This document shows positions 1-64,000 of a stretch of DNA of 64,000 nt, one piece after another. The DNA is taken from positions 1,963 to 65,962 of the forward strand of contig JAHJIY010000004.1 in assembly GCA_018823175.1 (NCBI GenBank), in the 5' to 3' direction. Source of the DNA: Pseudomonadota bacterium (GTDB lineage Bacteria > Desulfobacterota > Desulfobulbia > Desulfobulbales > JAHJIY01). Both the position numbers and the translations under genes were made by a program. Below the pieces are notes generated by a model. The model had not been told where the DNA came from, did not search any database, and was given only the letters and a program-made list of their open reading frames with translations. How positions within the stretch are numbered: position 1 is the stretch's first letter; each line of letters opens with the position of its first letter.

Positions 1-819
1 GCCGGTTAAAGGTCCCTGGGGATTCTTCATTGGACTGTTTTCATAATAGTCCTTGCCATACCAGTCTCCAGTCCACTCCCAGACGTTGCCCACCATATCA
101 TATAAGCCAAAAGCATTGGGTTTAAACTGCCCCACCGGGGCAGTCACAATGTAACCATCATCACAATTATGAATAGTCCAATCAGACCAAAATGTATTTG
201 CCGTTATATCAGCGATATTGCCATACATACAGGCATCATCCGGACTATCCCCCCAGAACCTGGAGGTTTTACTGCCGGCCCGGGCCGCATATTCCCACTC
301 CGCTTCGGTTGGCAACCGAAAGGTCTTGCCGCTTTCCCTATTTAACCACTCGATATAGGCCATGGCATCATCCCAAGAGACATCGGTCACCGGTTGCTCC
401 TCGCCATTAAATGAATATCCTTCAATATTCCTGCTTACATGTTTGCCATTAAAGAGCTGATACTGGCGATTAGTCACCTCGTACTTCCCCATATAAAAGC
501 CATCGACACAGACCTGATGGACCGGCCCCTCATCAGGTTTCCTACTTTGTTCATCGTCAGGACTCCCCATCTCAAAACAGCCGCCATCAATCCAGACGAA
601 ATCCATTCCGGTTACAAGATCCACATAGTTTTCTGATGCAGGTCCGGATTGTAAGGGAAGATCCGGCTGATCATCCTTTCCGGTTACCGGCTCGACATAG
701 TTTTCGGCCGCAGGTACCGATTGCAAGGGAAGAACCGGTTGATCATCCTTGCGAGACACCAAAAATAGAGCGATCATTACTACTAAACCCAGCAATACCA
801 CCGACAAAAACCATTTCAT
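1..819 (-). CDS. Formylglycine-generating-enzyme (FGE)/sulfatase-modifying-factor domain protein; the C-terminus lies beyond the window edge
   Basis: Missing from the ORF track because there is no stop codon inside the window. I translated the minus strand from the ATG at 819 (an alternative in-frame ATG is at 828). The product starts MKWFLSVVLLGLVVMIALF, which looks like a signal peptide or membrane anchor. Two 24-aa KDDQPxLPLQSxPAxENYV repeats follow. After those come DGGCFEMGSP, GPVHQVCVDGFYMGKYEVTN, VSWDDAMAYIEWLN, RLPTEAEWEYAARAG and YDMVGNVWEWTGDWY, which are hallmark FGE-sulfatase domain motifs. Confidence 0.8.
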   Translation of the reverse strand, partial: MKWFLSVVLLGLVVMIALFLVSRKDDQPVLPLQSVPAAENYVEPVTGKDDQPDLPLQSGPASENYVDLVTGMDFVWIDGGCFEMGSPDDEQSRKPDEGPVHQVCVDGFYMGKYEVTNRQYQLFNGKHVSRNIEGYSFNGEEQPVTDVSWDDAMAYIEWLNRESGKTFRLPTEAEWEYAARAGSKTSRFWGDSPDDACMYGNIADITANTFWSDWTIHNCDDGYIVTAPVGQFKPNAFGLYDMVGNVWEWTGDWYGKDYYENSPMKNPQGPLTG

Positions 820-1036
820 TTTACCCATATCTTGCTACCCTTTGAAATTTAGGAGATTACAATGAAATATTACTTTTCATAATTTAATGTGAAAATTGGA
901 AAAATACCAGATTCTTTCTTCCCATGAGCGCCTGCTAATCCTGAGTAATGCCAAGCGAATTGCTGTTCAATCATTGATTATAATATTGTAATTACTCACC
1001 CCCATGGCCACCCTACTATCAATAACCACTAGAGTT

Positions 1037-1145
1037 GTAAATGCTTACAGGGTATCGGAGATGCGAGGCATCGTCGTGCGACGCGTACTTCCTGTACGTG
1101 AGCATGGCGATAACGAAGCAGATTCGGTTTCCTGTAAGCAGTTAC
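1037..1145. repeat. Imperfect palindromic intergenic element of about 109 bp
   Basis: The outer arms GTAAATGCTTACAGG (1037-1051) and CCTGTAAGCAGTTAC (1131-1145) are near reverse complements. The interior is also self-complementary around GTACttcctGTAC. Internal strings (GCTTCGTTATCGCCATGCTCACG on the reverse strand, CATCGTCGT) resemble the element at 34977-35121. Confidence 0.5.
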
Positions 1146-1168
1146 ATCAAATTATCATCATCTGTTGC

Positions 1169-3406
1169 TCAATTCTGATTACTCTTCGGGGCAATTCTTT
1201 TGGCTTTTGAAAAAAAAGCCTCCGCCTCCTTGCTTCTCCCCTGCTCTTGCATGATCATGCCAAGATTATAATATGCCTCACCATATTCAGGGTCTTTGGC
1301 GATTGTTTTTTGGTAATGGTCAATTGCTTGCTGGATTTCCCCTCGCATTTGTAAAACACTGGCGAGATTATATTCGGGAATGGCAGAGGCCGGATTGAGT
1401 TGAATCGCTTTTCTGAAATGCGGTTCAGCTTTCTCCTTTTCTCCTGAAATGACCAGAAGTACCCCCAAATTAACATGTTCACTGAAAAGGTTGGGGTTCA
1501 TCTTCAGCACATTTTCATATTCCCTTACCGCTTCACCAATATGTTCTGTTGCGGTATAGCTTTCAGCCAGGCTCTGACGCATTTCCAATGAGTCTGGAAC
1601 AATTCTCACCGCTTCCTTAAAATTGTTCAGAGCATCGTCATTTTTACCTAATTTTTTTAAAGCCTTACCCAACCCATAATGGGCTTCCGCAAGCCTATGG
1701 ACCTCTCTGTATCGCTGCATATCCTCTTCCGATCTTCCCCGGTTTTCAAAAAGACCGGCAATCTCCTGTGCGGAATGATTACCAGGATATGTCTCTACAA
1801 TCTTGTTAAAATACTCAATGGCCTGGGTTGGATTTTCTCTCCGTAAAGCATTCTGGCCAAGAATAATGAGCGTCTCTTTATTTTTAAAGATCTCATATGA
1901 CTTCAGGTAAAGATTATGGGCCTCTTCCAGCTTGCCGGCCCAGTTCATAACTGATCCCAGGTTGAATAAAGACCTGGCGATCATTTCCGGATCGAGTTGG
2001 GCTTCCTTCTTTTTTGTAACAGCAGCAATGGCTTCATCATTCCATGTAGGAACAGGTTTAACCGTCCCTTGGCGCACGAGCTCATCCAGCAGATTAAGGG
2101 CCAGCAGACGATAACCCTGGTAAGTCATATGGACATGATCTAGAAAATATTCTTCTCCAAAGATAGTATGCCCATAGTCCCGAGCATAGATCTTTTCAAG
2201 GCTGGACTGGAAATCGACCAGAGGTACACCCATTTTCTCGGTTACAGACCGCAAGTCCCTGATCATGGGGGTCAGGATGCGCAGCGGGCAGATATCTTCA
2301 TCCACCGCCCGCTGAAACGATTCTTTTGCCTCACCAAATTGTCCAAGTTTGAAAAATGCCCAACCTAAACTGAAATCAACGTGCGCAAAGCGACTGTCGA
2401 TGACCAGCGCTTTCTGAAATATATTCACAGCCTCCCCGTATTTTCCTGAGTTGAACAGGCTAGTCCCAGAGATATAAAGATTCTCCCAGCGCTTCCTCTT
2501 GTCTCCGGTCAATCCCTCATCAATTTGACTTTTAAAGGGAGAGATATCCTTCAGATTTTTTACTGGATTAACGAAGATTATTTCACTGCCAACCGAACGC
2601 GCCGCAGCGACCATGCGCTCAAGGTTAAATTTAAAATGGGCAATAACATCCTGTTCAAAAAGATCATCACGCTGATATGCTTCCGGACCAACTGACTGGT
2701 TGAGTATCTCCTGCACCTCGCCGGTCATCTGGTATTTTTTTTGGGCCTGAGAGGATGAGGATGGCACAGCCTTATCAATAACATATTTCATCGCGGAATA
2801 AATCCGGGTTGATCCTAAAATCTCGGTCAGGCCAACAATGACCCAGGGAATTTCCTGAACATGCTGATACGTTCGATTTTCCAGGAATTCATTATGGCCT
2901 GAATAAATAATAAAAAGATCCGGCTCATACTGGCCTAATTCCTTCATCAATTCTGCGACCCGATAGCTGGCATAACTGATGCCACCAGCATTGATCACCT
3001 CCCATTGGTGGGAAGGATCTGCCACCGGTAGAAATGCCCGCAGCCAACTGCTGAAAGACATCTTATCATCATAAGGACGGCCATATGTCGTTGAGCCACC
3101 GAGACAAAATATTCTAAAAGTATTGGGCCCCTTTTTTTTAGGGAAATTCTGGGCATTGAAAAATTTAAGTTTGTTTTTTGCTGTTGTCATCATTACCGAG
3201 CCATCCGACTGGGTCTCTTCGACAAAAAGCGGTTGAAAATAGGAAAAACCAACAAAGGGGTCATTGAGTGAGGTATATGGTTTAACACCAACCACACCGA
3301 GCACAACCTCAATAAAAACGAAAAAACAAATCGTTACCAAGGCAGCAAAAACGAACTTTTTCCATAAGAATATATGTTTTACAGATGATTCTTGCGGATC
3401 AAACAT
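1169..3406 (-). CDS. Membrane-anchored SGNH/GDSL-like hydrolase domain fused to C-terminal TPR repeats
   Basis: 745-aa ORF with an N-terminal TM helix (FVFAALVTICFFVFIEVVLGVVG). SGNH-like blocks are present: FCLGGSTTYG, NAGGISYASY, YSGHNEF and LDHVHMT. The C-terminal half is made of repeated TPR-type helices such as AxxxYxxAlxxxP and ends EAYYNLGMIMQEQGRSKEAEAFFSKA. Confidence 0.65.
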   Translation of the reverse strand: MFDPQESSVKHIFLWKKFVFAALVTICFFVFIEVVLGVVGVKPYTSLNDPFVGFSYFQPLFVEETQSDGSVMMTTAKNKLKFFNAQNFPKKKGPNTFRIFCLGGSTTYGRPYDDKMSFSSWLRAFLPVADPSHQWEVINAGGISYASYRVAELMKELGQYEPDLFIIYSGHNEFLENRTYQHVQEIPWVIVGLTEILGSTRIYSAMKYVIDKAVPSSSSQAQKKYQMTGEVQEILNQSVGPEAYQRDDLFEQDVIAHFKFNLERMVAAARSVGSEIIFVNPVKNLKDISPFKSQIDEGLTGDKRKRWENLYISGTSLFNSGKYGEAVNIFQKALVIDSRFAHVDFSLGWAFFKLGQFGEAKESFQRAVDEDICPLRILTPMIRDLRSVTEKMGVPLVDFQSSLEKIYARDYGHTIFGEEYFLDHVHMTYQGYRLLALNLLDELVRQGTVKPVPTWNDEAIAAVTKKKEAQLDPEMIARSLFNLGSVMNWAGKLEEAHNLYLKSYEIFKNKETLIILGQNALRRENPTQAIEYFNKIVETYPGNHSAQEIAGLFENRGRSEEDMQRYREVHRLAEAHYGLGKALKKLGKNDDALNNFKEAVRIVPDSLEMRQSLAESYTATEHIGEAVREYENVLKMNPNLFSEHVNLGVLLVISGEKEKAEPHFRKAIQLNPASAIPEYNLASVLQMRGEIQQAIDHYQKTIAKDPEYGEAYYNLGMIMQEQGRSKEAEAFFSKAKRIAPKSNQN

Positions 3407-3776
3407 AGAATTCCCCGTCTAAATATTTTGGTTAATCCGGACTTACCAATTTCATAACCTAATCAGTTGCAAATATGACATCAATATATAAACCAAAAAG
3501 AAGGTACAAGTTTTTGCATAATTTCCAGCCTGAATCTTGATGGCTTCGAAGTTAACCAGCTTGACTGGAAACGAAAAGTCCAAATCGACCAAATTGGCAG
3601 ACGATTTTTCAATAAGTTAAATAGCACTATCCGTCCTACTGTCAGCATACGAAACTGCTGACGATTGACACGTGGCTTTTTACGTCCAACCTCTACCTCA
3701 GGCTTAAATACTACAGGGGATTAGACCAAATCCATTACTCTTCAATTGGTCTGTAGTTGGGAAATCTGGATATAGC

Positions 3777-3806
3777 AAAAAAAAAGGGGCGCCCGGAGGG
3801 CGCCCC
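3777..3806 (-). terminator. Rho-independent terminator of the giant cytochrome gene
   Basis: The minus strand reads GGGGCGCCC-tccg-GGGCGCCCC followed by a run of 9 T. It lies 29 nt downstream of the stop codon at 3835. Confidence 0.85.
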
Positions 3807-3834
3807 TTAAAGCCGTCAGATGACGGGTTGAGGT

Positions 3835-6800
3835 TTAATTGTTGTTACATTCGGACTGGATTGCAACCGCTGAACCGGCAAGTCTCGAATTGGCACCAAC
3901 TGTAATTGTAATGTTATCAGTGGTGTTACCGGTTGCAGCGTTAGTCCTCTGCCATACTTCGGTATACGTAAGAGCATTCGTCATGGTATACGAAGGTGAA
4001 GTAGTAGCATCGAGTGTACAATCGGTTGTACTATTACTTGATGCTCCGATTACTGCAAAGTCATTCGCCGCATAAGAGATTGGCAAGTTCACAGTAGTAG
4101 TTGTAGCACGAGTGTTATTGTAAGCAGCAACACCAGTCCCTCCACTCGGGGATGGATTCGTCTGATTGACATAGTCATATGCTATAGCAGCCATAGCTAT
4201 TTCGGTAGGTGTAGAGCTGGTCGTATAATCCAAAACCGAATTGGTGGCCGCATCGAGGCACGCTTCATCACAGAAACCTATCCAGGACTGAGCCCTCTGA
4301 GCGGTGACGTCATCTCCAGCATTAGCTACCATGGAAAGAGATTGTCCACCATAGGTAACCGCTTTGGTTGTAGCACCGGCAGTACCGTAGTGCATGCCTA
4401 ATTGAACAACCAGGAGCCTACGACCTGCATCGCCAGCGCCAGGCGTCGTATGAGACCCGGTCGGGACAGCGAATGTACCAAGATCATTAACCTGCGTAAA
4501 ACCTGCCAATACGGTAGCAGTACCACAGGAAGGCGCAGCAGTAACGGTCGCAACAATTGAATCATTAAACGATCCAGAAGCATCCGAGACCGTGTAGCTA
4601 ATGGTACAAGACTGAGCTCCAGCCGGAGCGGTCCAGCTTATGTTGGTAGGCTGACCGATTGCCTGATAAGCGGTTGGGATACTGGTATTAACCGTCCCAC
4701 CACAGTTATCAGAGAATGCTGTTACCCTAATCTGGTCAGCTTCGTTATCAGTAACCGTACTGGTTACCTCAATATTAGTTTTGGTCGTGCTCTCCACAAT
4801 ATTGAAGTCAGCAGGTGGTGTTCCGATAACCGGAGCATTATTAGCCGTAGCAGTAATAAAGACCGTGGCGGTAGCAGTGCTGGCGTCACTAGCGGTAATG
4901 GTATAGGTGAATTGGGTATTACCAGTCGTACCATTACCGGTAAAGTTAACACTGACATTATCAAGCCCGATACCCACCGAACCGAAAGTAGGTTGAGTTA
5001 CCCCAGTAATGGTGATGCCGGTACCGCCGTCATTAGCAAACAGGGTCGCCAGGTTGGTGACCACTAAATTGCCTGAGCCTACCGTTAAGCGGACCGGAGT
5101 CCCATCATCCCCTGCAGAGGCCGGGGTCGGCACGTTAGCATCAGTGATCGGATAAGCCATGACATCGACACTATCACTTTGAGAACTGACCACGTTTACT
5201 GTCCTTCCATCGGTCGGATAAGTGTAATTAAGCACTTCGGCCGTACAGGAACCGGTATCGATAAATCCTACATTACCCGCGCCATTCTCCAGAGTCAGAT
5301 CAGTACAGACCCCGTTGGTGACTGTCGCGGTCACGGTCAGAGTCGTCCCAAGCCAGTTCGCACTGGAAACCGCAACGATATCAATAGTTGCATTCTTCTG
5401 CACCCTGGCGTTCGGGGTTTGCTGGGCAAAGGCCGGGATCGTATCAAGCACCGCCGTAGTCGGAGTCGGGTAATTCGTATTGGAGTTATAGGCGGCGCCG
5501 GTCCAAGGAAGCGGAACGCTAAGCTGACCATCCGTAGTCGGAGTGGCTACCGCCGTCGGCATGGTTACACCCTTATAGGTCCGCCCGTTGGCCCGGGAAT
5601 TGTTGTTATAATACCCGGCATTTTTAGAACCTAAAGAACCATTGGTCCGATTACCACAACGGGTTGAGCCCCAGGTGGTAGAGTTCCAGGCAGTGCCGAC
5701 CGCATCATTACCACTCGGATTTGTCCCGGTAGGCCGGAAGATATCACCATAGTAATTGATGTTACTGATGTCGTTAAAGTTAGTCCGGCCCGGCAGGTAT
5801 TGACCGGCATTATAGTTGGCCAAACTTCCGCAGTAACTCTGGGTCGGCTTGATATTGGTCGGGAAACCGTGCGCCGGGTTTACGACAGGAGCCAATACTC
5901 CGCCAGCGGTATTGGTACCATCATGACAACCAATACAGATACCCCAGTTGTTGATCTGGTTGGCGGTATTGGGAATGGTATGAACCGTGGTCTTGGGATA
6001 CGCTGCCGACCAGGCGCCGGTGGCGCCGGTGGCGCCGGTCTTCTTGGCATCCGACCCCTGGTTGAAGGCGGTAATGGTCATATTGTTACCCGCCCAACCG
6101 TCCGTCCGGCCGTTTTGGCTGGAGGCAACTTGCCCGGTACCCTTGGCAGCCTTAGGCATCACATGACACTCCTCGCAGGCCAGATGGGTCGGCGGCGCGG
6201 TATAGCCGCCACCAGGCCGGTTGGTGGAGTAGGGAGAGACGTTCCAATTCGCAATCCGCGTATCGGTATGACAATGCTCACAGGCACCACTCAAGGTATT
6301 GGCATTCCCATGATGGATGTTGCCAAGAGGAGTAGCGTTATGACAACCCGTACAGACACCAGGGGTCATGGCGCCAACACCCTTAGTGGTAGGAGCCGTC
6401 TTCAATCCACCAGCTAATGTGGTGGGATCAAAAGTATGGCAGGTAACACAGGCGTTGTGCACCAGTCCGTCAGTAGTGCTCACCGGCATCGCCGTAGCGG
6501 TACCTGCGACATTGGCGGCAATATGGCAGCCACTAGTAATACAGCTGGTTCCGGTCGCCACAACCCGAGTCAGATGGTTAGCCGGCAACTTGGCCAGGCT
6601 TGAAAGACTCGAAGCATTTGCCGCATGGCAGGTTACACAGTTGTTACTGGTTGCGGTTGCCGTATCATGATGGATACCACCGATGACAATGTTACCAACA
6701 TTATGACAGGTCAGACAATTAAAGGTCGTAAGGTCAGAATGAGGTGCGCCGGCAACTTTATCAGTAGCTTCCCTGGCATCACCATCACCATTAGCCCCCA

Positions 6801-9800
6801 GTTTTGCGGTATCACGTCCAGTCTGACCGTTAATATGGCAGGTATCACAAACATTTCCGTGAACATCTTTAACCACATCAGGGTTTGCAACATTATCATG
6901 ACAGGTTCCACAAGCAGCTATACTTGCAGCGTCCCAAGCAAAGTGGGCAATATCATGTCCACCATGGGGTAGGGTCCGTACGCCATGACAATCGGCACAA
7001 TCCGGTGCAGCATTAGATCCGGTACGCTTACCATTAGTGATGGCGAGATCGATATCGGCCTTCACTAACTTACTGCCACCATAGTTATGACAACTGTCAC
7101 AGACCATGCCACCGCTATAAGACGTGGTAGCCCTTGTCATATGGCCGGAGTAAATATTGGTAAAGCCCATGGCATCATGGCAGGTGTTACAAGTTCCGGT
7201 AATCGAAACATCCTCAGTTCGAACTGGAGCATTAACCTGGCCATTCTCATAAACACCGGCCGAGTGATCAATCGCATGATCACTGTCATCAGAGTTGTAC
7301 GTAGTATGACAGGTGGCACAGTTACTGCTGTTGGCACCGGTTATCGGCATCACAGGTGCCCGAACACTTGTTCCTACCAGAGCACCGGAAGTGGTATTAT
7401 GGCAGGAATCACAAGCGTCATGCAGGAGATTGCTGGCACCTACCGTTATCCCGGTAAGGTATCCAGCCGTATTAACATGACATGCGGTGGTACAATCTGA
7501 GGCCGCATTGGCAACCGTCAGGCTGTGATTGGTGCCGGAGGTGGTATGGATCGACTGCCAACCTGCGCTATGACAAACGTCACACTCGCCGCCAACTACG
7601 GTCATGCCCGGAGCCAGGGCTGCGGTAACCAGACCGCCATCAACATCATGACAGTTCTCACAATCACCGGAGAATTGACCGGTAATATTGTTATGAACAT
7701 CAAGTGCGGCAGTAAACGGTGAAACATTAGCCCGGGCTGCGTTAGCAGTACCATCGGCATCATGACATCTCTCGCAGGTGACACTGGTCGTAGTCTTAAC
7801 CAGGCCGACATGAATGGCCGGGGCCGAAGTGGTATGCATACTCTCCCAAGCATCGGTATGACAATCGGCACAGTTATTGGTCCCGGTTGACATCACGTTT
7901 ACACCTTTGGTTCCAGGTGCGGTTACCAGGGTTCCACGATAATCAGTGCTGACCGCCAGTGTATGACAAGTGCCGCAAGCATCATGAACCCCGTTATCAC
8001 CAAGTGCAACCGGAGCGCCGGTTCCGGCGGTATCAGCGGTCGCGGTATGACAACCGACACAGGTACTTGGAATGGCGGTATTATCAATGGTCGCGCTGTG
8101 GCTTGTCGCGGTATGACAGCGAACAGCACAGTTGGCAACAAGCTCTGGACTGTTGGTCTTGTTATCATGATGGATCCCGCCGATTGTCCCGGCATTAACT
8201 GCGGTCCCTGAGGTAGCCGGGCTATGACAGGTTAAGCAATTAAAGGTGGTCAGGTCGGAATGGGGAGCGCCGGCAACACCATCGGTTGCTCTGGTGGCGT
8301 CACCATCGATACCGTTTAATCCCGCACCGGCCTCTGCTGTATCACGACCGGTTGAGCCATCAACATGACACATATCACAAACACCATGGATATCATCTGC
8401 CACATTAGGAGTACCCGCATTATTATGACATGAACCACAAGCGGTTATGGATGCGGCATCCCAAGGGAAATCAGTCGCAGGATGACTTCCATGCGGCAGA
8501 CCACGTGGACCATGACAATCAGCACATGAGGCCAAGTTTGCAGGTATATCTGTTTTCGCACTAGCGATGGTATTAGCAACTGCGGCAACGGCACTGTTAT
8601 GGCAAGTACCGCAGGTAATTGCCGTTCCAGCTAAAGTACCATCGGTTACGCCAGTAATATCGGCAACTTTAATCGTCAGACCGACATGAGCGCTGGCCAG
8701 ATTGGTATTAAAGTTGGTGCCGCCGGAACCTTTGCCGGCATGACAGGTATTACACTGACCAATTACACTACCAGTTGCACTACTTTCCTGAGTAATCGCA
8801 TCTTCGTAGTCAGTATTGTTATGCTCGGAAGCATGACCATTGACCCGATCGGTATGACACTGGGCACAATTCTGAGCCGTACCTTTGACATGGGTAGCAG
8901 CGTAACTCCTCAATGTACCGTCATCAGGGGTTCCAGTCGTATCGGTATGACATGAATTACAACTGTTATGAACCGCCGTCTGGACATTGCCGATATGACA
9001 TACTTCACATGAGCCGGTAGTGGCAGTAACCATAGTTGCATGGGTATCAGTGGTTACGGTATGACTGGCATCATTAAAATCATTGGCCAGTGTGGAATGG
9101 CATTTCAAACAGTCACTAGCAACCCCGAAGACATGGTTGGTAGCGCTGCCTTTGAGCGTACCGTTTGTCACATCATTGGTATGGCAGATGTTACATTTGC
9201 TACCATGGATACCGGTAATAATATTGGTCGTACCATGACAGGTAGTACATTTTGCTGAATTAGTTGAAACTACCTTGGTGTGAGTCTGGACCTGATGGGC
9301 CGCCTTGAAATCACTGTAGGCGCCATGACATGTGTTACAGTCACTTGGGATGTTAATCACATGAAGGGTAGCGTTACCTACGGAGATAGCGGCAGCCCGA
9401 CTGGTAGCTCCCGTACCATCTACAAATCGACCATCGGTTCCACCAGTAACAACCGTATCAAGATGACAGTTCTCACAACCATTAACATTATGGGTATTAG
9501 CCACGATATTGGCGGCTGAACTACCGTCATGACAGTTGGTTGTACAGTTACCGGCAGCGTTAGCGGTAATTACATCCGCTGCCGCTTGAGTCTGGTGGTT
9601 GGTGTTGTTATGACCGGCGCCAGCAAAGTCGGTATTATGACTAGCATGACAATCGACACAGGTTCCACCGTGACCACTGTTAATTCCTTCGTAGTTCACT
9701 TGCTCGCTAATGGTACCACCGAGCGGAGCATCACCGCCAACACTGTAGTTCCAAAGAGCGTCGCCACCGGTCGGAGCTTTATGACATTTGCCACAAACGC

Positions 9801-12501
9801 CGTGGATGGTATCAATATAAGTATCGTTATCCGCAGTACCTGCCTGATCATGACAGGAGGTACACTCGGCAGATCCCTTAACTACGCCGGCTCCGGCCCC
9901 GCCATCATATGTGGTATGATCAATGATGCCATGAGGGGTATTTGGAACCTTCGGAAGATGACAGGTACGACAATTTACGGTGCCTGTACTGCTGATCGCG
10001 GCACTGACCGTAGCGGTCTCCATCACATTATAAGTACCACTACCCTTCACATAATCATGGCAGACAGCGCAGGAACCATGCTCGGAAAGAACCCCGGCAA
10101 AGGTATTGAGATCATATGTACTATGACAACCGACTCCGCCATTCCAACAACCCTTGACCGCGGTTTGCGAAGTATCACCAACCGAATCATAAAGAACATC
10201 ATGGGTAGTTGCCCGATCATTGGTGGCCATCGGCGAAACATGAATTACATTAAATACGGCATGGCAGTTAACACACTCGCCTCTTCCGGAAGGAATAACC
10301 GCACCGGTAGCCGGATTATGACAGGTTTCACATTTCAGAGCACTATGAACCTCGGTGCCTGCCGTATAGGGAGCAGTGGTCGCTTCATGACAACCAGTAC
10401 AGTTAATGGTATTCGGAGTTAAACCAATGTTTCCGGTTACGCTGGTCGCATGACCCGGATGGGTATGTCCAGCAAAGTAAGCGCCATGACATTCTTCACA
10501 GTTGCCGCCTTTGCCTAAACCGCTACCGTAATCACCGGAAGCGTCACCAACATCACCAGGGGCGCTGCCGGCAATACCGTTAATCCGTTCACCGGTAGTG
10601 GTGCTATGACAGTTGGTACAATCTGCATCATGGGTACCGGCATTTCCGGAACCAACATAAGAAGCATCAATCACATCACCAGCATGACAATTGGCGCAAA
10701 GGGAGGTGGTGACAACTGAGGCAACATGGTCATGGGTATGAGCAGCAAAATAGGACACATGACATTGAATACAGGTGCCGCCAGCACCACCATTAACAGT
10801 GGCATCACCGACATTGGTGATTGTACCGCCGTAACTGGCAGCGTTGGCCGCGCCGTTAACCCGGGAACCATCTACCGTGCTGTGACAGTTCCAGCAGTTA
10901 TTGTTATGAACGGTAACGCCACTGGTATGACAGTTCACACATAGCGCCGTATCATTAATCCCAGTATGAGGATGAATATGGTTATCAAAGTAGGTGGTAT
11001 GACATTCCTGACAGGTGGCAACCGCATTCTGGCCAGGCATGGCGCCTGGCTTAAGCTCGACCGGCGGCGGGGTAACCGTAATATGACAAAGATCGCAATT
11101 ATCATTGTGGACATTAACGGCACTGACGATGGTATCGGCATTTGCCACAGTGTCATGACAAGCGGAAACACACAGAGGGAAAGTAGTCAGGGCGAGATCA
11201 TGAACGCCGGTCAGAACCGGATGGCCGGAATCTTTGCCGGCATGACAATGGAGACAGCTTATCGCCCAATCGGCTGAATGATTGGAACCAGTATTAGTCC
11301 ATGAATAACCCTGCAAAGGACCAGCACCATCAGGATCAACCGCTATCCGAACAAGAACGGTTGGGTTAAGGTCAGGAGTACTGGAGGTATGGCAGATAGT
11401 ACAATCAGCATGTGCGGTCTGAGGATCAGTGACGTAGGACGAATGACATTTGGCACAAGTTAATGCACCAGCAGTTATTATTGCTGGCACCCCGGCATGA
11501 GCCGGAGCACCGCCACCACCAGCAAAAATATTATGACAATCAGTACAAGCCTCGCCAACATGATGGCCAGGAACCGGGTCAGTACCATTAGCAACCCAAT
11601 AATTAGTAGCGACATGACATGACTGACAAAGTCCTTCTGGAGAAGCAGCATTATCTGGGGCATTATCAACAAAACCACCGGTGGTTGCCGGAATTGAGGC
11701 CGGCTCATAAAATTTCACATTCCGGTTGCCGTTGCCATGGGACATGGCACTGGTCATAAACGAACGGATCAACTGACCGTAGAACAGACCGAAGTTTTTA
11801 CCAGAATATAAAGTAGCGTTAACAACACCTTTAACGGTGATCGTCGTCGGGGTTGCGGAGAGAACCTCAAAAACCTCATTGGGGTTGGCCCGGTTGGCAA
11901 CAAACATCAGTCCACGGGAACCGTCTGTTGCCCGAAGTGCCATGGCGGGTGTATCTACGGAATAAGCGCCAGCGGCGCCTTTGGCGTACCAGGTTGTCTC
12001 ATCGGCATATTTGCCGGCAAAGCCGGTATGGGTGATGGTCGTGGTGCCGAGGGGATTGGCTGAGGATTGGCTACCGACATTGAAGTCTATACTGGTGATC
12101 AGATCACCGTTCGCAACCCAAAGACCGGAGTCCGTATTCCAGTCCAACTGCTCCTGGTAATGGGCATTGTGACAATCGGAACATAAGGTAGTCCAGTTTT
12201 CCGTACCGTTGATCTGGAGATCGGAATGCATCGCCTTGATCGGGCCCGGGACCGCAAGAACGGCAAGGACCGGAGAGTCGCCGTGGCAGTTCAGACACAA
12301 CAAGTTTTCAGGTGCAGTGTCAGCAGTAGACGGCGGCATAACTCCTCGAGACATATTGGCAATAAATTTATGACAATGCCAGCATGCGATGCCGCTTGCT
12401 TCGTTGTGAGGCGCATCCATCGAATACGCCTGACTGGTGCCGGTGTTTATTGCCAGTGTGGCCAGCAATAAACCTAAGAATAACGCCAGTTTCTTCATCA
12501 T
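3835..12501 (-). CDS. Giant secreted multiheme cytochrome c (about 2,888 aa, about 63 heme-binding motifs) with a heme-free Ig/cadherin-like C-terminal region
   Basis: The minus-strand ORF is uninterrupted for 8.7 kb. I moved the start to the ATG-ATG at 12501/12498, which follows an AAGGGGGA Shine-Dalgarno sequence. The Sec signal is MMKKLALFLGLLLATLAINTGTSQA. Between nt 12384 and 5923 I counted by hand about 58 CXXCH motifs, 4 CX3CH motifs (CVSACH, CTTNCH, CAVRCH, CTTACH) and 1 CX4CH motif (CITSGCH). The last 690 aa or so have no heme motif and are rich in T, S, N and G, with beta-sandwich-like segments (for example TYTITASDASTATATVFITATANNAPV). Confidence 0.93.
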   Translation of the reverse strand: MMKKLALFLGLLLATLAINTGTSQAYSMDAPHNEASGIACWHCHKFIANMSRGVMPPSTADTAPENLLCLNCHGDSPVLAVLAVPGPIKAMHSDLQINGTENWTTLCSDCHNAHYQEQLDWNTDSGLWVANGDLITSIDFNVGSQSSANPLGTTTITHTGFAGKYADETTWYAKGAAGAYSVDTPAMALRATDGSRGLMFVANRANPNEVFEVLSATPTTITVKGVVNATLYSGKNFGLFYGQLIRSFMTSAMSHGNGNRNVKFYEPASIPATTGGFVDNAPDNAASPEGLCQSCHVATNYWVANGTDPVPGHHVGEACTDCHNIFAGGGGAPAHAGVPAIITAGALTCAKCHSSYVTDPQTAHADCTICHTSSTPDLNPTVLVRIAVDPDGAGPLQGYSWTNTGSNHSADWAISCLHCHAGKDSGHPVLTGVHDLALTTFPLCVSACHDTVANADTIVSAVNVHNDNCDLCHITVTPPPVELKPGAMPGQNAVATCQECHTTYFDNHIHPHTGINDTALCVNCHTSGVTVHNNNCWNCHSTVDGSRVNGAANAASYGGTITNVGDATVNGGAGGTCIQCHVSYFAAHTHDHVASVVTTSLCANCHAGDVIDASYVGSGNAGTHDADCTNCHSTTTGERINGIAGSAPGDVGDASGDYGSGLGKGGNCEECHGAYFAGHTHPGHATSVTGNIGLTPNTINCTGCHEATTAPYTAGTEVHSALKCETCHNPATGAVIPSGRGECVNCHAVFNVIHVSPMATNDRATTHDVLYDSVGDTSQTAVKGCWNGGVGCHSTYDLNTFAGVLSEHGSCAVCHDYVKGSGTYNVMETATVSAAISSTGTVNCRTCHLPKVPNTPHGIIDHTTYDGGAGAGVVKGSAECTSCHDQAGTADNDTYIDTIHGVCGKCHKAPTGGDALWNYSVGGDAPLGGTISEQVNYEGINSGHGGTCVDCHASHNTDFAGAGHNNTNHQTQAAADVITANAAGNCTTNCHDGSSAANIVANTHNVNGCENCHLDTVVTGGTDGRFVDGTGATSRAAAISVGNATLHVINIPSDCNTCHGAYSDFKAAHQVQTHTKVVSTNSAKCTTCHGTTNIITGIHGSKCNICHTNDVTNGTLKGSATNHVFGVASDCLKCHSTLANDFNDASHTVTTDTHATMVTATTGSCEVCHIGNVQTAVHNSCNSCHTDTTGTPDDGTLRSYAATHVKGTAQNCAQCHTDRVNGHASEHNNTDYEDAITQESSATGSVIGQCNTCHAGKGSGGTNFNTNLASAHVGLTIKVADITGVTDGTLAGTAITCGTCHNSAVAAVANTIASAKTDIPANLASCADCHGPRGLPHGSHPATDFPWDAASITACGSCHNNAGTPNVADDIHGVCDMCHVDGSTGRDTAEAGAGLNGIDGDATRATDGVAGAPHSDLTTFNCLTCHSPATSGTAVNAGTIGGIHHDNKTNSPELVANCAVRCHTATSHSATIDNTAIPSTCVGCHTATADTAGTGAPVALGDNGVHDACGTCHTLAVSTDYRGTLVTAPGTKGVNVMSTGTNNCADCHTDAWESMHTTSAPAIHVGLVKTTTSVTCERCHDADGTANAARANVSPFTAALDVHNNITGQFSGDCENCHDVDGGLVTAALAPGMTVVGGECDVCHSAGWQSIHTTSGTNHSLTVANAASDCTTACHVNTAGYLTGITVGASNLLHDACDSCHNTTSGALVGTSVRAPVMPITGANSSNCATCHTTYNSDDSDHAIDHSAGVYENGQVNAPVRTEDVSITGTCNTCHDAMGFTNIYSGHMTRATTSYSGGMVCDSCHNYGGSKLVKADIDLAITNGKRTGSNAAPDCADCHGVRTLPHGGHDIAHFAWDAASIAACGTCHDNVANPDVVKDVHGNVCDTCHINGQTGRDTAKLGANGDGDAREATDKVAGAPHSDLTTFNCLTCHNVGNIVIGGIHHDTATATSNNCVTCHAANASSLSSLAKLPANHLTRVVATGTSCITSGCHIAANVAGTATAMPVSTTDGLVHNACVTCHTFDPTTLAGGLKTAPTTKGVGAMTPGVCTGCHNATPLGNIHHGNANTLSGACEHCHTDTRIANWNVSPYSTNRPGGGYTAPPTHLACEECHVMPKAAKGTGQVASSQNGRTDGWAGNNMTITAFNQGSDAKKTGATGATGAWSAAYPKTTVHTIPNTANQINNWGICIGCHDGTNTAGGVLAPVVNPAHGFPTNIKPTQSYCGSLANYNAGQYLPGRTNFNDISNINYYGDIFRPTGTNPSGNDAVGTAWNSTTWGSTRCGNRTNGSLGSKNAGYYNNNSRANGRTYKGVTMPTAVATPTTDGQLSVPLPWTGAAYNSNTNYPTPTTAVLDTIPAFAQQTPNARVQKNATIDIVAVSSANWLGTTLTVTATVTNGVCTDLTLENGAGNVGFIDTGSCTAEVLNYTYPTDGRTVNVVSSQSDSVDVMAYPITDANVPTPASAGDDGTPVRLTVGSGNLVVTNLATLFANDGGTGITITGVTQPTFGSVGIGLDNVSVNFTGNGTTGNTQFTYTITASDASTATATVFITATANNAPVIGTPPADFNIVESTTKTNIEVTSTVTDNEADQIRVTAFSDNCGGTVNTSIPTAYQAIGQPTNISWTAPAGAQSCTISYTVSDASGSFNDSIVATVTAAPSCGTATVLAGFTQVNDLGTFAVPTGSHTTPGAGDAGRRLLVVQLGMHYGTAGATTKAVTYGGQSLSMVANAGDDVTAQRAQSWIGFCDEACLDAATNSVLDYTTSSTPTEIAMAAIAYDYVNQTNPSPSGGTGVAAYNNTRATTTTVNLPISYAANDFAVIGASSNSTTDCTLDATTSPSYTMTNALTYTEVWQRTNAATGNTTDNITITVGANSRLAGSAVAIQSECNNN
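6338..7000 (-). repeat. Internal 8-heme module, copy B, of the giant cytochrome
   Basis: The segment CADCHGVRTLPHGGHDIAHFAWDAASIAACGTCH...APHSDLTTFNCLTCH...CTGCH has the same order and spacing of heme motifs as copy A, offset by about 1.53 kb. Confidence 0.85.
7855..8528 (-). repeat. Internal 8-heme module, copy A, of the giant cytochrome
   Basis: The segment CADCHGPRGLPHGSHPATDFPWDAASITACGSCH...APHSDLTTFNCLTCH...CADCH is paralogous to copy B at 6338-7000. Long identical peptide strings are shared, including AGAPHSDLTTFNCLTCH and WDAASI.ACG.CH. Confidence 0.85.
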
Positions 12502-13277
12502 GTATCCCCCTTGGTCAATTAATTTAACGTCCTGACTCGACGCCCGTAATAAAAAAAACCCCAATATTCAAGTTGCTGCCTGAAGACGGCCTGGCTCGCT
12601 ATCCCCAAACAACTATAAAAAAAATTAAAAAAGAGGACACCATTAGAACGGTGCCCCAATCAGCGAAACCTGTTGATTTCGCATAAAAATATCCGCTTGT
12701 CGGGGCGGAAATCATTTAAAAGGTATCATTAATATATATAATTTTAAGCAGATATAAAAAAGTCAATTTATACATACTTGTATTCATATTAACACGAGCA
12801 CACTCCTTGCGTCAACTATTTTCTTGACAATTGTCCTTGTTAAATCGATGTGGGAAAAGGGTCAGAAGTCTTTTGTTTATTCTGAAAAAGCAATATTCAC
12901 GCCACAAAAAATAGTGGTTAGCTGACCATAAAAAATTTCAAACCCATTTACGCGAAATATTTTTAAAACAGATAACCAAGAAATCACTTCCATTCAGCCA
13001 CAAAACATGAAAGTCAACCCATTCAAGATGATAGGCATTGATCGCTGACAATTTATTTTATTTTAACTGTTCCAACCATTCGAATAATATTATCTTGACA
13101 TTTTTCGGCACCATAACGTAGCGCAGCTGACAAAAAACGTCAGACCGAAACGAGGTAATACCCTCTCCGTCTTACCCGGTTGCATACTCTTTCATTATCA
13201 TTTATATTAGCACGTTCTATTTTACTAAATAATGACGAACCGACAGAGATTAAGCAACCTGATACCCCAAGGACATT

Positions 13278-13829
13278 ATGGAGCTCAAATCCAGCTCGCA
13301 AATCCAGATAGTTCTCCCCGATAAATGTCAAAGCGAAATAATCGACCACTGTCGACGAAAACTCGCCGGGCAATATCTGAAAGGTGAGGCCCAAGACCTC
13401 AAGGCCTTCGGCCTGATTGCCGGGACCAGGTCAGAAAATACGATCACGGTCAAGCGCTGCATGCCGCTATTGAAAAACGCCCGCTCGATAGATCCTTACA
13501 AGGGTCATATGGACCGGGTCATGACCAAGCACGCCATTCCATCAGAAACACCTCTACATAAAAGAGGATGGGTCGCCGATCCGGAGGAACTGACCGAAAA
13601 AGTAAGTGAATGCCACGCCGCAAAAATAACCCTACTGGGCACTTATCACATGCACCGGGTCGGATGGCAACACGATAAGATTCGTGACACCCCGACCAAA
13701 CTTGACACAATTTTAGGCCATGACAGCCGGATGATCATGTTCATTGTTTCAATGGTCGAACCGGACAAACCGATAATCCGGGCCTTCTTTGAGGGAATTT
13801 GCGAGCAGGAGATTGTAATTATTCCATGA
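13278..13829 (+). CDS. Hypothetical protein, possibly JAB/MPN (JAMM)-like metalloprotease fold
   Basis: 183-aa ORF. LKAFGLIAG followed by GTYHMHRVGWQHDKIRDTPTKLD resembles the JAMM pattern HxH-x(7-10)-[ST]xxD. The resemblance is weak and rests on the motif alone. Confidence 0.4.
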   Translation: MELKSSSQIQIVLPDKCQSEIIDHCRRKLAGQYLKGEAQDLKAFGLIAGTRSENTITVKRCMPLLKNARSIDPYKGHMDRVMTKHAIPSETPLHKRGWVADPEELTEKVSECHAAKITLLGTYHMHRVGWQHDKIRDTPTKLDTILGHDSRMIMFIVSMVEPDKPIIRAFFEGICEQEIVIIP

Positions 13830-13961
13830 TAATGGACGACCAGAACAAATCTGCCGCCCAGGCAAAACATCAACTATAGTTCCCAGATCAACCTTTTACC
13901 GACAGACTCCACCCCGAGGAATCGAGATGGGGTCAGGTTATATAGATAACGGGCCATTAAC

Positions 13962-15164
13962 TTGCTTTACCAAACCATCATCTGCCTTGCCTTCCTGATC
14001 ATGTTTCCTGCGGCCCAATGTTTCGGGGCAAAGATCGAGGGGATAGTCATGTCTCCCAAAGGGCCGGTTACCGGGGCCGAAGTCAGGGCCTACCCCGACT
14101 TTTCCTCTCTGGTCGCCGAGCGCGACGGTATTTTGTCATCGGCCGGGGCCAAAGAAGGTCAATTCACCATGGAACTGCCCAAGGGCAGATATTTCTTTGT
14201 GGCGCGGGGCTCCGAGGCCGGACATGAAATGTTTGCCTACCACGGGATTAATCCGGTAGCTGTTACCCACGACTACTACTGGCTGCCTTTTTTCCTGGTC
14301 GAGGCCAGGGAGGCGCGATGTTCGGTCGGCCCGCAAGGGATCAAGGGCCGGGTGACCTACAAGGGGGAACCACTGACTAACGGAGTTGTCTCGGTTTACC
14401 AATCAGCTGAAACAAGTTTTCGGGGGATGGGACTACTGACCAACACCCTCAACGACGACGGACTGTTCTGGTTTGACCTTGAACCAGGCCCCTATGTGGT
14501 GGTAGCCAGAAAAAGACAGAGCGACCAGGGAATCGGCCCGGTCAAGCGCGGCGATATTTTCTGCTATCCATCCGCCAACCCGATCAATGTGCTGCCGGAG
14601 AGTTACTGTGAGGTCGAAATAAGCTGTTACCCACGGGACAATATGGAGTCCTTTATCGACGAAGGCACGGAAAACCCACGCGGCAGAAAAGAAGAAACCA
14701 GAAGACCAGCCTCGCTCTGGGATGTTCCGGCCCAGGAAGCGGAAGGTACAATGAAACCGCCGGAGAGACTTGCCGTGGTTAGCGGCCGGGTGAGCAACCG
14801 ACAGGATAAACCGCTGGCCGGATTATTCGTTACCGCCTACCCCGCCCTGGGGATTGATCGGTTTCAGATGCATGTTGTCCGGCTAAAGACCGACTACATG
14901 GCCCGAACCGACGAAAACGGCCTATACCGCCTGGAACTTGACCGACCCGAAAAATATTATCTGGTGGCCCGGGAAAAAGTCGGTGAGGCGCCGAACCGGC
15001 AGGAATATTACGGACTATACGAAGGTAACTTCAACCACAGCATCGAAGTGCGGCCGGGAGAGAACTATTCCAGGATCAATATTACGGCTGAGCGCATCAT
15101 GCCTTTTGCCAACGCTATTTCAAGCACCAAAACAAATCAATCACCGGTAGGAAAATTACCATGA
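13962..15164 (+). CDS. Secreted protein with three carboxypeptidase-regulatory-like (CarboxypepD_reg) beta-sandwich repeats
   Basis: 400-aa ORF starting at a TTG (start uncertain) with a hydrophobic N-terminus LYQTIICLAFLIMFPAAQC. Three repeat starts fit CarboxypepD_reg domains: IEGIVMSPKGPVTGAEVRAY, IKGRVTYKGEPLTNGVVSVY and VSGRVSNRQDKPLAGLFVTAY. Confidence 0.55.
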   Translation: MLYQTIICLAFLIMFPAAQCFGAKIEGIVMSPKGPVTGAEVRAYPDFSSLVAERDGILSSAGAKEGQFTMELPKGRYFFVARGSEAGHEMFAYHGINPVAVTHDYYWLPFFLVEAREARCSVGPQGIKGRVTYKGEPLTNGVVSVYQSAETSFRGMGLLTNTLNDDGLFWFDLEPGPYVVVARKRQSDQGIGPVKRGDIFCYPSANPINVLPESYCEVEISCYPRDNMESFIDEGTENPRGRKEETRRPASLWDVPAQEAEGTMKPPERLAVVSGRVSNRQDKPLAGLFVTAYPALGIDRFQMHVVRLKTDYMARTDENGLYRLELDRPEKYYLVAREKVGEAPNRQEYYGLYEGNFNHSIEVRPGENYSRINITAERIMPFANAISSTKTNQSPVGKLP

Positions 15165-16075
15165 GAAATGTCATGTTCTCCGCATTTCTCCTTTGTTTTG
15201 CGCTCATGAGCGCCGGGCAAACTCACGCTCAGCCACTGGTTCTAGGTGATCAGATCATTCGGACCGACACGGTCTGGTCGGGGGAGATCATAGTTGACGG
15301 AGTGGTGGTGGTCGGTCGGGAGGCGACCCTCACGATCAAACCCGGCACCAGGATCCGGTTTAGGAAGAAAGACCTGAACAACGACCAGATCGGCGACTCG
15401 GAGATCCGGGTCCTGGGCAGACTGATCGCCCGGGGCACACCGGAGGAAATCATAACTTTTGCCTCAGCCGAACCGGTCCCGACGAGCAAGGACTGGTCCT
15501 ACGTGATGATCTTCACTTCCGGGCAGGAGAATTTTATCCAATATTGCTCATTCCAGCATGCCTTCACTGGCCTGCAGGTTCATTTTTCGGTGGCCCGCAT
15601 TGCCGACTCGACTTTTACCGATAACTTCGAGGGATTACGTTTCGGCCGTGGTGAATTGACCATTGAGCACAACCGCTTTTCGCATAATGACGTAGGAATC
15701 CGTTTTACCAGAATGGAAGGGCCGGCGACGATCAGGCAAAATGAGATCACCGACAACCGATTGGGGATATTCCTGGTCCCTTCCGGCCAGAATATCATGG
15801 ATTTCTTCGAACCAGACCGGAGCGGCCGGGCCTGGAATACAGGACACTTAATGATCACCGCCAATAATATTTTTAACAACTCATGGTATGATCTCGATTT
15901 AGGTGAAAAACAATTCTGGAACCTGGAGGCCGCCGGAAACTGGTGGGGAACTACCGACCACAACCAGATCAGCGCCAAGATGTTCGCCCATCAACGTGAC
16001 CCGGCCCTGGGCAAGGTTTTATATCAGCCGACCGCCACCGCAAAAATTACCGAAGCCGGCCCTAGAATGAGGTAG
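15161..16075 (+). CDS. Secreted right-handed parallel beta-helix repeat protein (NosD/PbH1-like)
   Basis: The ATG overlaps the upstream stop (ATGA), so the two genes form an operon. The signal peptide is MRNVMFSAFLLCFALMSAGQTHA. PbH1-type repeats are present: IADSTFTDNFEGLRF, IEHNRFSHNDVGIRF, IRQNEITDNRLGIFL and ITANNIFNNSWYDL. Confidence 0.7.
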   Translation: MRNVMFSAFLLCFALMSAGQTHAQPLVLGDQIIRTDTVWSGEIIVDGVVVVGREATLTIKPGTRIRFRKKDLNNDQIGDSEIRVLGRLIARGTPEEIITFASAEPVPTSKDWSYVMIFTSGQENFIQYCSFQHAFTGLQVHFSVARIADSTFTDNFEGLRFGRGELTIEHNRFSHNDVGIRFTRMEGPATIRQNEITDNRLGIFLVPSGQNIMDFFEPDRSGRAWNTGHLMITANNIFNNSWYDLDLGEKQFWNLEAAGNWWGTTDHNQISAKMFAHQRDPALGKVLYQPTATAKITEAGPRMR

Positions 16076-16348
16076 AGAAGGTTGGAGGTTGGAGGTTGAA
16101 GGTTTAAGGTTTAAGGTTGAAGGCTGGAGGTTGGAGGCTGGAGGTTGAAGGTTGGAGGCTGGAGGCTGGAGGCTGAAGGCTGGAGGCTGGAGGCTGGAGG
16201 CTGGAGGTTGAAGGCTGGAGGCTGGAGGTTGGAGGTTGAAGGCTGGAGGTTGGAGGTTGAAGGTTGAAGGCTGGAGGCTGGAGGTTGGAGGTTGGAGGCT
16301 GGAGGCTGGAGGCTGGAGGCTGGAGGTTGAAGGCTGGAGGCTGGAGGT
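16076..16348 (+). repeat. Heptanucleotide tandem array of 39 units of T[GT][GA]AGG[TC] in perfect 7-nt register
   Basis: The array starts on the nucleotide after the TAG stop at 16073-16075. I checked unit boundaries at 16083, 16139, 16202, 16265 and 16321 and all are in phase. 27 of the 39 units are TGGAGG[TC], which contains the GGAGG Shine-Dalgarno core. Confidence 0.95.
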
Positions 16349-16432
16349 TGTTAAGAGTGGAAAACTTGTTACTATTTACTTGTCACTCGTCACTCATCAC
16401 TTGTCATTCGTCACTTGTCACTTGTCACTTCC
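16349..16432 (+). repeat. Second heptad family (..GTTACTA TTTACTT GTCACTC GTCACTC..), 12 units, continuing array 1 in the same 7-nt phase
   Basis: The units read TGTTAAG AGTGGAA AACTTGT TACTATT TACTTGT CACTCGT CACTCAT CACTTGT CATTCGT CACTTGT CACTTGT CACTTCC. Nucleotides 16076-16432 span 357 nt, which is exactly 51 x 7. The 11-mer GTTACTATTTA lies at 16368-16378. Confidence 0.9.
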
Positions 16433-16458
16433 CAAAATAGGCAGATAAGGAATATTGC

Positions 16459-17643
16459 ATGAAAATCACCGAAAAAAACGGTGAACCGGCCCTGATCGTT
16501 GAATACCATGACGAACGGGAAGACTTTAACGGCTGGCTGGTTATCGATGCCCTTGATTATCGGCTCTGTGCCGGCGGCATGCGGGTCCAACCGGGGCTGA
16601 GCCGGGAACATCTGATTGAAATGGCCCGCAACATGACCCGTAAAATGCGGATGGCAAATCTGCGGGTAAACGGGGCCAAATCCGGAATCGACTATGATCC
16701 GGCCAATCCCGGGAAACAGGCCGCCATTACCCGGTTCATGCAGGCGATCAAAAGCCAGATCCAGGAACGTTATTCGATGGGACCGGACCTGAACGTCGAA
16801 ATGTCGGAGCTGGAAAAGGCCGGGCGGGAGATCGGCCTGCCGTCGGTCAAGATGGCGATCGCCGCCGCCCAGAATTGGGAGATGGAATACTACCTGCAAC
16901 GGGCCTCAATTCTCTCGGCAAAAATAGACAATTGGTCTCTGGGCAGATTACGGGCTGGTTACGGGGTGGCCGCCGCAGTCCTTTCGGTGCTGGACTACTC
17001 GGGAATACCACCAGCAAATGCCACCCTGGCCATCCAGGGTTTCGGCACCCTGGCCAAGGCTGCGGCATACGGCCTAATCAGGGCCGGAGCAAAAATAATC
17101 GCCATTGCCGACCGTGAAAAATGCCTGGTCGCCAAGGACGGTCACAGCCTGAATATGGAGCTACTGCTGCAGGTCAAGGGAGGATTACTTCCCGCCTCCG
17201 GCCATGGCGACCATGTTGAGATTTTCGCCAAAGAAAAAATTACCGAGATTAATTGCGACATTCTGGTGCCGGCTGCGGTGGAAAATACGATCACCGGGGC
17301 AATCGCCAGCAACCTGCCGGTCAAAATCGTGGTGCCCGGAGCCAACCTGGCGGTCTCGGCTGAGGCAGTGGAAATTCTATATGAACGCGGCATTATAGTC
17401 CTGCCTGATTTTCTGGCCGGCAGCGGCGGCTCGTTATCGATGGAAGGACTTTTCGGCCCGGCTGAACATCCGGAGCCGCTCGCGGTCTTAAACCACGTGA
17501 AAACCAGGATGGACGAACTGGTCCTTGAGGTCCTTAACCGCAGTATTGCCGCCCGGATCAATCCAACGGAAGCGGCCCTGCTGATCTGCGGAGAACGACA
17601 AAAAACTCCGGGAACAAGACCATACGGCAATCCCGAAGGTTAA
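16459..17643 (+). CDS. Glu/Leu/Phe/Val-type amino-acid dehydrogenase (LeuDH/PheDH-like)
   Basis: 394-aa ORF. LVIDALDYRLCAGGMRV matches the GPAxGGxR-type motif. VNGAKSGIDYDP is the catalytic-Lys block. IQGFGTLAKAAAYGLIRAGAKIIAIADRE is a Rossmann dinucleotide fold. An AAGG ribosome-binding site lies 8 nt upstream of the ATG. Confidence 0.8.
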   Translation: MKITEKNGEPALIVEYHDEREDFNGWLVIDALDYRLCAGGMRVQPGLSREHLIEMARNMTRKMRMANLRVNGAKSGIDYDPANPGKQAAITRFMQAIKSQIQERYSMGPDLNVEMSELEKAGREIGLPSVKMAIAAAQNWEMEYYLQRASILSAKIDNWSLGRLRAGYGVAAAVLSVLDYSGIPPANATLAIQGFGTLAKAAAYGLIRAGAKIIAIADREKCLVAKDGHSLNMELLLQVKGGLLPASGHGDHVEIFAKEKITEINCDILVPAAVENTITGAIASNLPVKIVVPGANLAVSAEAVEILYERGIIVLPDFLAGSGGSLSMEGLFGPAEHPEPLAVLNHVKTRMDELVLEVLNRSIAARINPTEAALLICGERQKTPGTRPYGNPEG

Positions 17644-17685
17644 GAAAAAATCGCTAATTGGCCCATTGTTTCGGATATTATTTTT

Positions 17686-17853
17686 ATTAGGTTGAAGGTT
17701 GAAGGTATAAGGCTTAAGTTATAAGACTGAAGATAAAGGTAGATTTTTTTTAATTTCCTTCAGCCTTCTACCTTCAACCTTCAACCTTCAACCTTCAACC
17801 TTCAACCTTCAACCTTCTACCTTCAACCTTCAACCTTCTACCTTCAACCTCCA
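17686..17853. repeat. Inverted heptad repeat: a degenerate (TGAAGGT)n left arm and an (ACCTTCA)14 right arm
   Basis: The left arm runs 17686-17740 (ATTAGGT TGAAGGT TGAAGGT ATAAGGC TTAAGTT ...). The right arm runs 17756-17853, with 14 phased units ending in ACCTCCA. Nucleotides 17690-17713 (GGTTGAAGGTTGAAGGTATAAGGC) are complementary to 17763-17786 at 23 of 24 positions. Confidence 0.9.
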
Positions 17854-17867
17854 TCAAGAGATCAACC

Positions 17868-19247
17868 ATGCCGGCCCATCCCATAGACTTCCTGATCCAG
17901 GCCAACACCTTCTCCACTCCGGAACTGCTCGCTGTTTTTGACGAAAAAACCAGGTTCCGGCGCTGGCTGCAATTCGAAGCCGCCCTGGCCGCAACTCAGG
18001 GGGAACTCGGCATTATTCCTCGGGAAGCAGCCCTGGAAATAGAAAAAAAGTCAAGCCTGGAACAGCTGGATCTGGCCGCAGTCGCCGAATCATACAAAAA
18101 AAGCCGCAACTCGGTACTGCCGGTAATCAAGGAACTCAGAGCGGCTTGCCAGGGAACGGCGGGAGAATATGTTCATTACGGCGCAACCACCCAGGACGTA
18201 CTGGATACCGGGCAAGCCCTTGAGCTAAAAGACGCAACGCAAATCATCTACCGGGATTTACGCCAACTGGAGCAAAATCTGCTGATCATGGCCGAGCAAC
18301 ACAAATCAACTCCAATGATCGGCCGGACCCACGGCCAGCAGGCACTACCCATCACCTTCGGGTTTAAGGCGGCGATCTGGATTTCTGAAATCCGTCGACA
18401 CATCGAAAGACTTAAAACAATATTTCCCCGGATCATCATCGGCCAACTAAGCGGCGCGGTCGGCACCATGGCTGCCCTCGGCCCGCAGGCCCAGGAAACG
18501 GCACGCAAAACCATGACCCGACTGGGGCTTAATTATTCAGCCATTGCCTGGCATACGGCCCGGGACAATATGGCCGAGACCGCCGGCTTGTTCGCGATGA
18601 TCGCCACCTCGCTTGAAAAATTCGCCAATGAGATATTCGAACTTGGCAAAACCGAGATCGGCGAATTGCGTGAACCGGCTCCGCAATCCGCGATGAGCAG
18701 CAGCACCATGCCCCATAAACGCAACCCGGTCATCTGCCAACGGATATCGGTCCTGGCCAGACATGTGAGGGCCTTAAACGGCGTGGTGCTTGAGGCCATG
18801 GTCCATGAACACGAACGTGACGCACGGGCCTTGTGGGCCGAATCTCTGGCCCTGCCCCAAATCTCTGTTTACACCGGCACCGCTGTCCATTATATTAATC
18901 AAGTTGTGACCGGGCTGGAAATCAACCCGGAACGAATGTTGCAGAATCTTTATCTGCATAAAGAAATGGCCGTCTCCGAATGGCTGATGTTTAAGCTGGC
19001 CCAGCATATCGGTCGGACCAAGGCCCAGAGCTTGGTCCACAAACTGAGTAACCAGACCTACGTTTCCGGCCAAAGCTTAAAAGAACTATTACTTGAAGAT
19101 CAGGAAACCGCCTCGCTGCTTAGCGCCAAGGACATGGACTTTCTTGATCATCCGGAAAAATATACAGGTCAAGCCATTAATCTTACCGACCAGATGATTG
19201 CCGCCACCCGGCAAAAAAGAAATAATGACCCGGAGCTTCTCAAATAG
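17868..19247 (+). CDS. Fumarate-lyase superfamily protein, adenylosuccinate lyase / 3-carboxymuconate cycloisomerase (PcaB)-like, paralog 1
   Basis: 459-aa ORF with the signature SSSTMPHKRNP (GSSxMPxKxN), plus GATTQDVLDT and GRTHGQQALPITFG. Confidence 0.8.
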   Translation: MPAHPIDFLIQANTFSTPELLAVFDEKTRFRRWLQFEAALAATQGELGIIPREAALEIEKKSSLEQLDLAAVAESYKKSRNSVLPVIKELRAACQGTAGEYVHYGATTQDVLDTGQALELKDATQIIYRDLRQLEQNLLIMAEQHKSTPMIGRTHGQQALPITFGFKAAIWISEIRRHIERLKTIFPRIIIGQLSGAVGTMAALGPQAQETARKTMTRLGLNYSAIAWHTARDNMAETAGLFAMIATSLEKFANEIFELGKTEIGELREPAPQSAMSSSTMPHKRNPVICQRISVLARHVRALNGVVLEAMVHEHERDARALWAESLALPQISVYTGTAVHYINQVVTGLEINPERMLQNLYLHKEMAVSEWLMFKLAQHIGRTKAQSLVHKLSNQTYVSGQSLKELLLEDQETASLLSAKDMDFLDHPEKYTGQAINLTDQMIAATRQKRNNDPELLK

Positions 19248-20690
19248 ATGACCCAGTGCCAGTCCCTACATAGCCATATCGTTGACTCACCTTTCTACGG
19301 CCAAGGGTATAGTACAAGAGAGGCCCGCCAGGTATTCTGCGCTTTTCGCAGGCTGCAACGATGGCTGGAAGTGGAGACAGCCCTGGCCGCAAGCCAGGCG
19401 GAGCTAGGGATCATCCCGGCCCATATCCATGTTCAGCTCAAAAAAACCGCCGATTTGGGCCTGATGGACCTTGAGGCAATCAAGGCCGATATCGCCAACA
19501 CCGGACACTCCTTAATCCCTCTGCTAAATGCATGGCAGGGTGTTTCGGATCAGGAAGCGGCAAAATACATCCACTTTGGAGCCACTACCCAGGACATTCA
19601 GGACACCGCCCAATCCCTTGAGTTACGAGAGATCATCTCCATCCTGGAGCGGGACCTACGAATCGTAATTCAAGAACTGAGCCGACTATCGCAAGAACAT
19701 AGTGAACTGGTCATTATCGGCCGGACCCACGGCCAACATGCCCTGCCGACCACTCTTGGCCTGAAATTCGCAATCTGGCTCGACGAAATGCTGCGTAACG
19801 CCCAAAGACTTGCCGAATGTAAAAAACGATTGCTGGTCAGCCAACTGTTCGGCGGAGTAGGAACGATGGATGCCTTTGGCGAAAAAGGTCCTCAATTGCT
19901 TGACTTATTTTCAGCCCAGCTTGGCCTTGCTCCCGCCGCAACCGCCTGGCACACATCCCGGGATCGATTGGCTGAGTTCCTGTCCACCCTGGCAATTATC
20001 ACCGGCACCCTGGCCAAAATAGCCAACGAGATATGCCAACTGGCCCGCGACGAAATCGGCGAACTGGAAGAACCTTTTCACATGGGCAAGATCGGCAGCA
20101 CCACCATGCCCCATAAACGTAATCCTGAATTATGCGAACAGGTAGTGGTCCTGGCCAAACTGGTTAAATCATCGGCCAGCCTGGGTTTTGATGGACTAAT
20201 CAATGAACACGAGCGTGATTATCGGGCCGTAAGGCTGGAGTGGGTGACTCTCGCCGATGCCTCCCTCTACACCTGCGGCGCTTTCGAACTGATGAAGAAT
20301 ATCCTGCAAAAACTTGTGGTGCGCCATGATAACGTGGGCCGAAATCTTGAAAAGTCTGCTTGCCTGATCTCGACAGAAGTTTTAATGTTCATGCTGGGTG
20401 AAAAAATAGGCAAACAGAAAGCGCACCAGCTTTTATACGAATTATCGATGAACTCCCGCAATAATGGACAAGCGTTAATTGATCTGTTGCTGGATAATCA
20501 AATAATCAAAGAAAATTTTGACTCGGCAGCCATTAAAGAAGCGGTTAATCCGGCCCATCATACCGGCTCTGCCTCCCTGTTGACCAAAAGAGTAATCGAC
20601 CGGGCAGAACAATGGTTATCAGAAAACGAAGTAAAAAACGATAAGTTAAGATGTCCGCTTAATGATAATTTATGCGGCTGTCGGGGTTAG
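19248..20690 (+). CDS. Fumarate-lyase superfamily protein, adenylosuccinate lyase / PcaB-like, paralog 2
   Basis: The ATG directly follows the TAG of paralog 1. Motifs are GSTTMPHKRNP, GATTQDIQDT and GRTHGQHALPTTLG. By eye it is roughly 40% identical to the upstream gene. Confidence 0.8.
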   Translation: MTQCQSLHSHIVDSPFYGQGYSTREARQVFCAFRRLQRWLEVETALAASQAELGIIPAHIHVQLKKTADLGLMDLEAIKADIANTGHSLIPLLNAWQGVSDQEAAKYIHFGATTQDIQDTAQSLELREIISILERDLRIVIQELSRLSQEHSELVIIGRTHGQHALPTTLGLKFAIWLDEMLRNAQRLAECKKRLLVSQLFGGVGTMDAFGEKGPQLLDLFSAQLGLAPAATAWHTSRDRLAEFLSTLAIITGTLAKIANEICQLARDEIGELEEPFHMGKIGSTTMPHKRNPELCEQVVVLAKLVKSSASLGFDGLINEHERDYRAVRLEWVTLADASLYTCGAFELMKNILQKLVVRHDNVGRNLEKSACLISTEVLMFMLGEKIGKQKAHQLLYELSMNSRNNGQALIDLLLDNQIIKENFDSAAIKEAVNPAHHTGSASLLTKRVIDRAEQWLSENEVKNDKLRCPLNDNLCGCRG

Positions 20691-20803
20691 ACCGACTCCG
20701 GCTGCATCGGACTAAGTTAAAAATTAACCTGCTCTCGTCCTCTCACTTCTGTTTTTAAACAGATGAATCGATCCGAGGGTCCTAATCAGGAGTATTTTCG
20801 GAC

Positions 20804-21745
20804 ATGGAATCAAGTTTAATGCTCTACGGCGGGGCTATCGTGCTCGGCGCCCTGCACGCTTTTGAGCCGGGACACGGCAAATCAATTATTGCCGCCTATA
20901 TGATCGGAACCAGAGGTCGAGCGATCGACGGGATTATCCTGGGACTAATCGTCACCTTTACCCACACCTTCAGCGTTATTATCCTCGGGATCCTGGCCAG
21001 CATCCTCTCCCAGTCATTTACCGATGACCAGCTTCACACCTGGATGGGACTGTTTTCTTCCATCCTGATTCTCATAGTCGGACTATGGATGCTGAAAGAC
21101 CGCTTAAAAGGGGCCGGCGGGCATAGCCATTTTCACTTTTTCTGCAAAGAACACAGCCATGACCACCATGCCGACCCACATGCGCACGCTCATGGCGCGC
21201 ACGATCATCACCAGCACGATGACCAGCATAGTCACAGCCATGACCACCATGCCGACCCACATGCGCACGCTCATGGCGCGCACGATCATCACCAGCACGA
21301 TGACCAGCATAGTCACAGCCATGATCATCATGACCACATGCATCACGATCACGACCATCATGATCACGACCATGCCTGCGACCACGATCACCACCAGCAC
21401 GAACCAGCCACCTCTGAAGGCGTTCAGCCGGAAAACAATATGTGGCGGCTGCTGATACTCGGAGTATCAGGTGGTCTGGTCCCCTGCCCACCGGCCATCG
21501 TCGCGCTGCTGGCAGCCATTGCCGCCGGTCGGATCGCTGAAGGTCTCACCGTAACGCTTTTCTTCAGTCTTGGCCTGGGACTGGTGATGATGACCATCGG
21601 CGTTGTTCTCTCGCAGGCCGGCAGATTGACCCAAAAAATCAGTGACAACCTTGATCTGGCCAGGAAATTCGGGATATTAAGCGCCGTTATCATCACGATA
21701 TTAGGCTTATACATGTTATTTCACTCATTAAAGAGTATTTTATAA
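20804..21745 (+). CDS. rcnA: Nickel/cobalt efflux protein of the NicO/RcnA family with a very long His-rich loop
   Basis: HAFEPGHGKS is the NicO signature. The ORF has about 6 hydrophobic helices. The central loop of about 95 aa is made almost entirely of H and D residues (HSHDHHADPHAHAHGAHDHHQHDDQ...). Confidence 0.8.
   Translation: MESSLMLYGGAIVLGALHAFEPGHGKSIIAAYMIGTRGRAIDGIILGLIVTFTHTFSVIILGILASILSQSFTDDQLHTWMGLFSSILILIVGLWMLKDRLKGAGGHSHFHFFCKEHSHDHHADPHAHAHGAHDHHQHDDQHSHSHDHHADPHAHAHGAHDHHQHDDQHSHSHDHHDHMHHDHDHHDHDHACDHDHHQHEPATSEGVQPENNMWRLLILGVSGGLVPCPPAIVALLAAIAAGRIAEGLTVTLFFSLGLGLVMMTIGVVLSQAGRLTQKISDNLDLARKFGILSAVIITILGLYMLFHSLKSIL
21152..21313 (+). repeat. Perfect 81-bp (27-codon) tandem duplication inside the rcnA His-rich loop
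   Basis: CACAGCCATGACCACCATGCCGACCCACATGCGCACGCTCATGGCGCGCACGATCATCACCAGCACGATGACCAGCATAGT occurs at 21152-21232 and again, identically, at 21233-21313. An 11-nt start of a third copy follows. Confidence 0.95.
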
Positions 21746-21856
21746 AAGAGAAGGTTAACTGGGCGACAACACTCCAATTATTGTGTAATTCTGAACAGTT
21801 ACCATACGGCAGTAATAAACAGTATTAAAATTTAATTGTTATCAAGAGGTAGTTTC

Positions 21857-22459
21857 ATGTTCGGCAAAAATTTATGTTTATGGCTAATCACCGCTCTGTT
21901 GATTATTTCAGTGGGCAGCGCCCAGGCTTGCGTCGGCAGAATTTTGTATGTAGGAGCGCTCGACACCCCTGATGGCCGGGTGATGGCAGAATTGCTCGTT
22001 CTGCTGATCAACGAACGGACCGGAACCAATGTTAAAATAAGATTTATGGATAATAATGACCAGCTCTACGCCGCTCTCAAAGCCCTTGACGAAAAAGACC
22101 GGATCGACATCATCGTTGAGGATACCGCCAATGCCATGGCCATTCTCAAACTGGAGAGGAAAAGCGATCTTGATGCCGAACTGACCGAGGCCAAGGAAAA
22201 TTATGAAAAGAAACTGGATATTATCTGGCTCAACCCATTTGGTTTTAAAAACAGGGGAGGCAAGGCTAATTCCACGATTAGCGCCCCGCTGGTCCGGCGA
22301 GATGTATTGACCAATTTCCCGTTGCTGCCCAGAGTGCTAAACAAATTAAGCGGGGCCATCTCGGATGAGACTTACACCGATCTGATCTCAAAAGCAAAAT
22401 CAGGCGACAAGGCAAAAAATATTGCCAAGGATTTTCTTAAAGAGAAAAAATTTATTTAA
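21857..22459 (+). CDS. Secreted OpuAC-like (glycine-betaine-type) substrate-binding domain protein
   Basis: I moved the start from the TTG at 21836 to the ATG at 21857, which has an AGAGG ribosome-binding site 7 nt upstream. The signal peptide is MFGKNLCLWLITALLIISVGSAQA. RILYVGALDTPDGRVMAELLVLLINERTG and IIWLNPFGFKN resemble the OpuAC family. The protein is short for that family. Confidence 0.5.
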   Translation: MFGKNLCLWLITALLIISVGSAQACVGRILYVGALDTPDGRVMAELLVLLINERTGTNVKIRFMDNNDQLYAALKALDEKDRIDIIVEDTANAMAILKLERKSDLDAELTEAKENYEKKLDIIWLNPFGFKNRGGKANSTISAPLVRRDVLTNFPLLPRVLNKLSGAISDETYTDLISKAKSGDKAKNIAKDFLKEKKFI

Positions 22460-22626
22460 ATTCTTAATACTCCCGTCGGATCAGACTGACACTGGATTTT
22501 TAAAAATTTCCCAGACAAATTTCATTATCAAAACCCACCAGGTGTGAATAGCACGATGCGTTTAAGATTTAATTTACTGCCGCCGACAACCGCCAGGATA
22601 ACTCAGGCAAATAAGGCCCGGGCCTG

Positions 22627-23184
22627 ATGATTTACGGCAACAATCAAAAAATTATCAGCACCCTGACCCTGCTACTCGCTTTAATCTTGCCTGGTATTGT
22701 CGAGGGCCACATCAGCGACAAATCCATGCCTCCTTCAGTCATGGAAATGGAATGCCGGATCTACCTGGAATTTAATCCCGGCGACACCAAGACCAGGAAC
22801 AAACTTGGGATGGCCCTGCTACAGCAGGAAAAACTTATAAAAGCGGAAAAGGAATTCAGGACCGTTCTGGACACTAAACCAGATGACTTTGATTCGTTAG
22901 ATGGAATTGGCCTGATCAGAAGCCGGCAAAAAGAATACTCGCAAGCGATAAAACTTTTTAAATCCGCCATTGAGATCCGAACTGACGACCCAATGGTCTA
23001 TTTCCACTTGGGCCAGGCCCTGGAGAATAACGGCCAGTTGGCAGAGGCCCTTGAGACCTACCAAAAAGCGGCTAAAATAAACGCGCAACAGCCAGCCTCC
23101 GAGACTAAAGAGACAAACAGCTCGGAAATCACCGACGCGATCACAAACGTCAGTTCAAAGCTGGCAACTACCACCAAGAAATAA
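22627..23184 (+). CDS. Secreted TPR-repeat protein
   Basis: 185-aa ORF with a hydrophobic N-terminus and three TPR-like units (KLGMALLQQEKLIKAEKEFRTVL, DGIGLIRSRQKEYSQAIKLFKSAI, YFHLGQALENNGQLAEALETYQKA). Confidence 0.7.
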   Translation: MIYGNNQKIISTLTLLLALILPGIVEGHISDKSMPPSVMEMECRIYLEFNPGDTKTRNKLGMALLQQEKLIKAEKEFRTVLDTKPDDFDSLDGIGLIRSRQKEYSQAIKLFKSAIEIRTDDPMVYFHLGQALENNGQLAEALETYQKAAKINAQQPASETKETNSSEITDAITNVSSKLATTTKK

Positions 23185-23199
23185 TCCAAAGGTTTGAAA

Positions 23200-24093
23200 A
23201 TGATCAAAAAACTGGCAATTTTTTTCGCGTTTCTTTCCCTGTTGTCCTGCTCCAATCAAACAAATAAGCAGGTAAAACCAACCTATCGCATCGGATACAT
23301 GATCTGCAACAGCGAAAAAGAAACCCTAAAGCGTTTCATACCTTTTACCGAGTATCTCAGCCAGAAAATGGACATTAATTTTGAGCTGGTTGCCCTTGAC
23401 ACCATTAACTTCACCAAAGAAATTGACAAACTGGACTTTGTTCACACCAACTCACTGCTATATGTAATCCTGAACCGGTTTCACGGGGTTGAGGTGCTGG
23501 CAGCCGAAAAAAAAGGCTCATTAGGATACAAGTCACAGGGTATTATCCTGGCCCTGAAAAAAAGCGGCCTGCAAAAGGTTGCCGACCTGAAGGGAAAAAC
23601 CATGATTTTTGGGCCGATGCTGGCCCCTACCGGCTTTATGAGCCAGGTTGACCTGCTGCAGCAAAATGGAATTGATCCGGAGCAGGACCTGGCCTTCTAT
23701 ACCATCCCCCGCGGTTCATTCAAACACGAAAAGGTCATTTACGGCGTGATGTTTGAGAAGTTTGCCGCCGGTGCCATTCCATTGGACGACCTGGAGATCA
23801 TGGCAGCCGACAACCGAATTGACCGGGAAGATTTTGTCATCCTGGGCAAAAGTGAGCCGATTCCCTATTGCAACTTTGCCGTAACTCAAAAAATAGATGA
23901 AGAACTGGCCGCCAGATTCAAAAAAGTTGTCCTGTCGATAACCGAAGACGACACGGTTGAAATTGACGGCGAACGGGTCAAGGTTCTGGAACGGGCCCTG
24001 GTCGACGGTTACGTGGACATTACCAACCAAGAGTTTGATATTGTCCGGGAAATGGCCAAAAGAACCAACATGCCGCCATACCAGAAGTATTAA
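23200..24093 (+). CDS. PhnD-like (phosphate/phosphonate ABC-type) periplasmic substrate-binding lipoprotein
   Basis: The ATG at 23200 has an AAAGG ribosome-binding site. The lipobox is LSLLSC. YRIGYMICNSEKETLKRFIPFTEYLSQKM, LKGKTMIFGPMLAPTGFMSQVDLL and AAGAIPLDDLE match PhnD-family blocks. No transporter permease or ATPase gene is adjacent. Confidence 0.7.
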   Translation: MIKKLAIFFAFLSLLSCSNQTNKQVKPTYRIGYMICNSEKETLKRFIPFTEYLSQKMDINFELVALDTINFTKEIDKLDFVHTNSLLYVILNRFHGVEVLAAEKKGSLGYKSQGIILALKKSGLQKVADLKGKTMIFGPMLAPTGFMSQVDLLQQNGIDPEQDLAFYTIPRGSFKHEKVIYGVMFEKFAAGAIPLDDLEIMAADNRIDREDFVILGKSEPIPYCNFAVTQKIDEELAARFKKVVLSITEDDTVEIDGERVKVLERALVDGYVDITNQEFDIVREMAKRTNMPPYQKY

Positions 24094-24148
24094 GTGATGA
24101 TCTGTCCACTATTGATATTCATGACGATACGTGATCAACATATTAAGA

Positions 24149-24183
24149 AGTGAAAAGTAACGAGTAAATAGTAACGAGTTTAC
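24149..24183. repeat. Dispersed heptad element (AGTGAAA AGTAACG AGTAAAT AGTAACG AGTTTAC), reverse orientation
   Basis: The 24-nt string AGTAACGAGTAAATAGTAACGAGT at 24156-24179 is identical to 53356-53379. TAAATAGTAAC lies at 24165-24175. Downstream, a degenerate CATTCGT CGTTGTT CCGCTCA stretch looks like a decayed GTCACT arm. Confidence 0.8.
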
Positions 24184-24314
24184 TTCCTTGGTTCCTCATC
24201 TTTTCCATTCGTCGTTGTTCCGCTCACGAGGATGTCTGCCGAAAAGGAATTAAAAAACCAGTAGTTTGGAAAGACGGCTAAAAACTGAGGGCTGATTGCT
24301 TTGTCTCTAAGACA

Positions 24315-24926
24315 CTAATCCGCAGCAGACGGTTCAACCACCATACTGCGCCGGATGAAATCGTATTTCACCGGTCCAATCCCGCTCACCTCAAGTAACT
24401 CTTCAAGCCGCAAGAACCCTCCCTTGGCCTCCCGAAGCTCGATGATCTTGTTAGCTAGCCCAGGACCAATTCCCCTTACCGTCATCAACAGATCTCTGTC
24501 GGCCTGATTAACCGGGAGTGGTCTGAAAAAAAACGGGGTCATGACCGGATTAATGGCAGAAAAACGGGGACGCTGATGATTTTCCAGGGAGACGGTCGAA
24601 AACGGGCCGAAATCAAACACCTCCCCTTCTTCAAGCTCCGGCGGCACCAAGCCTGCCATTTCATACAGATCAACCGCAGAGAAAGATTTAGGCAGCAAAT
24701 AGAGGTTGGATTGATCAAGGCCACCTTCAAGCCAGACAAGATTTGAATCGGCAAGCGACTGGTTATTTATCGGAGAAGTAATTAGCGGGGGGAAAATATC
24801 AAGATCAGCAAAATGTCTCATCAGGATCAAAAAGACAATAAGCAACAAGACCAGGGGACGCTGATCCCGGGTGACCCCGGGAGGAATAAAGGCGGCGGCA
24901 TACTTCGGGCCATCGGTCGAAAGCAT
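24315..24926 (-). CDS. ComEA-like helix-hairpin-helix DNA-binding protein
   Basis: 203-aa ORF with a TM segment (PLVLLLIVFLILM). The C-terminal tandem HhH reads LLMTVRGIGPGLANKIIELREAKGGFLRLEELLEVSGIGPVKYDFI. Confidence 0.6.
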   Translation of the reverse strand: MLSTDGPKYAAAFIPPGVTRDQRPLVLLLIVFLILMRHFADLDIFPPLITSPINNQSLADSNLVWLEGGLDQSNLYLLPKSFSAVDLYEMAGLVPPELEEGEVFDFGPFSTVSLENHQRPRFSAINPVMTPFFFRPLPVNQADRDLLMTVRGIGPGLANKIIELREAKGGFLRLEELLEVSGIGPVKYDFIRRSMVVEPSAAD

Positions 24927-24938
24927 CGGGGAATAACC

Positions 24939-26543
24939 TTAACTGGCAACTAACTTCTTACGTTCATCCCGCATCAATTTATACGTTATACTATCGACTA
25001 ACGCCTGCCAACTCGCCTCGATGATATCATGGGAAACTCCGACTGTGCCCCACTGCGAATCATGATCGGAGGATTCAATCAACACCCTGACCCTGGCTCC
25101 GGTGCCATGATCACTGGCCAGAACCCGGACCTTGTAGTCGGCCAACTCCATCTCGGCCAGGGCCGGATAAAAATGGGTCAAGGCTTTGCGCAAGGCATTA
25201 TCAAGGGCATTTACCGGTCCCTCGCCCAAAGCGGCGGTATGGACCATTTCACCCCCCACTTCAATACGAATAGTGGCCTCATCCTGGCAGACATTCTCAC
25301 CGGAAAGTTTCTGACTGATTACCCGGAAACCATGCAATTCAAAATAACGTCGTTGACCACCCATGGCCCGCCGCATCAGAAGCTCAAAAGAAGCCTCGGC
25401 ACCCTCATACTGAAACCCCTGTTTTTCCAGGTCCTTAAGCTCCTTAAGGATGGAAGTCACCAAAGGGTCCTTGCTGTCAAGATCAAGACCAAATTTTTTG
25501 GCCTTATGCAGGACATTGCTCCGGCCGGACTGATCAGAAATCAGGATCCGCCTGACATTACCCACCCTTTCCGGCGAAATATGCTCATAGGTCAGCGGAT
25601 TGCGTTTGACTGCAGCGACATGGATTCCACCCTTGTGGGCAAAAGCAGCCGAGCCGACATAGGGTTGATATTTATTATGAGGCAGATTTGCCAGCTCGGT
25701 AACAAACCGCGAGACCTCGCTTAACTGCCCCATATTTGCCACGGCGTAGAAATCACGTTTCATCTTCAGGGCCAGGGCAGGCATGATCGAGGTAAGGTTT
25801 GCATTACCGCAACGTTCGCCAAAACCATTCATCGTGCCCTGGACCTGGCTCGCCCCCATGGAGACCGCAACCAGAGAGTTGGCTACCGCAGTTTCCGTGT
25901 CGTTATGGGCATGGATTCCCAGGTCCACAACCTTGCCCTTGGCCTGCAAATGTGACTGCACAACCTTGATGATCTCGGGAATTTCGTGGGGCAGAGTACC
26001 GCCGTTGGTATCGCAGAGCACCAGACATTCGGCCCCGCCGGCAACCGCCTTTTCCAGGGTAAGCAGCGCATAGTCCCGATCGGCTTTAAACCCGTCAAAA
26101 AAATGTTCGGCATCATAGAAAAGATGCTCAACATGGGGACGCAGGTAGCGCAGGGAATCTTCGATAATGAGCAGATTATCCGCCAAAGAAATACGCAAGG
26201 CATCACGGACATGGACGTCCCAGGTCTTGCCAAAAATTGTAATCCCCGCTGTTTTAGCGCCAATCAAGGCCTGAAGATTGGGATCCTGATCGGCCGGATT
26301 ATTGAAATTCCGGGTACTGCCAAAGGCCATAACCTTGCTGTGCTTCAACTCGTATTTCTGGATTTCCGCAAAATACTCCGAGGCAGTTGGATTGGAACCC
26401 GGCCAGCCACCTTCGATGAAATCTATGCCCAAACCATCAAGCTTAAGGGTGATTCTAATCTTATCGTCAACCGATAAATTAAAATTTTCAGCCTGGGTGC
26501 CATCTCTTAACGTGGTGTCATAAATAACGATCTTTTCTGCCAT
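24939..26543 (-). CDS. cimA: (R)-citramalate synthase (2-isopropylmalate synthase family, long CimA type)
   Basis: 534-aa ORF. The N-terminus IYDTTLRDGTQAENFNLSVDDKIRITLKLDGLGIDFIEGGWPGSNP is typical of the Geobacter-type CimA. HAHNDTETAVANSL is present, along with a C-terminal LeuA-dimer-like regulatory domain. Confidence 0.8.
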   Translation of the reverse strand: MAEKIVIYDTTLRDGTQAENFNLSVDDKIRITLKLDGLGIDFIEGGWPGSNPTASEYFAEIQKYELKHSKVMAFGSTRNFNNPADQDPNLQALIGAKTAGITIFGKTWDVHVRDALRISLADNLLIIEDSLRYLRPHVEHLFYDAEHFFDGFKADRDYALLTLEKAVAGGAECLVLCDTNGGTLPHEIPEIIKVVQSHLQAKGKVVDLGIHAHNDTETAVANSLVAVSMGASQVQGTMNGFGERCGNANLTSIMPALALKMKRDFYAVANMGQLSEVSRFVTELANLPHNKYQPYVGSAAFAHKGGIHVAAVKRNPLTYEHISPERVGNVRRILISDQSGRSNVLHKAKKFGLDLDSKDPLVTSILKELKDLEKQGFQYEGAEASFELLMRRAMGGQRRYFELHGFRVISQKLSGENVCQDEATIRIEVGGEMVHTAALGEGPVNALDNALRKALTHFYPALAEMELADYKVRVLASDHGTGARVRVLIESSDHDSQWGTVGVSHDIIEASWQALVDSITYKLMRDERKKLVAS

Positions 26544-26600
26544 AATTTATTCCTGTGCCGACCTATTTAATCAGCCATATAGATTTCCGGCAAATACCAG

Positions 26601-27839
26601 CTAAACTTCAATGGTCGGCTGATTTAACTTATCAAGCTCAAAGGCATCGTGCAGAGCCCGCACCGCCAGCTCTGTATACTTTTCCTCAATAACACAGGAG
26701 ACCTTAATTTCCGAGGTGCTGATCATCAGGATATTGATATTCTCTTTAGACAGCACATGGAACATGGTGGTCGCAATACCGGAATGATTCCTCATCCCAA
26801 CCCCGACAATGGAAACCTTGGCAATATTTTCGGAACCGGAAACACTCTCGGCCCCAATTTCTGCGGTAACTTCTTTGACAATCGCCATTGCCCGGGCATA
26901 GTCAGTCCGGGGGACAGTGAAAGTCATATCCGTCATTTCGCCGGCCCTGGTATTCTGGATAATCATATCAATTATGATATTGGCATTGGAAATCGGGGTG
27001 AAAATACGCGATGCGGTACCAGGGGTATCAGGCACCTTGGATATGGTAATGCGGGCCTCATTTTTACTGTATGTTACGCCGGAAACTAACATGGACTCCA
27101 TCTCATCATCCTCCTCAACTACCCATGTCCCCTCGGTCTCCGTAAAGGTCGAGCGCACATGGACAGGAACTTTATATCGTTTGGCAAAACCAACTGACCT
27201 TATATCCAGCACCTTGGCACCGAGACTCGCCAGTTCCAGCATCTCATCATAGCTGATCCGGTCAATCTTCCGGGCCAAAGAACATACGTTTGGGTCGGTC
27301 GTGTAAACTCCTTCCACATCGGTAAATATTTCACAAAAATCAGCCTGCAGGGCTGCCGCCAGAGCAACGGCAGTGGTGTCTGAACCACCACGTCCCAGGG
27401 TCGTGATTTCATCATCGGCCGTCACACCTTGAAAACCGGCAACCACCACAATTTTACCGGAGTCAAGATGACGATTGAGCAGATCGGTATCAATGGACTT
27501 GATCCGGGCCTTGGTGTGAGAGGAATCGGTAATAATCTTGACCTGATCTCCCAGTAACGAGATAGATTCATACCCCGCTGCCTTGACCGCCATCGCGAAA
27601 AGAGCGATTGTCACCTGTTCACCACTTGAAAGCAACACATCCATCTCTCGAGGATCGGGGATGGGCTGCATTTGGTGGGCAAGGTCAACAAAACGGTTGG
27701 TTTCACCTGACATTGCAGACAAAACAACCACAACCTGATGCCCTTCCTTGCGACTTCTTATCACCCGCTGGGCCACGGCCTTTATCTTATCAGGGTTGGC
27801 AACCGAAGTGCCTCCAAATTTCTGCACAATTAAAGACAT
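26601..27839 (-). CDS. lysC: Aspartate kinase
   Basis: I moved the start from the TTG at 27875 to the ATG at 27839 (MSLIVQKFGGTSV) with an AAGGAG upstream. Motifs include VVVVLSAMSGETN and TLGRGGSDTTAVALAAAL, and there are two C-terminal ACT domains. Confidence 0.9.
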   Translation of the reverse strand: MSLIVQKFGGTSVANPDKIKAVAQRVIRSRKEGHQVVVVLSAMSGETNRFVDLAHQMQPIPDPREMDVLLSSGEQVTIALFAMAVKAAGYESISLLGDQVKIITDSSHTKARIKSIDTDLLNRHLDSGKIVVVAGFQGVTADDEITTLGRGGSDTTAVALAAALQADFCEIFTDVEGVYTTDPNVCSLARKIDRISYDEMLELASLGAKVLDIRSVGFAKRYKVPVHVRSTFTETEGTWVVEEDDEMESMLVSGVTYSKNEARITISKVPDTPGTASRIFTPISNANIIIDMIIQNTRAGEMTDMTFTVPRTDYARAMAIVKEVTAEIGAESVSGSENIAKVSIVGVGMRNHSGIATTMFHVLSKENINILMISTSEIKVSCVIEEKYTELAVRALHDAFELDKLNQPTIEV

Positions 27840-28327
27840 TTTAACCTGCAACTCCTTTTTATTTAACGTTTCCAAACTTATTCATAAATTTAAATCAACC
27901 GATATGGCCTACCTTCATAATTCTCTGAACAATATTCTTTTGTGGAATAAGAGAATTTGAAGCGCAAGGCTATATTTTTTAACAAGAAATCCCGATCTCA
28001 ACTACATATATTTATTCAATACAAACATATTTTTTTATACCACATCTACTTTTCAAAAAATACTTTACCAAAGATTAAAACGTCAACTCCGACAACACAA
28101 AATACCAATTTAACCAATAATTTCAAGGATTAACAATAATAGCACGAGATAAAAAAACGATTAACATCCCCCCTTCCTTACCCTTTCATACACTCATCCT
28201 GAAAAAGACCCGGGCGAAGAAACTTGCATTAACCTTAAGATTTTGTTAGTAAAAATCACAATTAATTTTGATAAATGTTTAACATATTATCAATTATGTA
28301 CAATTGCGGAGCCACAAAACAATTTGC

Positions 28328-29680
28328 ATGAAAGCACTTAAACAATTTTTAAAATCATTTCATTTTCTCACTATCGGTTTATTTATCTGCCTTTCATTCT
28401 TTATTTTATCAACAGATATATTCACCGAGACCTCAGATAATACGATCGGCACTGCCCTGGCTTCAATTGAGGGCAATCACCACAAATATTTCTCTTTGCC
28501 GACCGAAACTACCGCCATTTCAGACATCCTTGATCTCAACCACAAGGAAATCCGCGGCACATTACGCGAGGACGACAGCCTGAGCAAATCATTCAACCGT
28601 AATAAGGTACCAGATGAAATCAGAAAACTGATCATTGATCAGCTCAAAGGACAAGTCGACTTCAACTCACTGCTGCCCGGTGACAATTATTCAATTATCA
28701 TTGACCAGGAAGGGAAACTGGTTGAATGTGTTTACGAAACCGGCCCCTTTGACATTTATTCAATTCGTCGGATTGACGGTTACAATTATGACACGACAAA
28801 AATCAATATCCCCCTGGAGTCCCGCACCGTGCAGATCGACGGCACCGTGACCTCCACACTGTTCGCAGCTTTTCAAAATAATCATGAGGACCAGAAACTT
28901 ATTTACGCCTTTGCCGATATATTTGCCTCAAGAATAGATTTTAATACCGAAACCAGAACCGGGGATCGTTTCAGTCTGGCCGTGGAAAAATTTTATAAAT
29001 TCGATGAATTTGTCGGTTATGGAAAGATATTGGTGGCCCGTTACGAGCAACCAGGAAATCAAATACTGGAAGGATTCCTGCATTCATCCGGTAAAAGACG
29101 AGCCGCATATTTTGACCGTGCAGGAAAGGAAATGGGAACTTCCTTCATCAAATCACCTCTGCCCATGGGCAGAGTAACCTCAAGTTTCACCTCGCATCGC
29201 AAACACCCGATCCTTGGCATTATCAGAAAACATCTTGGCGTTGATTTGGCAGCTCCTAAAGGTACTCCGATCATGGCAGTCGCCGATGGCAAGATAAATT
29301 TCATCGGGAGCAACGGCGGCTTCGGAAAACAGATTGTCCTGGCCCATGGCGGTGACTACAAAACCCATTACGGTCATCTCTCAAGTTTCAAAAAAGGATT
29401 ACACAAAGACGGCAAGGTAAAACAAAAGGAAATAATCGGCTATGTCGGCTCTACCGGGCTAGCGACCGGCCCCCATCTTGATTATCGCATCGAACACCAT
29501 GGGGTGTTTAAAAATCCATTCAACATTGAATTCGAGCCGAAATCAATCCTGGTTGGCCAGGAACTTGAAGAACTGAATACTACGGTTAACAAACTGGCCG
29601 GTTTGCTTGATTCTCCGCAAAAAGAAAAAATCCTGCATGTCAGAAGGTCCGTCAGTTATTCCCACCTAAATCTGCTATAA
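28328..29680 (+). CDS. M23-family (LytM-type) metallopeptidase, membrane-anchored
   Basis: The ATG at 28328 is preferred over the TTG at 28304. There is a TM anchor (FLTIGLFICLSFFILS). M23 motifs are HLGVDLAAPKGTPIMAVADG, HGGDYKTHYGHL and GSTGLATGPHLDYRI. Confidence 0.85.
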   Translation: MKALKQFLKSFHFLTIGLFICLSFFILSTDIFTETSDNTIGTALASIEGNHHKYFSLPTETTAISDILDLNHKEIRGTLREDDSLSKSFNRNKVPDEIRKLIIDQLKGQVDFNSLLPGDNYSIIIDQEGKLVECVYETGPFDIYSIRRIDGYNYDTTKINIPLESRTVQIDGTVTSTLFAAFQNNHEDQKLIYAFADIFASRIDFNTETRTGDRFSLAVEKFYKFDEFVGYGKILVARYEQPGNQILEGFLHSSGKRRAAYFDRAGKEMGTSFIKSPLPMGRVTSSFTSHRKHPILGIIRKHLGVDLAAPKGTPIMAVADGKINFIGSNGGFGKQIVLAHGGDYKTHYGHLSSFKKGLHKDGKVKQKEIIGYVGSTGLATGPHLDYRIEHHGVFKNPFNIEFEPKSILVGQELEELNTTVNKLAGLLDSPQKEKILHVRRSVSYSHLNLL

Positions 29681-29691
29681 TCACAAATCTG

Positions 29692-30165
29692 ATGCCTCAG
29701 GCCCCATTCAATATCGTCCTGGTAGAACCTGAGATCCCGCCCAATACCGGAAGTATTGCCCGCTTATGCGGGGCAACTGACTCCGTGCTTCACCTTGTGA
29801 AACCATTGGGCTTCAGCACGGATGATCGCTACTTGAAACGAGCGGGCCTTGACTACTGGAAATTCGTCAAGATTATTTACTGGGAAAGTTTCGATGAATT
29901 TCTGACAAGACATCAGGATAAAAGAAACAAGCTGTTTTTCCTGAGCAAAAAGATTGACCGTTCATACACGGCATGTAACTTCACACCCGGCGACTTTCTG
30001 ATCTTCGGCAAAGAAACCAAGGGTCTGCCAAAACACATTCTGGATGATTATCAAGACCAATGTTACAATATCCCAATGTGCAACCCGAATATCAGGAGCC
30101 TGAACCTGGCCATGGCCTGCGGCATTGTGCTCTATGAAGCTCTTCGCCAGCAACAGGTAAAGTAA
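29692..30165 (+). CDS. trmL: tRNA (cytidine/uridine-2'-O)-methyltransferase TrmL (SpoU/TrmH family)
   Basis: 157-aa ORF. FNIVLVEPEIPPNTGSIARLCGATDSVLHLVKPLGF, DDRYLKRAGLDYW, FGKETKGLP and SLNLAMACGIVLYEALRQ match TrmL. Confidence 0.85.
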   Translation: MPQAPFNIVLVEPEIPPNTGSIARLCGATDSVLHLVKPLGFSTDDRYLKRAGLDYWKFVKIIYWESFDEFLTRHQDKRNKLFFLSKKIDRSYTACNFTPGDFLIFGKETKGLPKHILDDYQDQCYNIPMCNPNIRSLNLAMACGIVLYEALRQQQVK

Positions 30166-30218
30166 ATTCTGCCCCATCGCAAGTCCTCCACATTAATAAA
30201 CTGAAGACTCGACAGAAG

Positions 30219-30252
30219 TAAAAAAAAGCCTCCCACCAGATGGCGGGAGGCT
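30219..30252 (-). terminator. Rho-independent terminator, mainly for the minus-strand OmpA-family gene and a weak bidirectional candidate
   Basis: The minus strand reads GCCTCCCGCC-atct-GGTGGGAGGC followed by TTTTTTTT. On the plus strand the same stem is followed only by an interrupted T-tract. Confidence 0.8.
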
Positions 30253-30282
30253 TAACACTTTTTAAATCAGCGACAACTACAA

Positions 30283-32355
30283 CTATTTAGCAGCAGTATT
30301 GTTCAACTTAACCTCAACCCGACGGTTCTGGGTCCTGCCTTCTTCAGTATCGTTAGAAACTATCGGCTGGGACTCACCAAAACCTCGGCTGGTCAGGCGA
30401 TCATTGGCAACACCATTTTTAACCAGGTAATCAGCCACTGATTTGGCCCGTTTTTCAGAAAGTATCTGATTATAGCTTTCAGAACCTTTACTGTCAGTAT
30501 GGCCGTAAATTTCCAGATTAAGATGAGGATTCTCAACGAGCATTTTCACCCATCGATCAAGCTCCATGAAGGATTCCTCTCGTAACTCCCACTTGTCATA
30601 GGCAAAGAAAATATTATTGATCCTGATCGCAATATCCAGGACTTTTTCCGGTTCGGAAAAAACCATGGTCTCGGCGACTATCGGTGATATTTCCGGCTGC
30701 TTAATTGGATAAAGAACGATATCATTAATATATTCCCTGAACTCATACTCGTCCCGCAGGTCAAAATGTTCGGACTGACCGATATACCCTTCTTTCTCGG
30801 CATAATAGCCGTATTTACCGCCGGAGGGCAGGACAACAAAATACTCACCGGTCAGAGGATCGCTCTCCCCTTCGCCAACCTCTTTCCCTAATTCGAGATC
30901 ATTCCAGCGGACAGTTGCCACCAAAAAATCACCGTTTTCATCGGTAATCGTCCCGGAAATTGTTATTACAGTAGAAGGCTTGATCGACGGTTCAATTTTT
31001 TCAGGCAGACCGATGGAAAAAATATCACTGCCACCAAAGCCGCCGATCGGATTTGCATTGGCAAAATAGGCAAGATCTCCGGGGGTGGAAACCTGATAGC
31101 CCCAGTCATTATGAGGGCCATTAATCTCCTTACCCATATTGACCGGTTCGCTCCAGGCGGTCCAGGAAGAATCATTAAGTCTGGTTGATTTAAAAACATC
31201 GAGACCACCTAAGCCGGGATGACCATCAGAACTAAAGTAAAGGGTTTTCCCGTCAGGATGGAGGAACGGCGAATATTCACTATATGGAGTATTGATCGTT
31301 TCGCCCAAATTAACAACCTGGTCCGCCGCCCCATTTTCACCTTTCACATAGACATAGATATCGACATTACCACCATAAGAACCGTGAAAATATTCATCCT
31401 TTTTATGGAATACCCCTACCCCACCTGGACGTTCGGAAACAAAGAGAATGGCCTTACCGTCAGCCGCATATTTAGCGTTACTTTCAAAATGTTTGGAATT
31501 AAGCGGAGCAGGATAATGTTTGACCGCAGACCAACCTTCGGCCGACTTTTCAGTATAATAAATATCACCCCGGCCCAGAGAATCAGCATAATTTCCATAG
31601 ACGGCAATCTTGTTGCCATCGGCCGAAACGGCAAGCGGCACTTCGTGACGACCGGTAGTAATCGGACCAACAAATTTAGAACCTACCCCCCAGCCTTCTG
31701 CCATACGGTTTGAAACAAATATTTCCTCCCCGCCTTCACACTCTCCACAATTCCTGGCAAAATACATTTTCTTGCCATCGGGAGAAATTACCGGATTGTA
31801 TTCGCTGTTATTCGTATTGATTCCCGGCCCCATATTCTTGACTGCCAAGTTTTCTTCCGGTGATTCAAGGATGGAGATGATTCGATCAAACCGGGGAGCC
31901 ATCACCGGAAATTTATCTTTATATGTCCTGAATACTTCTGCGGCTTTTTCCCACTGATGAGCTGCGATAGCTGGTCGGGCCACCCGCTGGACAGCGACAA
32001 AAGCCTGTTCGGCCGGGGCATATTTCTCAACAAATAATTTATAACCCTCGACACTGTCGACCGCCTTAAACTCAGCATCGATCGGAGCCAGAACAGGCTC
32101 TGGTTCAACAGACCTGACGGCAACGTTCCTGGTGTCATCGACCTTGACCAGGGTATCGCCTTTTTTTACGTAGCGCACAATATCCTGATCGCCCTTCTCA
32201 GTGTATTTGACCTCACCGGCACTGGAGGCTTTATACCTGACAGCACCAGAATCCGGATCAACAACATGGCCCCTGCCGCCACAACCGACCAGAAAGGCAA
32301 GAGGAACAAGTGCCAACAAAAGGAGTCCAATATGATGATTTTTTTTGCTGCTCAT
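30283..32355 (-). CDS. OmpA-family lipoprotein with TolB-like PD40 beta-propeller repeats
   Basis: The start is moved to the ATG at 32355 (MSSKKNHHIGLLLLALVPLAFLVGCGG, which contains a lipobox) with a GAGGG ribosome-binding site. PD40 repeats are SEYNPVISPDGKKMYFA and SEYSPFLHPDGKTLYFSSD. The C-terminal OmpA domain reads NIFFAYDKWEL...IYGHTDSKGSESYNQILSEKRAKSVADYL...NRRVEV. Confidence 0.85.
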   Translation of the reverse strand: MSSKKNHHIGLLLLALVPLAFLVGCGGRGHVVDPDSGAVRYKASSAGEVKYTEKGDQDIVRYVKKGDTLVKVDDTRNVAVRSVEPEPVLAPIDAEFKAVDSVEGYKLFVEKYAPAEQAFVAVQRVARPAIAAHQWEKAAEVFRTYKDKFPVMAPRFDRIISILESPEENLAVKNMGPGINTNNSEYNPVISPDGKKMYFARNCGECEGGEEIFVSNRMAEGWGVGSKFVGPITTGRHEVPLAVSADGNKIAVYGNYADSLGRGDIYYTEKSAEGWSAVKHYPAPLNSKHFESNAKYAADGKAILFVSERPGGVGVFHKKDEYFHGSYGGNVDIYVYVKGENGAADQVVNLGETINTPYSEYSPFLHPDGKTLYFSSDGHPGLGGLDVFKSTRLNDSSWTAWSEPVNMGKEINGPHNDWGYQVSTPGDLAYFANANPIGGFGGSDIFSIGLPEKIEPSIKPSTVITISGTITDENGDFLVATVRWNDLELGKEVGEGESDPLTGEYFVVLPSGGKYGYYAEKEGYIGQSEHFDLRDEYEFREYINDIVLYPIKQPEISPIVAETMVFSEPEKVLDIAIRINNIFFAYDKWELREESFMELDRWVKMLVENPHLNLEIYGHTDSKGSESYNQILSEKRAKSVADYLVKNGVANDRLTSRGFGESQPIVSNDTEEGRTQNRRVEVKLNNTAAK

Positions 32356-32665
32356 TTCACCCTCTCTCAAGATTGACAAGCGATGATGCACATAGATTTT
32401 GATTATACAATTACCAATACTTAGTGCATTACACTACCAGTGAATATAAAACAAGTAAAGCATTAATCTGACTATAGAAAAGTCCTTTATTCACCAGATA
32501 ATAATTGAAATTACCAAATACCGGAAAGGCGGCATTTTTTTCAGGAATCAGCGACGGGCGCTAAGAAAAAGTCAAATTGCGCCCGATCTGACCCCGTCGG
32601 CAACCCGGGGAATTTATCAAGCCAGTTTTGACAGGCTGCCTCATTCTATTCCACACTGCCGGAGG

Positions 32666-33814
32666 TCAGACCGGAGTACGAACCAGTCCTAGCGCCAGAC
32701 GGGCGACCCGAGCGGAAACACCAGGTTCCCCAAGCAACGAACAGACCTCGGCCAACTGTTGCCTCATTTCGGCAACCCCTTCCCGGTCGGCCAAGAGCCG
32801 ATCAAGTTCATGATAGATCTTTTCGGGGGTGGCCTCGTCCTGCATAAACTCGGAAACAACTTTCTTGCCGGCAACCAGATTCACCAGGGAGGCATACTTA
32901 ACTTTAATCAGCCATCGACCCAACCGGTAAGTCATGGGAGAGACACGGTAGGCGACAAGCATCGGCACCCCCAGAATAGCCAGCTCAAGGGTAACCGTGC
33001 CGGAAGCCGCCATCACGGCATCACAAGCCGCCATCAGATTATAGCGGTTCCCGGAGACCACCCTGATATCGAGACCACAATCAGCCAGTCCGCTTTTCTC
33101 CAGATCAGCCTTTTTAATAGTAGAGGCTTGGGGCAGAAGAAAAACAAGGTTGTGGTGTTTAGCAACCAGTCGTTCAGCGGCGGCCAGGAAAATCGGCAAC
33201 ATCGCACTTACCTCTTTTTTGCGACTGCCGGGGAGAATTCCAATGACCCTTTTGTCGGGAGGGATAATATGTTCAGCCAGAAAAGCGGCCCGGTCCTTGG
33301 TCACCTCAACCGAATCAAGCAAGGGATGACCGACAAAATCGACCGACACCCCCCGTTGTCGGTAAAAATCACGCTCAAAAGGCAGGATTACCGCCATACC
33401 GTCAACCAGACGGCCAATCTTTTTGACCCGGCCACTGCGCCAGGCCCAGACCTGGGGACTTATATAATAAAAAATCGGGATCTTTAACCGCCTGGCCTTC
33501 TTGGCCAAAAGCAGATTAAAGTCAGGATAATCAATCAAAATAAGCAGATCGGGAGGTTTATCCTCCAGTCTTTTTTCAAGAGTTTTCAGGGCTGCCCTGA
33601 TATCAGACAGATGGGCAAACACTTCAAAAAGACCAACCACGGCAAGCTTGGAGGCATCATACAGGGTCTCAATACCCTGAGCCAGCAGATCTTTCCCTCC
33701 CATGCCACAGACCGACAGGCCCGGTTCAATTTCCTTCATGGCCCTGATCAGATTGGCGCCGTGCATATCCCCGGAAGCCTCGCCGGTGACAATCATGATA
33801 CTGGTTTCAGACAT
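32666..33814 (-). CDS. lpxB: Lipid-A-disaccharide synthase
   Basis: 382-aa ORF. IMIVTGEASGDMHGANLIRAMKE, LILIDYPDFNLLLAKKARRLKIPIFYYISPQVWAWR and GTVTLELAILGVPMLVAYR match LpxB. Confidence 0.9.
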   Translation of the reverse strand: MSETSIMIVTGEASGDMHGANLIRAMKEIEPGLSVCGMGGKDLLAQGIETLYDASKLAVVGLFEVFAHLSDIRAALKTLEKRLEDKPPDLLILIDYPDFNLLLAKKARRLKIPIFYYISPQVWAWRSGRVKKIGRLVDGMAVILPFERDFYRQRGVSVDFVGHPLLDSVEVTKDRAAFLAEHIIPPDKRVIGILPGSRKKEVSAMLPIFLAAAERLVAKHHNLVFLLPQASTIKKADLEKSGLADCGLDIRVVSGNRYNLMAACDAVMAASGTVTLELAILGVPMLVAYRVSPMTYRLGRWLIKVKYASLVNLVAGKKVVSEFMQDEATPEKIYHELDRLLADREGVAEMRQQLAEVCSLLGEPGVSARVARLALGLVRTPV

Positions 33815-33835
33815 TGGGATTAATCCTTCGGCAGG

Positions 33836-34804
33836 TCATACCTTTAAAAGATCACAGTGAGTTGCCGCATGTTCCTTAATCTGGGCGATAATCTCAATAG
33901 CCACAGCCAGTGCCCTGCGTCCCTCTCGTCCCGAAACCCGCGGTCTTGTCCGACTCCGGACATTCTCAACGAAATCCCGCAATTCAGCCTCCAGAGCATC
34001 TTTTTCCATATAACAGGCCTGGATTACATCCTGTTTAGGCTGACCATCTTCGCCCAACTCATCAAGTTGACGGATCACAGTCAACTCTTTTTTGCCATAA
34101 TCGACCGACACAAATGAACGGGGTTGAAATATCCTGACCCGCCGCAAATTATCGCGGGAAATCCGGCTCACCGTCACATTGGCGGTACAGCCATTTTCGA
34201 AGATAAGACGAGCATTGGCGATATCAGTGGCCGAGGTCACCACCGGCGCCCCCACGGCGTGAATGGTTTTGATCGGAGAATCGACAATACTTAAAATTAT
34301 ATCGATATCATGAATCATCAGATCTAGCACAACATCAACATCGACACCCCGACTCTTGAAAACATGAATACGATGCGATTCGATAAACATCGGCCTGGTA
34401 ATATGCTCTTCCATGGCAAGAACCGCCGGATTGAACTGCTCCAGAAGTCCGGTCTGCAGAATCAACTTACGATCATCGGCCATAGCGATTAATTTATCCG
34501 CCTGTTCAAGAGAACTGGTCATCGGTTTTTCGATCAGGACATCCACCCCTTTTCCCAGACAGGCGGCTGCTACCTCAAAATGATTACTGGTGGGCACCAC
34601 CACACTCACGGCATCTACCACCTCAATTAATTCGTTGAAATCAGTGTAAGCCCTTGTGCCATGCCTGGCTGCGATCTCGGAGGCCACAACAGAACTTACG
34701 TCCGCCACGCCGGCCAATATAACGCCATCCATCGCCGCATATTTCGCGGCATGAAATTTTCCAAGATAACCTACACCGATAACCCCAACCTTGATTTCTT
34801 TCAT
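33836..34804 (-). CDS. Gfo/Idh/MocA-family NAD(P)-dependent oxidoreductase adjacent to lpxB
   Basis: The start is moved to the ATG at 34804 (MKEIKVGVIGVGYLGKFHAAKY, a Rossmann fold). The 46-codon upstream extension in the ORF track is hydrophobic nonsense. EKPMTSSLEQADKL is the family motif. Confidence 0.85.
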   Translation of the reverse strand: MKEIKVGVIGVGYLGKFHAAKYAAMDGVILAGVADVSSVVASEIAARHGTRAYTDFNELIEVVDAVSVVVPTSNHFEVAAACLGKGVDVLIEKPMTSSLEQADKLIAMADDRKLILQTGLLEQFNPAVLAMEEHITRPMFIESHRIHVFKSRGVDVDVVLDLMIHDIDIILSIVDSPIKTIHAVGAPVVTSATDIANARLIFENGCTANVTVSRISRDNLRRVRIFQPRSFVSVDYGKKELTVIRQLDELGEDGQPKQDVIQACYMEKDALEAELRDFVENVRSRTRPRVSGREGRRALAVAIEIIAQIKEHAATHCDLLKV

Positions 34805-34976
34805 GAAAATCCCGTCAAAATTATGTCGATCTCGCAAACAAGGAAGTATGTAACTTTTCGCGAAACCATCAATTTTAAAATAACAAACTTTGTACAAGAA
34901 CAAGTGGCTAGAGAAACTACGAAAAATTTGCAAAACAGACAAGATAATTTATCTATTATAATAGATTACCCCTAAC

Positions 34977-35121
34977 TAGTGCCTGTCCATAAATGGTCTT
35001 TTTCTCCGATAACGTCGTCGCTTCGTTCTTTGAAAGTGCTCACGGACACCAGTCCGCTGCGCTTTTCAAAATCCTAGCTCCTCGTTCTCGAGTAAAAATC
35101 CTCATTTCAGGACAGACACTA
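34977..35121. repeat. Long imperfect palindrome of 145 bp (REP/MITE-like element or structured RNA)
   Basis: The termini TAGTGCCTGTCC (34977-34988) and GGACAGACACTA (35110-35121) are inverted. Complementarity continues inward (AAATG, TTTTTCTCCGATAACG / CGTTCTCGAGTAAAAA, TTTGAAAGTGC / GCGCTTTTCAAA). It shares GCTTCGTT...GCTCACG strings with the element at 1037-1145. Confidence 0.6.
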
Positions 35122-35472
35122 ACTATCCCCCCCTAAAATGGAAGAACAAAGAATCATGAAACTGGCTAATATTTAGTAACGAAGTTATCGGAGAATAGGC
35201 CAATTACTAACAGTCACTGGTTAATCTGATGATAAATCAAGATATGAACCCAATAAACCATTAAATATTGACGATAAACAGGTCAATCATCCACAATTAA
35301 TTTCATGAAATATCAAGTTAATCTCAAGATATTCCAGCTGAGATATCACCAACCCATCACGACCAAACCAATGCCTGCCTGTATTTCAACCAGATTTCAC
35401 CCATAGATCAACATATAAAAAATAATTTCATATTTTATGTGCGACAAAATGTCACATATGTTATAGCTTTTC

Positions 35473-35536
35473 ATACGACATTGTGGTACCTTCTTATGCG
35501 ACAATGTGGTACTTCCTGATACGACACTGTGGTACC
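35473..35536 (+). promoter_or_regulatory. Three direct repeats of ATRCGACAnTGTGGTACY spaced exactly 23 bp apart (putative transcription-factor operator array)
   Basis: The repeats are ATACGACATTGTGGTACC (35473-35490), ATGCGACAATGTGGTACT (35496-35513) and ATACGACACTGTGGTACC (35519-35536), with CGACA starting at 35476, 35499 and 35522. A related site, TGCGACAAAATGTCACA, lies at 35440-35456. Confidence 0.6.
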
Positions 35537-35716
35537 AGGATCAGATTAATCAAATTTAAATGTTTAAAGTCAAGGGCAGTTTAATTTCAACGGGGAGGTG
35601 ACATGGATAAAAACAAGGCAGCGGGCAGTATCTATGGCAAATTTCGGCAAGATAGGAAGCGGTGTTGATCTTCACCTCTCCAGATGAATAATCGAACAAC
35701 TTTTCAAGGAGCAAAG

Positions 35717-38074
35717 ATGAGTAAGAGAAAAAAAACCACCTACAAGATTTTAGCGTTACTCTTATCAGTATTAATGATGAGTTTCACCATGATCAACCTG
35801 CAAGGCTGCGGCAGCGATGATGACGATCCGGTCCCCGTGGTTGATAACGGAGGCGGCGATACCGGCGGCGGAGACACCGGCGGCGATGGCGGCGGCGGAG
35901 CAACCGGGGTAACCACAGCGACAAATGTATTCCTTGATGGCATCCTGCCTGACACCAGATACACTTTTCTTCACGGTTCCACCAGCCCGGATAGTTCAAA
36001 ATTCTTTGTCTATGTTAATGACAATGATACTTCCGGTAAAATTGACATGTACATGTTAGACACCAATAGTGTTACGGCTGCAACCCCTGCCCTTGTTACC
36101 ACCGGCACAGCAACTGCTAGTGTAACCGGCGATGGTTCCGGCCCACAGGGCGCGACCATTTCATTCCGTTCTACCTGGGAAAACTCCGGCAGAAACATTT
36201 TGATGGCTGCTGCTGACCGTTTCTTCCTGATTGACGGCACTACCCTTCAACCATTAAACGGCGCTAACGGCGATGCCACTATCGGTGGAACTATCGAAGG
36301 TCAAAATCATGATGCAATGCCTACTGATGATGACCTTTACGCTATTTTGACCTTGCGGACTAAACCAAATGGCAGCAGCGGCAATACAGATGGCGCTATC
36401 CAGCTCTATGACTGTGTCAATAAAACTCCAATTGGTGAGCCTGTATCAGTATGTAACTCATGTCATGGTGATGACCGAGAATCAGTACTTTGTGGTCTTG
36501 ATGGTACCATTACCAACAATAATGATGGAACAGCTCCCGGTTATGGCGGAGCAGGAACCCCAGATACATATAGTGGAACGATCTACGTTGCAGGTCACGG
36601 CGCTCATTTTGCAAAAGTTACCTTTACCCTCGACCCCAACGATACCACGACCCCGTTTAAAAATTTAAGTACTGGCAGAATCAATGTAGCTTCAGCCGGC
36701 AACACCGGCTACCTGCTTCATGATGCTCGCCTGGATGGTACCGATCTCTACTGGTCTACTTACAAACTCGACAGAGATGGTCTCATTCATTACGGTAAAG
36801 TCGATCTGGCCAATGGTAATGCAGTTACCGATATCACCTATGCCCCGGATGTTCGCGCTGCTGGCACCGGATTGGCTCCTGGAACTGGTCCTTATTATTG
36901 TGCCTCTGGTCAGACCAGCGCTTACCATATGCCGATAACGATGACCAATGAAGCATATATCACAGTAATCCCTAAATCCACGGTTACTACTTCCGGCTCA
37001 AATGTCGCGGCGGCCAAATACTCCGGCACCGTTTATGTTGCTGGTCATGGCGCCCATATGGCCAAGGTAACAGTAAATATCGATACCGCCTCAGCTACAC
37101 CAGTTACCGTAAGCACCAGCAAAATCAATGTTGCCTCACCTGGTAACACTGACTATAAACTCCATGACGTCCGTAAGGACGGCGACATTCTTTACTGGTC
37201 AACCTATGGTATTGGCGCCGATGGGAATCTCCATTACGGCACAATCGATCTGGCCAATAATAATGCGGTAACTGACAACACTATTGCTCCAGCAGTCAGA
37301 GGAGGAGTCACCAGTATTGCCGCCGGAACAATGCCATATTACTGCGCTTCCGGTCTATCGGCAACAGCTCACATGCCGATCTCCATGAGCAACGAAGGCT
37401 ATGTCACAGTTATTCCAAAAGACGGTAGCGCGACGAGCCAGGTTTATATGGAAAGCTCCTTGGGCGCCGGCGGTACTGGCGGAGCTAACATCCCGGCTTC
37501 TTACTTTTACTTCCACGGTTCCACCAGTCCGGACCAGAGCAAATTCTTCATGAGCGTTAATGACGCAGGAACTCCGGGTAATTCAAATTTAATGATGTTC
37601 AACACCGATAGCATTGAAGCCGGCACCCCGGAACTGAACACTTCAGTTTCCAACAATCAGGCAACTGTAACCGGTGACGGGACAGGAGCGTATGGTGCAA
37701 CTATCACCTTCCGTTCCAACTGGGCTCCGGGCGCCAAGAAAATCATGCTGTCCGGTGCTGACCGATTCTACGTAATCAATGCTGATACTCTGGCAGTAGA
37801 AAACGGAACAGCCGGTGACAACACTGTTGGTGGTCAAAACCATGACGCCTTATCCACCAGTGATAGCAGATTCGCTCTCTTAACTCTCCGAACCAAACCC
37901 TATGAGGCTGCAGATGCTTCCAACACCAACCAGGACGGTGCAGTACAGCTCTATGATGTGATCAACGGCACTCCGATCGGCGAGCCGGTTTCGATCTGTA
38001 ACCAATGTCATAATGACAACACGATTGAAGCAGTTCTTTGTGGCATCGATGGAGCCTTGACACGTACCGAATAA
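35717..38074 (+). CDS. Novel lipoprotein with A-B-B'-A' internal duplication, two CXXCH heme-c motifs and conserved His/Cys/Met motifs
   Basis: The start is moved to the ATG at 35717, with an AGGAG ribosome-binding site 5 nt upstream. The signal and lipobox are MSKRKKTTYKILALLLSVLMMSFTMINLQGC, followed by a D/G-rich linker. The A domains (about nt 35910-36520 and 37500-38060) each end in PIGEPVS[VI]CN[SQ]CH...VLCG[LI]DG, with CXXCH at 36452-36466 and 37997-38011. The B domains (36568-36985 and 37019-37420) share YSGT[IV]YVAGHGAH, LHD, LYWSTY, HYG, PYYCASG and HMP[IS]. Confidence 0.8.
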   Translation: MSKRKKTTYKILALLLSVLMMSFTMINLQGCGSDDDDPVPVVDNGGGDTGGGDTGGDGGGGATGVTTATNVFLDGILPDTRYTFLHGSTSPDSSKFFVYVNDNDTSGKIDMYMLDTNSVTAATPALVTTGTATASVTGDGSGPQGATISFRSTWENSGRNILMAAADRFFLIDGTTLQPLNGANGDATIGGTIEGQNHDAMPTDDDLYAILTLRTKPNGSSGNTDGAIQLYDCVNKTPIGEPVSVCNSCHGDDRESVLCGLDGTITNNNDGTAPGYGGAGTPDTYSGTIYVAGHGAHFAKVTFTLDPNDTTTPFKNLSTGRINVASAGNTGYLLHDARLDGTDLYWSTYKLDRDGLIHYGKVDLANGNAVTDITYAPDVRAAGTGLAPGTGPYYCASGQTSAYHMPITMTNEAYITVIPKSTVTTSGSNVAAAKYSGTVYVAGHGAHMAKVTVNIDTASATPVTVSTSKINVASPGNTDYKLHDVRKDGDILYWSTYGIGADGNLHYGTIDLANNNAVTDNTIAPAVRGGVTSIAAGTMPYYCASGLSATAHMPISMSNEGYVTVIPKDGSATSQVYMESSLGAGGTGGANIPASYFYFHGSTSPDQSKFFMSVNDAGTPGNSNLMMFNTDSIEAGTPELNTSVSNNQATVTGDGTGAYGATITFRSNWAPGAKKIMLSGADRFYVINADTLAVENGTAGDNTVGGQNHDALSTSDSRFALLTLRTKPYEAADASNTNQDGAVQLYDVINGTPIGEPVSICNQCHNDNTIEAVLCGIDGALTRTE

Positions 38075-38099
38075 TCAACTATAAAATATGTAATCCTTA

Positions 38100-38135
38100 A
38101 AAGAGGGACGGCATTTTGCCGCCCCTCTTTTTTTT
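38100..38135 (+). terminator. Rho-independent terminator after the heme lipoprotein gene
   Basis: AGAGGGACGGC-atttt-GCCGCCCCTCT (10 of 11 positions paired) followed by T8, 26 nt after the stop codon. Confidence 0.85.
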
Positions 38136-38224
38136 AGCAAAAACTAATATCAAACTAAATTATCTTAAAACCTATTCACTACAAAATCTAGCAAGATCGT
38201 TACTTCCTCAGGTACCTAAAAAAA

Positions 38225-39430
38225 ATGCCCCTTTTAAAAATTGCCCTTAAAAATATCGGTCGCAAACGGTTCCGCAGTTTATCCATAATCCTGGCCGGCA
38301 CCCTGGCCTGTGGCCTGGTATTTACCGGAGCGATAACCCTGAAGTCAGTGCAGGATGGCCTAAAACAAGGGATGGCAAGGTTAGGAGCTGATATCATGGT
38401 GGTTCCAACCGGCTACGAGGCCAAAGGCAGCAAGATCCTTCTAGGCGGTGAACCCTCGGGCTTTTACATGGATGAACAGATTGAAGGAAAGATTGCAGAA
38501 GTAGACGGCGTTAGCCTAACGTCTCCGCAGCTCTTTATCACTTCTCTGAAAATAATTTGTTGTACCATGCCGACAGTCCAACTGGTTGGGATTGATCCAG
38601 CAACAGATTTCGCTGTAACCCCTTGGTTGAATTTCACAGTTAAAGATAAAGAAGCAAAATTTGATCCAATCACGGTGGGCTCAAATACCCTCTATGCGAC
38701 CGAAGGTATGTATATCTCTTTTTTCGGGAAAAGATTTCGGGTAGCAAGCGCCGCAGCCAAAACCGGTCTTAGATTTATTGATTATTCAGCCTTTATGACC
38801 ATGGATGTGGCGAGAAGTATGATTAATATTTCTCATACCAGTTCAGGAGAATCACTCCAAATCAAGGATGACGAGATATCAGCGGTCATGGTCAAGATTA
38901 ATTCGGATAAAGATGTTTATACCGTAGCCGCCAATATCGAGAAATCAGTACCTGGAGTTAAGACCATTATCAGCCGCAACCTAGTAACCACCATGAGAAA
39001 CGATGTTAAAGCATGCCTGTGGGGAATTGTCGTTGCAGGTATCTTGAGCTGGACCATGACCATTTTTCTGATGGGGTTGGTTTTTGCGATGGTGGTTAAT
39101 GAAAGACGCCGAGAACTTGGTCTACTCCGAGCCATGGGTGCCACCAAAAAAACTATGACCGAACTTATACTTTATGAGGCGGCGGTGCTTTCTGGAATTG
39201 GCAGTATTATCGGAGTTATTGGCGGATGGCTGGCACTAGACCGTTTAAAAATTCTAATTACCCTGGTTTATGGAACAGAGATCCAGTTTTTATGGCCTTC
39301 CCCATCCTTTACCTTTATGACTGCCCTCTGTTGTGGAATGGCCATCATATTCTCCTGCACGGCAACCGCCATCGGCCCCGCTATACGCGGCAGCAAGACT
39401 GAACCTTATGAAGCTATCCGCAAAGGATGA
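38225..39430 (+). CDS. FtsX-like (MacB/LolC-E type) ABC transporter permease, paralog 1
   Basis: 401-aa ORF. The N-terminus LLKIALKNIGRKRFRSLSIILAGTLACGLVF is followed by a periplasmic domain of about 230 aa and three C-terminal TM helices, with NERRRELGLLRAMGATKK (the FtsX signature). A vicinal Cys-Cys lies at 38558-38563. Confidence 0.85.
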   Translation: MPLLKIALKNIGRKRFRSLSIILAGTLACGLVFTGAITLKSVQDGLKQGMARLGADIMVVPTGYEAKGSKILLGGEPSGFYMDEQIEGKIAEVDGVSLTSPQLFITSLKIICCTMPTVQLVGIDPATDFAVTPWLNFTVKDKEAKFDPITVGSNTLYATEGMYISFFGKRFRVASAAAKTGLRFIDYSAFMTMDVARSMINISHTSSGESLQIKDDEISAVMVKINSDKDVYTVAANIEKSVPGVKTIISRNLVTTMRNDVKACLWGIVVAGILSWTMTIFLMGLVFAMVVNERRRELGLLRAMGATKKTMTELILYEAAVLSGIGSIIGVIGGWLALDRLKILITLVYGTEIQFLWPSPSFTFMTALCCGMAIIFSCTATAIGPAIRGSKTEPYEAIRKG

Positions 39431-39454
39431 GGGATTTTGTATGAGGAATAATCA

Positions 39455-40690
39455 ATGCAAGTAACTATCTCTGATCTGGCCAAGAAAAATATCCGTCGTA
39501 ATTTGTTCAGGAGCATCGCAATTGTTATGGGGGTCGCAGCAGCCACAGGGACCATTTTCTCCGTCTCCACTATAATGCAGTCGGTTAAATCAAGTTTGAC
39601 CCGAAGTGCGGCCCGTCTCGGATCCGACATTATCGTTGTCCCGGAGAAATACGGAAAAGAAGCCAAGGAAGCGATAGAAGAAGGAAAACCGATAGCCTTT
39701 TACATGGCCGGATCAACGCTTGAAAAGATCAAAGAAATCAGGATGTATCATCCTAAATTAAAAAAAAATATAAAGGTGGTGGATCTCGCTTCATCGCAAC
39801 TTTTCAAGCTTTCTTCCAAAACCGGCTGTTGTGATGTGGTCGGCAAATTATTAGTAGGTTTTGACCCAAACAATGATTTCAGTATTCTACCATGGTTGAA
39901 AAGTGGCAAAAAAGAAGAAATCAAAAGCAGTGAAATTTTAATCGGAGACAATATCCCGCATCAGGAAAACTTTAAGATTCAGTTGTTCGGCCAAATTTTC
40001 ACCGTTGCCGGCAAGCTTGAGCCCTCAGGCCATGAGTTTTTTGATAACTCAATATTTATGCTCCACTCCGATTTGCAGAATCTGATTTCAAAAACAGCAA
40101 CCCTTTTACCAGATGACCTCAGCTGGGACCAAGAAATAATATCCGCCATTCTGGTCAGGACCAACCCTCTAATCAACACCAGAAGAATAGCCAATCAGAT
40201 TGATCATGACGTTAAAGGCGTAAAGACCATCGTCGCCAAACAGGTACAAACCTCGGTCGGCAAACAGCTTTTCATGCTACTCAAGGCGGTTTTTCTGGCC
40301 GGTGCAGTATTATGGGTAATTGCGTTTCTCCTGATCGCGGTCATTTTCTCGATGATCGTCAATGAAAGAACTCGTGAAATGGGCCTGCTAAAAGCCATGG
40401 GCGCTCGAAGAGGGACCATTTTCCGCCTGACCGTAACCGAGGCATCCCTGCTCTCTTTTGCGGGCGGCAGTCTCGGGATAATATTTGGCGGCACACTTCT
40501 TTTTGTCCTTAAAAGCAATGTTGAGGCCGCCTTTGCTATTCCTTTTCAGTGGCCGAGCTTTCTTAACTTTCTATTGCTGACCTCAACTTGTTTGACCTTG
40601 GGAATTATAACCGGGGTAAGTGCTGCCTTACTGCCTGCGATCCGCTGCAGTGCTCTGGAACCGAGCGTGGCGTTAACCAAGGGGGATTAA
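39455..40690 (+). CDS. FtsX-like (MacB/LolC-E type) ABC transporter permease, paralog 2
   Basis: 411-aa ORF with LAKKNIRRNLFRSIAIVMGVAAATG and NERTREMGLLKAMGARRG. A vicinal Cys-Cys lies at 39827-39832, in the same relative position as in paralog 1 (CC x8-9 LVG[IF]DP). A GAGGA ribosome-binding site is present. Confidence 0.85.
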   Translation: MQVTISDLAKKNIRRNLFRSIAIVMGVAAATGTIFSVSTIMQSVKSSLTRSAARLGSDIIVVPEKYGKEAKEAIEEGKPIAFYMAGSTLEKIKEIRMYHPKLKKNIKVVDLASSQLFKLSSKTGCCDVVGKLLVGFDPNNDFSILPWLKSGKKEEIKSSEILIGDNIPHQENFKIQLFGQIFTVAGKLEPSGHEFFDNSIFMLHSDLQNLISKTATLLPDDLSWDQEIISAILVRTNPLINTRRIANQIDHDVKGVKTIVAKQVQTSVGKQLFMLLKAVFLAGAVLWVIAFLLIAVIFSMIVNERTREMGLLKAMGARRGTIFRLTVTEASLLSFAGGSLGIIFGGTLLFVLKSNVEAAFAIPFQWPSFLNFLLLTSTCLTLGIITGVSAALLPAIRCSALEPSVALTKGD

Positions 40691-40697
40691 ACAAAGA

Positions 40698-41987
40698 ATG
40701 AGGGGAAAGACTGATCAAAAACCTGGCCTCCGTTTCCTACCCTTTGACCGTCTCCGCTATCTGATCATAATATTAGTGGTTTTACAGCATGCCGCTAATA
40801 GTTACGGCAACCTGGTGCCATGGTGGTATGTTCGCGACCCTTATCCTTCTTTAAATCCGTTTTTTGATTTGTTCCGACAATTGCCGGATATCATTATGAT
40901 GCCGGTTCTCTTTTTTTTAGCCGGCTTTTTCGCCTTACCATCTTTGAGAGAAAAAGGATTGGGAGCATTCCTTTGGGATAAATGTACCCGACTGCTTTGG
41001 CCCGGGTTTATCTGTGTCACCCTGATAGCACCTATAATCAACTATATCTACCATGTTTCGCGATCAGACATTTACTCGCAAAATGGCTATTTCTTCTACT
41101 GGTTCTCTTTTATAAGGGATTCAGGACGGTTCCATATTGGCTTTATTGAATCAATGGACCAGTTCAGTCATAATTTTCTCTGGTTTGTTTCCCTGCTTTT
41201 TTTCTTTTTCCTGTTTTTTGCAGTAGGCCATACGATCAAAGGAAAGCTAGCATCAAGAAAATTGTCTACTTTCAACCAGCGCTTACAGATGAATAACGAA
41301 GCAATTAACCATGACCCAAAATCTTTCGGCTTGCAAAGGTGTTATTCGTGGATAATTATCCTAAGTGTCGGTTTCATCAGCTCTTTGAGTTATTATATAA
41401 TAAATTCATTTATGCCTTATGAACGCTGGATAATTATCTGCAATGTCATCCAGTTTCAATCCCCAAGACTGATCGTCTATATTTCTTATTTCAGCCTGGG
41501 AATTTATGCCTATACACAACAATGGTTTTTAAAAAAATCTCCCCCTGGCAAACTTCTTTTCTGGGGCAGTTTAACTGTTGTTCTCATCTCCATATACTTT
41601 TCTCTCCAACAGCAATTTATCAATGGCATCAACCAACCTGGAGTTAGCTTATTGTACAGTTTCACCCGTTACTTTTTATGCCTAAGTTTCTTGTTTTTCT
41701 TACTTTTACTAACCTATCGCTATTTTGCACAACCGTCGAAAAAACATAATTTTCTCGCAGAACATTCATATTATGTTTACCTGACCCACCTTCTATTAGT
41801 TGTCTCGTCTCAGTTATTTTTCAGTCAATTTCACGGACTCTTAACGATAATCAAGTTCTGTTGTGTTTTTAGTTTTTCAATCATCTGCAGTTATCTTATT
41901 AGTTGTTTTCTTCTTAAACCATTTCCCCGAGTTTCCTTGATTATCATATTTGTTTCCTGTCTAGTCTTGGGCGCTGCAACCTCTTAG
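40698..41987 (+). CDS. Acyltransferase family 3 (OafA/OpgC-like) integral membrane protein
   Basis: 429-aa ORF starting 7 nt after the preceding stop. FLPFDRLRYLIIILVVLQHAANSY is the typical N-terminal motif. There are about 10 hydrophobic helices. Confidence 0.75.
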   Translation: MRGKTDQKPGLRFLPFDRLRYLIIILVVLQHAANSYGNLVPWWYVRDPYPSLNPFFDLFRQLPDIIMMPVLFFLAGFFALPSLREKGLGAFLWDKCTRLLWPGFICVTLIAPIINYIYHVSRSDIYSQNGYFFYWFSFIRDSGRFHIGFIESMDQFSHNFLWFVSLLFFFFLFFAVGHTIKGKLASRKLSTFNQRLQMNNEAINHDPKSFGLQRCYSWIIILSVGFISSLSYYIINSFMPYERWIIICNVIQFQSPRLIVYISYFSLGIYAYTQQWFLKKSPPGKLLFWGSLTVVLISIYFSLQQQFINGINQPGVSLLYSFTRYFLCLSFLFFLLLLTYRYFAQPSKKHNFLAEHSYYVYLTHLLLVVSSQLFFSQFHGLLTIIKFCCVFSFSIICSYLISCFLLKPFPRVSLIIIFVSCLVLGAATS

Positions 41988-42096
41988 AATCAAAAAAACA
42001 AACTCTATATTGGTATAAGGATGGATTAAATGTTCAATGGGGACCGAAAGCCCTTCGAGCCTATTCATGGTGTAAGAGTAAGAGGTCTCCAAAAGA

Positions 42097-42585
42097 TCAT
42101 TTCTTCTGAATTTTCTTACGCTTTCCCCTGACACAACGACAATAATATTTGTTCTTCCATTGCATAGCCACTAATCTATCATCCGAACTTTTCACCGAAG
42201 AATCATCGCCAAAATTCACATAGAACGACATCTGGTCATAATAAGGTAATTCAGTACCCGTCCAATATCTTGCGGACTTTGTCTTTGGGAATAAATCTTG
42301 AGTAATGGCAGGGTATTTATCCCCCTCGTTTAGAATGGTTCGAAGTTCGTAATGATTTGGCAGACGCCAATCATCATACCCTGCATACGAAAGGTTAAGA
42401 CAATAATCTTTGGCCGCTTTCCAATCACGAGTAATGTTATCGTCAACGCGTTGCCAAACCAACCCCGTCAAATTACTGGTCAGGATCAAATCGTTCTTCA
42501 CAACATAATCACCAGCGACTGCCGGGAGAGATAATAAAAGAGAAAGGACTACAGCCGAAACCCCCAAAAACAATTTTCTTTTCAT
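42097..42585 (-). CDS. Secreted DUF1566 (Lcl C-terminal domain) protein
   Basis: The start is moved to the ATG at 42585 (MKRKLFLGVSAVVLSLLLSLPAVAGD). TGLVWQRVDD...WKAAKDYCLNLSYAGYDDWRLPNHYELRTIL is the DUF1566 core. Confidence 0.7.
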   Translation of the reverse strand: MKRKLFLGVSAVVLSLLLSLPAVAGDYVVKNDLILTSNLTGLVWQRVDDNITRDWKAAKDYCLNLSYAGYDDWRLPNHYELRTILNEGDKYPAITQDLFPKTKSARYWTGTELPYYDQMSFYVNFGDDSSVKSSDDRLVAMQWKNKYYCRCVRGKRKKIQKK

Positions 42586-42779
42586 AGTTAAATCCTGAAA
42601 AAGGTAATAAAAAAGTTTAAGCATTCAGACATTATCAAAGCATTAAAAAAACATTAATTTTTAACCTAATTTTAGGGATTAGCTAACCCACAGCACTATA
42701 CCAGCAGAACATAATATTTTGCTCTTTTCAATCGTAAAAAATTGTCAAAAAACCCATACAGGGAAGGGAGATCATCGTA

Positions 42780-43322
42780 ATGAAAAGAAATGCGGTTCTG
42801 GTTATTTTATTGCTGACAATCTTATTTACCAACGGTTGCGGCACCGAACTCATCCAAAGAGCCGAATCAAATTATCTTGCCCGGGACTATCAGCCAGCGG
42901 CCCAGCTGTTTGACCTTTATCTGACCGATCATCCTGACGCATTTGTGGCCAGAAGGAGGTTAGGCCACGCATTATTAAAAACCGGCCACCCCCGGGAAGC
43001 CGCTTTTCAATTTGAAAAAGTCATCGCCAGCCACCCCGGCGATTCATTATCCTACCTCTATCTCGGACTGACCTACCTGCACCTGGCTGATTATCCAAAA
43101 ACCATGGCGGCCTGGCAGCAATACGAAGCCATCGGCAAGCCACTGATCATCAGCGAAGTCAACCGTCAAACACCTCTGATCACTGAGGCCATCCAAAAGA
43201 ACTTACCTGACGATGGCTTAAATGATCTGGCCAAAAAAATCGAATCGGCCATTGAACAGGCAATAAGCGCCGATCAACTGCGAAACGATTACAACAGATC
43301 CCGTCTTGGAGAGTGCGGCTGA
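42780..43322 (+). CDS. TPR-repeat protein, probable lipoprotein
   Basis: 180-aa ORF with a GGGAAGGGAG ribosome-binding site. The N-terminus is MKRNAVLVILLLTILFTNGC. TPR-like units are YLARDYQPAAQLFDLYL, RRRLGHALLKTGHPREAAFQFEKVI and YLYLGLTYLHLADYPKTMAAWQQY. Confidence 0.65.
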   Translation: MKRNAVLVILLLTILFTNGCGTELIQRAESNYLARDYQPAAQLFDLYLTDHPDAFVARRRLGHALLKTGHPREAAFQFEKVIASHPGDSLSYLYLGLTYLHLADYPKTMAAWQQYEAIGKPLIISEVNRQTPLITEAIQKNLPDDGLNDLAKKIESAIEQAISADQLRNDYNRSRLGECG

Positions 43323-43381
43323 TGACCATTTTGAAGCCGGTCCGGCTTCAAAAAAAAAAGGTAAAATAACTTTCATTTTCT

Positions 43382-43425
43382 ACCACACTGTGGTATTTAC
43401 AATTTTTATCGCACTTTGGTAATTT
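43382..43425 (+). promoter_or_regulatory. Two copies of the ACAnTGTGGTA-type motif overlapping a candidate sigma70 promoter upstream of the porin gene
   Basis: ACCACACTGTGGTAT (43382-43396) matches the 35.5-kb repeat at 11 of 13 core positions. TCGCACTTTGGTAAT (43409-43423) is a weaker copy. TTTACA (43396-43401), an 18-nt spacer and TAATTT (43420-43425) form a possible -35/-10 pair. Confidence 0.4.
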
Positions 43426-43539
43426 TGCTCGGAAATCGAGCATGTTTAGCCTTAAGACCCTTTACAAGTAATTAAAGCATTGCGTGAACAAACGGGAGGA
43501 AACAAATTTATGAATCCAAAAACAAACGGGGAAATTGGT

Positions 43540-44766
43540 ATGAAGATTCGAAAAATCGGTAAATATTGCGCTCCTTTTCTGGCACTTGCCATGCTGGCCT
43601 CTCCATTAGCAAATGAAGCCCAGGCCGGGCCAAGTATTGAGTTTGGAGATGACGGTCAAGGTATCCTGAAGATTGATTACAAGGCCCAGTTCCAGGTTGT
43701 TTCCCGTGACACCGGTTCCGGCGAAACCGGCGACGATGCCACCAATACCATGGGCTTCCGGCGCAATCGTCTGGCGTTTATCGGGGCCTGGGGCGATATG
43801 TACGGCATATATGTCCAGACCGATTACTTTGAAAATACCGCAATCTCAACCTTAGGTCAAAATACCACCTCATACGATCCATCCGATGATTACTTTTCCC
43901 TGATCGACGCTCAGATTCGGATAAAGTTCAACGACATGGCCCATCTGCGGGTCGGCAAGTTTAAAGCTAACCTCACCCGGGAAAACCTGGAAGACTGTTA
44001 TCAACCACTGACCCTTGATCGTTCGAAATTCCTGGCCGAGCCCTTTGTCATTTCCAGAGATATCGGCATGAGCCTATGGGGCAATCTGGTTGACAATAAA
44101 GTACAATACAAGATTGACTTACTGGAAGGCAAGCCAGCCAAACAAGTTTCGGGTAACACTGGTGATACCCTGGGCTCCAATTTCCGCTACTCCGGCCGGG
44201 TCCATGTTTCCCTGCTGGAACCTGAATCAGGTTATGGCTATCGCGGCACTTACCTCGGCACCAAAAAGGTGTTGACCATCGGCGCCGCCATGCAGCATGA
44301 AGACGATCTGGTTTACAAAAATGACAATAAGGACGGCGCCGAAAGCTATAACGCCTACACCGTTGATCTCTTTACCGAAATTCCGGTTCCCGCCGTGGGA
44401 ACCTTTACCCTGTCGGCCGCTTACGCCGATTTTGACTTTGGTGACCGGGGCCTCAACAGTGACAATACCCTCGGCAATGATGCTGCCTCCAACAAAGGCG
44501 GCGAAAGAGATGGCTATTACGTCAAAGCCGGCTATATGCTGCCCACCCTGCCGCTGCAGATCTTCGGCCGGATGGAGACCTGGACCTTTGCCGAACTTAA
44601 CGGCATTATGGACCATGAACTCAACTGGATGGGAGTTGGCGCCAACTACTACGTCAGAAACCAGGACGTAAAAGTAACTCTGGAATATTCCACCGTGCAG
44701 TTTGACGACCGGGATACCGCTGATGATATTTCAACCATCGTGGCCCAGCTTCAGTTTATGTACTAA
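43540..44766 (+). CDS. Outer-membrane beta-barrel porin
   Basis: The ATG at 43540 gives MKIRKIGKYCAPFLALAMLASPLANEAQA; the ATG at 43510 is an alternative start. Amphipathic beta-strand patterns alternate throughout. The C-terminus ...VAQLQFMY ends in an aromatic residue, which is the OMP beta-signal. Confidence 0.7.
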   Translation: MKIRKIGKYCAPFLALAMLASPLANEAQAGPSIEFGDDGQGILKIDYKAQFQVVSRDTGSGETGDDATNTMGFRRNRLAFIGAWGDMYGIYVQTDYFENTAISTLGQNTTSYDPSDDYFSLIDAQIRIKFNDMAHLRVGKFKANLTRENLEDCYQPLTLDRSKFLAEPFVISRDIGMSLWGNLVDNKVQYKIDLLEGKPAKQVSGNTGDTLGSNFRYSGRVHVSLLEPESGYGYRGTYLGTKKVLTIGAAMQHEDDLVYKNDNKDGAESYNAYTVDLFTEIPVPAVGTFTLSAAYADFDFGDRGLNSDNTLGNDAASNKGGERDGYYVKAGYMLPTLPLQIFGRMETWTFAELNGIMDHELNWMGVGANYYVRNQDVKVTLEYSTVQFDDRDTADDISTIVAQLQFMY

Positions 44767-44792
44767 AAAATCAAGCTAGACAGTCCCCAAAA

Positions 44793-44831
44793 GGCGCGGT
44801 ATACAAAGATTGTATGCCACGCCTTTTTTTT
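44793..44831 (+). terminator. Rho-independent terminator after the porin gene
   Basis: GGCGCGGTATACAA-aga-TTGTATGCCACGCC followed by T8. Confidence 0.8.
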
Positions 44832-44925
44832 GTAAATTATTCAGACTACCTTTATCCATAACCAATCCGGAATCCATAACCAATCCGGCTCCGGCGAACC
44901 CGGCTGACCATAAGGGGAAGGCCCG

Positions 44926-46728
44926 ATGCCAGGCCGACTTATTTCAAGAAAAAGGTCCCACAAAGGTAAAATGAGCAGGTCGATTCTTCAAAAACCACGC
45001 CAGAAATCAAACCATAGTCTAATCCACAGCGAAGATGCTATCTCGCCGGCCTCATTCTTGAAAAACCATTATTTTGCATATCTTCTGGCCGCGCTTTTCT
45101 CTCTGCTCCTCCCGATAATTCTCTATCACTACCGGACGCTGGACAACAATGCCCTCTGCCGCTGGCCCTGGGTCTTTGCCGACGGCCCCCCCTTAAAATC
45201 ATGGGCCTTGCTGCTGATAATTACCTTGGTCGCCTTTTTCCTGGCCAGTCGTTCCTGGCCTAAAAACAAACCGGTTTTTCTCTTTCTTTCCGCCTTAATT
45301 ATCGGCGTCTCCTTGTGGGGCGAACCGGAGATTATCATGGATGCCTCGCGATATTTCACCCAGGCCAAATATCTTGAGGTTAACGGAATAAGCGCCTTCT
45401 GGCATGGCTGGGGAAATGAATTATCCGCCTGGACCGACCTCCCCCTGGTCCCTTTTATTTATGGACTTGTCCTCACCGTCTTTGGTGAAACGAGAATATT
45501 TATTCAGGCCCTTACCACCTTGTTTTTTGTCGGTTCCGTATGGTTCACCTATCTGCTGGCCCGAGATCTGTGGGATGAGGAAACAGGCTTGCTGGCCGGG
45601 CTGCTTCTTCTTTGCTATCCTTATCTACTGCTCAATATCCCGCTGATGATGGTTGATCTGCCCACCATGTTTTTTATGGTCCTGACTGTTTACACCTTCT
45701 GCCTGGCCCTGCAGACCGACACTCCCTTGCCGATTCTGGCAGCCGCTCTGGCGATATTCTGCACCTTCTGGGCCAAATATTCGACCTGGATTCTGCTCAG
45801 TATCCTACCGGTGATCTTTCTGGTCTACTACAAATCAGATCCTCAAAAAACCAGACGTCGGGCCTTTTATACGATAACGATTACCCTTGTCCTGATTCTC
45901 CCGCTGGTCATTAGTCTTTGGGAGGTGATCAATGACCAGATCAGACTGCTTCTTGACTACCAGCGCCCCGGTCTACAAAAATGGTCCGAAGGATTTATCT
46001 CCACTTTTTTCTTTCAGATCCATCCCCTGGTTACTCTCTCAGCCTTATTTGGGACCTGGATTGCCCTGCGCAAAAAGGACCGAAAATTCATTATTCCTCT
46101 CTATCTCATAATGGTGCTGGTCCTTGTCCTGCAGGTCAAGAGGATCCGCTACCTGATGCCGATTTTTCCGATGCTGGCGATCACTGCTGCATACGGTCTA
46201 CGCCAACTCGCCGATCAACGGTTGCAAAGATTCCTGATGCTTTCCACTCTGGGCGCCGCCCTGATTTTGACCTTCGGCTCATATCTTCCCTTTACCGGGC
46301 AACTCAGCGCCGCCAATCTCAAAAATGGCGGCCGCTTTCTTGATACCATAAGTCCGACCAGCATCGCGATTTATACCGTCCCGCAAAAGGCAAAAGATGT
46401 TAATCTCAAGATTAATGTCCCGATTCTGGATTTGTTTACGCAAAAAAAGCTATACTTACTGAGCGACCCGGCCGAGCAGAGTCCTGAAGTTAACCAGACC
46501 TCATCCTTCCGGTTCAGCTGGGAACAGGATCTGCCTGATTTCTATGATCCTCTGCCCGCCAGACCGGCAAACGGACCGGACCCGCTGGTCATTATCTCAT
46601 CAGGCCCCTTGACTAAACTGCCGCCCTTGATCCGGGAAAAGATGGCCGGACACCGTCAGGTTAAATCATTTAACCGGAGTAGCGGACTCTTCACCTATAA
46701 AACATTCGTGACCATTTATTATGACTGA
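44926..46728 (+). CDS. ArnT/PMT-like (GT39/GT83-type) polyprenyl-phosphate-sugar-dependent glycosyltransferase, polytopic membrane protein
   Basis: 600-aa ORF with an AAGGGGAAGG ribosome-binding site and more than 10 TM helices. DASRYFTQAKYL...PLVPFIYGLVLTVFGETRIFIQALTTLFFVGSVWFTYLLARDLW matches the N-terminal catalytic loop and helices of the ArnT family. The C-terminal soluble domain is about 130 aa. Confidence 0.6.
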   Translation: MPGRLISRKRSHKGKMSRSILQKPRQKSNHSLIHSEDAISPASFLKNHYFAYLLAALFSLLLPIILYHYRTLDNNALCRWPWVFADGPPLKSWALLLIITLVAFFLASRSWPKNKPVFLFLSALIIGVSLWGEPEIIMDASRYFTQAKYLEVNGISAFWHGWGNELSAWTDLPLVPFIYGLVLTVFGETRIFIQALTTLFFVGSVWFTYLLARDLWDEETGLLAGLLLLCYPYLLLNIPLMMVDLPTMFFMVLTVYTFCLALQTDTPLPILAAALAIFCTFWAKYSTWILLSILPVIFLVYYKSDPQKTRRRAFYTITITLVLILPLVISLWEVINDQIRLLLDYQRPGLQKWSEGFISTFFFQIHPLVTLSALFGTWIALRKKDRKFIIPLYLIMVLVLVLQVKRIRYLMPIFPMLAITAAYGLRQLADQRLQRFLMLSTLGAALILTFGSYLPFTGQLSAANLKNGGRFLDTISPTSIAIYTVPQKAKDVNLKINVPILDLFTQKKLYLLSDPAEQSPEVNQTSSFRFSWEQDLPDFYDPLPARPANGPDPLVIISSGPLTKLPPLIREKMAGHRQVKSFNRSSGLFTYKTFVTIYYD

Positions 46729-48181
46729 TAAAATGAAATGCGCTATCGTCGTTCCCGCCTGGCTGCCGGAAGATATATTTTCCCAAAAAACCGCCGGTTC
46801 CCAGATTAATTACTGGCAGCCGCTCGGCACCTTGTATGTCGCCGCCTCCCTGCTTGAGGCCGGGCATCAGGTCGATTTCTTAAACGGCGCCTTCCTTTCC
46901 CACGACCAGATCATGGCCCAACTTGCCGAGTTGAAGCCGGAAGTGGTCGGTCTCTACTCAACTACCTTCGGTTGGGACCGGGCGATGAAAACGGCGGCGG
47001 CGATCAAGGCTTTTGATCCTAAAATTTTTGTGGTGGTCGGCGGCCCATATGCGGTGGCCGTTCAAGAAAAATGTCTGGAGGATTGCCCTGATCTTGATGC
47101 AGTAGTCACCGGTGAAGGAGAAATCACCATGCGTGAACTCCTGGCCCATCTGGCTGATCAGCGGCCGCTCCTCGGTCTGGAAGGACTGGTCTTCAGGGAC
47201 AACGGCAAGATCGTCAAAAACGAGCCCCGCCCCCTGATTACCGACCTTGACCGCATCCCTTTTCCGGCCCGGGAACTGCTCGGTGATAGCTGGCGTTATA
47301 TCCCACCGCCCGCCACTTACCGACGAAAACCGGTGGCGGTGATCATGACCTCGCGAGGATGCAACCGCAAATGTCTCTATTGTTTCCAGATCGATAAATA
47401 CCGTAAAAGCGGGATCAGATACCGCAGTATCGAAAATGTAATGGCGGAGATTGAGCTGGTCTTGGCTCAAGGATATCGCGAAATAAAATTTATTGACGAC
47501 ACCCTGGCCGCCGACTATGAGCGGGCTATGGCAATCGCCAACGAAATCAAGCGCCGCAAGCTCGATTTCACCTGGTTTGTCTCGGCCTGCGTCAATCAGG
47601 TTGACAAAAAACTGCTCACGGCCTTTAAGGAGGCCGGTTGTTGGGCCATCCTGTTCGGGGCCGAAAGCGGCGTCCAGAAAAATCTCAATTCCATCCGCAA
47701 AGGAATTACGGTCGGGCAGATAGAAAAAGCGGTCAAGGCCGCCAAAGAAGTTGGTTTGTTCGTCTATACCCCTTTTCTCTTCGGGATCCCCGACCAGACC
47801 TTTGAAGATGGCCTCAAGACCATTGAATTTGCCTGCCGCCTTGATCCGGACATCGCAAATTTTCATGCGATCACCCCATTTCCCGGCACCGAACTTTATG
47901 ACAATCTTGAAAAATACGGCACCATGTCAAAGGAACTCAGCGACTTTACTTACCAGGGAGCGGCCTTTGTCCCATTCACCATGACCAGGGAGGAGATTCA
48001 AACCCTGCGCCAGCTGGCCTTCAGAAAATTCTATGGCCGGCCCAGCTATATGTTTAAAAGATTTTTAAAGTTGCGAAACGCCAATGATATCCGGGCCGCG
48101 GTCCTTGGGCTAAAAAGCCTGTTATGGCTCTGGCTGAAACGTGGCATCTTCCATCGTTATGACGGGAGTGGCGAGGGCTGA
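46721..48181 (+). CDS. B12-binding-domain radical SAM protein (class B)
   Basis: The ORF overlaps the upstream stop by 8 nt. The N-terminal cobalamin-binding Rossmann-like region reads VVGLYSTTFGWDRAMKTAAAIK...FVVVGGPYA. The radical SAM cluster motif is SRGCNRKCLYCF (CxxxCxxC). Confidence 0.85.
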   Translation: MTDKMKCAIVVPAWLPEDIFSQKTAGSQINYWQPLGTLYVAASLLEAGHQVDFLNGAFLSHDQIMAQLAELKPEVVGLYSTTFGWDRAMKTAAAIKAFDPKIFVVVGGPYAVAVQEKCLEDCPDLDAVVTGEGEITMRELLAHLADQRPLLGLEGLVFRDNGKIVKNEPRPLITDLDRIPFPARELLGDSWRYIPPPATYRRKPVAVIMTSRGCNRKCLYCFQIDKYRKSGIRYRSIENVMAEIELVLAQGYREIKFIDDTLAADYERAMAIANEIKRRKLDFTWFVSACVNQVDKKLLTAFKEAGCWAILFGAESGVQKNLNSIRKGITVGQIEKAVKAAKEVGLFVYTPFLFGIPDQTFEDGLKTIEFACRLDPDIANFHAITPFPGTELYDNLEKYGTMSKELSDFTYQGAAFVPFTMTREEIQTLRQLAFRKFYGRPSYMFKRFLKLRNANDIRAAVLGLKSLLWLWLKRGIFHRYDGSGEG

Positions 48182-49182
48182 TGACGGCAGGAATTTCAGT
48201 CATCATTCCGGTCCATAACGGCGGTGACGATTTCAGGCAATGTCTTGAAGCTCTGGCAACCAGCCAACCGCCCCCGGAGGAGATTATCGTGGTGGCCGAT
48301 GGCGAAAGCGACGGAAGCTGGCGTCTGGCTTATGATTTCCAGGTCAGGGTTATTAACCTGCCCACCCCGTCCGGCCCGGCTCACGCCCGCAATCTCGGGG
48401 CCCAAACCGCAACCGGTGAAATTCTGCTATTTATCGATGCCGATGTTCTGGTCCGCCCGGATACCGTGGCTATGGTCCGGGACTATTTCCATAATCATCC
48501 GGCAGTCAGCGCAATTATGGGTTCATACGATGACACCCCGACTGCGACCAATTTTCTTTCTCAATACCGGAACCTTTTTCATCACTATACCCACCAGACC
48601 GGCGCTATTGAGGCCTCGACTTTCTGGACCGGATGCGGCGCAATCCGGGCTGATGTATTTAGAAAAATGGGCGGCTTTGACCAGAACAGATGCCGACCTC
48701 TGAGCAGGGCCTGCCCGGGAACCATTGAGGATGTCGAACTGGGCTACCGCTTAAAAGAGAGCGGCCATTCAATTCATCTTTTAAAAGAGCTGCAGGTCAA
48801 ACATCTGAAACGCTGGGACTTAAGATCAATAATCCGCACGGATTTTTTCTACCGGGCCCTGCCCTGGACGGAATTACTCTTGACCAGGGGCCGGATGATC
48901 AATGACCTCAATCTTAAGAAACAAACTCGTCTCAGTATTGTTTTGATCTTCAGCTTAATCACCTGTATTCTTGCCCTGCTTGTCGGGACGCCAACCGGAA
49001 CAGTCGCCATTATCCTGAGCTTGCTCTTGCTCCTGATTAACTGGAGATGCTATAGTTTCTTTTATCAAAAAAGAGGACTTCGGTTTGCCGCCCTGGTCAT
49101 TCCCTGGCACTGGCTTTATTTCTTTTACAGCGGCATTGCCTATATCTACGGGTCCATCCTGTTCAGACTGAAGAAAAGGTAA
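48181..49182 (+). CDS. GT2-family glycosyltransferase with C-terminal TM helices (ArnC/DPM-synthase-like architecture)
   Basis: There is a TGATG overlap with the upstream gene. ISVIIPVHNGGDDFRQCLEAL, IIVVADGESDGS and LFIDADV (the DxD motif) are present. Two C-terminal hydrophobic helices follow. Confidence 0.8.
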   Translation: MTAGISVIIPVHNGGDDFRQCLEALATSQPPPEEIIVVADGESDGSWRLAYDFQVRVINLPTPSGPAHARNLGAQTATGEILLFIDADVLVRPDTVAMVRDYFHNHPAVSAIMGSYDDTPTATNFLSQYRNLFHHYTHQTGAIEASTFWTGCGAIRADVFRKMGGFDQNRCRPLSRACPGTIEDVELGYRLKESGHSIHLLKELQVKHLKRWDLRSIIRTDFFYRALPWTELLLTRGRMINDLNLKKQTRLSIVLIFSLITCILALLVGTPTGTVAIILSLLLLLINWRCYSFFYQKRGLRFAALVIPWHWLYFFYSGIAYIYGSILFRLKKR

Positions 49183-49188
49183 ATCAAT

Positions 49189-50961
49189 TTGCAGACCAAA
49201 TCCCCGGTGATCATTATCGGCGGCGGTCCGGCCGGACTGGCCGCAGCCCATCAATGCTTGAGTCTTAAAATGCAGCCCATTGTTTTCGAGATGAATAATC
49301 TGGTCGGCGGCATCTCACGGACCGAGGTCTACAAAGATTATCTTTTTGATATCGGTGGCCATCGTTTCTTTACCCGGATGGAAAACATTGACCGACTCTG
49401 GCAAGAGATGATGGGCGACGATTTCCTGACCGTCTCCCGCCGATCACGGATCTTTTATCAGGGCCGCCTTTACGACTACCCCCTGAAAGCGACAAATGCC
49501 CTTCTCAATCTCGGCATTATTGAGAGCCTGCTGATCATAGCCAGCTATCTGAAGGCGCAAGTCTGCCCCCTGACCCCGGAGGCAAACTTTGAACAATGGG
49601 TGGCCAACCGTTTCGGCTGGCGACTGTACCGGACTTTCTTCAAGACCTATACCGAAAAAGTCTGGGGCATGCCGTGCGATCAGATCCAGGCCGCCTGGGC
49701 CGCGCAACGGATCAAGGGGCTGTCGTTAAAGTCAGCGGTAATCAATGCAATGTTCGGCGGCGGCACCGCCAAAAGCCTGATCGACAGTTTCAAATATCCG
49801 CGGAAAGGGCCGGGCATGATGTGGGAGAGGTTCAAGGACCATATCGAACACAATAACGGCAGTGTCCTGTTGAACAGCAAAACGGAAAGTTTGCGCCATG
49901 AAAACGGCCGAATAATTGCCATGACTTACCGGGACACCGCCGATGAATTGCACACAATGCCGGTGGAACAGATGATTTCCAGCATTCCGGTCAGCAGACT
50001 GATCAAGCTGCTCGATCCCGCCCCACCCGCAGAGGTATTGGCCGCAGCCGACACCTTATCGTACCGTTCATTTCTGATCGTCGGACTGATCATCAACAAG
50101 AAGGGATTATTCCCTGATCAGTGGCTCTACATCCACAGCCCCGAGGTCAAGGTGGGCCGGATTCAGAATTTCGGGAACTGGAGTGCGGCCATGGTACCGG
50201 ACCCCGATAAAAGCAGCATCGGCATGGAATATTTCTGTACGATCGGCGATACGCTCTGGCAGACCGCCGATGCCGATCTGATTAAGATGGCCTCGGCCGA
50301 ACTGACTAAACTTGGCCTGCTTGACCAGGCCGAAATTATCGACGGCACCGTGATCAGACAGCCGCTAGCCTACCCGGTATATGACGCCGGCTATAACAAA
50401 AATCTGTTAATAATCAGGGAGTTTCTCGCCACGATCGGCAATCTGCAAACCATCGGCCGCAACGGGATGCATCGTTACAACAACATGGACCATTCGATGC
50501 AAACCGGCATCATGGCCGCCAAGAATGTTAACGGCGCCCAATATAACCTTTGGACAATCAATGAGGAAGATTCCTATCTGGAAGCGGAAACTCCGACCCT
50601 GGCCAAATCAACCCTGGTCACCAAACTACTGAGCAGATCATTTGCCCGAATGGACGAAGTCGCCTTTGCCACGGCGACCGGCACCCTGGCCGGTCTGGTT
50701 TTATTCCTGGCCACCATCTGGCTGCTCATCCGGGGGGGAGATAATGTCGGCCAGCACCTGAAACTAATCGGCCAATACTTTATCGGTTACAGCGTGACCA
50801 TGGAAGGAGCCTTTATCGCCCTGGCCTATGCCTTTTTTTCCGGATTTCTTTTTGGCTGGTCGCTGGCTTATCTGCGAAATCTCTTTCTGACTCTCTACCT
50901 CTATCAGATCAAGAAGAAAAATGAGATGATGAGCCTGAAAGACCTGATGGACCAATTGTAG
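49189..50961 (+). CDS. FAD/NAD(P)-binding oxidoreductase (amine-oxidase / UDP-galactopyranose-mutase-like fold) with a C-terminal 2-TM domain
   Basis: The ORF starts at a TTG. VIIIGGGPAGLAAAH is the dinucleotide-binding GxGxxG motif. Also present are VGGISRT, FDIGGHRFF and GRNGMHRYNNMDHSM. The C-terminal 90 aa or so are hydrophobic (LAGLVLFLATIWLLIRGGDNVGQHLKLIGQYFIGY...). Confidence 0.75.
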   Translation: MQTKSPVIIIGGGPAGLAAAHQCLSLKMQPIVFEMNNLVGGISRTEVYKDYLFDIGGHRFFTRMENIDRLWQEMMGDDFLTVSRRSRIFYQGRLYDYPLKATNALLNLGIIESLLIIASYLKAQVCPLTPEANFEQWVANRFGWRLYRTFFKTYTEKVWGMPCDQIQAAWAAQRIKGLSLKSAVINAMFGGGTAKSLIDSFKYPRKGPGMMWERFKDHIEHNNGSVLLNSKTESLRHENGRIIAMTYRDTADELHTMPVEQMISSIPVSRLIKLLDPAPPAEVLAAADTLSYRSFLIVGLIINKKGLFPDQWLYIHSPEVKVGRIQNFGNWSAAMVPDPDKSSIGMEYFCTIGDTLWQTADADLIKMASAELTKLGLLDQAEIIDGTVIRQPLAYPVYDAGYNKNLLIIREFLATIGNLQTIGRNGMHRYNNMDHSMQTGIMAAKNVNGAQYNLWTINEEDSYLEAETPTLAKSTLVTKLLSRSFARMDEVAFATATGTLAGLVLFLATIWLLIRGGDNVGQHLKLIGQYFIGYSVTMEGAFIALAYAFFSGFLFGWSLAYLRNLFLTLYLYQIKKKNEMMSLKDLMDQL

Positions 50962-50965
50962 ATAT

Positions 50966-51266
50966 TTTAGGTTGAAGGTTGAAGGTTGAAGGTTGAAGGT
51001 TGAAGGTGGAAGGTTGAAGGTGGAAGGTGGAAGGTGGAAGGTGGAAGGTTGAAGGTTGGAGGTTGAAGGTTGAAGGTGGAAGGTGGAAGGCGGAAGGTTG
51101 AAGGTTGGAGGCTGGAGGCTGAAGATTGGAGGCTGAAGGTTGGAGGCTGAAGGTGGAAGGTTGGAGGCTGAAAGTGGAAGGTTGGAGGCTGAAGGTTGGA
51201 GGCTGAAGGTTGGAGGCTGAAGGTTGGAGGCTGAAGGTTGGAGGCTGAAGGTTGAAGGTGGAAGTG
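50966..51266 (+). repeat. Heptanucleotide tandem array of 43 units ([TG]G[AG]AGG[TCG] type) in perfect 7-nt register
   Basis: The array starts 5 nt after the TAG stop at 50959-50961. I checked phase at 50973, 51001, 51127, 51246 and 51253. Units include TGAAGGT, GGAAGGT, TGGAGGC and TGGAGGT, so it belongs to the same family as 16076-16348. Confidence 0.95.
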
Positions 51267-51295
51267 ATAATAGATACTGCCAAAACTAAACTCCG

Positions 51296-51628
51296 GTGAA
51301 TGAGATGGACGAAATTGAAAAGCATGAAATTATAACCCCAAATGAGGAGAAGCTGTTTAGCGGTTTGCTCCTCTTAAACGCCAAGGCGCTCGGCATCGTC
51401 CTTGGCCTGCTTTGCGGCTTGGGGCTGTTTGTCGCCACCAACTGGCTGGTGATCAAGGGGGGGCCAAAAGTCGGCCAGAACCTGCAGCTGCTCAGCCAAT
51501 ATTTTATTGGCTACCGGGTCAGTTTTATCGGCAGTATCATTGGCTTTTTTTACGGTTTTGCGGTGGGCACGATCAGCGGATCCTTTCTCGGCTGGCTCTA
51601 CAACAAAATATCGTTGCTGAGAGAATGA
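51296..51628 (+). CDS. Small 2-TM membrane protein, paralog of the C-terminal domain of the upstream FAD oxidoreductase
   Basis: 110-aa ORF starting at GTG 51296 or ATG 51305. LFVATNWLVIKGGPKVGQNLQLLSQYFIGYRVSF aligns with LFLATIWLLIRGGDNVGQHLKLIGQYFIGYSVTM, encoded at about 50650-50920. Confidence 0.6.
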   Translation: MNEMDEIEKHEIITPNEEKLFSGLLLLNAKALGIVLGLLCGLGLFVATNWLVIKGGPKVGQNLQLLSQYFIGYRVSFIGSIIGFFYGFAVGTISGSFLGWLYNKISLLRE

Positions 51629-51779
51629 TGTTCATCATTAATTTCGGCCCATATCATACATCCAGAACAACTACTGATTCCGGCAGACCCCTGCCCTTGA
51701 CACCCGGCATAAAACTTGTTATTTCAGACCCTTAACTATCCATCCAACTTCATAAATCTTAAATGAAGGGAGACCGAAA

Positions 51780-53336
51780 ATGACCTCTTCCCGAAGTAGC
51801 TGGAAATCAAATATCGGCTTTCTGCTGGCCTCGATCGGCTCGGCGATCGGCCTGGGTAACGTCTGGCGATTCAGTTATATGGCGCACCAACATGGCGGCG
51901 GCGCCTTTCTGGTGCCTTACATTGTCGCCCTGATTGTGGCGGGTGTGCCGATCATGATTCTGGAATACGGCCTGGGTCATCACGAAAAGGCCTCATCCCC
52001 TTTAAGTTTCACTCGGGTAAACAAATCGTTTGAATGGCTCGGCTGGTGGATGCCGGTGGTGGCGATGTTCGGGATCATGCTCTACTATTCGGTGATCATC
52101 GGCTGGTGTGTAAACTACCTTTTCTACTCCTTTTCCCTGGCCTGGGGTGATGATCCCCAGGGATTTTTCTTTAACCAATTTCTGCAACTTTCAGATTCGG
52201 CCGCCTCTCTTGGCGGGATCCGGATCCCGATCCTGTTCACCACTCTGCTGGTCTGGGTGGCCTGCTGGTTAATCTGCTTTCGTGACATCAGACACGGGAT
52301 CGAACGGGCCAGCGTGATATTCATGCCGGTTCTTTTTCTGCTGACCATTATCATTGTCGGCTGGTCGCTCTCGCTCGACGGAGCTCCAGACGCCATCTTC
52401 AATCACTATCTGCATGCCGACTGGCAGAAGATTAATTTTCTGGCCCATGATCCGGCAACCAGGATTGCGGCCGGCAAGGTTTGGGCCGCCGCCTTTGGCC
52501 AGATCTTCTTTACCCTCTCCTTGGGTTTCGGCATCATGATCACCTATGCCAGTTACCTGCCCAAAAAAACCGATATCGCCAAGAACGCCTTTATCACCTG
52601 TCTCGTCAATTGTCTTTATTCCGTAGTCGCAGGTCTGGCCGTTTTCGGCATCGTCGGCTTCATGGCCCAGAGTCAGGGAGTACCCTTTGCCGAGGCGATC
52701 AAGGGCGGCCCCCAACTGGCCTTTGTCGTATACCCCAAAGCAATCTCACTGCTGCCGAAGATGAATACCCTGTTCGGCATCATATTTTTCCTGATGCTGG
52801 TCATCGCCGGACTGACCTCCGGGGTCTCATTAATTGAAGCATTTACCTGCTCGCTGACCGATAAATTTGATTGGCCCAGAAAAAAAGTGGCAACCGTTCT
52901 CTGTATCATCGGCTTTCTCGGAAGCATTATTTTCACAACCCGCAGCGGCCTGTTCCTGCTTGATATCGCCGACCACTTCATCACCAATTACGGCCTGGTC
53001 TGCGGCGGACTACTGGAATGTATCGTGGTGGGCTGGATTTTAAAAGCGACCGTCCTGCGCCGACACATCAACCGCCATGGCATCGGCGTACCGAAGTTAT
53101 GGAATTTCTTTATTCGTTACACCACCCCGGCCATCCTGATCGTTCTGCTTTTCATCTCTCTGTCTGGTGATCTCAGTGCAAACTACGGTGGATATCCCAC
53201 GGATCAACTTTTCATTTACGGGGTGGGCTGGATGCTGATCTGTTTCATCGTCGCCCTGGTCCTGGCTTTTCAGAGCTGGAAATCTGACAAACTAAAACGC
53301 CGCCATAAACCGGGAGAAGACGAGTTGCTTGTTTAA
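51780..53336 (+). CDS. Sodium-dependent transporter of the neurotransmitter:sodium symporter (NSS/SNF) family
   Basis: 518-aa ORF. GFLLASIGSAIGLGNVWRFSYMAHQHGGGAFLVPYIVAL is the NSS signature, and there are about 12 TM helices. Confidence 0.9.
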   Translation: MTSSRSSWKSNIGFLLASIGSAIGLGNVWRFSYMAHQHGGGAFLVPYIVALIVAGVPIMILEYGLGHHEKASSPLSFTRVNKSFEWLGWWMPVVAMFGIMLYYSVIIGWCVNYLFYSFSLAWGDDPQGFFFNQFLQLSDSAASLGGIRIPILFTTLLVWVACWLICFRDIRHGIERASVIFMPVLFLLTIIIVGWSLSLDGAPDAIFNHYLHADWQKINFLAHDPATRIAAGKVWAAAFGQIFFTLSLGFGIMITYASYLPKKTDIAKNAFITCLVNCLYSVVAGLAVFGIVGFMAQSQGVPFAEAIKGGPQLAFVVYPKAISLLPKMNTLFGIIFFLMLVIAGLTSGVSLIEAFTCSLTDKFDWPRKKVATVLCIIGFLGSIIFTTRSGLFLLDIADHFITNYGLVCGGLLECIVVGWILKATVLRRHINRHGIGVPKLWNFFIRYTTPAILIVLLFISLSGDLSANYGGYPTDQLFIYGVGWMLICFIVALVLAFQSWKSDKLKRRHKPGEDELLV

Positions 53337-53348
53337 CAACTATGTTAA

Positions 53349-53446
53349 AGTGACTAGTAACGAGTAAATAGTAACGAGTAAATATCAACGTGTTCCCCAC
53401 TCGTCACTCGTCACTCGTCACTTGTCACTTGTCACTTGTCACTTTG
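53349..53446. repeat. Palindromic heptad element: an AGTGACT AGTAACG AGTAAAT AGTAACG AGTAAAT arm facing a (CACTCGT)3(CACTTGT)3 arm, 14 units in phase
   Basis: The left arm starts at 53349 and the right arm at 53398, an offset of 49 nt (7 x 7). The arms are approximate reverse complements (AGTGAC / GTCACT). TAAATAGTAAC lies at 53365-53375. Confidence 0.9.
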
Positions 53447-53515
53447 CATCTCCATTGTTCCCGTCCCCTGAGATGGGTTTTACTCCACTGCCGGCCGTCG
53501 AGACCATTTTATGCC

Positions 53516-56500
53516 ATGAGCAAAATAATAAAATTTTCCATAATATTTTTATTGGCGCTCTGCGGACTGGTATTAATCGGCCCCAAGATTCTGCAGATTG
53601 AAAAAATAAAATCAGAAATGATTAACAAGGTCACGGACCAGACCGGCTTACGGATAGAGGCCGCACGTCTAAGCTGGTCCTGGTTTCCGCTGCCCCATTT
53701 TTCAATGTTTTCCGCCTCAATCTCCAATGAAGCAATAGATCTGCAACTGCCTGAAACCCGTATTTATCCCCATTGGCGATATCTATTTGACCAAACGGTT
53801 GAATTAGGCCAAATAAATTTCATCTCGCCCCACGCCAACATTAAATCCCTGATTTTCACCGGCAAAGCAATATCCCTGCCGGAGGCGAAAATAAACATTA
53901 CAGGAGGCACTCTTTCCATCGCCCCGGGACTGCTGCCCGAACGAATAGAGCAGGATGCCATTACCCTGTCGGCCATCAATGCAGAGATCATGACCAACCC
54001 GAAATGGGCCAACCTGAAACTTTCCTACCAGACCCCATTTATTAAAAAATCAGAAATACAAGGTCATTTCGATGTCGACAGCAATACCTGCCAACTGAAC
54101 TTTACGATCAACCAACTACTCCTCCAAAAAGCCATAAAAGCAAGATCGGATGAAAAAATTTCCCTCGCCGCCACCGAACTGGACCTGAAAGGGCATATCG
54201 ACATACAAGGCCGAGACTCAATCAAGGCAACTGTTAACGGCGACTTCCCCTGTTTTATTATCGAACCACGGGACAGGAAGGTCCTGCTACAATGCGGCAC
54301 GGTTAATTTCAGCTTCGAAAAATCCGGTCAGGACCTTACCCTTGAGATTAAAAATCTGGCGGTAAAAACACCCGGCGCAAACATCAGCGGCAGGATCGCC
54401 CGTAAATTCGATCAGACACCTCAAAACTCCACCGCCGCCCCAGAGATCGAAAACAACCCGACCTGGATCATCGAACTTGCCGGCAAGGATCTGGATCTTT
54501 CCCAAATCAGGACTGACCTTCTGACCCTCTGGGGAGAAGAGAAGATAGTACAAACAGTCTCCGACATTGTGCTGGGCGGCAAAGCGTCACGGGCGAACTT
54601 TTTCTTCCAGGGACCGGCCTCCGACTTTAACCATCTTAACAAGATGATAATCAAGGTTGACGTTAAAGAGGCGGAGATCGATATTCCCCATACCAACCTG
54701 CACCTGACCGAAGCAAGCGGCCCGATCAAAATACTTGACGGCAATCTCTCCGGGGTAGGGTTAAACGCAAAAATTGGCGAAAGTCTGGGCAAAAGCTGTT
54801 CTTTATTTCTCGATCTGACCGGAAAAAACGACGCATTCATGCTTGACCTTGATCTGGATGTCAATCTCTTGACCTTGCAGAATATCCTCCATAACCTGGT
54901 GAAATTCAAACCATTTCAAGATGAACTAACCGGAATTAAAAACCTTGAAGGACGGGCTAAAGGTCATCTCTACCTGGGAGATAAACTGCATGACCTGGCA
55001 TGGGACGTCAAGGTGGAAGAGATGAAGGGCCAGGCCACCGACAAGCATATTTCCTGGCCAATTGAAATAACCGGCGGCGAACTTGATGTTTCCCCGACCA
55101 GCGTGATCTGGCGCCGGATTAAAGGCAACACCGGCCCCCATCAGATCAATGATTTTAGCGGCGGGATCGAGTGGGGCAAAGACCCTGTTCTGAAAATAGA
55201 TCAGCTTGAAGCCACTTTCGACTCGGCCGCGCTTCTTTCGGAACTGAACTCAAACAGTGCTCTGCCCAAGGATTTTTCAAAGGTGCTGATTACTACGGCC
55301 GGTCCCTTGAAAATAAACAACGCCACCTTCAGCGGACCACCCAGGAAACCGGAAGAATGGACCTACAATTTCAATCTGTCAACCCAGGACCTGAAATGGA
55401 CAAGTCGCCTTTTCCCATATCCGGTCTTTACCCGGAAAGCTTCAGCCACGGTGACTGACCAGGAAATCTCTCTGGTTGACAGCAATTCAACCACCGTCAA
55501 ACAATCAATCGAAATAAATGGTAATCTCAACCACAAACACCTCAACGACTGGAGCGGCTGGCTTAATTTTAACGGCCTTGTAAATGAAGACCTGGCCCGT
55601 TGGATCAAGGGCAAAGAATGGATCCCCGCAGAATACTTCCCGCGGATTCCCTGTACCTTAGAAGACCTGAAGGTCTCCTGGGGAAACGGGGCTTCGACCG
55701 TTGCCGGCAACATTCTGGCCGGCCCGGGCAATGAAAAAGCCACCCGGGTCGAGCTTGACCTGAATACTTCATCAAATCATATCGTGCTGCGAAAACTAAA
55801 TATTGTCTCGACCAAGGAAAGAGGCAGTCTGTCCCTGGACTACTGGAATATTTTTCCGCAAAGTCTGTTCCTGAGCTGGCAGGGATTCCTGACCAGCGAC
55901 ACCATGAATGAACTGCTGGCAAACAATCTGATGCAAAACGGCAAGCTGGAAGGCGACTTCAAACTTAATCTGACCGACCATCCGGCTTCGACCAGACTGA
56001 CCGGATGGGTAAAGGCCGAAAATGTCAGATGGCCTTGGAAGGGTCACCAGCTCCAGATCAAAAATCTTAATCTGGATGGCAAACCGAACAAGGTTCTGGG
56101 TATAAATACTTTGGAGCTGGCCAGAGATGCCGAGTCTTACGAAATCACAGGAGACGTGACAACCTCTAACGACGGAATCAAACTTGACCTGAATATCAAC
56201 TCGGAGAATTCATCATGGCAGTCGATTAAACGGCTGCTCAGCGATCTGAAAGGTCAGGATCCCGGTATTACCGTCGAAGAAGAAACGATCCGTAATGCCG
56301 ATCAAGACAAATCACCATGGGTCACCACCGGGCGGATCGCCTTCACGGGCAAAAACTTCAGTTCCGCCCCAACGACTGACCAGCCGGACCTCTCTGCCGA
56401 GTTGGAACCCGGCCCTGACTTTCTCTGGTCAACAATTGATGGTCAGCTCAATTTATACCCGCAAGAAAAGTATGCGATAACCATCAACAATTCAAAGCTC

Positions 56501-57229
56501 TGCGGCATAGATGTGGCCGGCACCTATAGTTCGGACAGCAGCATCGGAGAAAACTCTTTCAACCTCTTCACCCGCAGTGAGGCCCCACCCTTTTTCCAGG
56601 ACATCCTGCCCTGCCTCGGAGTCAAGCAGAGTGTGATCGAAGGTGCCTTGCACCTGGATGCCGAGATTAAAGGTATAGACAATCAATGGCAGGAAGGACG
56701 GGTAGACATCTATTCCTTTGAGGGACATATCCAGAAAATGTCCTTACTATCCAAAGTTTTCACCGTAATTAATCTGGCGGATTTATTCTCTTCATCCTTT
56801 TTGCCGGACATGAAAGAAGAAGGGTTCAAGTATTCCAAACTGGATATAAAATCACACATCAAAAATAACAACCTTGTAATCGATCAAGCCATAATCAACG
56901 GAAAGGGCCTGAACCTGTTCGGGCGGGGGAAAATAAACCTGGTGGAAGCGACCACCGACATCACCATGCTGGTCGCCCCACTCAAGACCATTGACTCCAT
57001 TATCAGCTCGGTCCCGATTATCGGACGGGTAATCGGCGGTAAGGATGCCACCTTAATTGCCATTCCGGTAGGAATCAAAGGCGCCCTCAAAGATCCGGAA
57101 ATCACCGTCCTGCCGGCTAAAGCCATCGGCGAATCAATCATCCATCTGGTAACGGGCACCTTGAAATTGCCCTTTACCATTCTGAGCCCGATCCTGCCCG
57201 ATGGGAAAGACAAGACCGAGGGTCTTTGA
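53516..57229 (+). CDS. Large AsmA-family / YhdP-like envelope protein (N-terminal TM anchor, long beta-rich periplasmic region)
   Basis: The start is moved to the ATG at 53516 (MSKIIKFSIIFLLALCGLVLIGP). The 42 codons upstream in the ORF track are a translation of the heptad repeat. The size (1,237 aa) and the C-terminal region GKGLNLFGRGKINLVEATTDITMLVAPLKTIDSIISSVPIIGRVIGG...AIPVGIKGALKDPEITVLP fit AsmA/YhdP-type proteins. Confidence 0.55.
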   Translation: MSKIIKFSIIFLLALCGLVLIGPKILQIEKIKSEMINKVTDQTGLRIEAARLSWSWFPLPHFSMFSASISNEAIDLQLPETRIYPHWRYLFDQTVELGQINFISPHANIKSLIFTGKAISLPEAKINITGGTLSIAPGLLPERIEQDAITLSAINAEIMTNPKWANLKLSYQTPFIKKSEIQGHFDVDSNTCQLNFTINQLLLQKAIKARSDEKISLAATELDLKGHIDIQGRDSIKATVNGDFPCFIIEPRDRKVLLQCGTVNFSFEKSGQDLTLEIKNLAVKTPGANISGRIARKFDQTPQNSTAAPEIENNPTWIIELAGKDLDLSQIRTDLLTLWGEEKIVQTVSDIVLGGKASRANFFFQGPASDFNHLNKMIIKVDVKEAEIDIPHTNLHLTEASGPIKILDGNLSGVGLNAKIGESLGKSCSLFLDLTGKNDAFMLDLDLDVNLLTLQNILHNLVKFKPFQDELTGIKNLEGRAKGHLYLGDKLHDLAWDVKVEEMKGQATDKHISWPIEITGGELDVSPTSVIWRRIKGNTGPHQINDFSGGIEWGKDPVLKIDQLEATFDSAALLSELNSNSALPKDFSKVLITTAGPLKINNATFSGPPRKPEEWTYNFNLSTQDLKWTSRLFPYPVFTRKASATVTDQEISLVDSNSTTVKQSIEINGNLNHKHLNDWSGWLNFNGLVNEDLARWIKGKEWIPAEYFPRIPCTLEDLKVSWGNGASTVAGNILAGPGNEKATRVELDLNTSSNHIVLRKLNIVSTKERGSLSLDYWNIFPQSLFLSWQGFLTSDTMNELLANNLMQNGKLEGDFKLNLTDHPASTRLTGWVKAENVRWPWKGHQLQIKNLNLDGKPNKVLGINTLELARDAESYEITGDVTTSNDGIKLDLNINSENSSWQSIKRLLSDLKGQDPGITVEEETIRNADQDKSPWVTTGRIAFTGKNFSSAPTTDQPDLSAELEPGPDFLWSTIDGQLNLYPQEKYAITINNSKLCGIDVAGTYSSDSSIGENSFNLFTRSEAPPFFQDILPCLGVKQSVIEGALHLDAEIKGIDNQWQEGRVDIYSFEGHIQKMSLLSKVFTVINLADLFSSSFLPDMKEEGFKYSKLDIKSHIKNNNLVIDQAIINGKGLNLFGRGKINLVEATTDITMLVAPLKTIDSIISSVPIIGRVIGGKDATLIAIPVGIKGALKDPEITVLPAKAIGESIIHLVTGTLKLPFTILSPILPDGKDKTEGL

Positions 57230-57280
57230 TCAACAGTTGCATTTATTCTTTAAAATTTAATCTAAATCCAAGGGACCGAG

Positions 57281-58342
57281 ATGGAATTATCAGAAATCAT
57301 TAATAAACTTCAAATAATCAACGAACACATTATTTTAAAAAGATTGATGATCATTTTCTTATACGCCTTATTGGCCAAAGCGGTTGACCTGTTTATCGAC
57401 CGGGTCCTGCGCCGACTGGCGAGCAAGACAAAAATCAGCTTCGACGATCACCTGATCTCATTTATCCATACCCCGATCTGCTGGACCGTTTTTCTGCTGG
57501 GCATCCTGCATGCCCTTTTATTACAGGAAATGCAAATGCCCTGGCAACTGGTGCTTCCCGCCCTGACCAAAAGCGCCATCCTGCTGGTCTGGTTGATCGC
57601 CTTTCTGCGCGTCTTCCATCGGCAGGCCGACAAGAACCTGGCCGACATTCTTGCCCGGGGCAAAATCGGCAATGATCTGTTCTATCTGCTGAAAAACATT
57701 GTCCGGGTCATCCTGGTCGTAGCCTGTCTCCTGTGGGTCCTTTCAATCTGGGATGTCGACCTTACCCCTCTTTTCGCTTCCGCCGGGATCGTCGGTATTG
57801 CCGTGGCCCTGGCCGCCAAAGACACCTTGGCTAATTTCTTCGGAGGTATCAGTATCTTCGCCGACAACACATTCAAGGTCGGCGATTACATTATCCTCGA
57901 TGGTACCGAACGAGGCGAAGTTGTGGAAATCGGCATTCGTTCCACCCGGATCAAAACCAGAGACGATGTTCTGATCACTATCCCCAACTCCATTCTGGCC
58001 AACTCAAAAATCATCAATGAAAGCGCCCCGCTGCCACGATTTAGAATAAGAATTCCGGTAAGCGTTGCATACGGCAGCGACCTGTCGCGGGTAGAAGATG
58101 TTTTGTTGAAGGTGGCGGCGGATAATCCAAATATCATCACCGATCCGGAGCCTCGGGTCAGGCTCCGTTCATTCGGGGATTCCTCGGTTAACTTTGAATT
58201 ACTCCTCTGGGTGGAAGACCCAAGAGTCAAAGGATTTGAGACCCATAATCTTCTCCGGCAGGTCTACGAAAAATTCAACAAGGAAGGAATTGTCATCCCC
58301 TTCCCGCAAAGAGATATCCACCTTAAAGGCACGGCAGAATAA
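57281..58342 (+). CDS. Small-conductance mechanosensitive channel (MscS family)
   Basis: 353-aa ORF with 4 N-terminal TM helices. GIVGIAVALAAKDTLANFFGGISIFADNTFKVGDYIILDGTERGEVVEIGIRSTRIKTRDDVLITIPNS is the MscS core. Confidence 0.85.
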   Translation: MELSEIINKLQIINEHIILKRLMIIFLYALLAKAVDLFIDRVLRRLASKTKISFDDHLISFIHTPICWTVFLLGILHALLLQEMQMPWQLVLPALTKSAILLVWLIAFLRVFHRQADKNLADILARGKIGNDLFYLLKNIVRVILVVACLLWVLSIWDVDLTPLFASAGIVGIAVALAAKDTLANFFGGISIFADNTFKVGDYIILDGTERGEVVEIGIRSTRIKTRDDVLITIPNSILANSKIINESAPLPRFRIRIPVSVAYGSDLSRVEDVLLKVAADNPNIITDPEPRVRLRSFGDSSVNFELLLWVEDPRVKGFETHNLLRQVYEKFNKEGIVIPFPQRDIHLKGTAE

Positions 58343-58357
58343 GCAAGGCGTTTTCTG

Positions 58358-59410
58358 ATGCTCAAACTTAAAAATCAAATAATCGCATTGTGCGCCATGT
58401 GTCTTTCTCTGACCGCTTGCGCCGCAAAACCATCCGACCATCCCGATAAACCACACCATACAAAAAATGGCTTCAAAAACGTCCACCATTATGAACCCAC
58501 CACTTTTTGGGACTTTCTAAAATGGCGCTTGGGAAATACCCGCCAGAAAGAACAAGCCACCGAATTATATAATTTTCAAATGGCCGAAAATGACCCGGCC
58601 TTTCTGCGCCAAAACCGCACCCGAAACACGGCGACCTGGATTGGCCACGCCACGTTACTATTGCAGCTAAACGGCAAAAATATCCTGACCGACCCGATCT
58701 TTGCAGACCGGGCATCCCCGGTCCAATGGGCCGGACCCAGGCGCGTCATGCCTCCCGGCCTGACGCTGGCAGATCTGCCGGCCATCGACTTTGTTTTAAT
58801 TTCACACGATCACTACGATGCCCTGGACCAGAACTCTGTCTTGTCATTAAGGGCCAGACCAGACGGAGATAAAACAAAATTCTTTGTGCCGCTGGGCTTG
58901 AAGAAATGGTTCACCAATCATGAGATATCAAATGTAGTTGAGCTTGACTGGTGGGAGCAGGCGGATGAGCCGGAAATAACGATAACCGCCGTCCCGGTCC
59001 AACACTGGAGCAAGAGAAGTCTCTTTACAAAAAATAAAACTCTGTGGGCCGGATGGGCGATGAACTCATCAGGGTTCAACTTTTTCTTTGCCGGCGACTC
59101 AGGATACACCCCCCACTTTAAAGAAATCGGCGAACGACTCGGCCCCTTTGATCTTGCCGCAATCCCGATCGGGGCCTATAGCCCGCAATGGTTTATGGGG
59201 AAACATCACATCACACCGGAAGAGGCCATGCAGGTCCACGAAGATATTAAATCCCGCCAATCAATTGCCATTCACTGGGGGACATTCACCCTCACCGATG
59301 AAAGGCTGGATGAACCGCCAAAAAGATTATCCCGGATTCGGGAGGACAAAAACCTCCCACCGGAGGAATTCATTGTTCTAAAGCATGGGCAGACCATCTT
59401 TCTTCCATAA
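58358..59410 (+). CDS. MBL-fold metallo-hydrolase lipoprotein (NAPE-PLD / Lactamase_B_2-like)
   Basis: The lipobox is LSLTAC. WIGHATLLLQLNGKNILTDP, VLISHDHYDAL, FFAGDSGY and IHWGTF are characteristic of this family. Confidence 0.75.
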   Translation: MLKLKNQIIALCAMCLSLTACAAKPSDHPDKPHHTKNGFKNVHHYEPTTFWDFLKWRLGNTRQKEQATELYNFQMAENDPAFLRQNRTRNTATWIGHATLLLQLNGKNILTDPIFADRASPVQWAGPRRVMPPGLTLADLPAIDFVLISHDHYDALDQNSVLSLRARPDGDKTKFFVPLGLKKWFTNHEISNVVELDWWEQADEPEITITAVPVQHWSKRSLFTKNKTLWAGWAMNSSGFNFFFAGDSGYTPHFKEIGERLGPFDLAAIPIGAYSPQWFMGKHHITPEEAMQVHEDIKSRQSIAIHWGTFTLTDERLDEPPKRLSRIREDKNLPPEEFIVLKHGQTIFLP

Positions 59411-59634
59411 AGAATAACAGGCCGGAACAAAAAAAATCTTGCGTCTGCCCCTGTAAAAACAGGATATTCCCCAAACATAACAATTGCTGACTTGATAATC
59501 CTTTGCTCCCCCGTTATTATCTGCCTACTTTTTATTTTGAGGTTCTCCTGAGCAAACAGAAACAATACATCAGCCCATTCTATTGCGGAGAGCACATCAC
59601 CCTTAATATTAAAAATTCGTAAAGGTTAAAATTA

Positions 59635-60525
59635 ATGTTGGTCAAAGACATCTTAAACTCTCAAAAAACATCTCTGAGCTTTGAATTCTTTCCACCCAAA
59701 ACTGAAGAAAACTGGGAACAACTTTTTCTGCACATCAAAGACCTGATCCCCTTAAAACCATCATACGTAAGCGTTACTTATGGAGCGGGAGGTTCAACCA
59801 GAGACCGGACCCACAATCTGATAACCAGGATAAATGAGGAAACGGACCTGACCGTGGTCTCGCATCTCACCTGCGTCGGCTCCTCCCGGAATGACATTAA
59901 GGAAATACTGGAAAATTATACCAGGATAAACGTCAAGAACATCCTGGCCCTGCGCGGCGACCTGCCAAAAGGACAAAAAGACTTCTGCCATCCCGAAGAC
60001 GGCTTCCCCTACGCAACAGATCTTGTTGCCTTTATTAAAAAACATTTTCCGCAAATGTGCGTCGGAGTTGCAGGATTCCCCGAAGGTCATCCGGAAACGC
60101 CAAACCGCTTAAAAGAAATTGAATATCTCAAGGAAAAAGTAGATGCCGGTGCTGATTTTATCGTCACCCAGCTGTTCTTCGACAACCGCGACTTCTATGA
60201 TTTCCGCGAACGCTGCATTCTTGCCGGGATCACAATCCCGATCATCGCCGGTATCATGCCGATAACCACCAGAAACGGAATGGTGCGAATGGCGGAACTG
60301 GCGGGCGGCGCGAGGTTACCAGCTGCGTTATTAAAAGCCGTAAACCGGGCGGCAACTGACAAGCATGTTGAAAAAGTTGGGATCCATTGGGCCACGGAAC
60401 AGGTCAGAGATTTAATCGACCATGATGTCCGCGGCATTCATTTTTATACCCTCAATACCTCAAACGCGACTTTGAAAATATACGAATCGTTAGGGATCAG
60501 AGACTCCAGTGAATTGTCCCCATAA
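59635..60525 (+). CDS. metF: 5,10-methylenetetrahydrofolate reductase
   Basis: 296-aa ORF with LSFEFFPPKT, VSVTYGAGGSTRDRT, LALRGD, GFPEGHPE and DFIVTQLFFD. Confidence 0.9.
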   Translation: MLVKDILNSQKTSLSFEFFPPKTEENWEQLFLHIKDLIPLKPSYVSVTYGAGGSTRDRTHNLITRINEETDLTVVSHLTCVGSSRNDIKEILENYTRINVKNILALRGDLPKGQKDFCHPEDGFPYATDLVAFIKKHFPQMCVGVAGFPEGHPETPNRLKEIEYLKEKVDAGADFIVTQLFFDNRDFYDFRERCILAGITIPIIAGIMPITTRNGMVRMAELAGGARLPAALLKAVNRAATDKHVEKVGIHWATEQVRDLIDHDVRGIHFYTLNTSNATLKIYESLGIRDSSELSP

Positions 60526-60552
60526 TCTGCAGTATATCCCTGAACCCATGAG

Positions 60553-61044
60553 ATGGAATCGCAGTATAATAATTTCCCGTTACTGATTCAGACCAAGTCT
60601 ATTAAAGATAGACTAATCATCGATCAAACCATGACTGACCGCAATATGAACTCAGATAACGACTTCAAAAACAGAAGAAAATATGAAAGGGTATTTTTTT
60701 CTCCGGATGATAATGTGTTAGCAGTTTTTACGATCACTAATCAGGAAGCTCCACCCAGATCAACCTATTTAACCGACCTGAGTCTTGGTGGTCTTTATTT
60801 TACCATCAAGAGAACCGAGGCCCCTTGCCTGGCCGTCAACGACAAACTGATTCTAAATGAAATTAAGACCGCTGTTTCTTTTCAGATTAAGGCAGAAATC
60901 GAAATAGTGATAAGACGCATTCAGGACTATGATTTTGTAGAACATATCGGCTATGGCTGCGAATTTGTCAATATCACCGAAGAGATACGCGAAACAATAG
61001 GACAGCTTGTTGATTGGGCCCTCAAATCATACGCAGAAAACTGA
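60553..61044 (+). CDS. PilZ-domain protein
   Basis: NRRKYERV (RxxxR) plus DLSLGGLYF (DxSxxG). The true start may be the internal ATG at about 60631 (MTDRNM). Confidence 0.65.
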   Translation: MESQYNNFPLLIQTKSIKDRLIIDQTMTDRNMNSDNDFKNRRKYERVFFSPDDNVLAVFTITNQEAPPRSTYLTDLSLGGLYFTIKRTEAPCLAVNDKLILNEIKTAVSFQIKAEIEIVIRRIQDYDFVEHIGYGCEFVNITEEIRETIGQLVDWALKSYAEN

Positions 61045-61049
61045 CTACC

Positions 61050-62153
61050 ATGAACAACTCAACCCAAAACAAAATGACCATTACCTGCCCATCCTGTAAC
61101 GCCTCATATGAAATTCCGGAGCAAAACGTTCCTGAAACTAAATTTGCCGCTAAATGCAAAAAATGCGGCAAAAAATTTGTTATAGATCATCATCTGCAGG
61201 AACAAAAAATTCCTGAGCAAAAAACCCTCTCACCTAAATCAGAGATTGAACCTGAAAAAAATCAGATCGAGAACCAAGAGGAACAAATATCCAAGATTCT
61301 TGAAGCTTATCCTGGACTGGCAGAATTTTCTCAGGAAAAATTCGCTTTATCTGAAGTTCTCTCCCCATCTCCCGATGGGAATTACCTGAATTCCAAAAAT
61401 AACTTCAAGGTTAAAATATTAAAAGCGGTCCACAATATTCTGGGATCAATTTTGACTAATAACGAAAAGGTTATGAGAGTCGGTCGGGGAACAGCCTATT
61501 ACCCATCTGAAATACCTTATGCCAATGGCATCATGACCCTGTTTTATAATTATTACGCGATTGTCTGCACCAACAAAAAAATCCTGCTGTTTAACGTAAA
61601 TTTTCAACTAAATCGACCAACCAGACATATATTTCAAATACATTACGAAAGCATAAAAAAAATAAAACGAGGGATCTTTTTCAACAGCCTAATTTTTTGC
61701 CTGAAGGATGGATCTTATCGAAACTTCACGACGGTTAAACGTTTTTTGTCAAAAGAGTTGCAATATTTCATAAATGCAAAAAAGGATTCCCAGACCGTTA
61801 ACCCCGAATATTCGATGAAAACTTTGGAGAATCTCTGTCCATCCTGCTTCACCCCACTGACCAGTAATCATATTAACTGCCCTCAATGCAACATCATGTT
61901 CAAGGAACCACGCCAGGCCCTGCTTAAATCTCTGGTCATGCCGGGCTGGGGGTCACTTTATCTGGGCCATACCGGACTGGGGATCATCGAATCAACGGGA
62001 GCGGCTTTGTTGTGGGCCCTCTTGATCTTTTTGTTCGTAAACAACATGAAAGAAGGTTTAATCGCGGGGATAATCATTCTACTTTTTTACAACAGTATAG
62101 ATTCGCTCCTTTCTTATTCTTTAGCCCGCAAAGGATATATCCCCACCGAGTAA
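61050..62153 (+). CDS. Membrane protein with an N-terminal MJ0042-type zinc ribbon, a central PH-like region, a second zinc ribbon and a C-terminal 2-TM segment
   Basis: The start is moved to the ATG at 61050, which removes the overlap with the upstream gene. The ribbons are ITCPSCNASYEIPEQ...AKCKKCGKKFVI and CPSCFTPLTSNHINCPQCN. The C-terminus reads PGWGSLYLGHTGLGIIESTGAALLWALLIFLFV. Confidence 0.55.
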   Translation: MNNSTQNKMTITCPSCNASYEIPEQNVPETKFAAKCKKCGKKFVIDHHLQEQKIPEQKTLSPKSEIEPEKNQIENQEEQISKILEAYPGLAEFSQEKFALSEVLSPSPDGNYLNSKNNFKVKILKAVHNILGSILTNNEKVMRVGRGTAYYPSEIPYANGIMTLFYNYYAIVCTNKKILLFNVNFQLNRPTRHIFQIHYESIKKIKRGIFFNSLIFCLKDGSYRNFTTVKRFLSKELQYFINAKKDSQTVNPEYSMKTLENLCPSCFTPLTSNHINCPQCNIMFKEPRQALLKSLVMPGWGSLYLGHTGLGIIESTGAALLWALLIFLFVNNMKEGLIAGIIILLFYNSIDSLLSYSLARKGYIPTE

Positions 62154-62330
62154 AAAAGCACCATTGGCTGAAAAATCGACCAGTCAGGAAGTTTAATTGT
62201 ATCTAGTCTCTGTATTTAAATCGTAACCCAGGGACTCCCTTTTACTTGCAAATATAATTTTTCTATTATAGAATATTTTTTAAAATTTTCGATTAGTTAG
62301 ATACTCACAAATAATACACTCGTACTTTAA

Positions 62331-62699
62331 ATGAAGCCGAAAGTGGAACGAAGAAAATATAAAAGATACCAGGTAAAAAACGGGGCATATACCGTAAACT
62401 CGACCAAACCAGGCCTTATCATTGATATAGGCATGGGCGGACTTGCCTTTCGTTATATAGATAGAAAAGACTGGCCTGAAGAGTCATTTGAACTTGACAT
62501 TGTCTTTGACGATAAAGGTTTTCGTCTGGCGGCTATCCCTTACACCGTTGTTTCCGACAGCATCACCGACAACGACTTTTCATCTGAAAATATGGTAGTA
62601 AAAAGACGTAGTGTTCAATTCGGCAACCTTTCATCTGATCAAGTATCAAAATTGCAAAAATTCATCGACCATAACACCACTGCCGAAATAGTTTTATAA
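62331..62699 (+). CDS. PilZ-domain protein
   Basis: ERRKYKRY (RxxxR) plus DIGMGGLAF (DxSxxG-like) in a 122-aa ORF. Confidence 0.65.
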   Translation: MKPKVERRKYKRYQVKNGAYTVNSTKPGLIIDIGMGGLAFRYIDRKDWPEESFELDIVFDDKGFRLAAIPYTVVSDSITDNDFSSENMVVKRRSVQFGNLSSDQVSKLQKFIDHNTTAEIVL

Positions 62700-62844
62700 T
62701 CATTCCCCCCGCCTCTATTTGTCACCCCCTCTTTCCTGCTCGACATTTTCATTGAAACCAAAGTCATCATTGGAGTATTCTATTTTTTTGTTTTAATGTT
62801 TTACCTAACATTAACCGCCGGGAAGAAAACAACGCAGCAAGAAA

Positions 62845-62898
62845 GTTACGAGTAACAAACATAAAACTCGTTACTATTTATTAGTTATTTGTCACATT
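62845..62898. repeat. Dispersed heptad-family element containing GTTACTATTTA
   Basis: GTTACGAGTAAC is a 5+5 inverted repeat at 62845-62856. CTCGTTACTATTTATTAGTTATTTGTCACATT (62867-62898) follows, with the 11-mer GTTACTATTTA at 62870-62880. Confidence 0.75.
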
Positions 62899-63020
62899 CA
62901 AATAAAACTGACTTCATTCATTACACAACTTTTTTTTGGAATTTAATTACGGGCTAAATCCTGACAGTTAAAAAGCCGTAAAATAAATATCTCACAAAAC
63001 ACAAAATCACGGAGTGGATA

Positions 63021-64000
63021 ATGGGAACAGACAATATCGTATTTCTTGAAGTCATCGAATGGTTTGACGAAACCGGCCATGAACTTGTCCATCGTATCCC
63101 GGCCAAAGGTTCCGGCGAAATAAAATTCGGCGCCCAGTTGACGATCAGGGAAAGCCAGGCTGGTATCCTGTTTTACGAGGGCAAGGCCTGCGACGCTTTT
63201 GGCCCAGGCCGCCACACTTTAAAAACCGGCAATATTCCAATTCTGACCAAAATACTTTCCCTGCCGTGGGCCGCGACCAGCCCTCTGCGGGCCGAGGTCT
63301 ATTTCGCCAATCTCAAGATATTCACCAACCTGAAATGGGGCACCAGAGATCCGGTGGCCTTCAAGGACTCGGAACTAGGACTTATCCGCCTTCGGGCCCA
63401 CGGGGTTTTCAATATTCAGATAGTGCAACCGGTGTTGTTCATCAACACCATGGTGGGCACGATGGGTCGAATCAGCACCGAAGAGATCGAGGAATACCTG
63501 AAAAGAGTCATCGTCTCGCGCTTTAACGATTATCTGGGAGAAAAGCTCGACAGCATACTGAATCTGCCCGGTCACTATGATGAATTATCGGCAGATCTGC
63601 AGAAACGTCTGCACGAAGACTTCAGCCATTTCGGCCTGAACCTTACCCAACTCTATATCACCTCCATTACACCGCCACCCGAGGTCCAAAAAACCATCGA
63701 TGACAAAAGCCGACTGGGGGTCATTCAGGACTTGGACCGTTTAGTCAAACTTAAAGCCGCCTCGGCCATGGAAAAAGCATCCGAGTCATCCGGGGAAGCA
63801 GGTTCCGGACTGGGAATGGGAATGGGCCTGATGATGCCGGCCATGTTTTCCGGTATGTTCAATAATGCCAACTCCCAACCGCAGAATCAAACACCGACTC
63901 ACCCGGAAACCCAATGCCCTGACTGCCACCTTTCCATCCCAGGCGATGCTAAATTCTGTCCGTTTTGTGGACATCAGCAGGTGGTATTCAGTCAATGCAA
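63021..64000 (+). CDS. SPFH/Band-7 domain protein (YdjI-like) with a C-terminal zinc ribbon; the 3' end lies beyond the window
   Basis: Missing from the ORF track because there is no stop codon in the window. The ATG at 63021 has a GGAG 6 nt upstream. My translation reads MGTDNIVFLEVIEWFDETGHELVHRIPAKGSGEIKFGAQLTIRESQAGILFYEGKACDAFGPGRH...LRAHGVFNIQIV...ITSITPPPEVQKTIDDKS...CPDCHLSIPGDAKFCPFCGH. Confidence 0.7.
   Translation, partial: MGTDNIVFLEVIEWFDETGHELVHRIPAKGSGEIKFGAQLTIRESQAGILFYEGKACDAFGPGRHTLKTGNIPILTKILSLPWAATSPLRAEVYFANLKIFTNLKWGTRDPVAFKDSELGLIRLRAHGVFNIQIVQPVLFINTMVGTMGRISTEEIEEYLKRVIVSRFNDYLGEKLDSILNLPGHYDELSADLQKRLHEDFSHFGLNLTQLYITSITPPPEVQKTIDDKSRLGVIQDLDRLVKLKAASAMEKASESSGEAGSGLGMGMGLMMPAMFSGMFNNANSQPQNQTPTHPETQCPDCHLSIPGDAKFCPFCGHQQVVFSQC

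What the first reader, a model, noticed from the sequence alone, without database searches (positions are those of the whole stretch)
35717..38074. Novel lipoprotein with mirrored A-B-B'-A' architecture, two heme-c motifs and two putative His/Cys/Met metal sites
Seen in sequence: a lipobox and an Asp/Gly linker are followed by four domains. The A domains are about 45-50% identical to each other. Each ends in PIGEPVS[VI]CN[SQ]CH x7-9 VLCG[LI]DG, which is a CXXCH heme-c site plus two further Cys. The B domains are about 55-60% identical and conserve GHGAH, LHD, HYG, YYCASG and HMP. That gives five His, one Cys and one Met per domain, a ligand set reminiscent of copper or other metal centres. I do not recognise this combination as any characterised family. 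Inference: this is a surface or periplasmic redox metalloenzyme with pseudo-twofold symmetry.
Basis: partly seen in the sequence, partly recalled or inferred. Interest (0 to 1): 0.78.

Follow-up and report, generated by a model that had tools for sequence, protein, structure and literature searches.

The report
Uncharacterised haem-c beta-propeller lipoprotein, tandem and permuted
The gene encodes an exported lipoprotein made of two six-bladed beta-propellers, the second a circular permutation of the first, each carrying a haem-c attachment motif; it belongs to an undescribed family that almost always sits beside a special ABC-transporter permease and often beside copper-chaperone genes, so it may be a new periplasmic haem/copper redox enzyme.

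Summary
The ORF at 35717-38074 (+) encodes 785 aa with lipobox LQGC and an Asp/Gly linker. The repeats run in the order A-B-B'-A' (A1/A2 53% identical, B1/B2 63%), and there are two CXXCH motifs.

The "four domains" are really two units. A+B together fold as one six-bladed beta-propeller (AlphaFold pLDDT 87, pTM 0.89-0.90 for each half). The second unit is a circular permutant (B-A).

No Pfam, NCBIfam or PDB family claims the protein. A profile search finds 192 cluster representatives, all unnamed, in four layouts: B-A singles (the commonest), A-B singles, A-B-A-B and A-B-B-A.

Across the family the invariant residues are CXXCH, H86, H198-D199, C259, H297, H335-D336, C395 and M409. C259 and C395 are lost together.

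In 55 of 72 evaluable loci an FtsX-type permease gene follows directly on the same strand. Those permeases carry a conserved periplasmic Cys-Cys pair. An ABC ATPase is present in 55 of 80 loci, and PCuAC or NosL copper chaperones in 31 of 80.

Best reading: a new family of haem-c propeller oxidoreductases with a His/Cys centre, probably copper, served by a dedicated ABC system. The substrate is unknown.

The parts
35717..35809 (+). Signal peptide ending in lipobox LQGC (Cys31, the lipidation site)
   Evidence: Read from the sequence. An SD-like GGAG lies 7 nt upstream of the ATG. Most homologs have a comparable [LFI]-x-G-C lipobox.
35810..35899 (+). Asp/Gly/Thr-rich low-complexity tether (aa 32-61)
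   Evidence: Read from the sequence. It is not part of the conserved unit.
35900..36991 (+). Propeller unit 1 in A-B order (aa 62-425). A1 is about aa 62-267 (blades 1-3 plus the CXXCH loop). B1 is about aa 283-425 (blades 4-6). The N-terminal strand TNVF closes blade 6.
   Evidence: AlphaFold2 of aa 58-427 gave pLDDT 87.0, pTM 0.89 and 24 strands. Foldseek returned only beta-propellers. Domain boundaries come from hmmsearch.
36452..36466 (+). CXXCH motif 1 (C246-N-S-C-H250), the probable haem-c attachment site, in the loop between blades 3 and 4
   Evidence: Invariant family-wide: C246 79/79, C249 78/79, H250 79/79. It forms a short helix at 189-193 of the model.
36491..36493 (+). Cys259 (LCGLDG), at the start of the first strand of blade 4; coupled to Cys395 (36899-36901)
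   Evidence: C259 is conserved in 74/79 domains and C395 in 78/81. All 3 units that lack C395 also lack C259 (Fisher p 6.7e-5 over 72 units).
36992..38071 (+). Propeller unit 2 in B-A order, a circular permutant (aa 426-785). B2 is aa 426-575 and A2 is aa 576-785. The C-terminal strand LCGIDGALTRT closes the first blade.
   Evidence: AlphaFold2 with an alignment of 25 single-unit B-A relatives gave pLDDT 87.6 and pTM 0.90. Foldseek returned only beta-propellers.
37997..38011 (+). CXXCH motif 2 (C761-N-Q-C-H765), followed by Cys775 (38039-38041)
38225..39430 (+). FtsX/MacB-type ABC permease 1 (401 aa), with a periplasmic Cys112-Cys113 pair at 38558-38563
   Evidence: Pfam FtsX E 2.5e-17. Such a permease follows the propeller gene directly in 55/72 loci. 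The Cys-Cys pair is conserved in 67/76 associated permeases. Coordinates.
39455..40690 (+). FtsX/MacB-type ABC permease 2 (411 aa), with a periplasmic Cys125-Cys126 pair at 39827-39832
   Evidence: Pfam FtsX E 2.6e-17 and MacB_PCD E 4e-7. The Cys-Cys pair is at the homologous position.

Best explanation
The gene encodes an outer-face (periplasmic or surface) lipoprotein built from two copies of a roughly 360-residue catalytic unit. The units belong to an undescribed protein family.

Each unit is a six-bladed beta-propeller of the YVTN/lactonase-like class. A CXXCH motif sits in the loop between blades 3 and 4 and most likely carries one covalently bound haem c. The first strands and top-face loops of the blades contribute an invariant set of residues: H86, H198/D199, C259, H297, H335/D336, C395 and M409. 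H358 is conserved in most members.

I infer that these residues line one site on the top face, at the central channel and next to the haem. I further infer that the site binds a thiophilic metal, most probably copper. In this reading the unit is a small-molecule oxidoreductase, with haem c as the electron entry or exit point.

The gene is functionally tied to the FtsX/MacB-type ABC permease(s) encoded directly downstream. Their periplasmic domains carry a conserved Cys-Cys pair. I propose that this ABC system, together with the PCuAC or NosL chaperones found in many loci, loads or services the metal site. The analogy is NosL-NosDFY loading NosZ.

Shown here: the repeats, the fold, the two permutations, the conservation and co-loss pattern, and the gene linkage.

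Inferred: haem occupancy, the spatial clustering of the residues, copper as the metal, and the direction and purpose of the ABC coupling.

Unknown: the substrate. The host taxa suggest an inorganic N or S compound.
For: Architecture and fold:
- Both halves gave confident all-beta models (pLDDT 87.0/87.6, pTM 0.89/0.90).
- Both matched only propellers in the PDB. The best TM was to six-bladed strictosidine synthase. The top hits for unit 2 were lactonase-type propellers.

Family:
- 192 representatives at E<=1e-3, of which 61 at E<=1e-30.
- Layouts among 77 proteins examined: BA 43, AB 10, ABAB 11, ABBA 3.
- None has a Pfam domain over the unit or a name.

Haem:
- CXXCH is invariant even in members that have lost other conserved residues.
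- The proteins carry signal peptides or lipoboxes.
- CcsA/ResB-like genes lie directly upstream in L002.

Coupled site:
- P0017 loses H86, C259 and C395 together. P0058 loses H86, C259, H335, C395 and M409. P0053 loses D199, C259, H335 and C395.
- C259/C395 co-loss gives Fisher p 6.7e-5.
- In the DSSP strings these residues sit at the start of the first strand of blades 1, 3, 4, 5 and 6, or in B-C loops.

Copper:
- PCuAC lies directly upstream on the same strand in 15 loci, at a median distance of 171 bp.
- NosL is present in 14 loci, and PCuAC or NosL in 31 of 80.
- A TlpA-like redoxin is present in 10 loci, and a CusF-like gene in L003.
- H294 is replaced by Met in 16 of 81 domains. His and Met are both common Cu(I) ligands (my own knowledge).

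ABC link:
- FtsX lies immediately downstream on the same strand in 55 of 72 evaluable loci, with a median gap of 101 bp. An ABC ATPase is present in 55 of 80 loci.
- The periplasmic Cys-Cys pair is conserved in 67 of 76 permeases.
- The NosL to NosDFY to NosZ relay is summarised in PMC13068155 and PMC6530538.
Against: - No cofactor was observed, and no model coordinates were available. The claim that the conserved residues cluster rests on my reading of strand order, not on measured distances.
- The 64-kb window itself has no PCuAC, NosL, redoxin or ABC ATPase homolog. 49 of 80 loci show no copper chaperone within 10 kb.
- Joint loss of C259 and C395 is also the classic signature of a structural disulfide.
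- A weak terminator-like hairpin (38109-38121) lies between the lipoprotein gene and the first FtsX gene.
- One clade (L035, L037, L038, L042-44, L079) has the propeller gene with no FtsX neighbour.
- Foldseek TM-scores are only 0.4-0.6 to any solved propeller, so no functional analogy comes from structure.
Confidence: 0.5

Rival explanations
1. It is a sulfur-compound oxidoreductase with no copper. The haem c is His/Cys(persulfide)-ligated, or works with a redox-active Cys259/Cys395 pair, as in SoxAX, TsdA or DsrJ-type cytochromes. It would act on thiosulfate, polysulfide or sulfide at the cell surface.
For: Two invariant Cys lie near the haem motif and are lost together. The hosts are mainly sulfur-cycling lineages: Desulfurivibrionaceae, Desulfobulbales, Thermodesulfovibrionales, Ca. 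Sulfobium and Thiotrichales. Rhodanese and a YeeE/YedE-type Sulf_transp gene lie directly upstream in L003, and a Sulf_transp gene lies about 9.5 kb upstream, at the edge of the locus, in L002.
Against: Sulfur genes are adjacent in only a few loci. The recurrent neighbours are copper chaperones and FtsX-ABC. Four to five invariant His plus two Asp are more than a His/Cys haem pocket needs. There is no sequence similarity to SoxA, TsdA or DsrJ.
Confidence: 0.15
2. It is not an enzyme. It is the periplasmic partner of the FtsX/MacB-type ABC machine, playing the role that EnvC plays for FtsEX or LolA for LolCDE. The role could be copper or other thiophilic-metal trafficking or detoxification, or a sensor or adaptor, with the haem acting as a redox sensor.
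For: The gene pair is very tightly linked (55/72 loci). The FtsX periplasmic domain has a conserved Cys-Cys pair. CusF, PCuAC, NosL and redoxin neighbours fit copper homeostasis as well as they fit enzyme maturation. Type VII ABC systems typically act through periplasmic partners (my own knowledge of FtsEX, LolCDE and MacAB).
Against: A strictly conserved haem motif plus a deep His/Cys/Asp constellation is more typical of a catalytic centre. Some clades lack FtsX altogether and sit next to multihaem cytochromes instead. Tandem duplication of whole units is unusual for an adaptor.
Confidence: 0.2
3. It is an electron-transfer component of an outer-membrane or extracellular electron conduit. The propeller is a scaffold or docking module and there is no catalytic metal site.
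For: It is a lipoprotein with a long flexible tether. A Porin_O_P gene is conserved nearby in the window's clade. Multihaem cytochrome genes are adjacent in 13 of 80 loci.
Against: There is only one haem per roughly 360 residues, which is too sparse for a conduit. This reading does not explain the invariant His/Cys/Asp set, its coordinated loss, or the copper-chaperone neighbours.
Confidence: 0.08
4. It is a divergent nitrous-oxide reductase, a relative of clade III lactonase-type L-NosZ in which haem c replaces CuA.
For: Some family members and peripheral relatives give weak hits to NCBIfam NF052460 L-NosZ (24.8-48.9 bits). The taxon range overlaps the one reported for clade III nosZ: Nitrospirota, Desulfobacterota, Myxococcota and Pseudomonadota (against PMC13477213). 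NosL and PCuAC are neighbours. The top Foldseek hits for unit 2 are lactonase-type propellers.
Against: The window protein gives no L-NosZ hit at E<=1. The best family score is 25 bits against a cutoff of 700, and two members map the same region to different parts of the model, which indicates generic blade similarity. There is no cupredoxin/CuA domain. There are six blades, not seven. Only 4-5 invariant non-haem His plus 2 Cys are present, not seven His. There are no Pfam nos_propeller hits.
Confidence: 0.07

Closest known systems
Nitrous-oxide reductase with its maturation relay (NosZ clades I-III including lactonase-type L-NosZ; NosL, NosDFY)
   Same: Both are periplasmic beta-propeller proteins whose innermost strands carry conserved His. 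Both have copper-chaperone genes (NosL, PCuAC) and an ABC transporter encoded alongside. L-NosZ is the only named family that gives any sequence signal to relatives. The host phyla overlap.
   Different: This family has six blades rather than seven and no CuA cupredoxin domain. A CXXCH motif is embedded in a blade-connecting loop instead. Two invariant Cys and about 5 His replace the seven His of CuZ. The ABC partner is FtsX/MacB type with a periplasmic Cys-Cys pair, not NosFY plus NosD. Scores are 25 bits or less against a cutoff of 700, and nothing for the window protein.
Haem-c-bearing propeller enzymes (cytochrome cd1 nitrite reductase/NirN, hydrazine synthase subunits, quinohaemoprotein dehydrogenases)
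   Same: They combine a beta-propeller with c-type haem in a periplasmic redox protein. NirN appears among the Foldseek hits. Peripheral relatives weakly hit hydrazine synthase beta and the QH-AmDH beta subunit.
   Different: In those enzymes the haem c sits in a separate cytochrome domain or subunit, and the propeller has 7-8 blades and binds d1 haem or PQQ, or has no cofactor. Here the haem motif lies inside the propeller chain between blades 3 and 4. There is no significant Pfam Cytochrom_D1 match (1 of 23 members at E 0.004).
Type VII ABC systems with periplasmic partners (FtsEX-EnvC, LolCDE-LolA, MacAB, and the Cj1660-1665 ABC module of the Campylobacter P19/Ftr1 iron system)
   Same: The neighbouring permeases have the FtsX C-terminal domain and the MacB-like periplasmic core, and they pair with a dedicated periplasmic protein. 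The recurrent FtsX pair, ATPase, redoxin and FtrD-like (PF10080) genes resemble the Campylobacter module listed in PMC6338021 (the comparison is my own recollection).
   Different: Similarity to LolF, MacB and YtrF is only remote (E 1e-6). The conserved periplasmic Cys-Cys pair is, to my knowledge, not a feature of those systems. The partner is a haem propeller, not a hydrolase activator, a lipoprotein carrier or P19.
Copper-centre propeller enzymes outside NosZ (thiocyanate dehydrogenase; methanethiol oxidase MtoX/SBP56)
   Same: They are propeller scaffolds with a His-rich metal site at the central channel that act on small S/N compounds. MtoX is weakly hit by peripheral relatives.
   Different: There is no detectable sequence relationship to the window protein. 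Those enzymes have no haem and seven blades. This comparison rests on my own knowledge, not on a test here.

Membership tests
c-type cytochrome (covalent haem c) | CXXCH haem-attachment motif in an exported polypeptide | tested here: met
   There are two CXXCH motifs and a lipoprotein signal peptide. The motif is invariant in 79/79 A domains, with one member using a CX4CH variant.
c-type cytochrome (covalent haem c) | Haem actually bound; a maturation system (Ccm or CcsBA) present in the organism | not testable with these tools
   No maturation genes were looked for in the window. CcsA/ResB-like genes lie directly upstream of the homolog in L002. Biochemistry is needed.
Beta-propeller fold (YVTN/lactonase-like superfamily) | Closed ring of four-stranded antiparallel blades | tested here: met
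   AlphaFold2 pTM was 0.89 and 0.90, with 24-25 strands per unit. More than 600 PDB propellers matched at E<=1e-3. The blade count of six is my reading of the DSSP strings.
Clade III lactonase-type N2O reductase (NCBIfam NF052460 L-NosZ) | Score at or above the curated cutoff (700 bits) over the 480-position model | tested here: not met
   The window protein gave no hit at E<=1. Among family members the best scores were 24.8-24.9 bits on short, inconsistent stretches.
Clade III lactonase-type N2O reductase (NCBIfam NF052460 L-NosZ) | CuA site/cupredoxin domain and seven CuZ histidines (as I recall for NosZ; the primary paper, He et al. 2025, was not readable here) | tested here: not met
   No cupredoxin or COX2 Pfam hit. 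The unit is entirely propeller. Only H86, H198, H297 and H335 are invariant, with H358 in 69/81 domains.
Canonical NosZ (clades I and II) | Pfam nos_propeller or NCBIfam NosZ models | tested here: not met
   No hits at E<=1. No NosZ chain appeared in the PDB profile search at E<=10.
Cytochrome cd1 nitrite reductase / NirN / NirF | Pfam Cytochrom_D1 (eight-bladed d1 domain) above the gathering score | tested here: not met
   Window protein: none. One of 23 units hit at E 0.004 and P0045 at 12 bits, against a cutoff of 25.5.
Bacterial lipoprotein | Signal peptide with a lipobox and invariant Cys | tested here: met
   MSKRKK...MINLQG-C31-GSDD. The same feature is present in most homologs. No dedicated predictor was run.
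MacB/FtsX type VII ABC transporter (the neighbouring genes) | FtsX C-terminal four-helix domain, a large periplasmic domain between TM1 and TM2, and a partner ABC ATPase | tested here: inconclusive
   The FtsX domain is present in both proteins (63 bits each), and MacB_PCD in the second. No ABC ATPase is found anywhere in the 64-kb window, although 55/80 related loci have one and the closest relative's locus (L001) has one next to the pair.

The most novel reading that the evidence does not exclude
This family is a previously unrecognised class of periplasmic metalloenzyme. A six-bladed propeller holds a new His/Cys-ligated copper (or copper-sulfur) centre and is wired to an in-chain haem c. 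The centre is metallated by its own FtsX-type ABC relay through a periplasmic Cys-Cys hand-off. The enzyme catalyses a respiratory or detoxifying conversion of a small N or S compound in uncultured Nitrospirota, Desulfobulbales and Anaeromyxobacter. N2O, sulfide/polysulfide and thiocyanate are the obvious candidate substrates.
Probability: 0.3. Interest if true: 0.9.

Novelty: new variant of a known kind. Interest (0 to 1): 0.72.

Why it matters
Periplasmic propeller metalloenzymes such as NosZ, cd1 nitrite reductase, hydrazine synthase and thiocyanate dehydrogenase carry out key steps of the N and S cycles. The recent recognition of lactonase-type NosZ showed that whole enzyme clades of this type were overlooked.

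This family has 192 representatives at 50% identity and is known only from metagenome-assembled genomes. It occurs in abundant sediment and groundwater lineages and has no annotation at all. It comes with a conserved, testable gene module: a haem propeller, a Cys-Cys FtsX permease, an ATPase, and often PCuAC or NosL.

If it is an enzyme, it adds an unaccounted reaction to these organisms. It would also add a second, mechanistically different example of ABC-driven cofactor loading in the periplasm.

It is a clean natural case of circular permutation too. Both permutants occur as single genes, as tandems, and fused head-to-tail in one chain.

Tried and rejected
- Known-family assignment failed. 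Pfam, NCBIfam and PDB phmmer on the whole protein, and a PDB profile search with the unit alignment, gave only noise or single WD40-like blade matches.
- Foldseek on both models returned only generic propellers at TM 0.4-0.6. No enzyme stood out.
- I considered membership of L-NosZ seriously after the NF052460 hits and rejected it. The scores are tiny and inconsistent, there is no CuA domain, and the blade and His counts are wrong.
- The primary L-NosZ paper (Nature 2025, doi 10.1038/s41586-025-09401-4) is not held. I could not compare against real L-NosZ sequences.
- I rejected a Cys4 (rubredoxin- or zinc-like) site made of C246, C249, C259 and C395. Members that lose C259 and C395 keep CXXCH intact, His included.
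- I rejected an assembly artefact or chimera. The repeat copies are only 53-63% identical, and the layout recurs in independent assemblies.
- Fusion of an A-B gene with a distant B-A gene is unlikely. A2 and B2 are closest to the tandem clade (55-64% identity), not to the B-A singles.
- I searched the window for the missing ABC ATPase and for PCuAC, NosL, redoxin and FtrD-like genes. None was found.
- Rfam on the 770-bp upstream region gave nothing.
- Literature searches for this gene combination found nothing relevant.
- No model coordinates are exposed by the tools, so I could not measure residue distances.
Full report
**1. What is in the sequence**

The ORF spans 35684-38074 on the + strand. 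The ATG at 35717 has a GGAG 7 nt upstream. It gives 785 aa, identical to the public MAG protein P0001, which is annotated 'hypothetical protein'.

The N-terminus is a lipoprotein signal peptide ending in LQG-C31. An Asp/Gly/Thr-rich tether follows, to about residue 61.

BLASTP of the pieces against each other gave these results:
- A1 (about 62-267) against A2 (576-785): 53% identity, E 1e-68.
- B1 (283-425) against B2 (426-575): 63% identity, E 3e-58.
- A against B: no significant similarity.

There are two CXXCH motifs, at 246-250 and 761-765. Each is followed 8-9 residues later by a Cys in the motif LCG[LI]DG.

**2. The true unit is A+B, a six-bladed propeller, and the second unit is circularly permuted**

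A word-indexed search found only 19 relatives. HMM mapping of A and B onto them showed three layouts:
- A-B in single-unit proteins (P0016-P0019).
- (A-B)x2 in most.
- A-B-B-A only in the window protein and its two closest relatives (P0002 and P0003, 63% identical, from independent assemblies).

AlphaFold2 on residues 58-427 with an alignment of 23 A-B units gave pLDDT 87.0 and pTM 0.89. The model has 24 beta-strands and almost no helix. I read the strand list as six four-stranded blades:
- A supplies blades 1-3.
- The CXXCH forms a short helix in the loop between blades 3 and 4.
- B supplies blades 4-6.
- The N-terminal strand (TNVF) completes blade 6.

The blade count is my reading of the DSSP string. 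Coordinates are not exposed by the tools.

Foldseek against the PDB returned over 700 propellers at E<=1e-3 and nothing else. These were WD40 proteins, YVTN, YncE and six-bladed strictosidine synthase, which gave the best TM (0.53/0.63). Sequence identity was 15% or less.

The exhaustive profile search found 192 representatives at E<=1e-3, 61 of them at E<=1e-30. Among the 77 proteins I examined, the commonest layout is a single B-A unit (43). The others are AB 10, ABAB 11 and ABBA 3.

AlphaFold2 on the window's B2-A2 half, with 25 B-A singles as the alignment, gave pLDDT 87.6 and pTM 0.90. In this model the C-terminal strand LCGIDG... completes the first blade. The break point of the permutation lies between the first and second strands of blade 4.

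So both circular permutants of one propeller exist in nature, and this protein carries one of each. A2 and B2 are closest to the tandem clade (55-64% identity), not to the B-A singles. This suggests the A-B-B-A form arose within the tandem lineage.

**3. Which residues matter**

Conservation over about 80 A domains and about 80 B domains:

| Residue | Conserved in |
|---|---|
| C246 | 79/79 |
| C249 | 78/79 (the exception is a CX4CH variant) |
| H250 | 79/79 |
| H86 | 73/75 |
| H198 | 79/79 |
| D199 | 76/79 |
| C259 | 74/79 |
| G295 | 81/81 |
| H297 | 80/81 |
| H335 | 79/81 |
| D336 | 81/81 |
| R338 | 78/81 |
| H358 | 69/81 |
| C395 | 78/81 |
| M409 | 80/81 |
| K420 | 78/81 |

- H294 is H43/M16/E10/T9.
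- H404 is F38/Y29/H13.
- M405 is M43/I14/L12/F8.

The rare exceptions are informative:
- P0017 lacks H86, C259 and C395 together.
- P0058 lacks H86, C259, H335, C395 and M409.
- P0053 lacks D199, C259, H335 and C395.
- All three keep CXXCH.

Over 72 paired units, every unit that lacks C395 also lacks C259 (Fisher p 6.7e-5). Phylogenetic non-independence was not corrected.

I conclude two things. First, CXXCH has its own function, most simply covalent haem c in an exported protein. Second, the His/Asp/Cys set from both A and B forms one functionally coupled site.

By position in the model's strand list, H86, H198, C259, H335 and C395 sit at the start of the first strand of blades 1, 3, 4, 5 and 6. 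H297, H358 and M409 sit in or just after B-C loops. In propellers generally, both kinds of position lie on the same ('top') face around the central channel, where the blade 3-4 loop carrying the haem motif also lies. This geometry is inference.

**4. Gene neighbourhood**

In the window the gene is followed by two FtsX/MacB-type permeases (38225-39430 and 39455-40690) and then an acyltransferase_3 gene.

A scan of one genome per GTDB species gave 78 loci, all from MAGs:
- Nitrospirota: Thermodesulfovibrionales, Ca. Sulfobium, and Nitrospiraceae including the 'Mn-Nitrospirae-1' assembly.
- Desulfobulbales/Desulfurivibrionaceae.
- Anaeromyxobacter.
- Thiotrichales and other Gamma- and Betaproteobacteria.
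- One Chloroflexota genome and one 'archaeon' bin.

I called ORFs in all loci, clustered them by BLASTP and removed antisense shadows. Results, with counts unless stated:
- An FtsX permease lies immediately downstream on the same strand in 55 of 72 evaluable loci, with a median gap of 101 bp.
- An ABC ATPase is present in 55 of 80 loci.
- A PCuAC copper chaperone is present in 17 loci. In 15 of them it lies directly upstream on the same strand, at a median distance of 171 bp.
- NosL is present in 14 loci. PCuAC or NosL is present in 31 of 80.
- A TlpA-like redoxin is present in 10 loci.
- An FtrD-like (PF10080) protein is present in 12 loci.
- A radical-SAM/SPASM gene is present in 16 loci and a GT2 gene in 21.
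- Multihaem cytochromes are present in 13 loci (Pfam assignments).

The associated permeases share a vicinal Cys-Cys pair in the periplasmic domain, in 67 of 76 sequences. In the window these are C112-C113 and C125-C126. A second FtsX-type permease family found near NosL (cluster 21) lacks the pair in its representative. The permeases are only remotely similar to LolF, MacB and YtrF.

The window itself has no ABC ATPase, PCuAC, NosL or redoxin homolog anywhere in its 64 kb. The closest relative's locus has an ATPase next to the FtsX pair (L001).

One Nitrospiraceae clade has no FtsX neighbour. There the gene sits beside a multihaem cytochrome.

A few gammaproteobacterial loci add rhodanese, a YeeE-type transporter, CusF and redoxin.

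**5. Most likely mechanism**

Shown here:
- An exported, usually lipid-anchored, six-bladed propeller family with an invariant CXXCH.
- A coupled His/Asp/Cys/Met residue set.
- Operon-like linkage to a distinctive FtsX-ABC system.
- Frequent linkage to periplasmic copper chaperones.

Inferred:
- Each unit binds one haem c.
- Each unit has a thiophilic metal centre, most likely copper, at the mouth of the central channel.
- The ABC system, through its Cys-Cys pair and fed by PCuAC or NosL where present, loads or maintains that centre. This parallels the NosL to NosDFY to NosZ relay (summarised in PMC13068155, and PMC6530538).

The His-to-Met swap at position 294 in 16 of 81 domains fits a Cu(I) ligand, though this is weak evidence and rests on my own knowledge. 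The tandem, oppositely permuted units of the window protein would simply double the catalytic modules on one lipid anchor.

I give this composite reading about 0.5. The substrate cannot be named from these data.

**6. Rivals**

- (a) A copper-free sulfur oxidoreductase that uses a His/Cys haem or a redox-active Cys pair: 0.15.
- (b) A non-catalytic periplasmic partner or copper-trafficking component of the ABC machine: 0.2.
- (c) A plain electron-transfer scaffold: 0.08.
- (d) A divergent N2O reductase: 0.07.

The evidence for and against each is in the structured fields.

**7. Comparison with known families**

No Pfam model matches the window protein at E<=1 or the 23 units at E<=0.01, apart from one sub-threshold Cytochrom_D1 hit.

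The only named family with any signal is NCBIfam NF052460, 'clade III lactonase-type nitrous-oxide reductase':
- 3 of 26 B-A members hit it, at about 25 bits against a cutoff of 700.
- Two of those members map the same region to different parts of the model.
- Peripheral YVTN-type proteins at the edge of the profile search hit it at 29-49 bits. They also hit hydrazine synthase beta, PQQ_ABC_repeats, YncE and methanethiol oxidase.

This places the family in the YVTN/lactonase-like propeller superfamily. It is not a member of L-NosZ.

Papers that cite the L-NosZ discovery (He et al., Nature 2025) report that clade III nosZ occurs in Nitrospirota, Nitrospinota, Desulfobacterota, Myxococcota and Pseudomonadota (PMC13477213). 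They report that it lacks canonical nos accessory genes and sits near cytochrome and transporter genes. They also report that NosZ HMMs pick it up (PMC12569097). The taxon overlap with the present family is notable. The present family, however, is invisible to NosZ models and has no CuA domain. I could not read the primary paper.

**8. Novelty and verdict**

The fold and the individual ingredients are known: a propeller, haem c, FtsX-ABC and copper chaperones. The following are, as far as these libraries and searches show, undescribed:
- The family itself.
- The in-chain haem motif between blades.
- The His/Cys constellation.
- The existence of both permutants.
- The dedicated Cys-Cys FtsX partner.

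I rate the finding 'new variant of a known kind' (periplasmic propeller metallo/haemo-enzyme with ABC-assisted maturation). I give it interest 0.72, and a 0.3 chance that it is a genuinely new enzyme class.

Noticed in passing
window 35474-35536 (and 43380-43396): Three direct repeats CGACAnTGTGGTAC, spaced exactly 23 nt apart, lie about 180 bp upstream of the lipoprotein start. With up to 2 mismatches there are 6 matches in the window against 0.9 expected. A related palindromic site, CCACAGTGTGGTA, lies about 90 bp upstream of the Porin_O_P gene (43480). This may be a shared regulator-binding site. The exact motif is absent from all 83 fetched loci.
   Followed up: partly
window 38558-38563 and 39827-39832; 67 of 76 FtsX genes in loci L001-L083: The FtsX-type permeases that accompany this family share a vicinal Cys-Cys pair in the periplasmic domain, plus conserved F-Y-M and D-F..P-W motifs. 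To my knowledge this is not a feature of MacB, LolCE or FtsX.
   Followed up: partly
window 1-64000: No ABC ATPase homolog is found anywhere in the 64-kb window, although two FtsX permeases are present. The closest relative's locus (L001 17377-18042) has the ATPase right after the pair. In the window that position is occupied by an acyltransferase_3 gene (40698-41987), which starts 8 nt after the FtsX2 stop codon.
   Followed up: partly
window 42097-50961; L001, L004, L005, L008, L011, L022, L033: A conserved gene set travels with the propeller gene in Desulfobulbales: Lcl_C lipoprotein, a TPR protein, Porin_O_P, a PMT_2 (ArnT-like) glycosyltransferase, a B12-radical SAM enzyme, GT2 and an amine-oxidase/phytoene-desaturase-like protein. 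Parts of it (B12-rSAM, amine oxidase, GT2) also appear in some Nitrospirota loci. It may be a periplasmic glycosylation or lipid-modification module. Its link to the lipoprotein, whose tether is Asp/Gly/Thr-rich, is unexplained.
   Followed up: partly
L025, L067, L071, L072, L074-L076, L080 and others (clusters 15, 2, 21, 20, 14, 18): A second recurrent module lies upstream of the propeller gene in Desulfobulbales. It comprises an unannotated 335-aa membrane protein with CPFC and SCC motifs, an ABC ATPase, a different FtsX permease, a 100-aa protein, NosL and a TlpA-like redoxin. It looks like a copper-handling ABC system of unknown function.
   Followed up: no
L022, L032-L034, L036, L049, L056, L057, L059, L060, L064, L065 (cluster 13): A conserved protein of about 95 aa with no Pfam match and no signal peptide (MKKKIAVFVRERQAEALRMAVGLTLADDD...) lies directly upstream of the propeller gene in 15 Nitrospirota loci. 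It is often preceded by a radical-SAM/SPASM gene and a GT2 gene.
   Followed up: no
window 34992-35018 / 35179-35205: An imperfect 27-nt inverted repeat (81% complementary, arms 160 nt apart) lies in the long (about 770 bp) AT-rich intergenic region upstream of the gene. There is no Rfam match in this region.
   Followed up: no
P0053 (785 aa), P0017 (1233 aa), P0022 (773 aa): Family units are fused to other modules. P0053 has a caspase-like Peptidase_C14 domain, with the conserved site degenerate. In P0017 a rhodanese domain (precomputed Pfam) precedes the unit, again with C259 and C395 lost. P0022 is a tandem A-B-A-B protein; its only multihaem-like Pfam matches (MtrC/MtrF-like, Paired_CXXCH) are sub-threshold and fall inside the second unit, around its own CXXCH.
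   Followed up: no

Follow-up and report, generated by a model that had tools for sequence, protein, structure and literature searches.

A 43-unit heptanucleotide array in the spacer between an oxidoreductase gene and a small membrane protein gene of a metagenome-assembled Desulfobulbales genome

The array at 50966-51266 of the analysed window, a stretch of 64,000 nucleotides, is a new and unusually long member of the already described class of heptanucleotide simple sequence repeats (SSRs). It is probably a lineage-specific microsatellite that was born by slippage, that is tolerated where it does the least harm, and that is carried as a co-transcribed linker between two genes. This reading draws on the observed anatomy of the array, its absence in relatives, its genome-wide family, and the statistics of its placement. 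Apart from its unusual length, the array taken alone is an ordinary representative of a repeat class known since 1990-2015. The placement rule that it follows is equal for units unable to form G-quadruplexes (G4) and, for the TGAAGGT unit, is found across phyla, which argues against the published explanation based on G4.

Anatomy of the array

Read directly on the plus strand, the array comprises 43 in-phase heptads (301 nt) with the consensus KGRAGGY. TGAAGGT accounts for 18 of the units, TGGAGGC for 10 and GGAAGGT for 9, and the remaining six are single variants. Tandem Repeats Finder (TRF) calls the tract at 50969-51264 with a period of 7, 42.3 copies, and a score of 347. When the window was searched for three tandem KGRAGGY units with at most one mismatch, 85 matches were obtained, every one within three arrays of the KGRAGGY family, and none of 100 shuffles gave a match. 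The features of the array and its immediate surroundings are listed below.

50962..50965, plus strand: four unique bases, ATAT, between the TAG stop and the first, degenerate heptad (direct reading)
50966..51266, plus strand: heptanucleotide array of 43 KGRAGGY units (direct reading, TRF, motif search, composition)
50973..51105, plus strand: 5' block of TGAAGGT and GGAAGGT with simple 7-nt periodicity (unit string abbbbbcbccccbdbbcecb; period-7 identity 0.90)
51106..51259, plus strand: 3' block, a 14-nt higher-order repeat of TGGAGGC TGAAGGT (period-14 identity 0.86 versus period-7 identity 0.69)
51267..51304, plus strand: retained unique spacer with the stops TGA TAA TAG and a Shine-Dalgarno (SD)-like GGTGA (direct reading)
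50909..51325, minus strand: spurious open reading frame (ORF) of 138 aa, without a family match and of compositional cause

The composition of the array is strongly skewed, with 49% G, 25% A, 22% T, and 3.7% C, so that purines make up 74%. Its plus strand contains 21 stop codons, distributed over all three frames, and its minus strand contains one. The 138-aa minus-strand ORF owes its existence solely to the near-absence of stop codons from the pyrimidine-rich strand of the array; with no family match and a compositional origin, it was ruled out as coding. The 3' end of the array is straddled by the tandem in-frame stops TGA TAA TAG at 51265-51273.

Phased reading and TRF both bear out the long array of 43 units and 301 bp that had been described in a sequence-only reading of this DNA. 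In that reading, the array was said to start 5 nt after the stop codon; the gap to the TAG (50959-50961) is in fact 4 nt, and the figure of 5 is true only in the sense that the array begins at the fifth base. The distance of about 30 nt to the next ORF stands, since the array ends 29 nt before a GTG at 51296 and 38 nt before an ATG at 51305. The reported bias of unit types was likewise recovered, with TGAAGGT and GGAAGGT in the 5' half and the 14-nt repeat of TGGAGGC and TGAAGGT in the 3' half. The idea of locally homogenised blocks agrees with an identity of 0.90 at lag 7 in the 5' half and of 0.86 at lag 14 in the 3' half.

Flanking genes and spacer signals

The array lies between two genes of the same strand.

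49189..50961, plus strand: FAD-dependent oxidoreductase of 590 aa, PRK07208 group (Pfam Amino_oxidase and NAD_binding_8; NCBIfam NF005548, 651 bits)
51305..51628, plus strand: small membrane protein of 107 aa from the ATG (110 aa from the GTG at 51296), a paralogue of the oxidoreductase tail

The oxidoreductase carries a C-terminal membrane tail of two helices (residues ~489-566) and terminates at the TAG at 50959-50961. Alignment with the homologues extends to their very last residue, which shows that the C-terminus of the enzyme is not truncated. By BLASTP, the 107-aa protein is 49% identical to the oxidoreductase tail over 59 aa (E=2e-15), and its earlier description as a free-standing copy of the membrane domain of the enzyme is well founded. 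The public annotation (GCA_018812655.1, JAHJDI010000045.1) uses the ATG at 51305, which gives the 107-aa product. Both proteins show some similarity to the NCBIfam model holin_4, at 32.8 bits for the enzyme tail (50653-50880) and 46.7 bits for the 107-aa protein (51374-51604), which in both cases is below the cut-off of 70. The pair is preceded on the same strand by a B12-radical-SAM gene and a GT2 glycosyltransferase gene, and is followed by an SNF-family symporter gene and an AsmA/YhdP-like gene.

The SD-like GGTGA of the retained spacer is at 51295-51299, 5 nt before the ATG at 51305, and a similar AGGTGA precedes the ATG in one relative (L003). Neither a sigma-70-like promoter nor a site resembling an intrinsic terminator was found in the spacer. 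A search of the spacer against Rfam gave no credible family, the sole match being a chance one (E=0.23). In structure prediction, the RNA of 50940-51330 folds worse than its own shuffles (z=+2.16), and its centroid is fully unpaired. The 3' tail of the 16S rRNA, which would hold the anti-SD of the organism itself, is absent from the metagenome-assembled genome (MAG).

The gene pair in relatives

The two-gene arrangement is widespread. In two relatives of the same order (G021 and G006), the pair is kept with spacers of 68 and 26 nt, respectively, and without an array. Homologues of the small protein, with 48-75% identity, follow the enzyme gene in ~65 loci. In ~55 of the 63 metagenome loci where both genes could be located (~90%), the spacer is 5-37 nt long and contains no array. 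The pair is conserved on many metagenome contigs from sediment and groundwater. In the metagenome scan, no contig was closer than 61% identity, and the genomes that were compared contain no close relative. Exact matches to the 590-, 110-, and 107-aa products were confined to the source assembly, GCA_018812655.1.

Judged from these loci, the arrangement of an enzyme gene followed by the gene of a small paralogue is ancestral. The array had been thought to split the enzyme from its domain. That claim fails, given the ancestral two-gene layout, the short spacers in ~60 homologous loci, and the complete C-terminus of the enzyme: because the pair is ancestral and had a short spacer, the array split no gene. 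The downstream ORF is intact and equal in length to its homologues. This speaks against silencing of the small protein gene by the array, barring an expansion of very recent date.

At least three other lineages, with 52-58% protein identity, have different heptamer-type repeats at the same oxidoreductase/small-protein junction, in each case starting a few bases after the stop.

L199:2981-3096: TGGATGC, ~5 copies
L162:2402-2686 and L167:3341-3564: opposed heptamer arms GGTTTAC and ATACCKC
L176:4764-5117 and L179:4385-4737: opposed heptamer arms GYGTGAG and CTCCTCA

The insertions in L162, L167, L176, and L179 are 220-350 nt long and are bounded by the opposed arms. The independent gain of different heptamer repeats in at least three other lineages suggests that this junction accepts such insertions repeatedly.

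Heptad arrays in the genome and in other genomes

The MAG comprises 4.1 Mb in 111 contigs with a GC content of 48.7%, and yields 255 TRF rows. The modal tandem-repeat period is 7 (61 rows), and its multiples 14, 21, and 28 are also enriched. Merging of the period-7 rows leaves 60 heptad arrays, which belong to several unit families and, by the crude gene calls described below, are nearly all intergenic. The GGTTGAA/KGRAGGY family (AACCTTC/GGTTGAA) is represented by 17 arrays that total 2.0 kb; the other unit families include AGTGAAT, AGTGAC(R), TAGTAAA, AGGTTTA, AAGGTAG, and GGAAGGT, among others. The longest heptad array of the genome, at C26:124635-124968, measures 334 bp (24 copies of GGAAGGT and 18 of AGAAGGT) and starts 6 nt after a stop codon.

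A sister array at 16076-16348 of the window had been assigned to the same repeat family, strand, and stop-proximal placement as 50966-51266, and this kinship is supported. The sister array consists mainly of TGGAGGT, TGGAGGC, and TGAAGGC, and its order of units is unlike that of 50966-51266. With the sister array and with three other long members of the family, 50966-51266 has no more than 25-37 nt of continuous sequence in common, which is fewer than six units. The proposal of active spread is not sustained by these comparisons: as unit orders differ and shared strings are short, each array appears to have been homogenised in place, with no copying of blocks from site to site. Block transposition of arrays was ruled out on the same strings of 25-37 nt.

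The motif is far more abundant in this genome than in the rest of its order. Four tandem TGRAGGY units were searched with at most two mismatches in 201 genomes of the order, with the reversed sequence as the control. The genome itself has 221 overlapping matches, versus at most 32 in each of the 200 others, and matches are present in 41 of the 201 genomes (this one and 40 of the 200 others). The reversed control gave 11 matches in the genome itself and was rare in the rest of the order. Beyond the order, an exact (TGAAGGT)4 was found more than 120 times among species representatives from many phyla, with carriers that include Moorena, Roseiflexus, Oscillochloris, Anaerolineae, Planctomycetaceae, Verrucomicrobiota, Bacteroidota, and Acidobacteriota. 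The 120 TGAAGGT arrays that were sampled from other genomes span 28-168 bp. The present genome is thus an extreme carrier and a possible model for the class of heptad repeats.

Placement and polarity of the arrays

The genes of the MAG were called by a crude procedure based on codon usage, which gave 3,284 genes and 85% coding. The junctions with arrays are co-directional in 33 cases, convergent in 10, and divergent in 4, where 34.9, 6.2, and 5.9 would be expected from the number of junctions. Divergent regions are depleted of arrays only when weighted by length (p=0.027). The recurrence of long arrays inside operons had been taken as a sign of function or spread; since the three junction types carry arrays roughly in proportion to their number, it is not special.

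What does distinguish the arrays is their polarity. The purine-rich strand has an ORF closer to its 5' end than to its 3' end in 38 of 47 arrays (p=2.5e-5), with median distances of 11 versus 120 nt. The rule is followed by 19 of the 24 arrays with GG-containing units and by 19 of the 23 with GG-free units. Two classes of array can be distinguished. The post-stop class, purine-rich on the sense strand, has 27 members including 50966-51266, and these start between -6 and +34 nt from the upstream stop. All 27 are placed in this way when two genes missed by the gene caller are counted, since both apparent exceptions then obey the rule. The pre-start class, pyrimidine-rich on the sense strand, has 20 members, and most of these end 4-33 nt before a start codon, which is ATG in all cases. 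Examples are as follows.

C99:6657-6759, C96:48464-48511, C84:29215-29242, C55:37376-37443, and C59:123640-123742: pre-start arrays, pyrimidine-rich on the sense strand
17757-17850 of the window: pre-start array, pyrimidine-rich on the sense strand

Several pre-start arrays leave no room for an SD sequence. The N-termini that were inspected behind them look native, for example, those of FlhA, a TlyA-like methyltransferase, and an ABC permease; a GT2 gene is also among the genes concerned. Post-stop arrays are longer than pre-start arrays (median 83 versus 48.5 bp, p=0.007). The five that exceed 200 bp all belong to the post-stop, purine-sense class. At co-directional junctions, the two orientations are about equally frequent, with 16 pyrimidine-sense and 17 purine-sense arrays.

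The same polarity is found at TGAAGGT loci of other phyla, in 53 of 78 arrays (p=0.002), on ORF calls that are cruder still. Where these loci have an upstream ORF on the same strand, its stop is located -24 to +50 nt from the start of the array in 35 of 56 cases, and in 13 of those 35 the stop is the TGA of the array itself.

Two accounts of how arrays come to lie where they do were rejected. Seeding by the stop codon, in which a native stop would be in heptad register with the TGA of the unit, gave 3 of 15 positive offsets in phase, where ~2 are expected by chance. Decayed old units do not account for the long spacers on the 3' side, as in-phase similarity to the unit fades within two to three units.

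Four single spacers contain a pair of opposed arrays (C80:71242-71627, C96:32441-32677, C32:23768-24166, and C37:10085-10232). A purine-rich array follows the stop of one gene and its complement is located beside the neighbouring gene, and pairing between the two arms could give rise to imperfect hairpins of great length. Two of the cases are convergent, and in these both arms are purine-sense relative to the gene that they adjoin.

Comparison with known repeats

The closest published parallel in placement is that of the GGGAATC repeats of Xanthomonas and the GGGGAYT repeats of Nostoc. Sense-strand copies are found within 50 bp of a stop codon, and antisense copies no more than 50 bp upstream of an ORF; of the two neighbouring ORFs, the 5' one is nearly always the nearer, few of the repeats are located between divergent genes, and most are transcribed (Rehm et al. 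2015, PMC4692102). G4 formation was shown for both units, and the placement was discussed in terms of G4 (Rehm et al. 2015, PMC4692102). The rule in the present genome is identical, including the location inside operons, and 50966-51266 follows it at 4 nt after a stop on the sense strand. The differences concern the unit and the length. The G4 heptamers have a run of three to four G per unit, whereas 50966-51266 contains no GGG, and its GG runs would form a two-tetrad G4 at best. A typical Xanthomonas array has ~4 units, compared with 43 here. In addition, the rule in the present genome covers GG-free units, so G4 is not required.

A second parallel is the TAACTGA direct repeat of marine Beggiatoaceae, Cyanobacteria, and Bacteroidetes, with arrays of up to 43 copies. 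Many of these are located just upstream of start codons without an SD, and translational regulation through S1, Csp, or CsrA-like proteins was proposed (MacGregor 2015, PMC4679880). The likeness lies in intergenic heptamers that contain stop codons and occur genome-wide, in the patchy spread across phyla, in copy numbers that reach 43 in some species, and in the pre-start arrays of the present genome, which are also directly upstream of SD-less starts. In contrast to the TAACTGA arrays, which are immediately pre-start and overlap the ribosome-binding site, 50966-51266 has the unit KGRAGGY, is located after a stop, and ends 38 nt before the ATG with the SD-like GGTGA retained. In Geobacter metallireducens, four copies of GGACCGG at 49 sites and five copies of MTYCTGA were annotated as putative regulatory elements (Aklujkar et al. 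2009, PMC2700814). These are also multicopy tandem heptamers, but their copy number is short and fixed (4-5), the units are different, and some are inside genes.

As cited in PMC4692102 and PMC4679880, Mrazek et al. 2007 found heptanucleotide SSRs to be generally over-represented in prokaryotes. The long SSRs (LSSRs) of this class, in the terms of those citations, are uninterrupted head-to-tail arrays of 5-11-nt, modally 7-nt, units that are intergenic, numerous within a genome, of lineage-specific abundance, and without an assigned function. The 43 phased heptads of 50966-51266, with their TRF score of 347, have this form, and the array is one of many related ones (60 of period 7 in the genome, 17 of them in the AACCTTC/GGTTGAA family). 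At 43 units, it is far longer than most. A search of the accessible literature for the sequence of the unit, either as KGRAGGY or as the string TGAAGGTTGAAGGT, yielded no paper.

Phase-variable contingency SSRs include, for example, the heptanucleotide SSRs in Haemophilus hmw promoters. With these, 50966-51266 has in common a slippage-prone tract, the length of which could modulate expression. It differs in that it is located neither in a reading frame nor in a promoter or between promoter elements, but between a stop and the SD of the next gene, and in that the flanking genes are housekeeping-type envelope/lipid genes rather than surface antigens. In sponge RNAs of the CsrA type, the GGA motifs are displayed in hairpin loops, and each RNA is the product of a gene of its own that has a promoter and a terminator. 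The array does contain 22 GGA motifs, but its predicted fold is unpaired, and neither a promoter, a terminator, nor an Rfam match was found for a sponge of the CsrB/RsmZ type. Nor is it a palindrome of the REP/BIME type, as it has no self-complementarity and its RNA has the positive z-score and the unpaired centroid given above.

Origin and possible function

The most likely origin of the array, to judge from its anatomy, is slippage. Growth would have begun in the first few bases after the oxidoreductase stop, within an ancestral intercistronic spacer of ~25-30 nt, and would have continued at the same site, first 7 nt and later 14 nt at a time, through replication slippage or unequal exchange. 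The array would be co-transcribed with the operon as a 301-nt linker that is purine-rich, almost C-free, stop-rich, and free of predicted Watson-Crick structure. The spacer would thereby have lengthened from ~30 to 343 nt. Coupling between termination and reinitiation needs very short distances (PMC10666635), and such coupling, if any existed here, was probably lost. Neither the SD-like GGTGA nor the ATG has been altered, so translation of the small membrane protein probably continues, with ribosomes initiating independently at its own SD. The effect of the array on the operon is likely to be near-neutral or mildly modulatory.

The position of the array can be understood as one that selection would tolerate. 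Because it has stops in all frames, a purine-rich sense strand could abut or even overlap the end of a gene without extending the protein, so the upstream ORF would be protected while the downstream ribosome-binding site stays clear. A purine-rich sense array flush with a stop codon would accordingly mark a placement that is tolerated, and is not proof of a dedicated function. Some observations fit less easily with tolerance. The rule is tight and symmetrical, with its counterpart in pyrimidine-sense arrays 4-33 nt before an ATG, often without an SD, and passive tolerance does not obviously explain this. That all five arrays of more than 200 bp are post-stop and purine-sense is a further point against it. 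The recurrence of TGAAGGT in many phyla, together with the large excess of TGRAGGY over its reversed control in the order, hints at a selection or mechanism specific to the motif.

A first alternative is that the array is a functional RNA element in a 7-nt register. It would serve as a single-stranded platform, rich in SD-like and GGA motifs, for standby of the 30S subunit or ribosome or for the translation of mini-ORFs, or would bind CsrA, S1, Csp, or a TRAP-like oligomer, and its length would tune the ratio of the enzyme to its small partner. This is a minority view that deserves some weight but is on balance unlikely. Consistent with it, the array contains 11 GGAGG, 28 GAAGG, and 22 GGA motifs in an RNA that is predicted to be unstructured. 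Ten of the GGAGG motifs within 51058-51300 are followed after 6-7 nt by TTG or GTG, with mini-ORFs of 5-26 codons (e.g., MEAEGWRLKVGG), and CsrA is encoded in the genome. Placement is tight and orientation-specific both in the genome and across phyla, and at several genes a pre-start array stands in for the SD, in line with the proposal of MacGregor for TAACTGA. On the other hand, the placement rule also holds for the GG-free AGTGAAT and AGTGACG, which contain neither an SD nor a GGA motif. TGAAGGT arrays are found in Bacteroidota too, and Bacteroidota make little use of SD sequences. The features of a sponge RNA, namely GGA in hairpin loops and a promoter and terminator of its own, are not seen at 50966-51266, and ~90% of the homologous operons manage without an array, on a spacer of 5-37 nt.

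It is tempting to speculate on a more general role. Heptamer arrays might form a cross-phylum class of polar intergenic modules. The post-stop, purine-sense arrays would be structure-free insulators of tunable length that reset the traffic of ribosomes and Rho between cistrons, and the pre-start, pyrimidine-sense arrays would be SD-independent leaders, with the ribosome or a conserved single-strand-binding factor as the reader of both. Two findings point in this direction: the purine-rich strand runs outward from the ORF boundary independently of G4 potential, and TGAAGGT recurs in Cyanobacteria, Chloroflexota, Planctomycetota, Verrucomicrobiota, Bacteroidota, and Desulfobacterota-like MAGs. 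This reading is improbable as it stands, and is kept open because the symmetry of placement and the recurrence of the unit across phyla are not fully explained by passive tolerance. If a factor does read the arrays, they would represent a widespread and overlooked layer of operon control.

It is also conceivable, but decidedly doubtful, that the array acts at the level of DNA or transcription. The G-rich non-template strand might form two-tetrad G4 or stabilise R-loops, or a C-poor transcript might deny loading to Rho, so that the array would be a polar pause, an insulator, or an anti-polarity spacer at the end of a gene. The array has 14 non-overlapping (GG N1-7)x4 motifs and a C content of only 3.7%, and Rho is present in the genome. 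That the purine-rich strand points away from the adjacent ORF, whatever the orientation of that ORF, suggests a strand-polar process of DNA or transcription, and G4 are formed by GGGAATC and GGGGAYT, which have the same placement rule (Rehm et al., PMC4692102). However, no GGG run occurs in the array, and the GG-free families obey the rule (19 of 23), so G4 is not the common denominator. Avoidance of Rho loading, in turn, leaves the orientation unexplained, since C-rich, G-free, pyrimidine-sense arrays are as frequent between co-directional genes as purine-sense ones (16 versus 17).

An assembly artefact of the short-read metagenome bin, in copy number or in the array as a whole, is very improbable: the MAG is in 111 contigs, tandem repeats are prone to collapse or expansion in assembly, and the same proteins were not met on any other, independent contig, but ~60 such arrays occur in the genome in consistent contexts, isolate genomes of other phyla carry arrays of the TGAAGGT unit, and unit variants make all k-mers of 65 nt or more unique within 50866-51366. 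With such k-mers, the copy number could be resolved by ordinary short reads and the units placed by a short-read assembler; the longest perfectly periodic stretch of the array is 78 nt (51177-51254).

Against these alternatives, the tolerated linker of slippage origin is the preferred reading for 50966-51266. Nearby in the window, a second composite heptad element is found at 53349-53446, between the SNF symporter gene and the AsmA-like gene, with TAGTAAC/GAGTAAA units followed by three copies of CACTCGT and three of CACTTGT. The longest-ORF start of the AsmA-like gene, at 53390, runs through this element, while the start in the public annotation is at ~53516.
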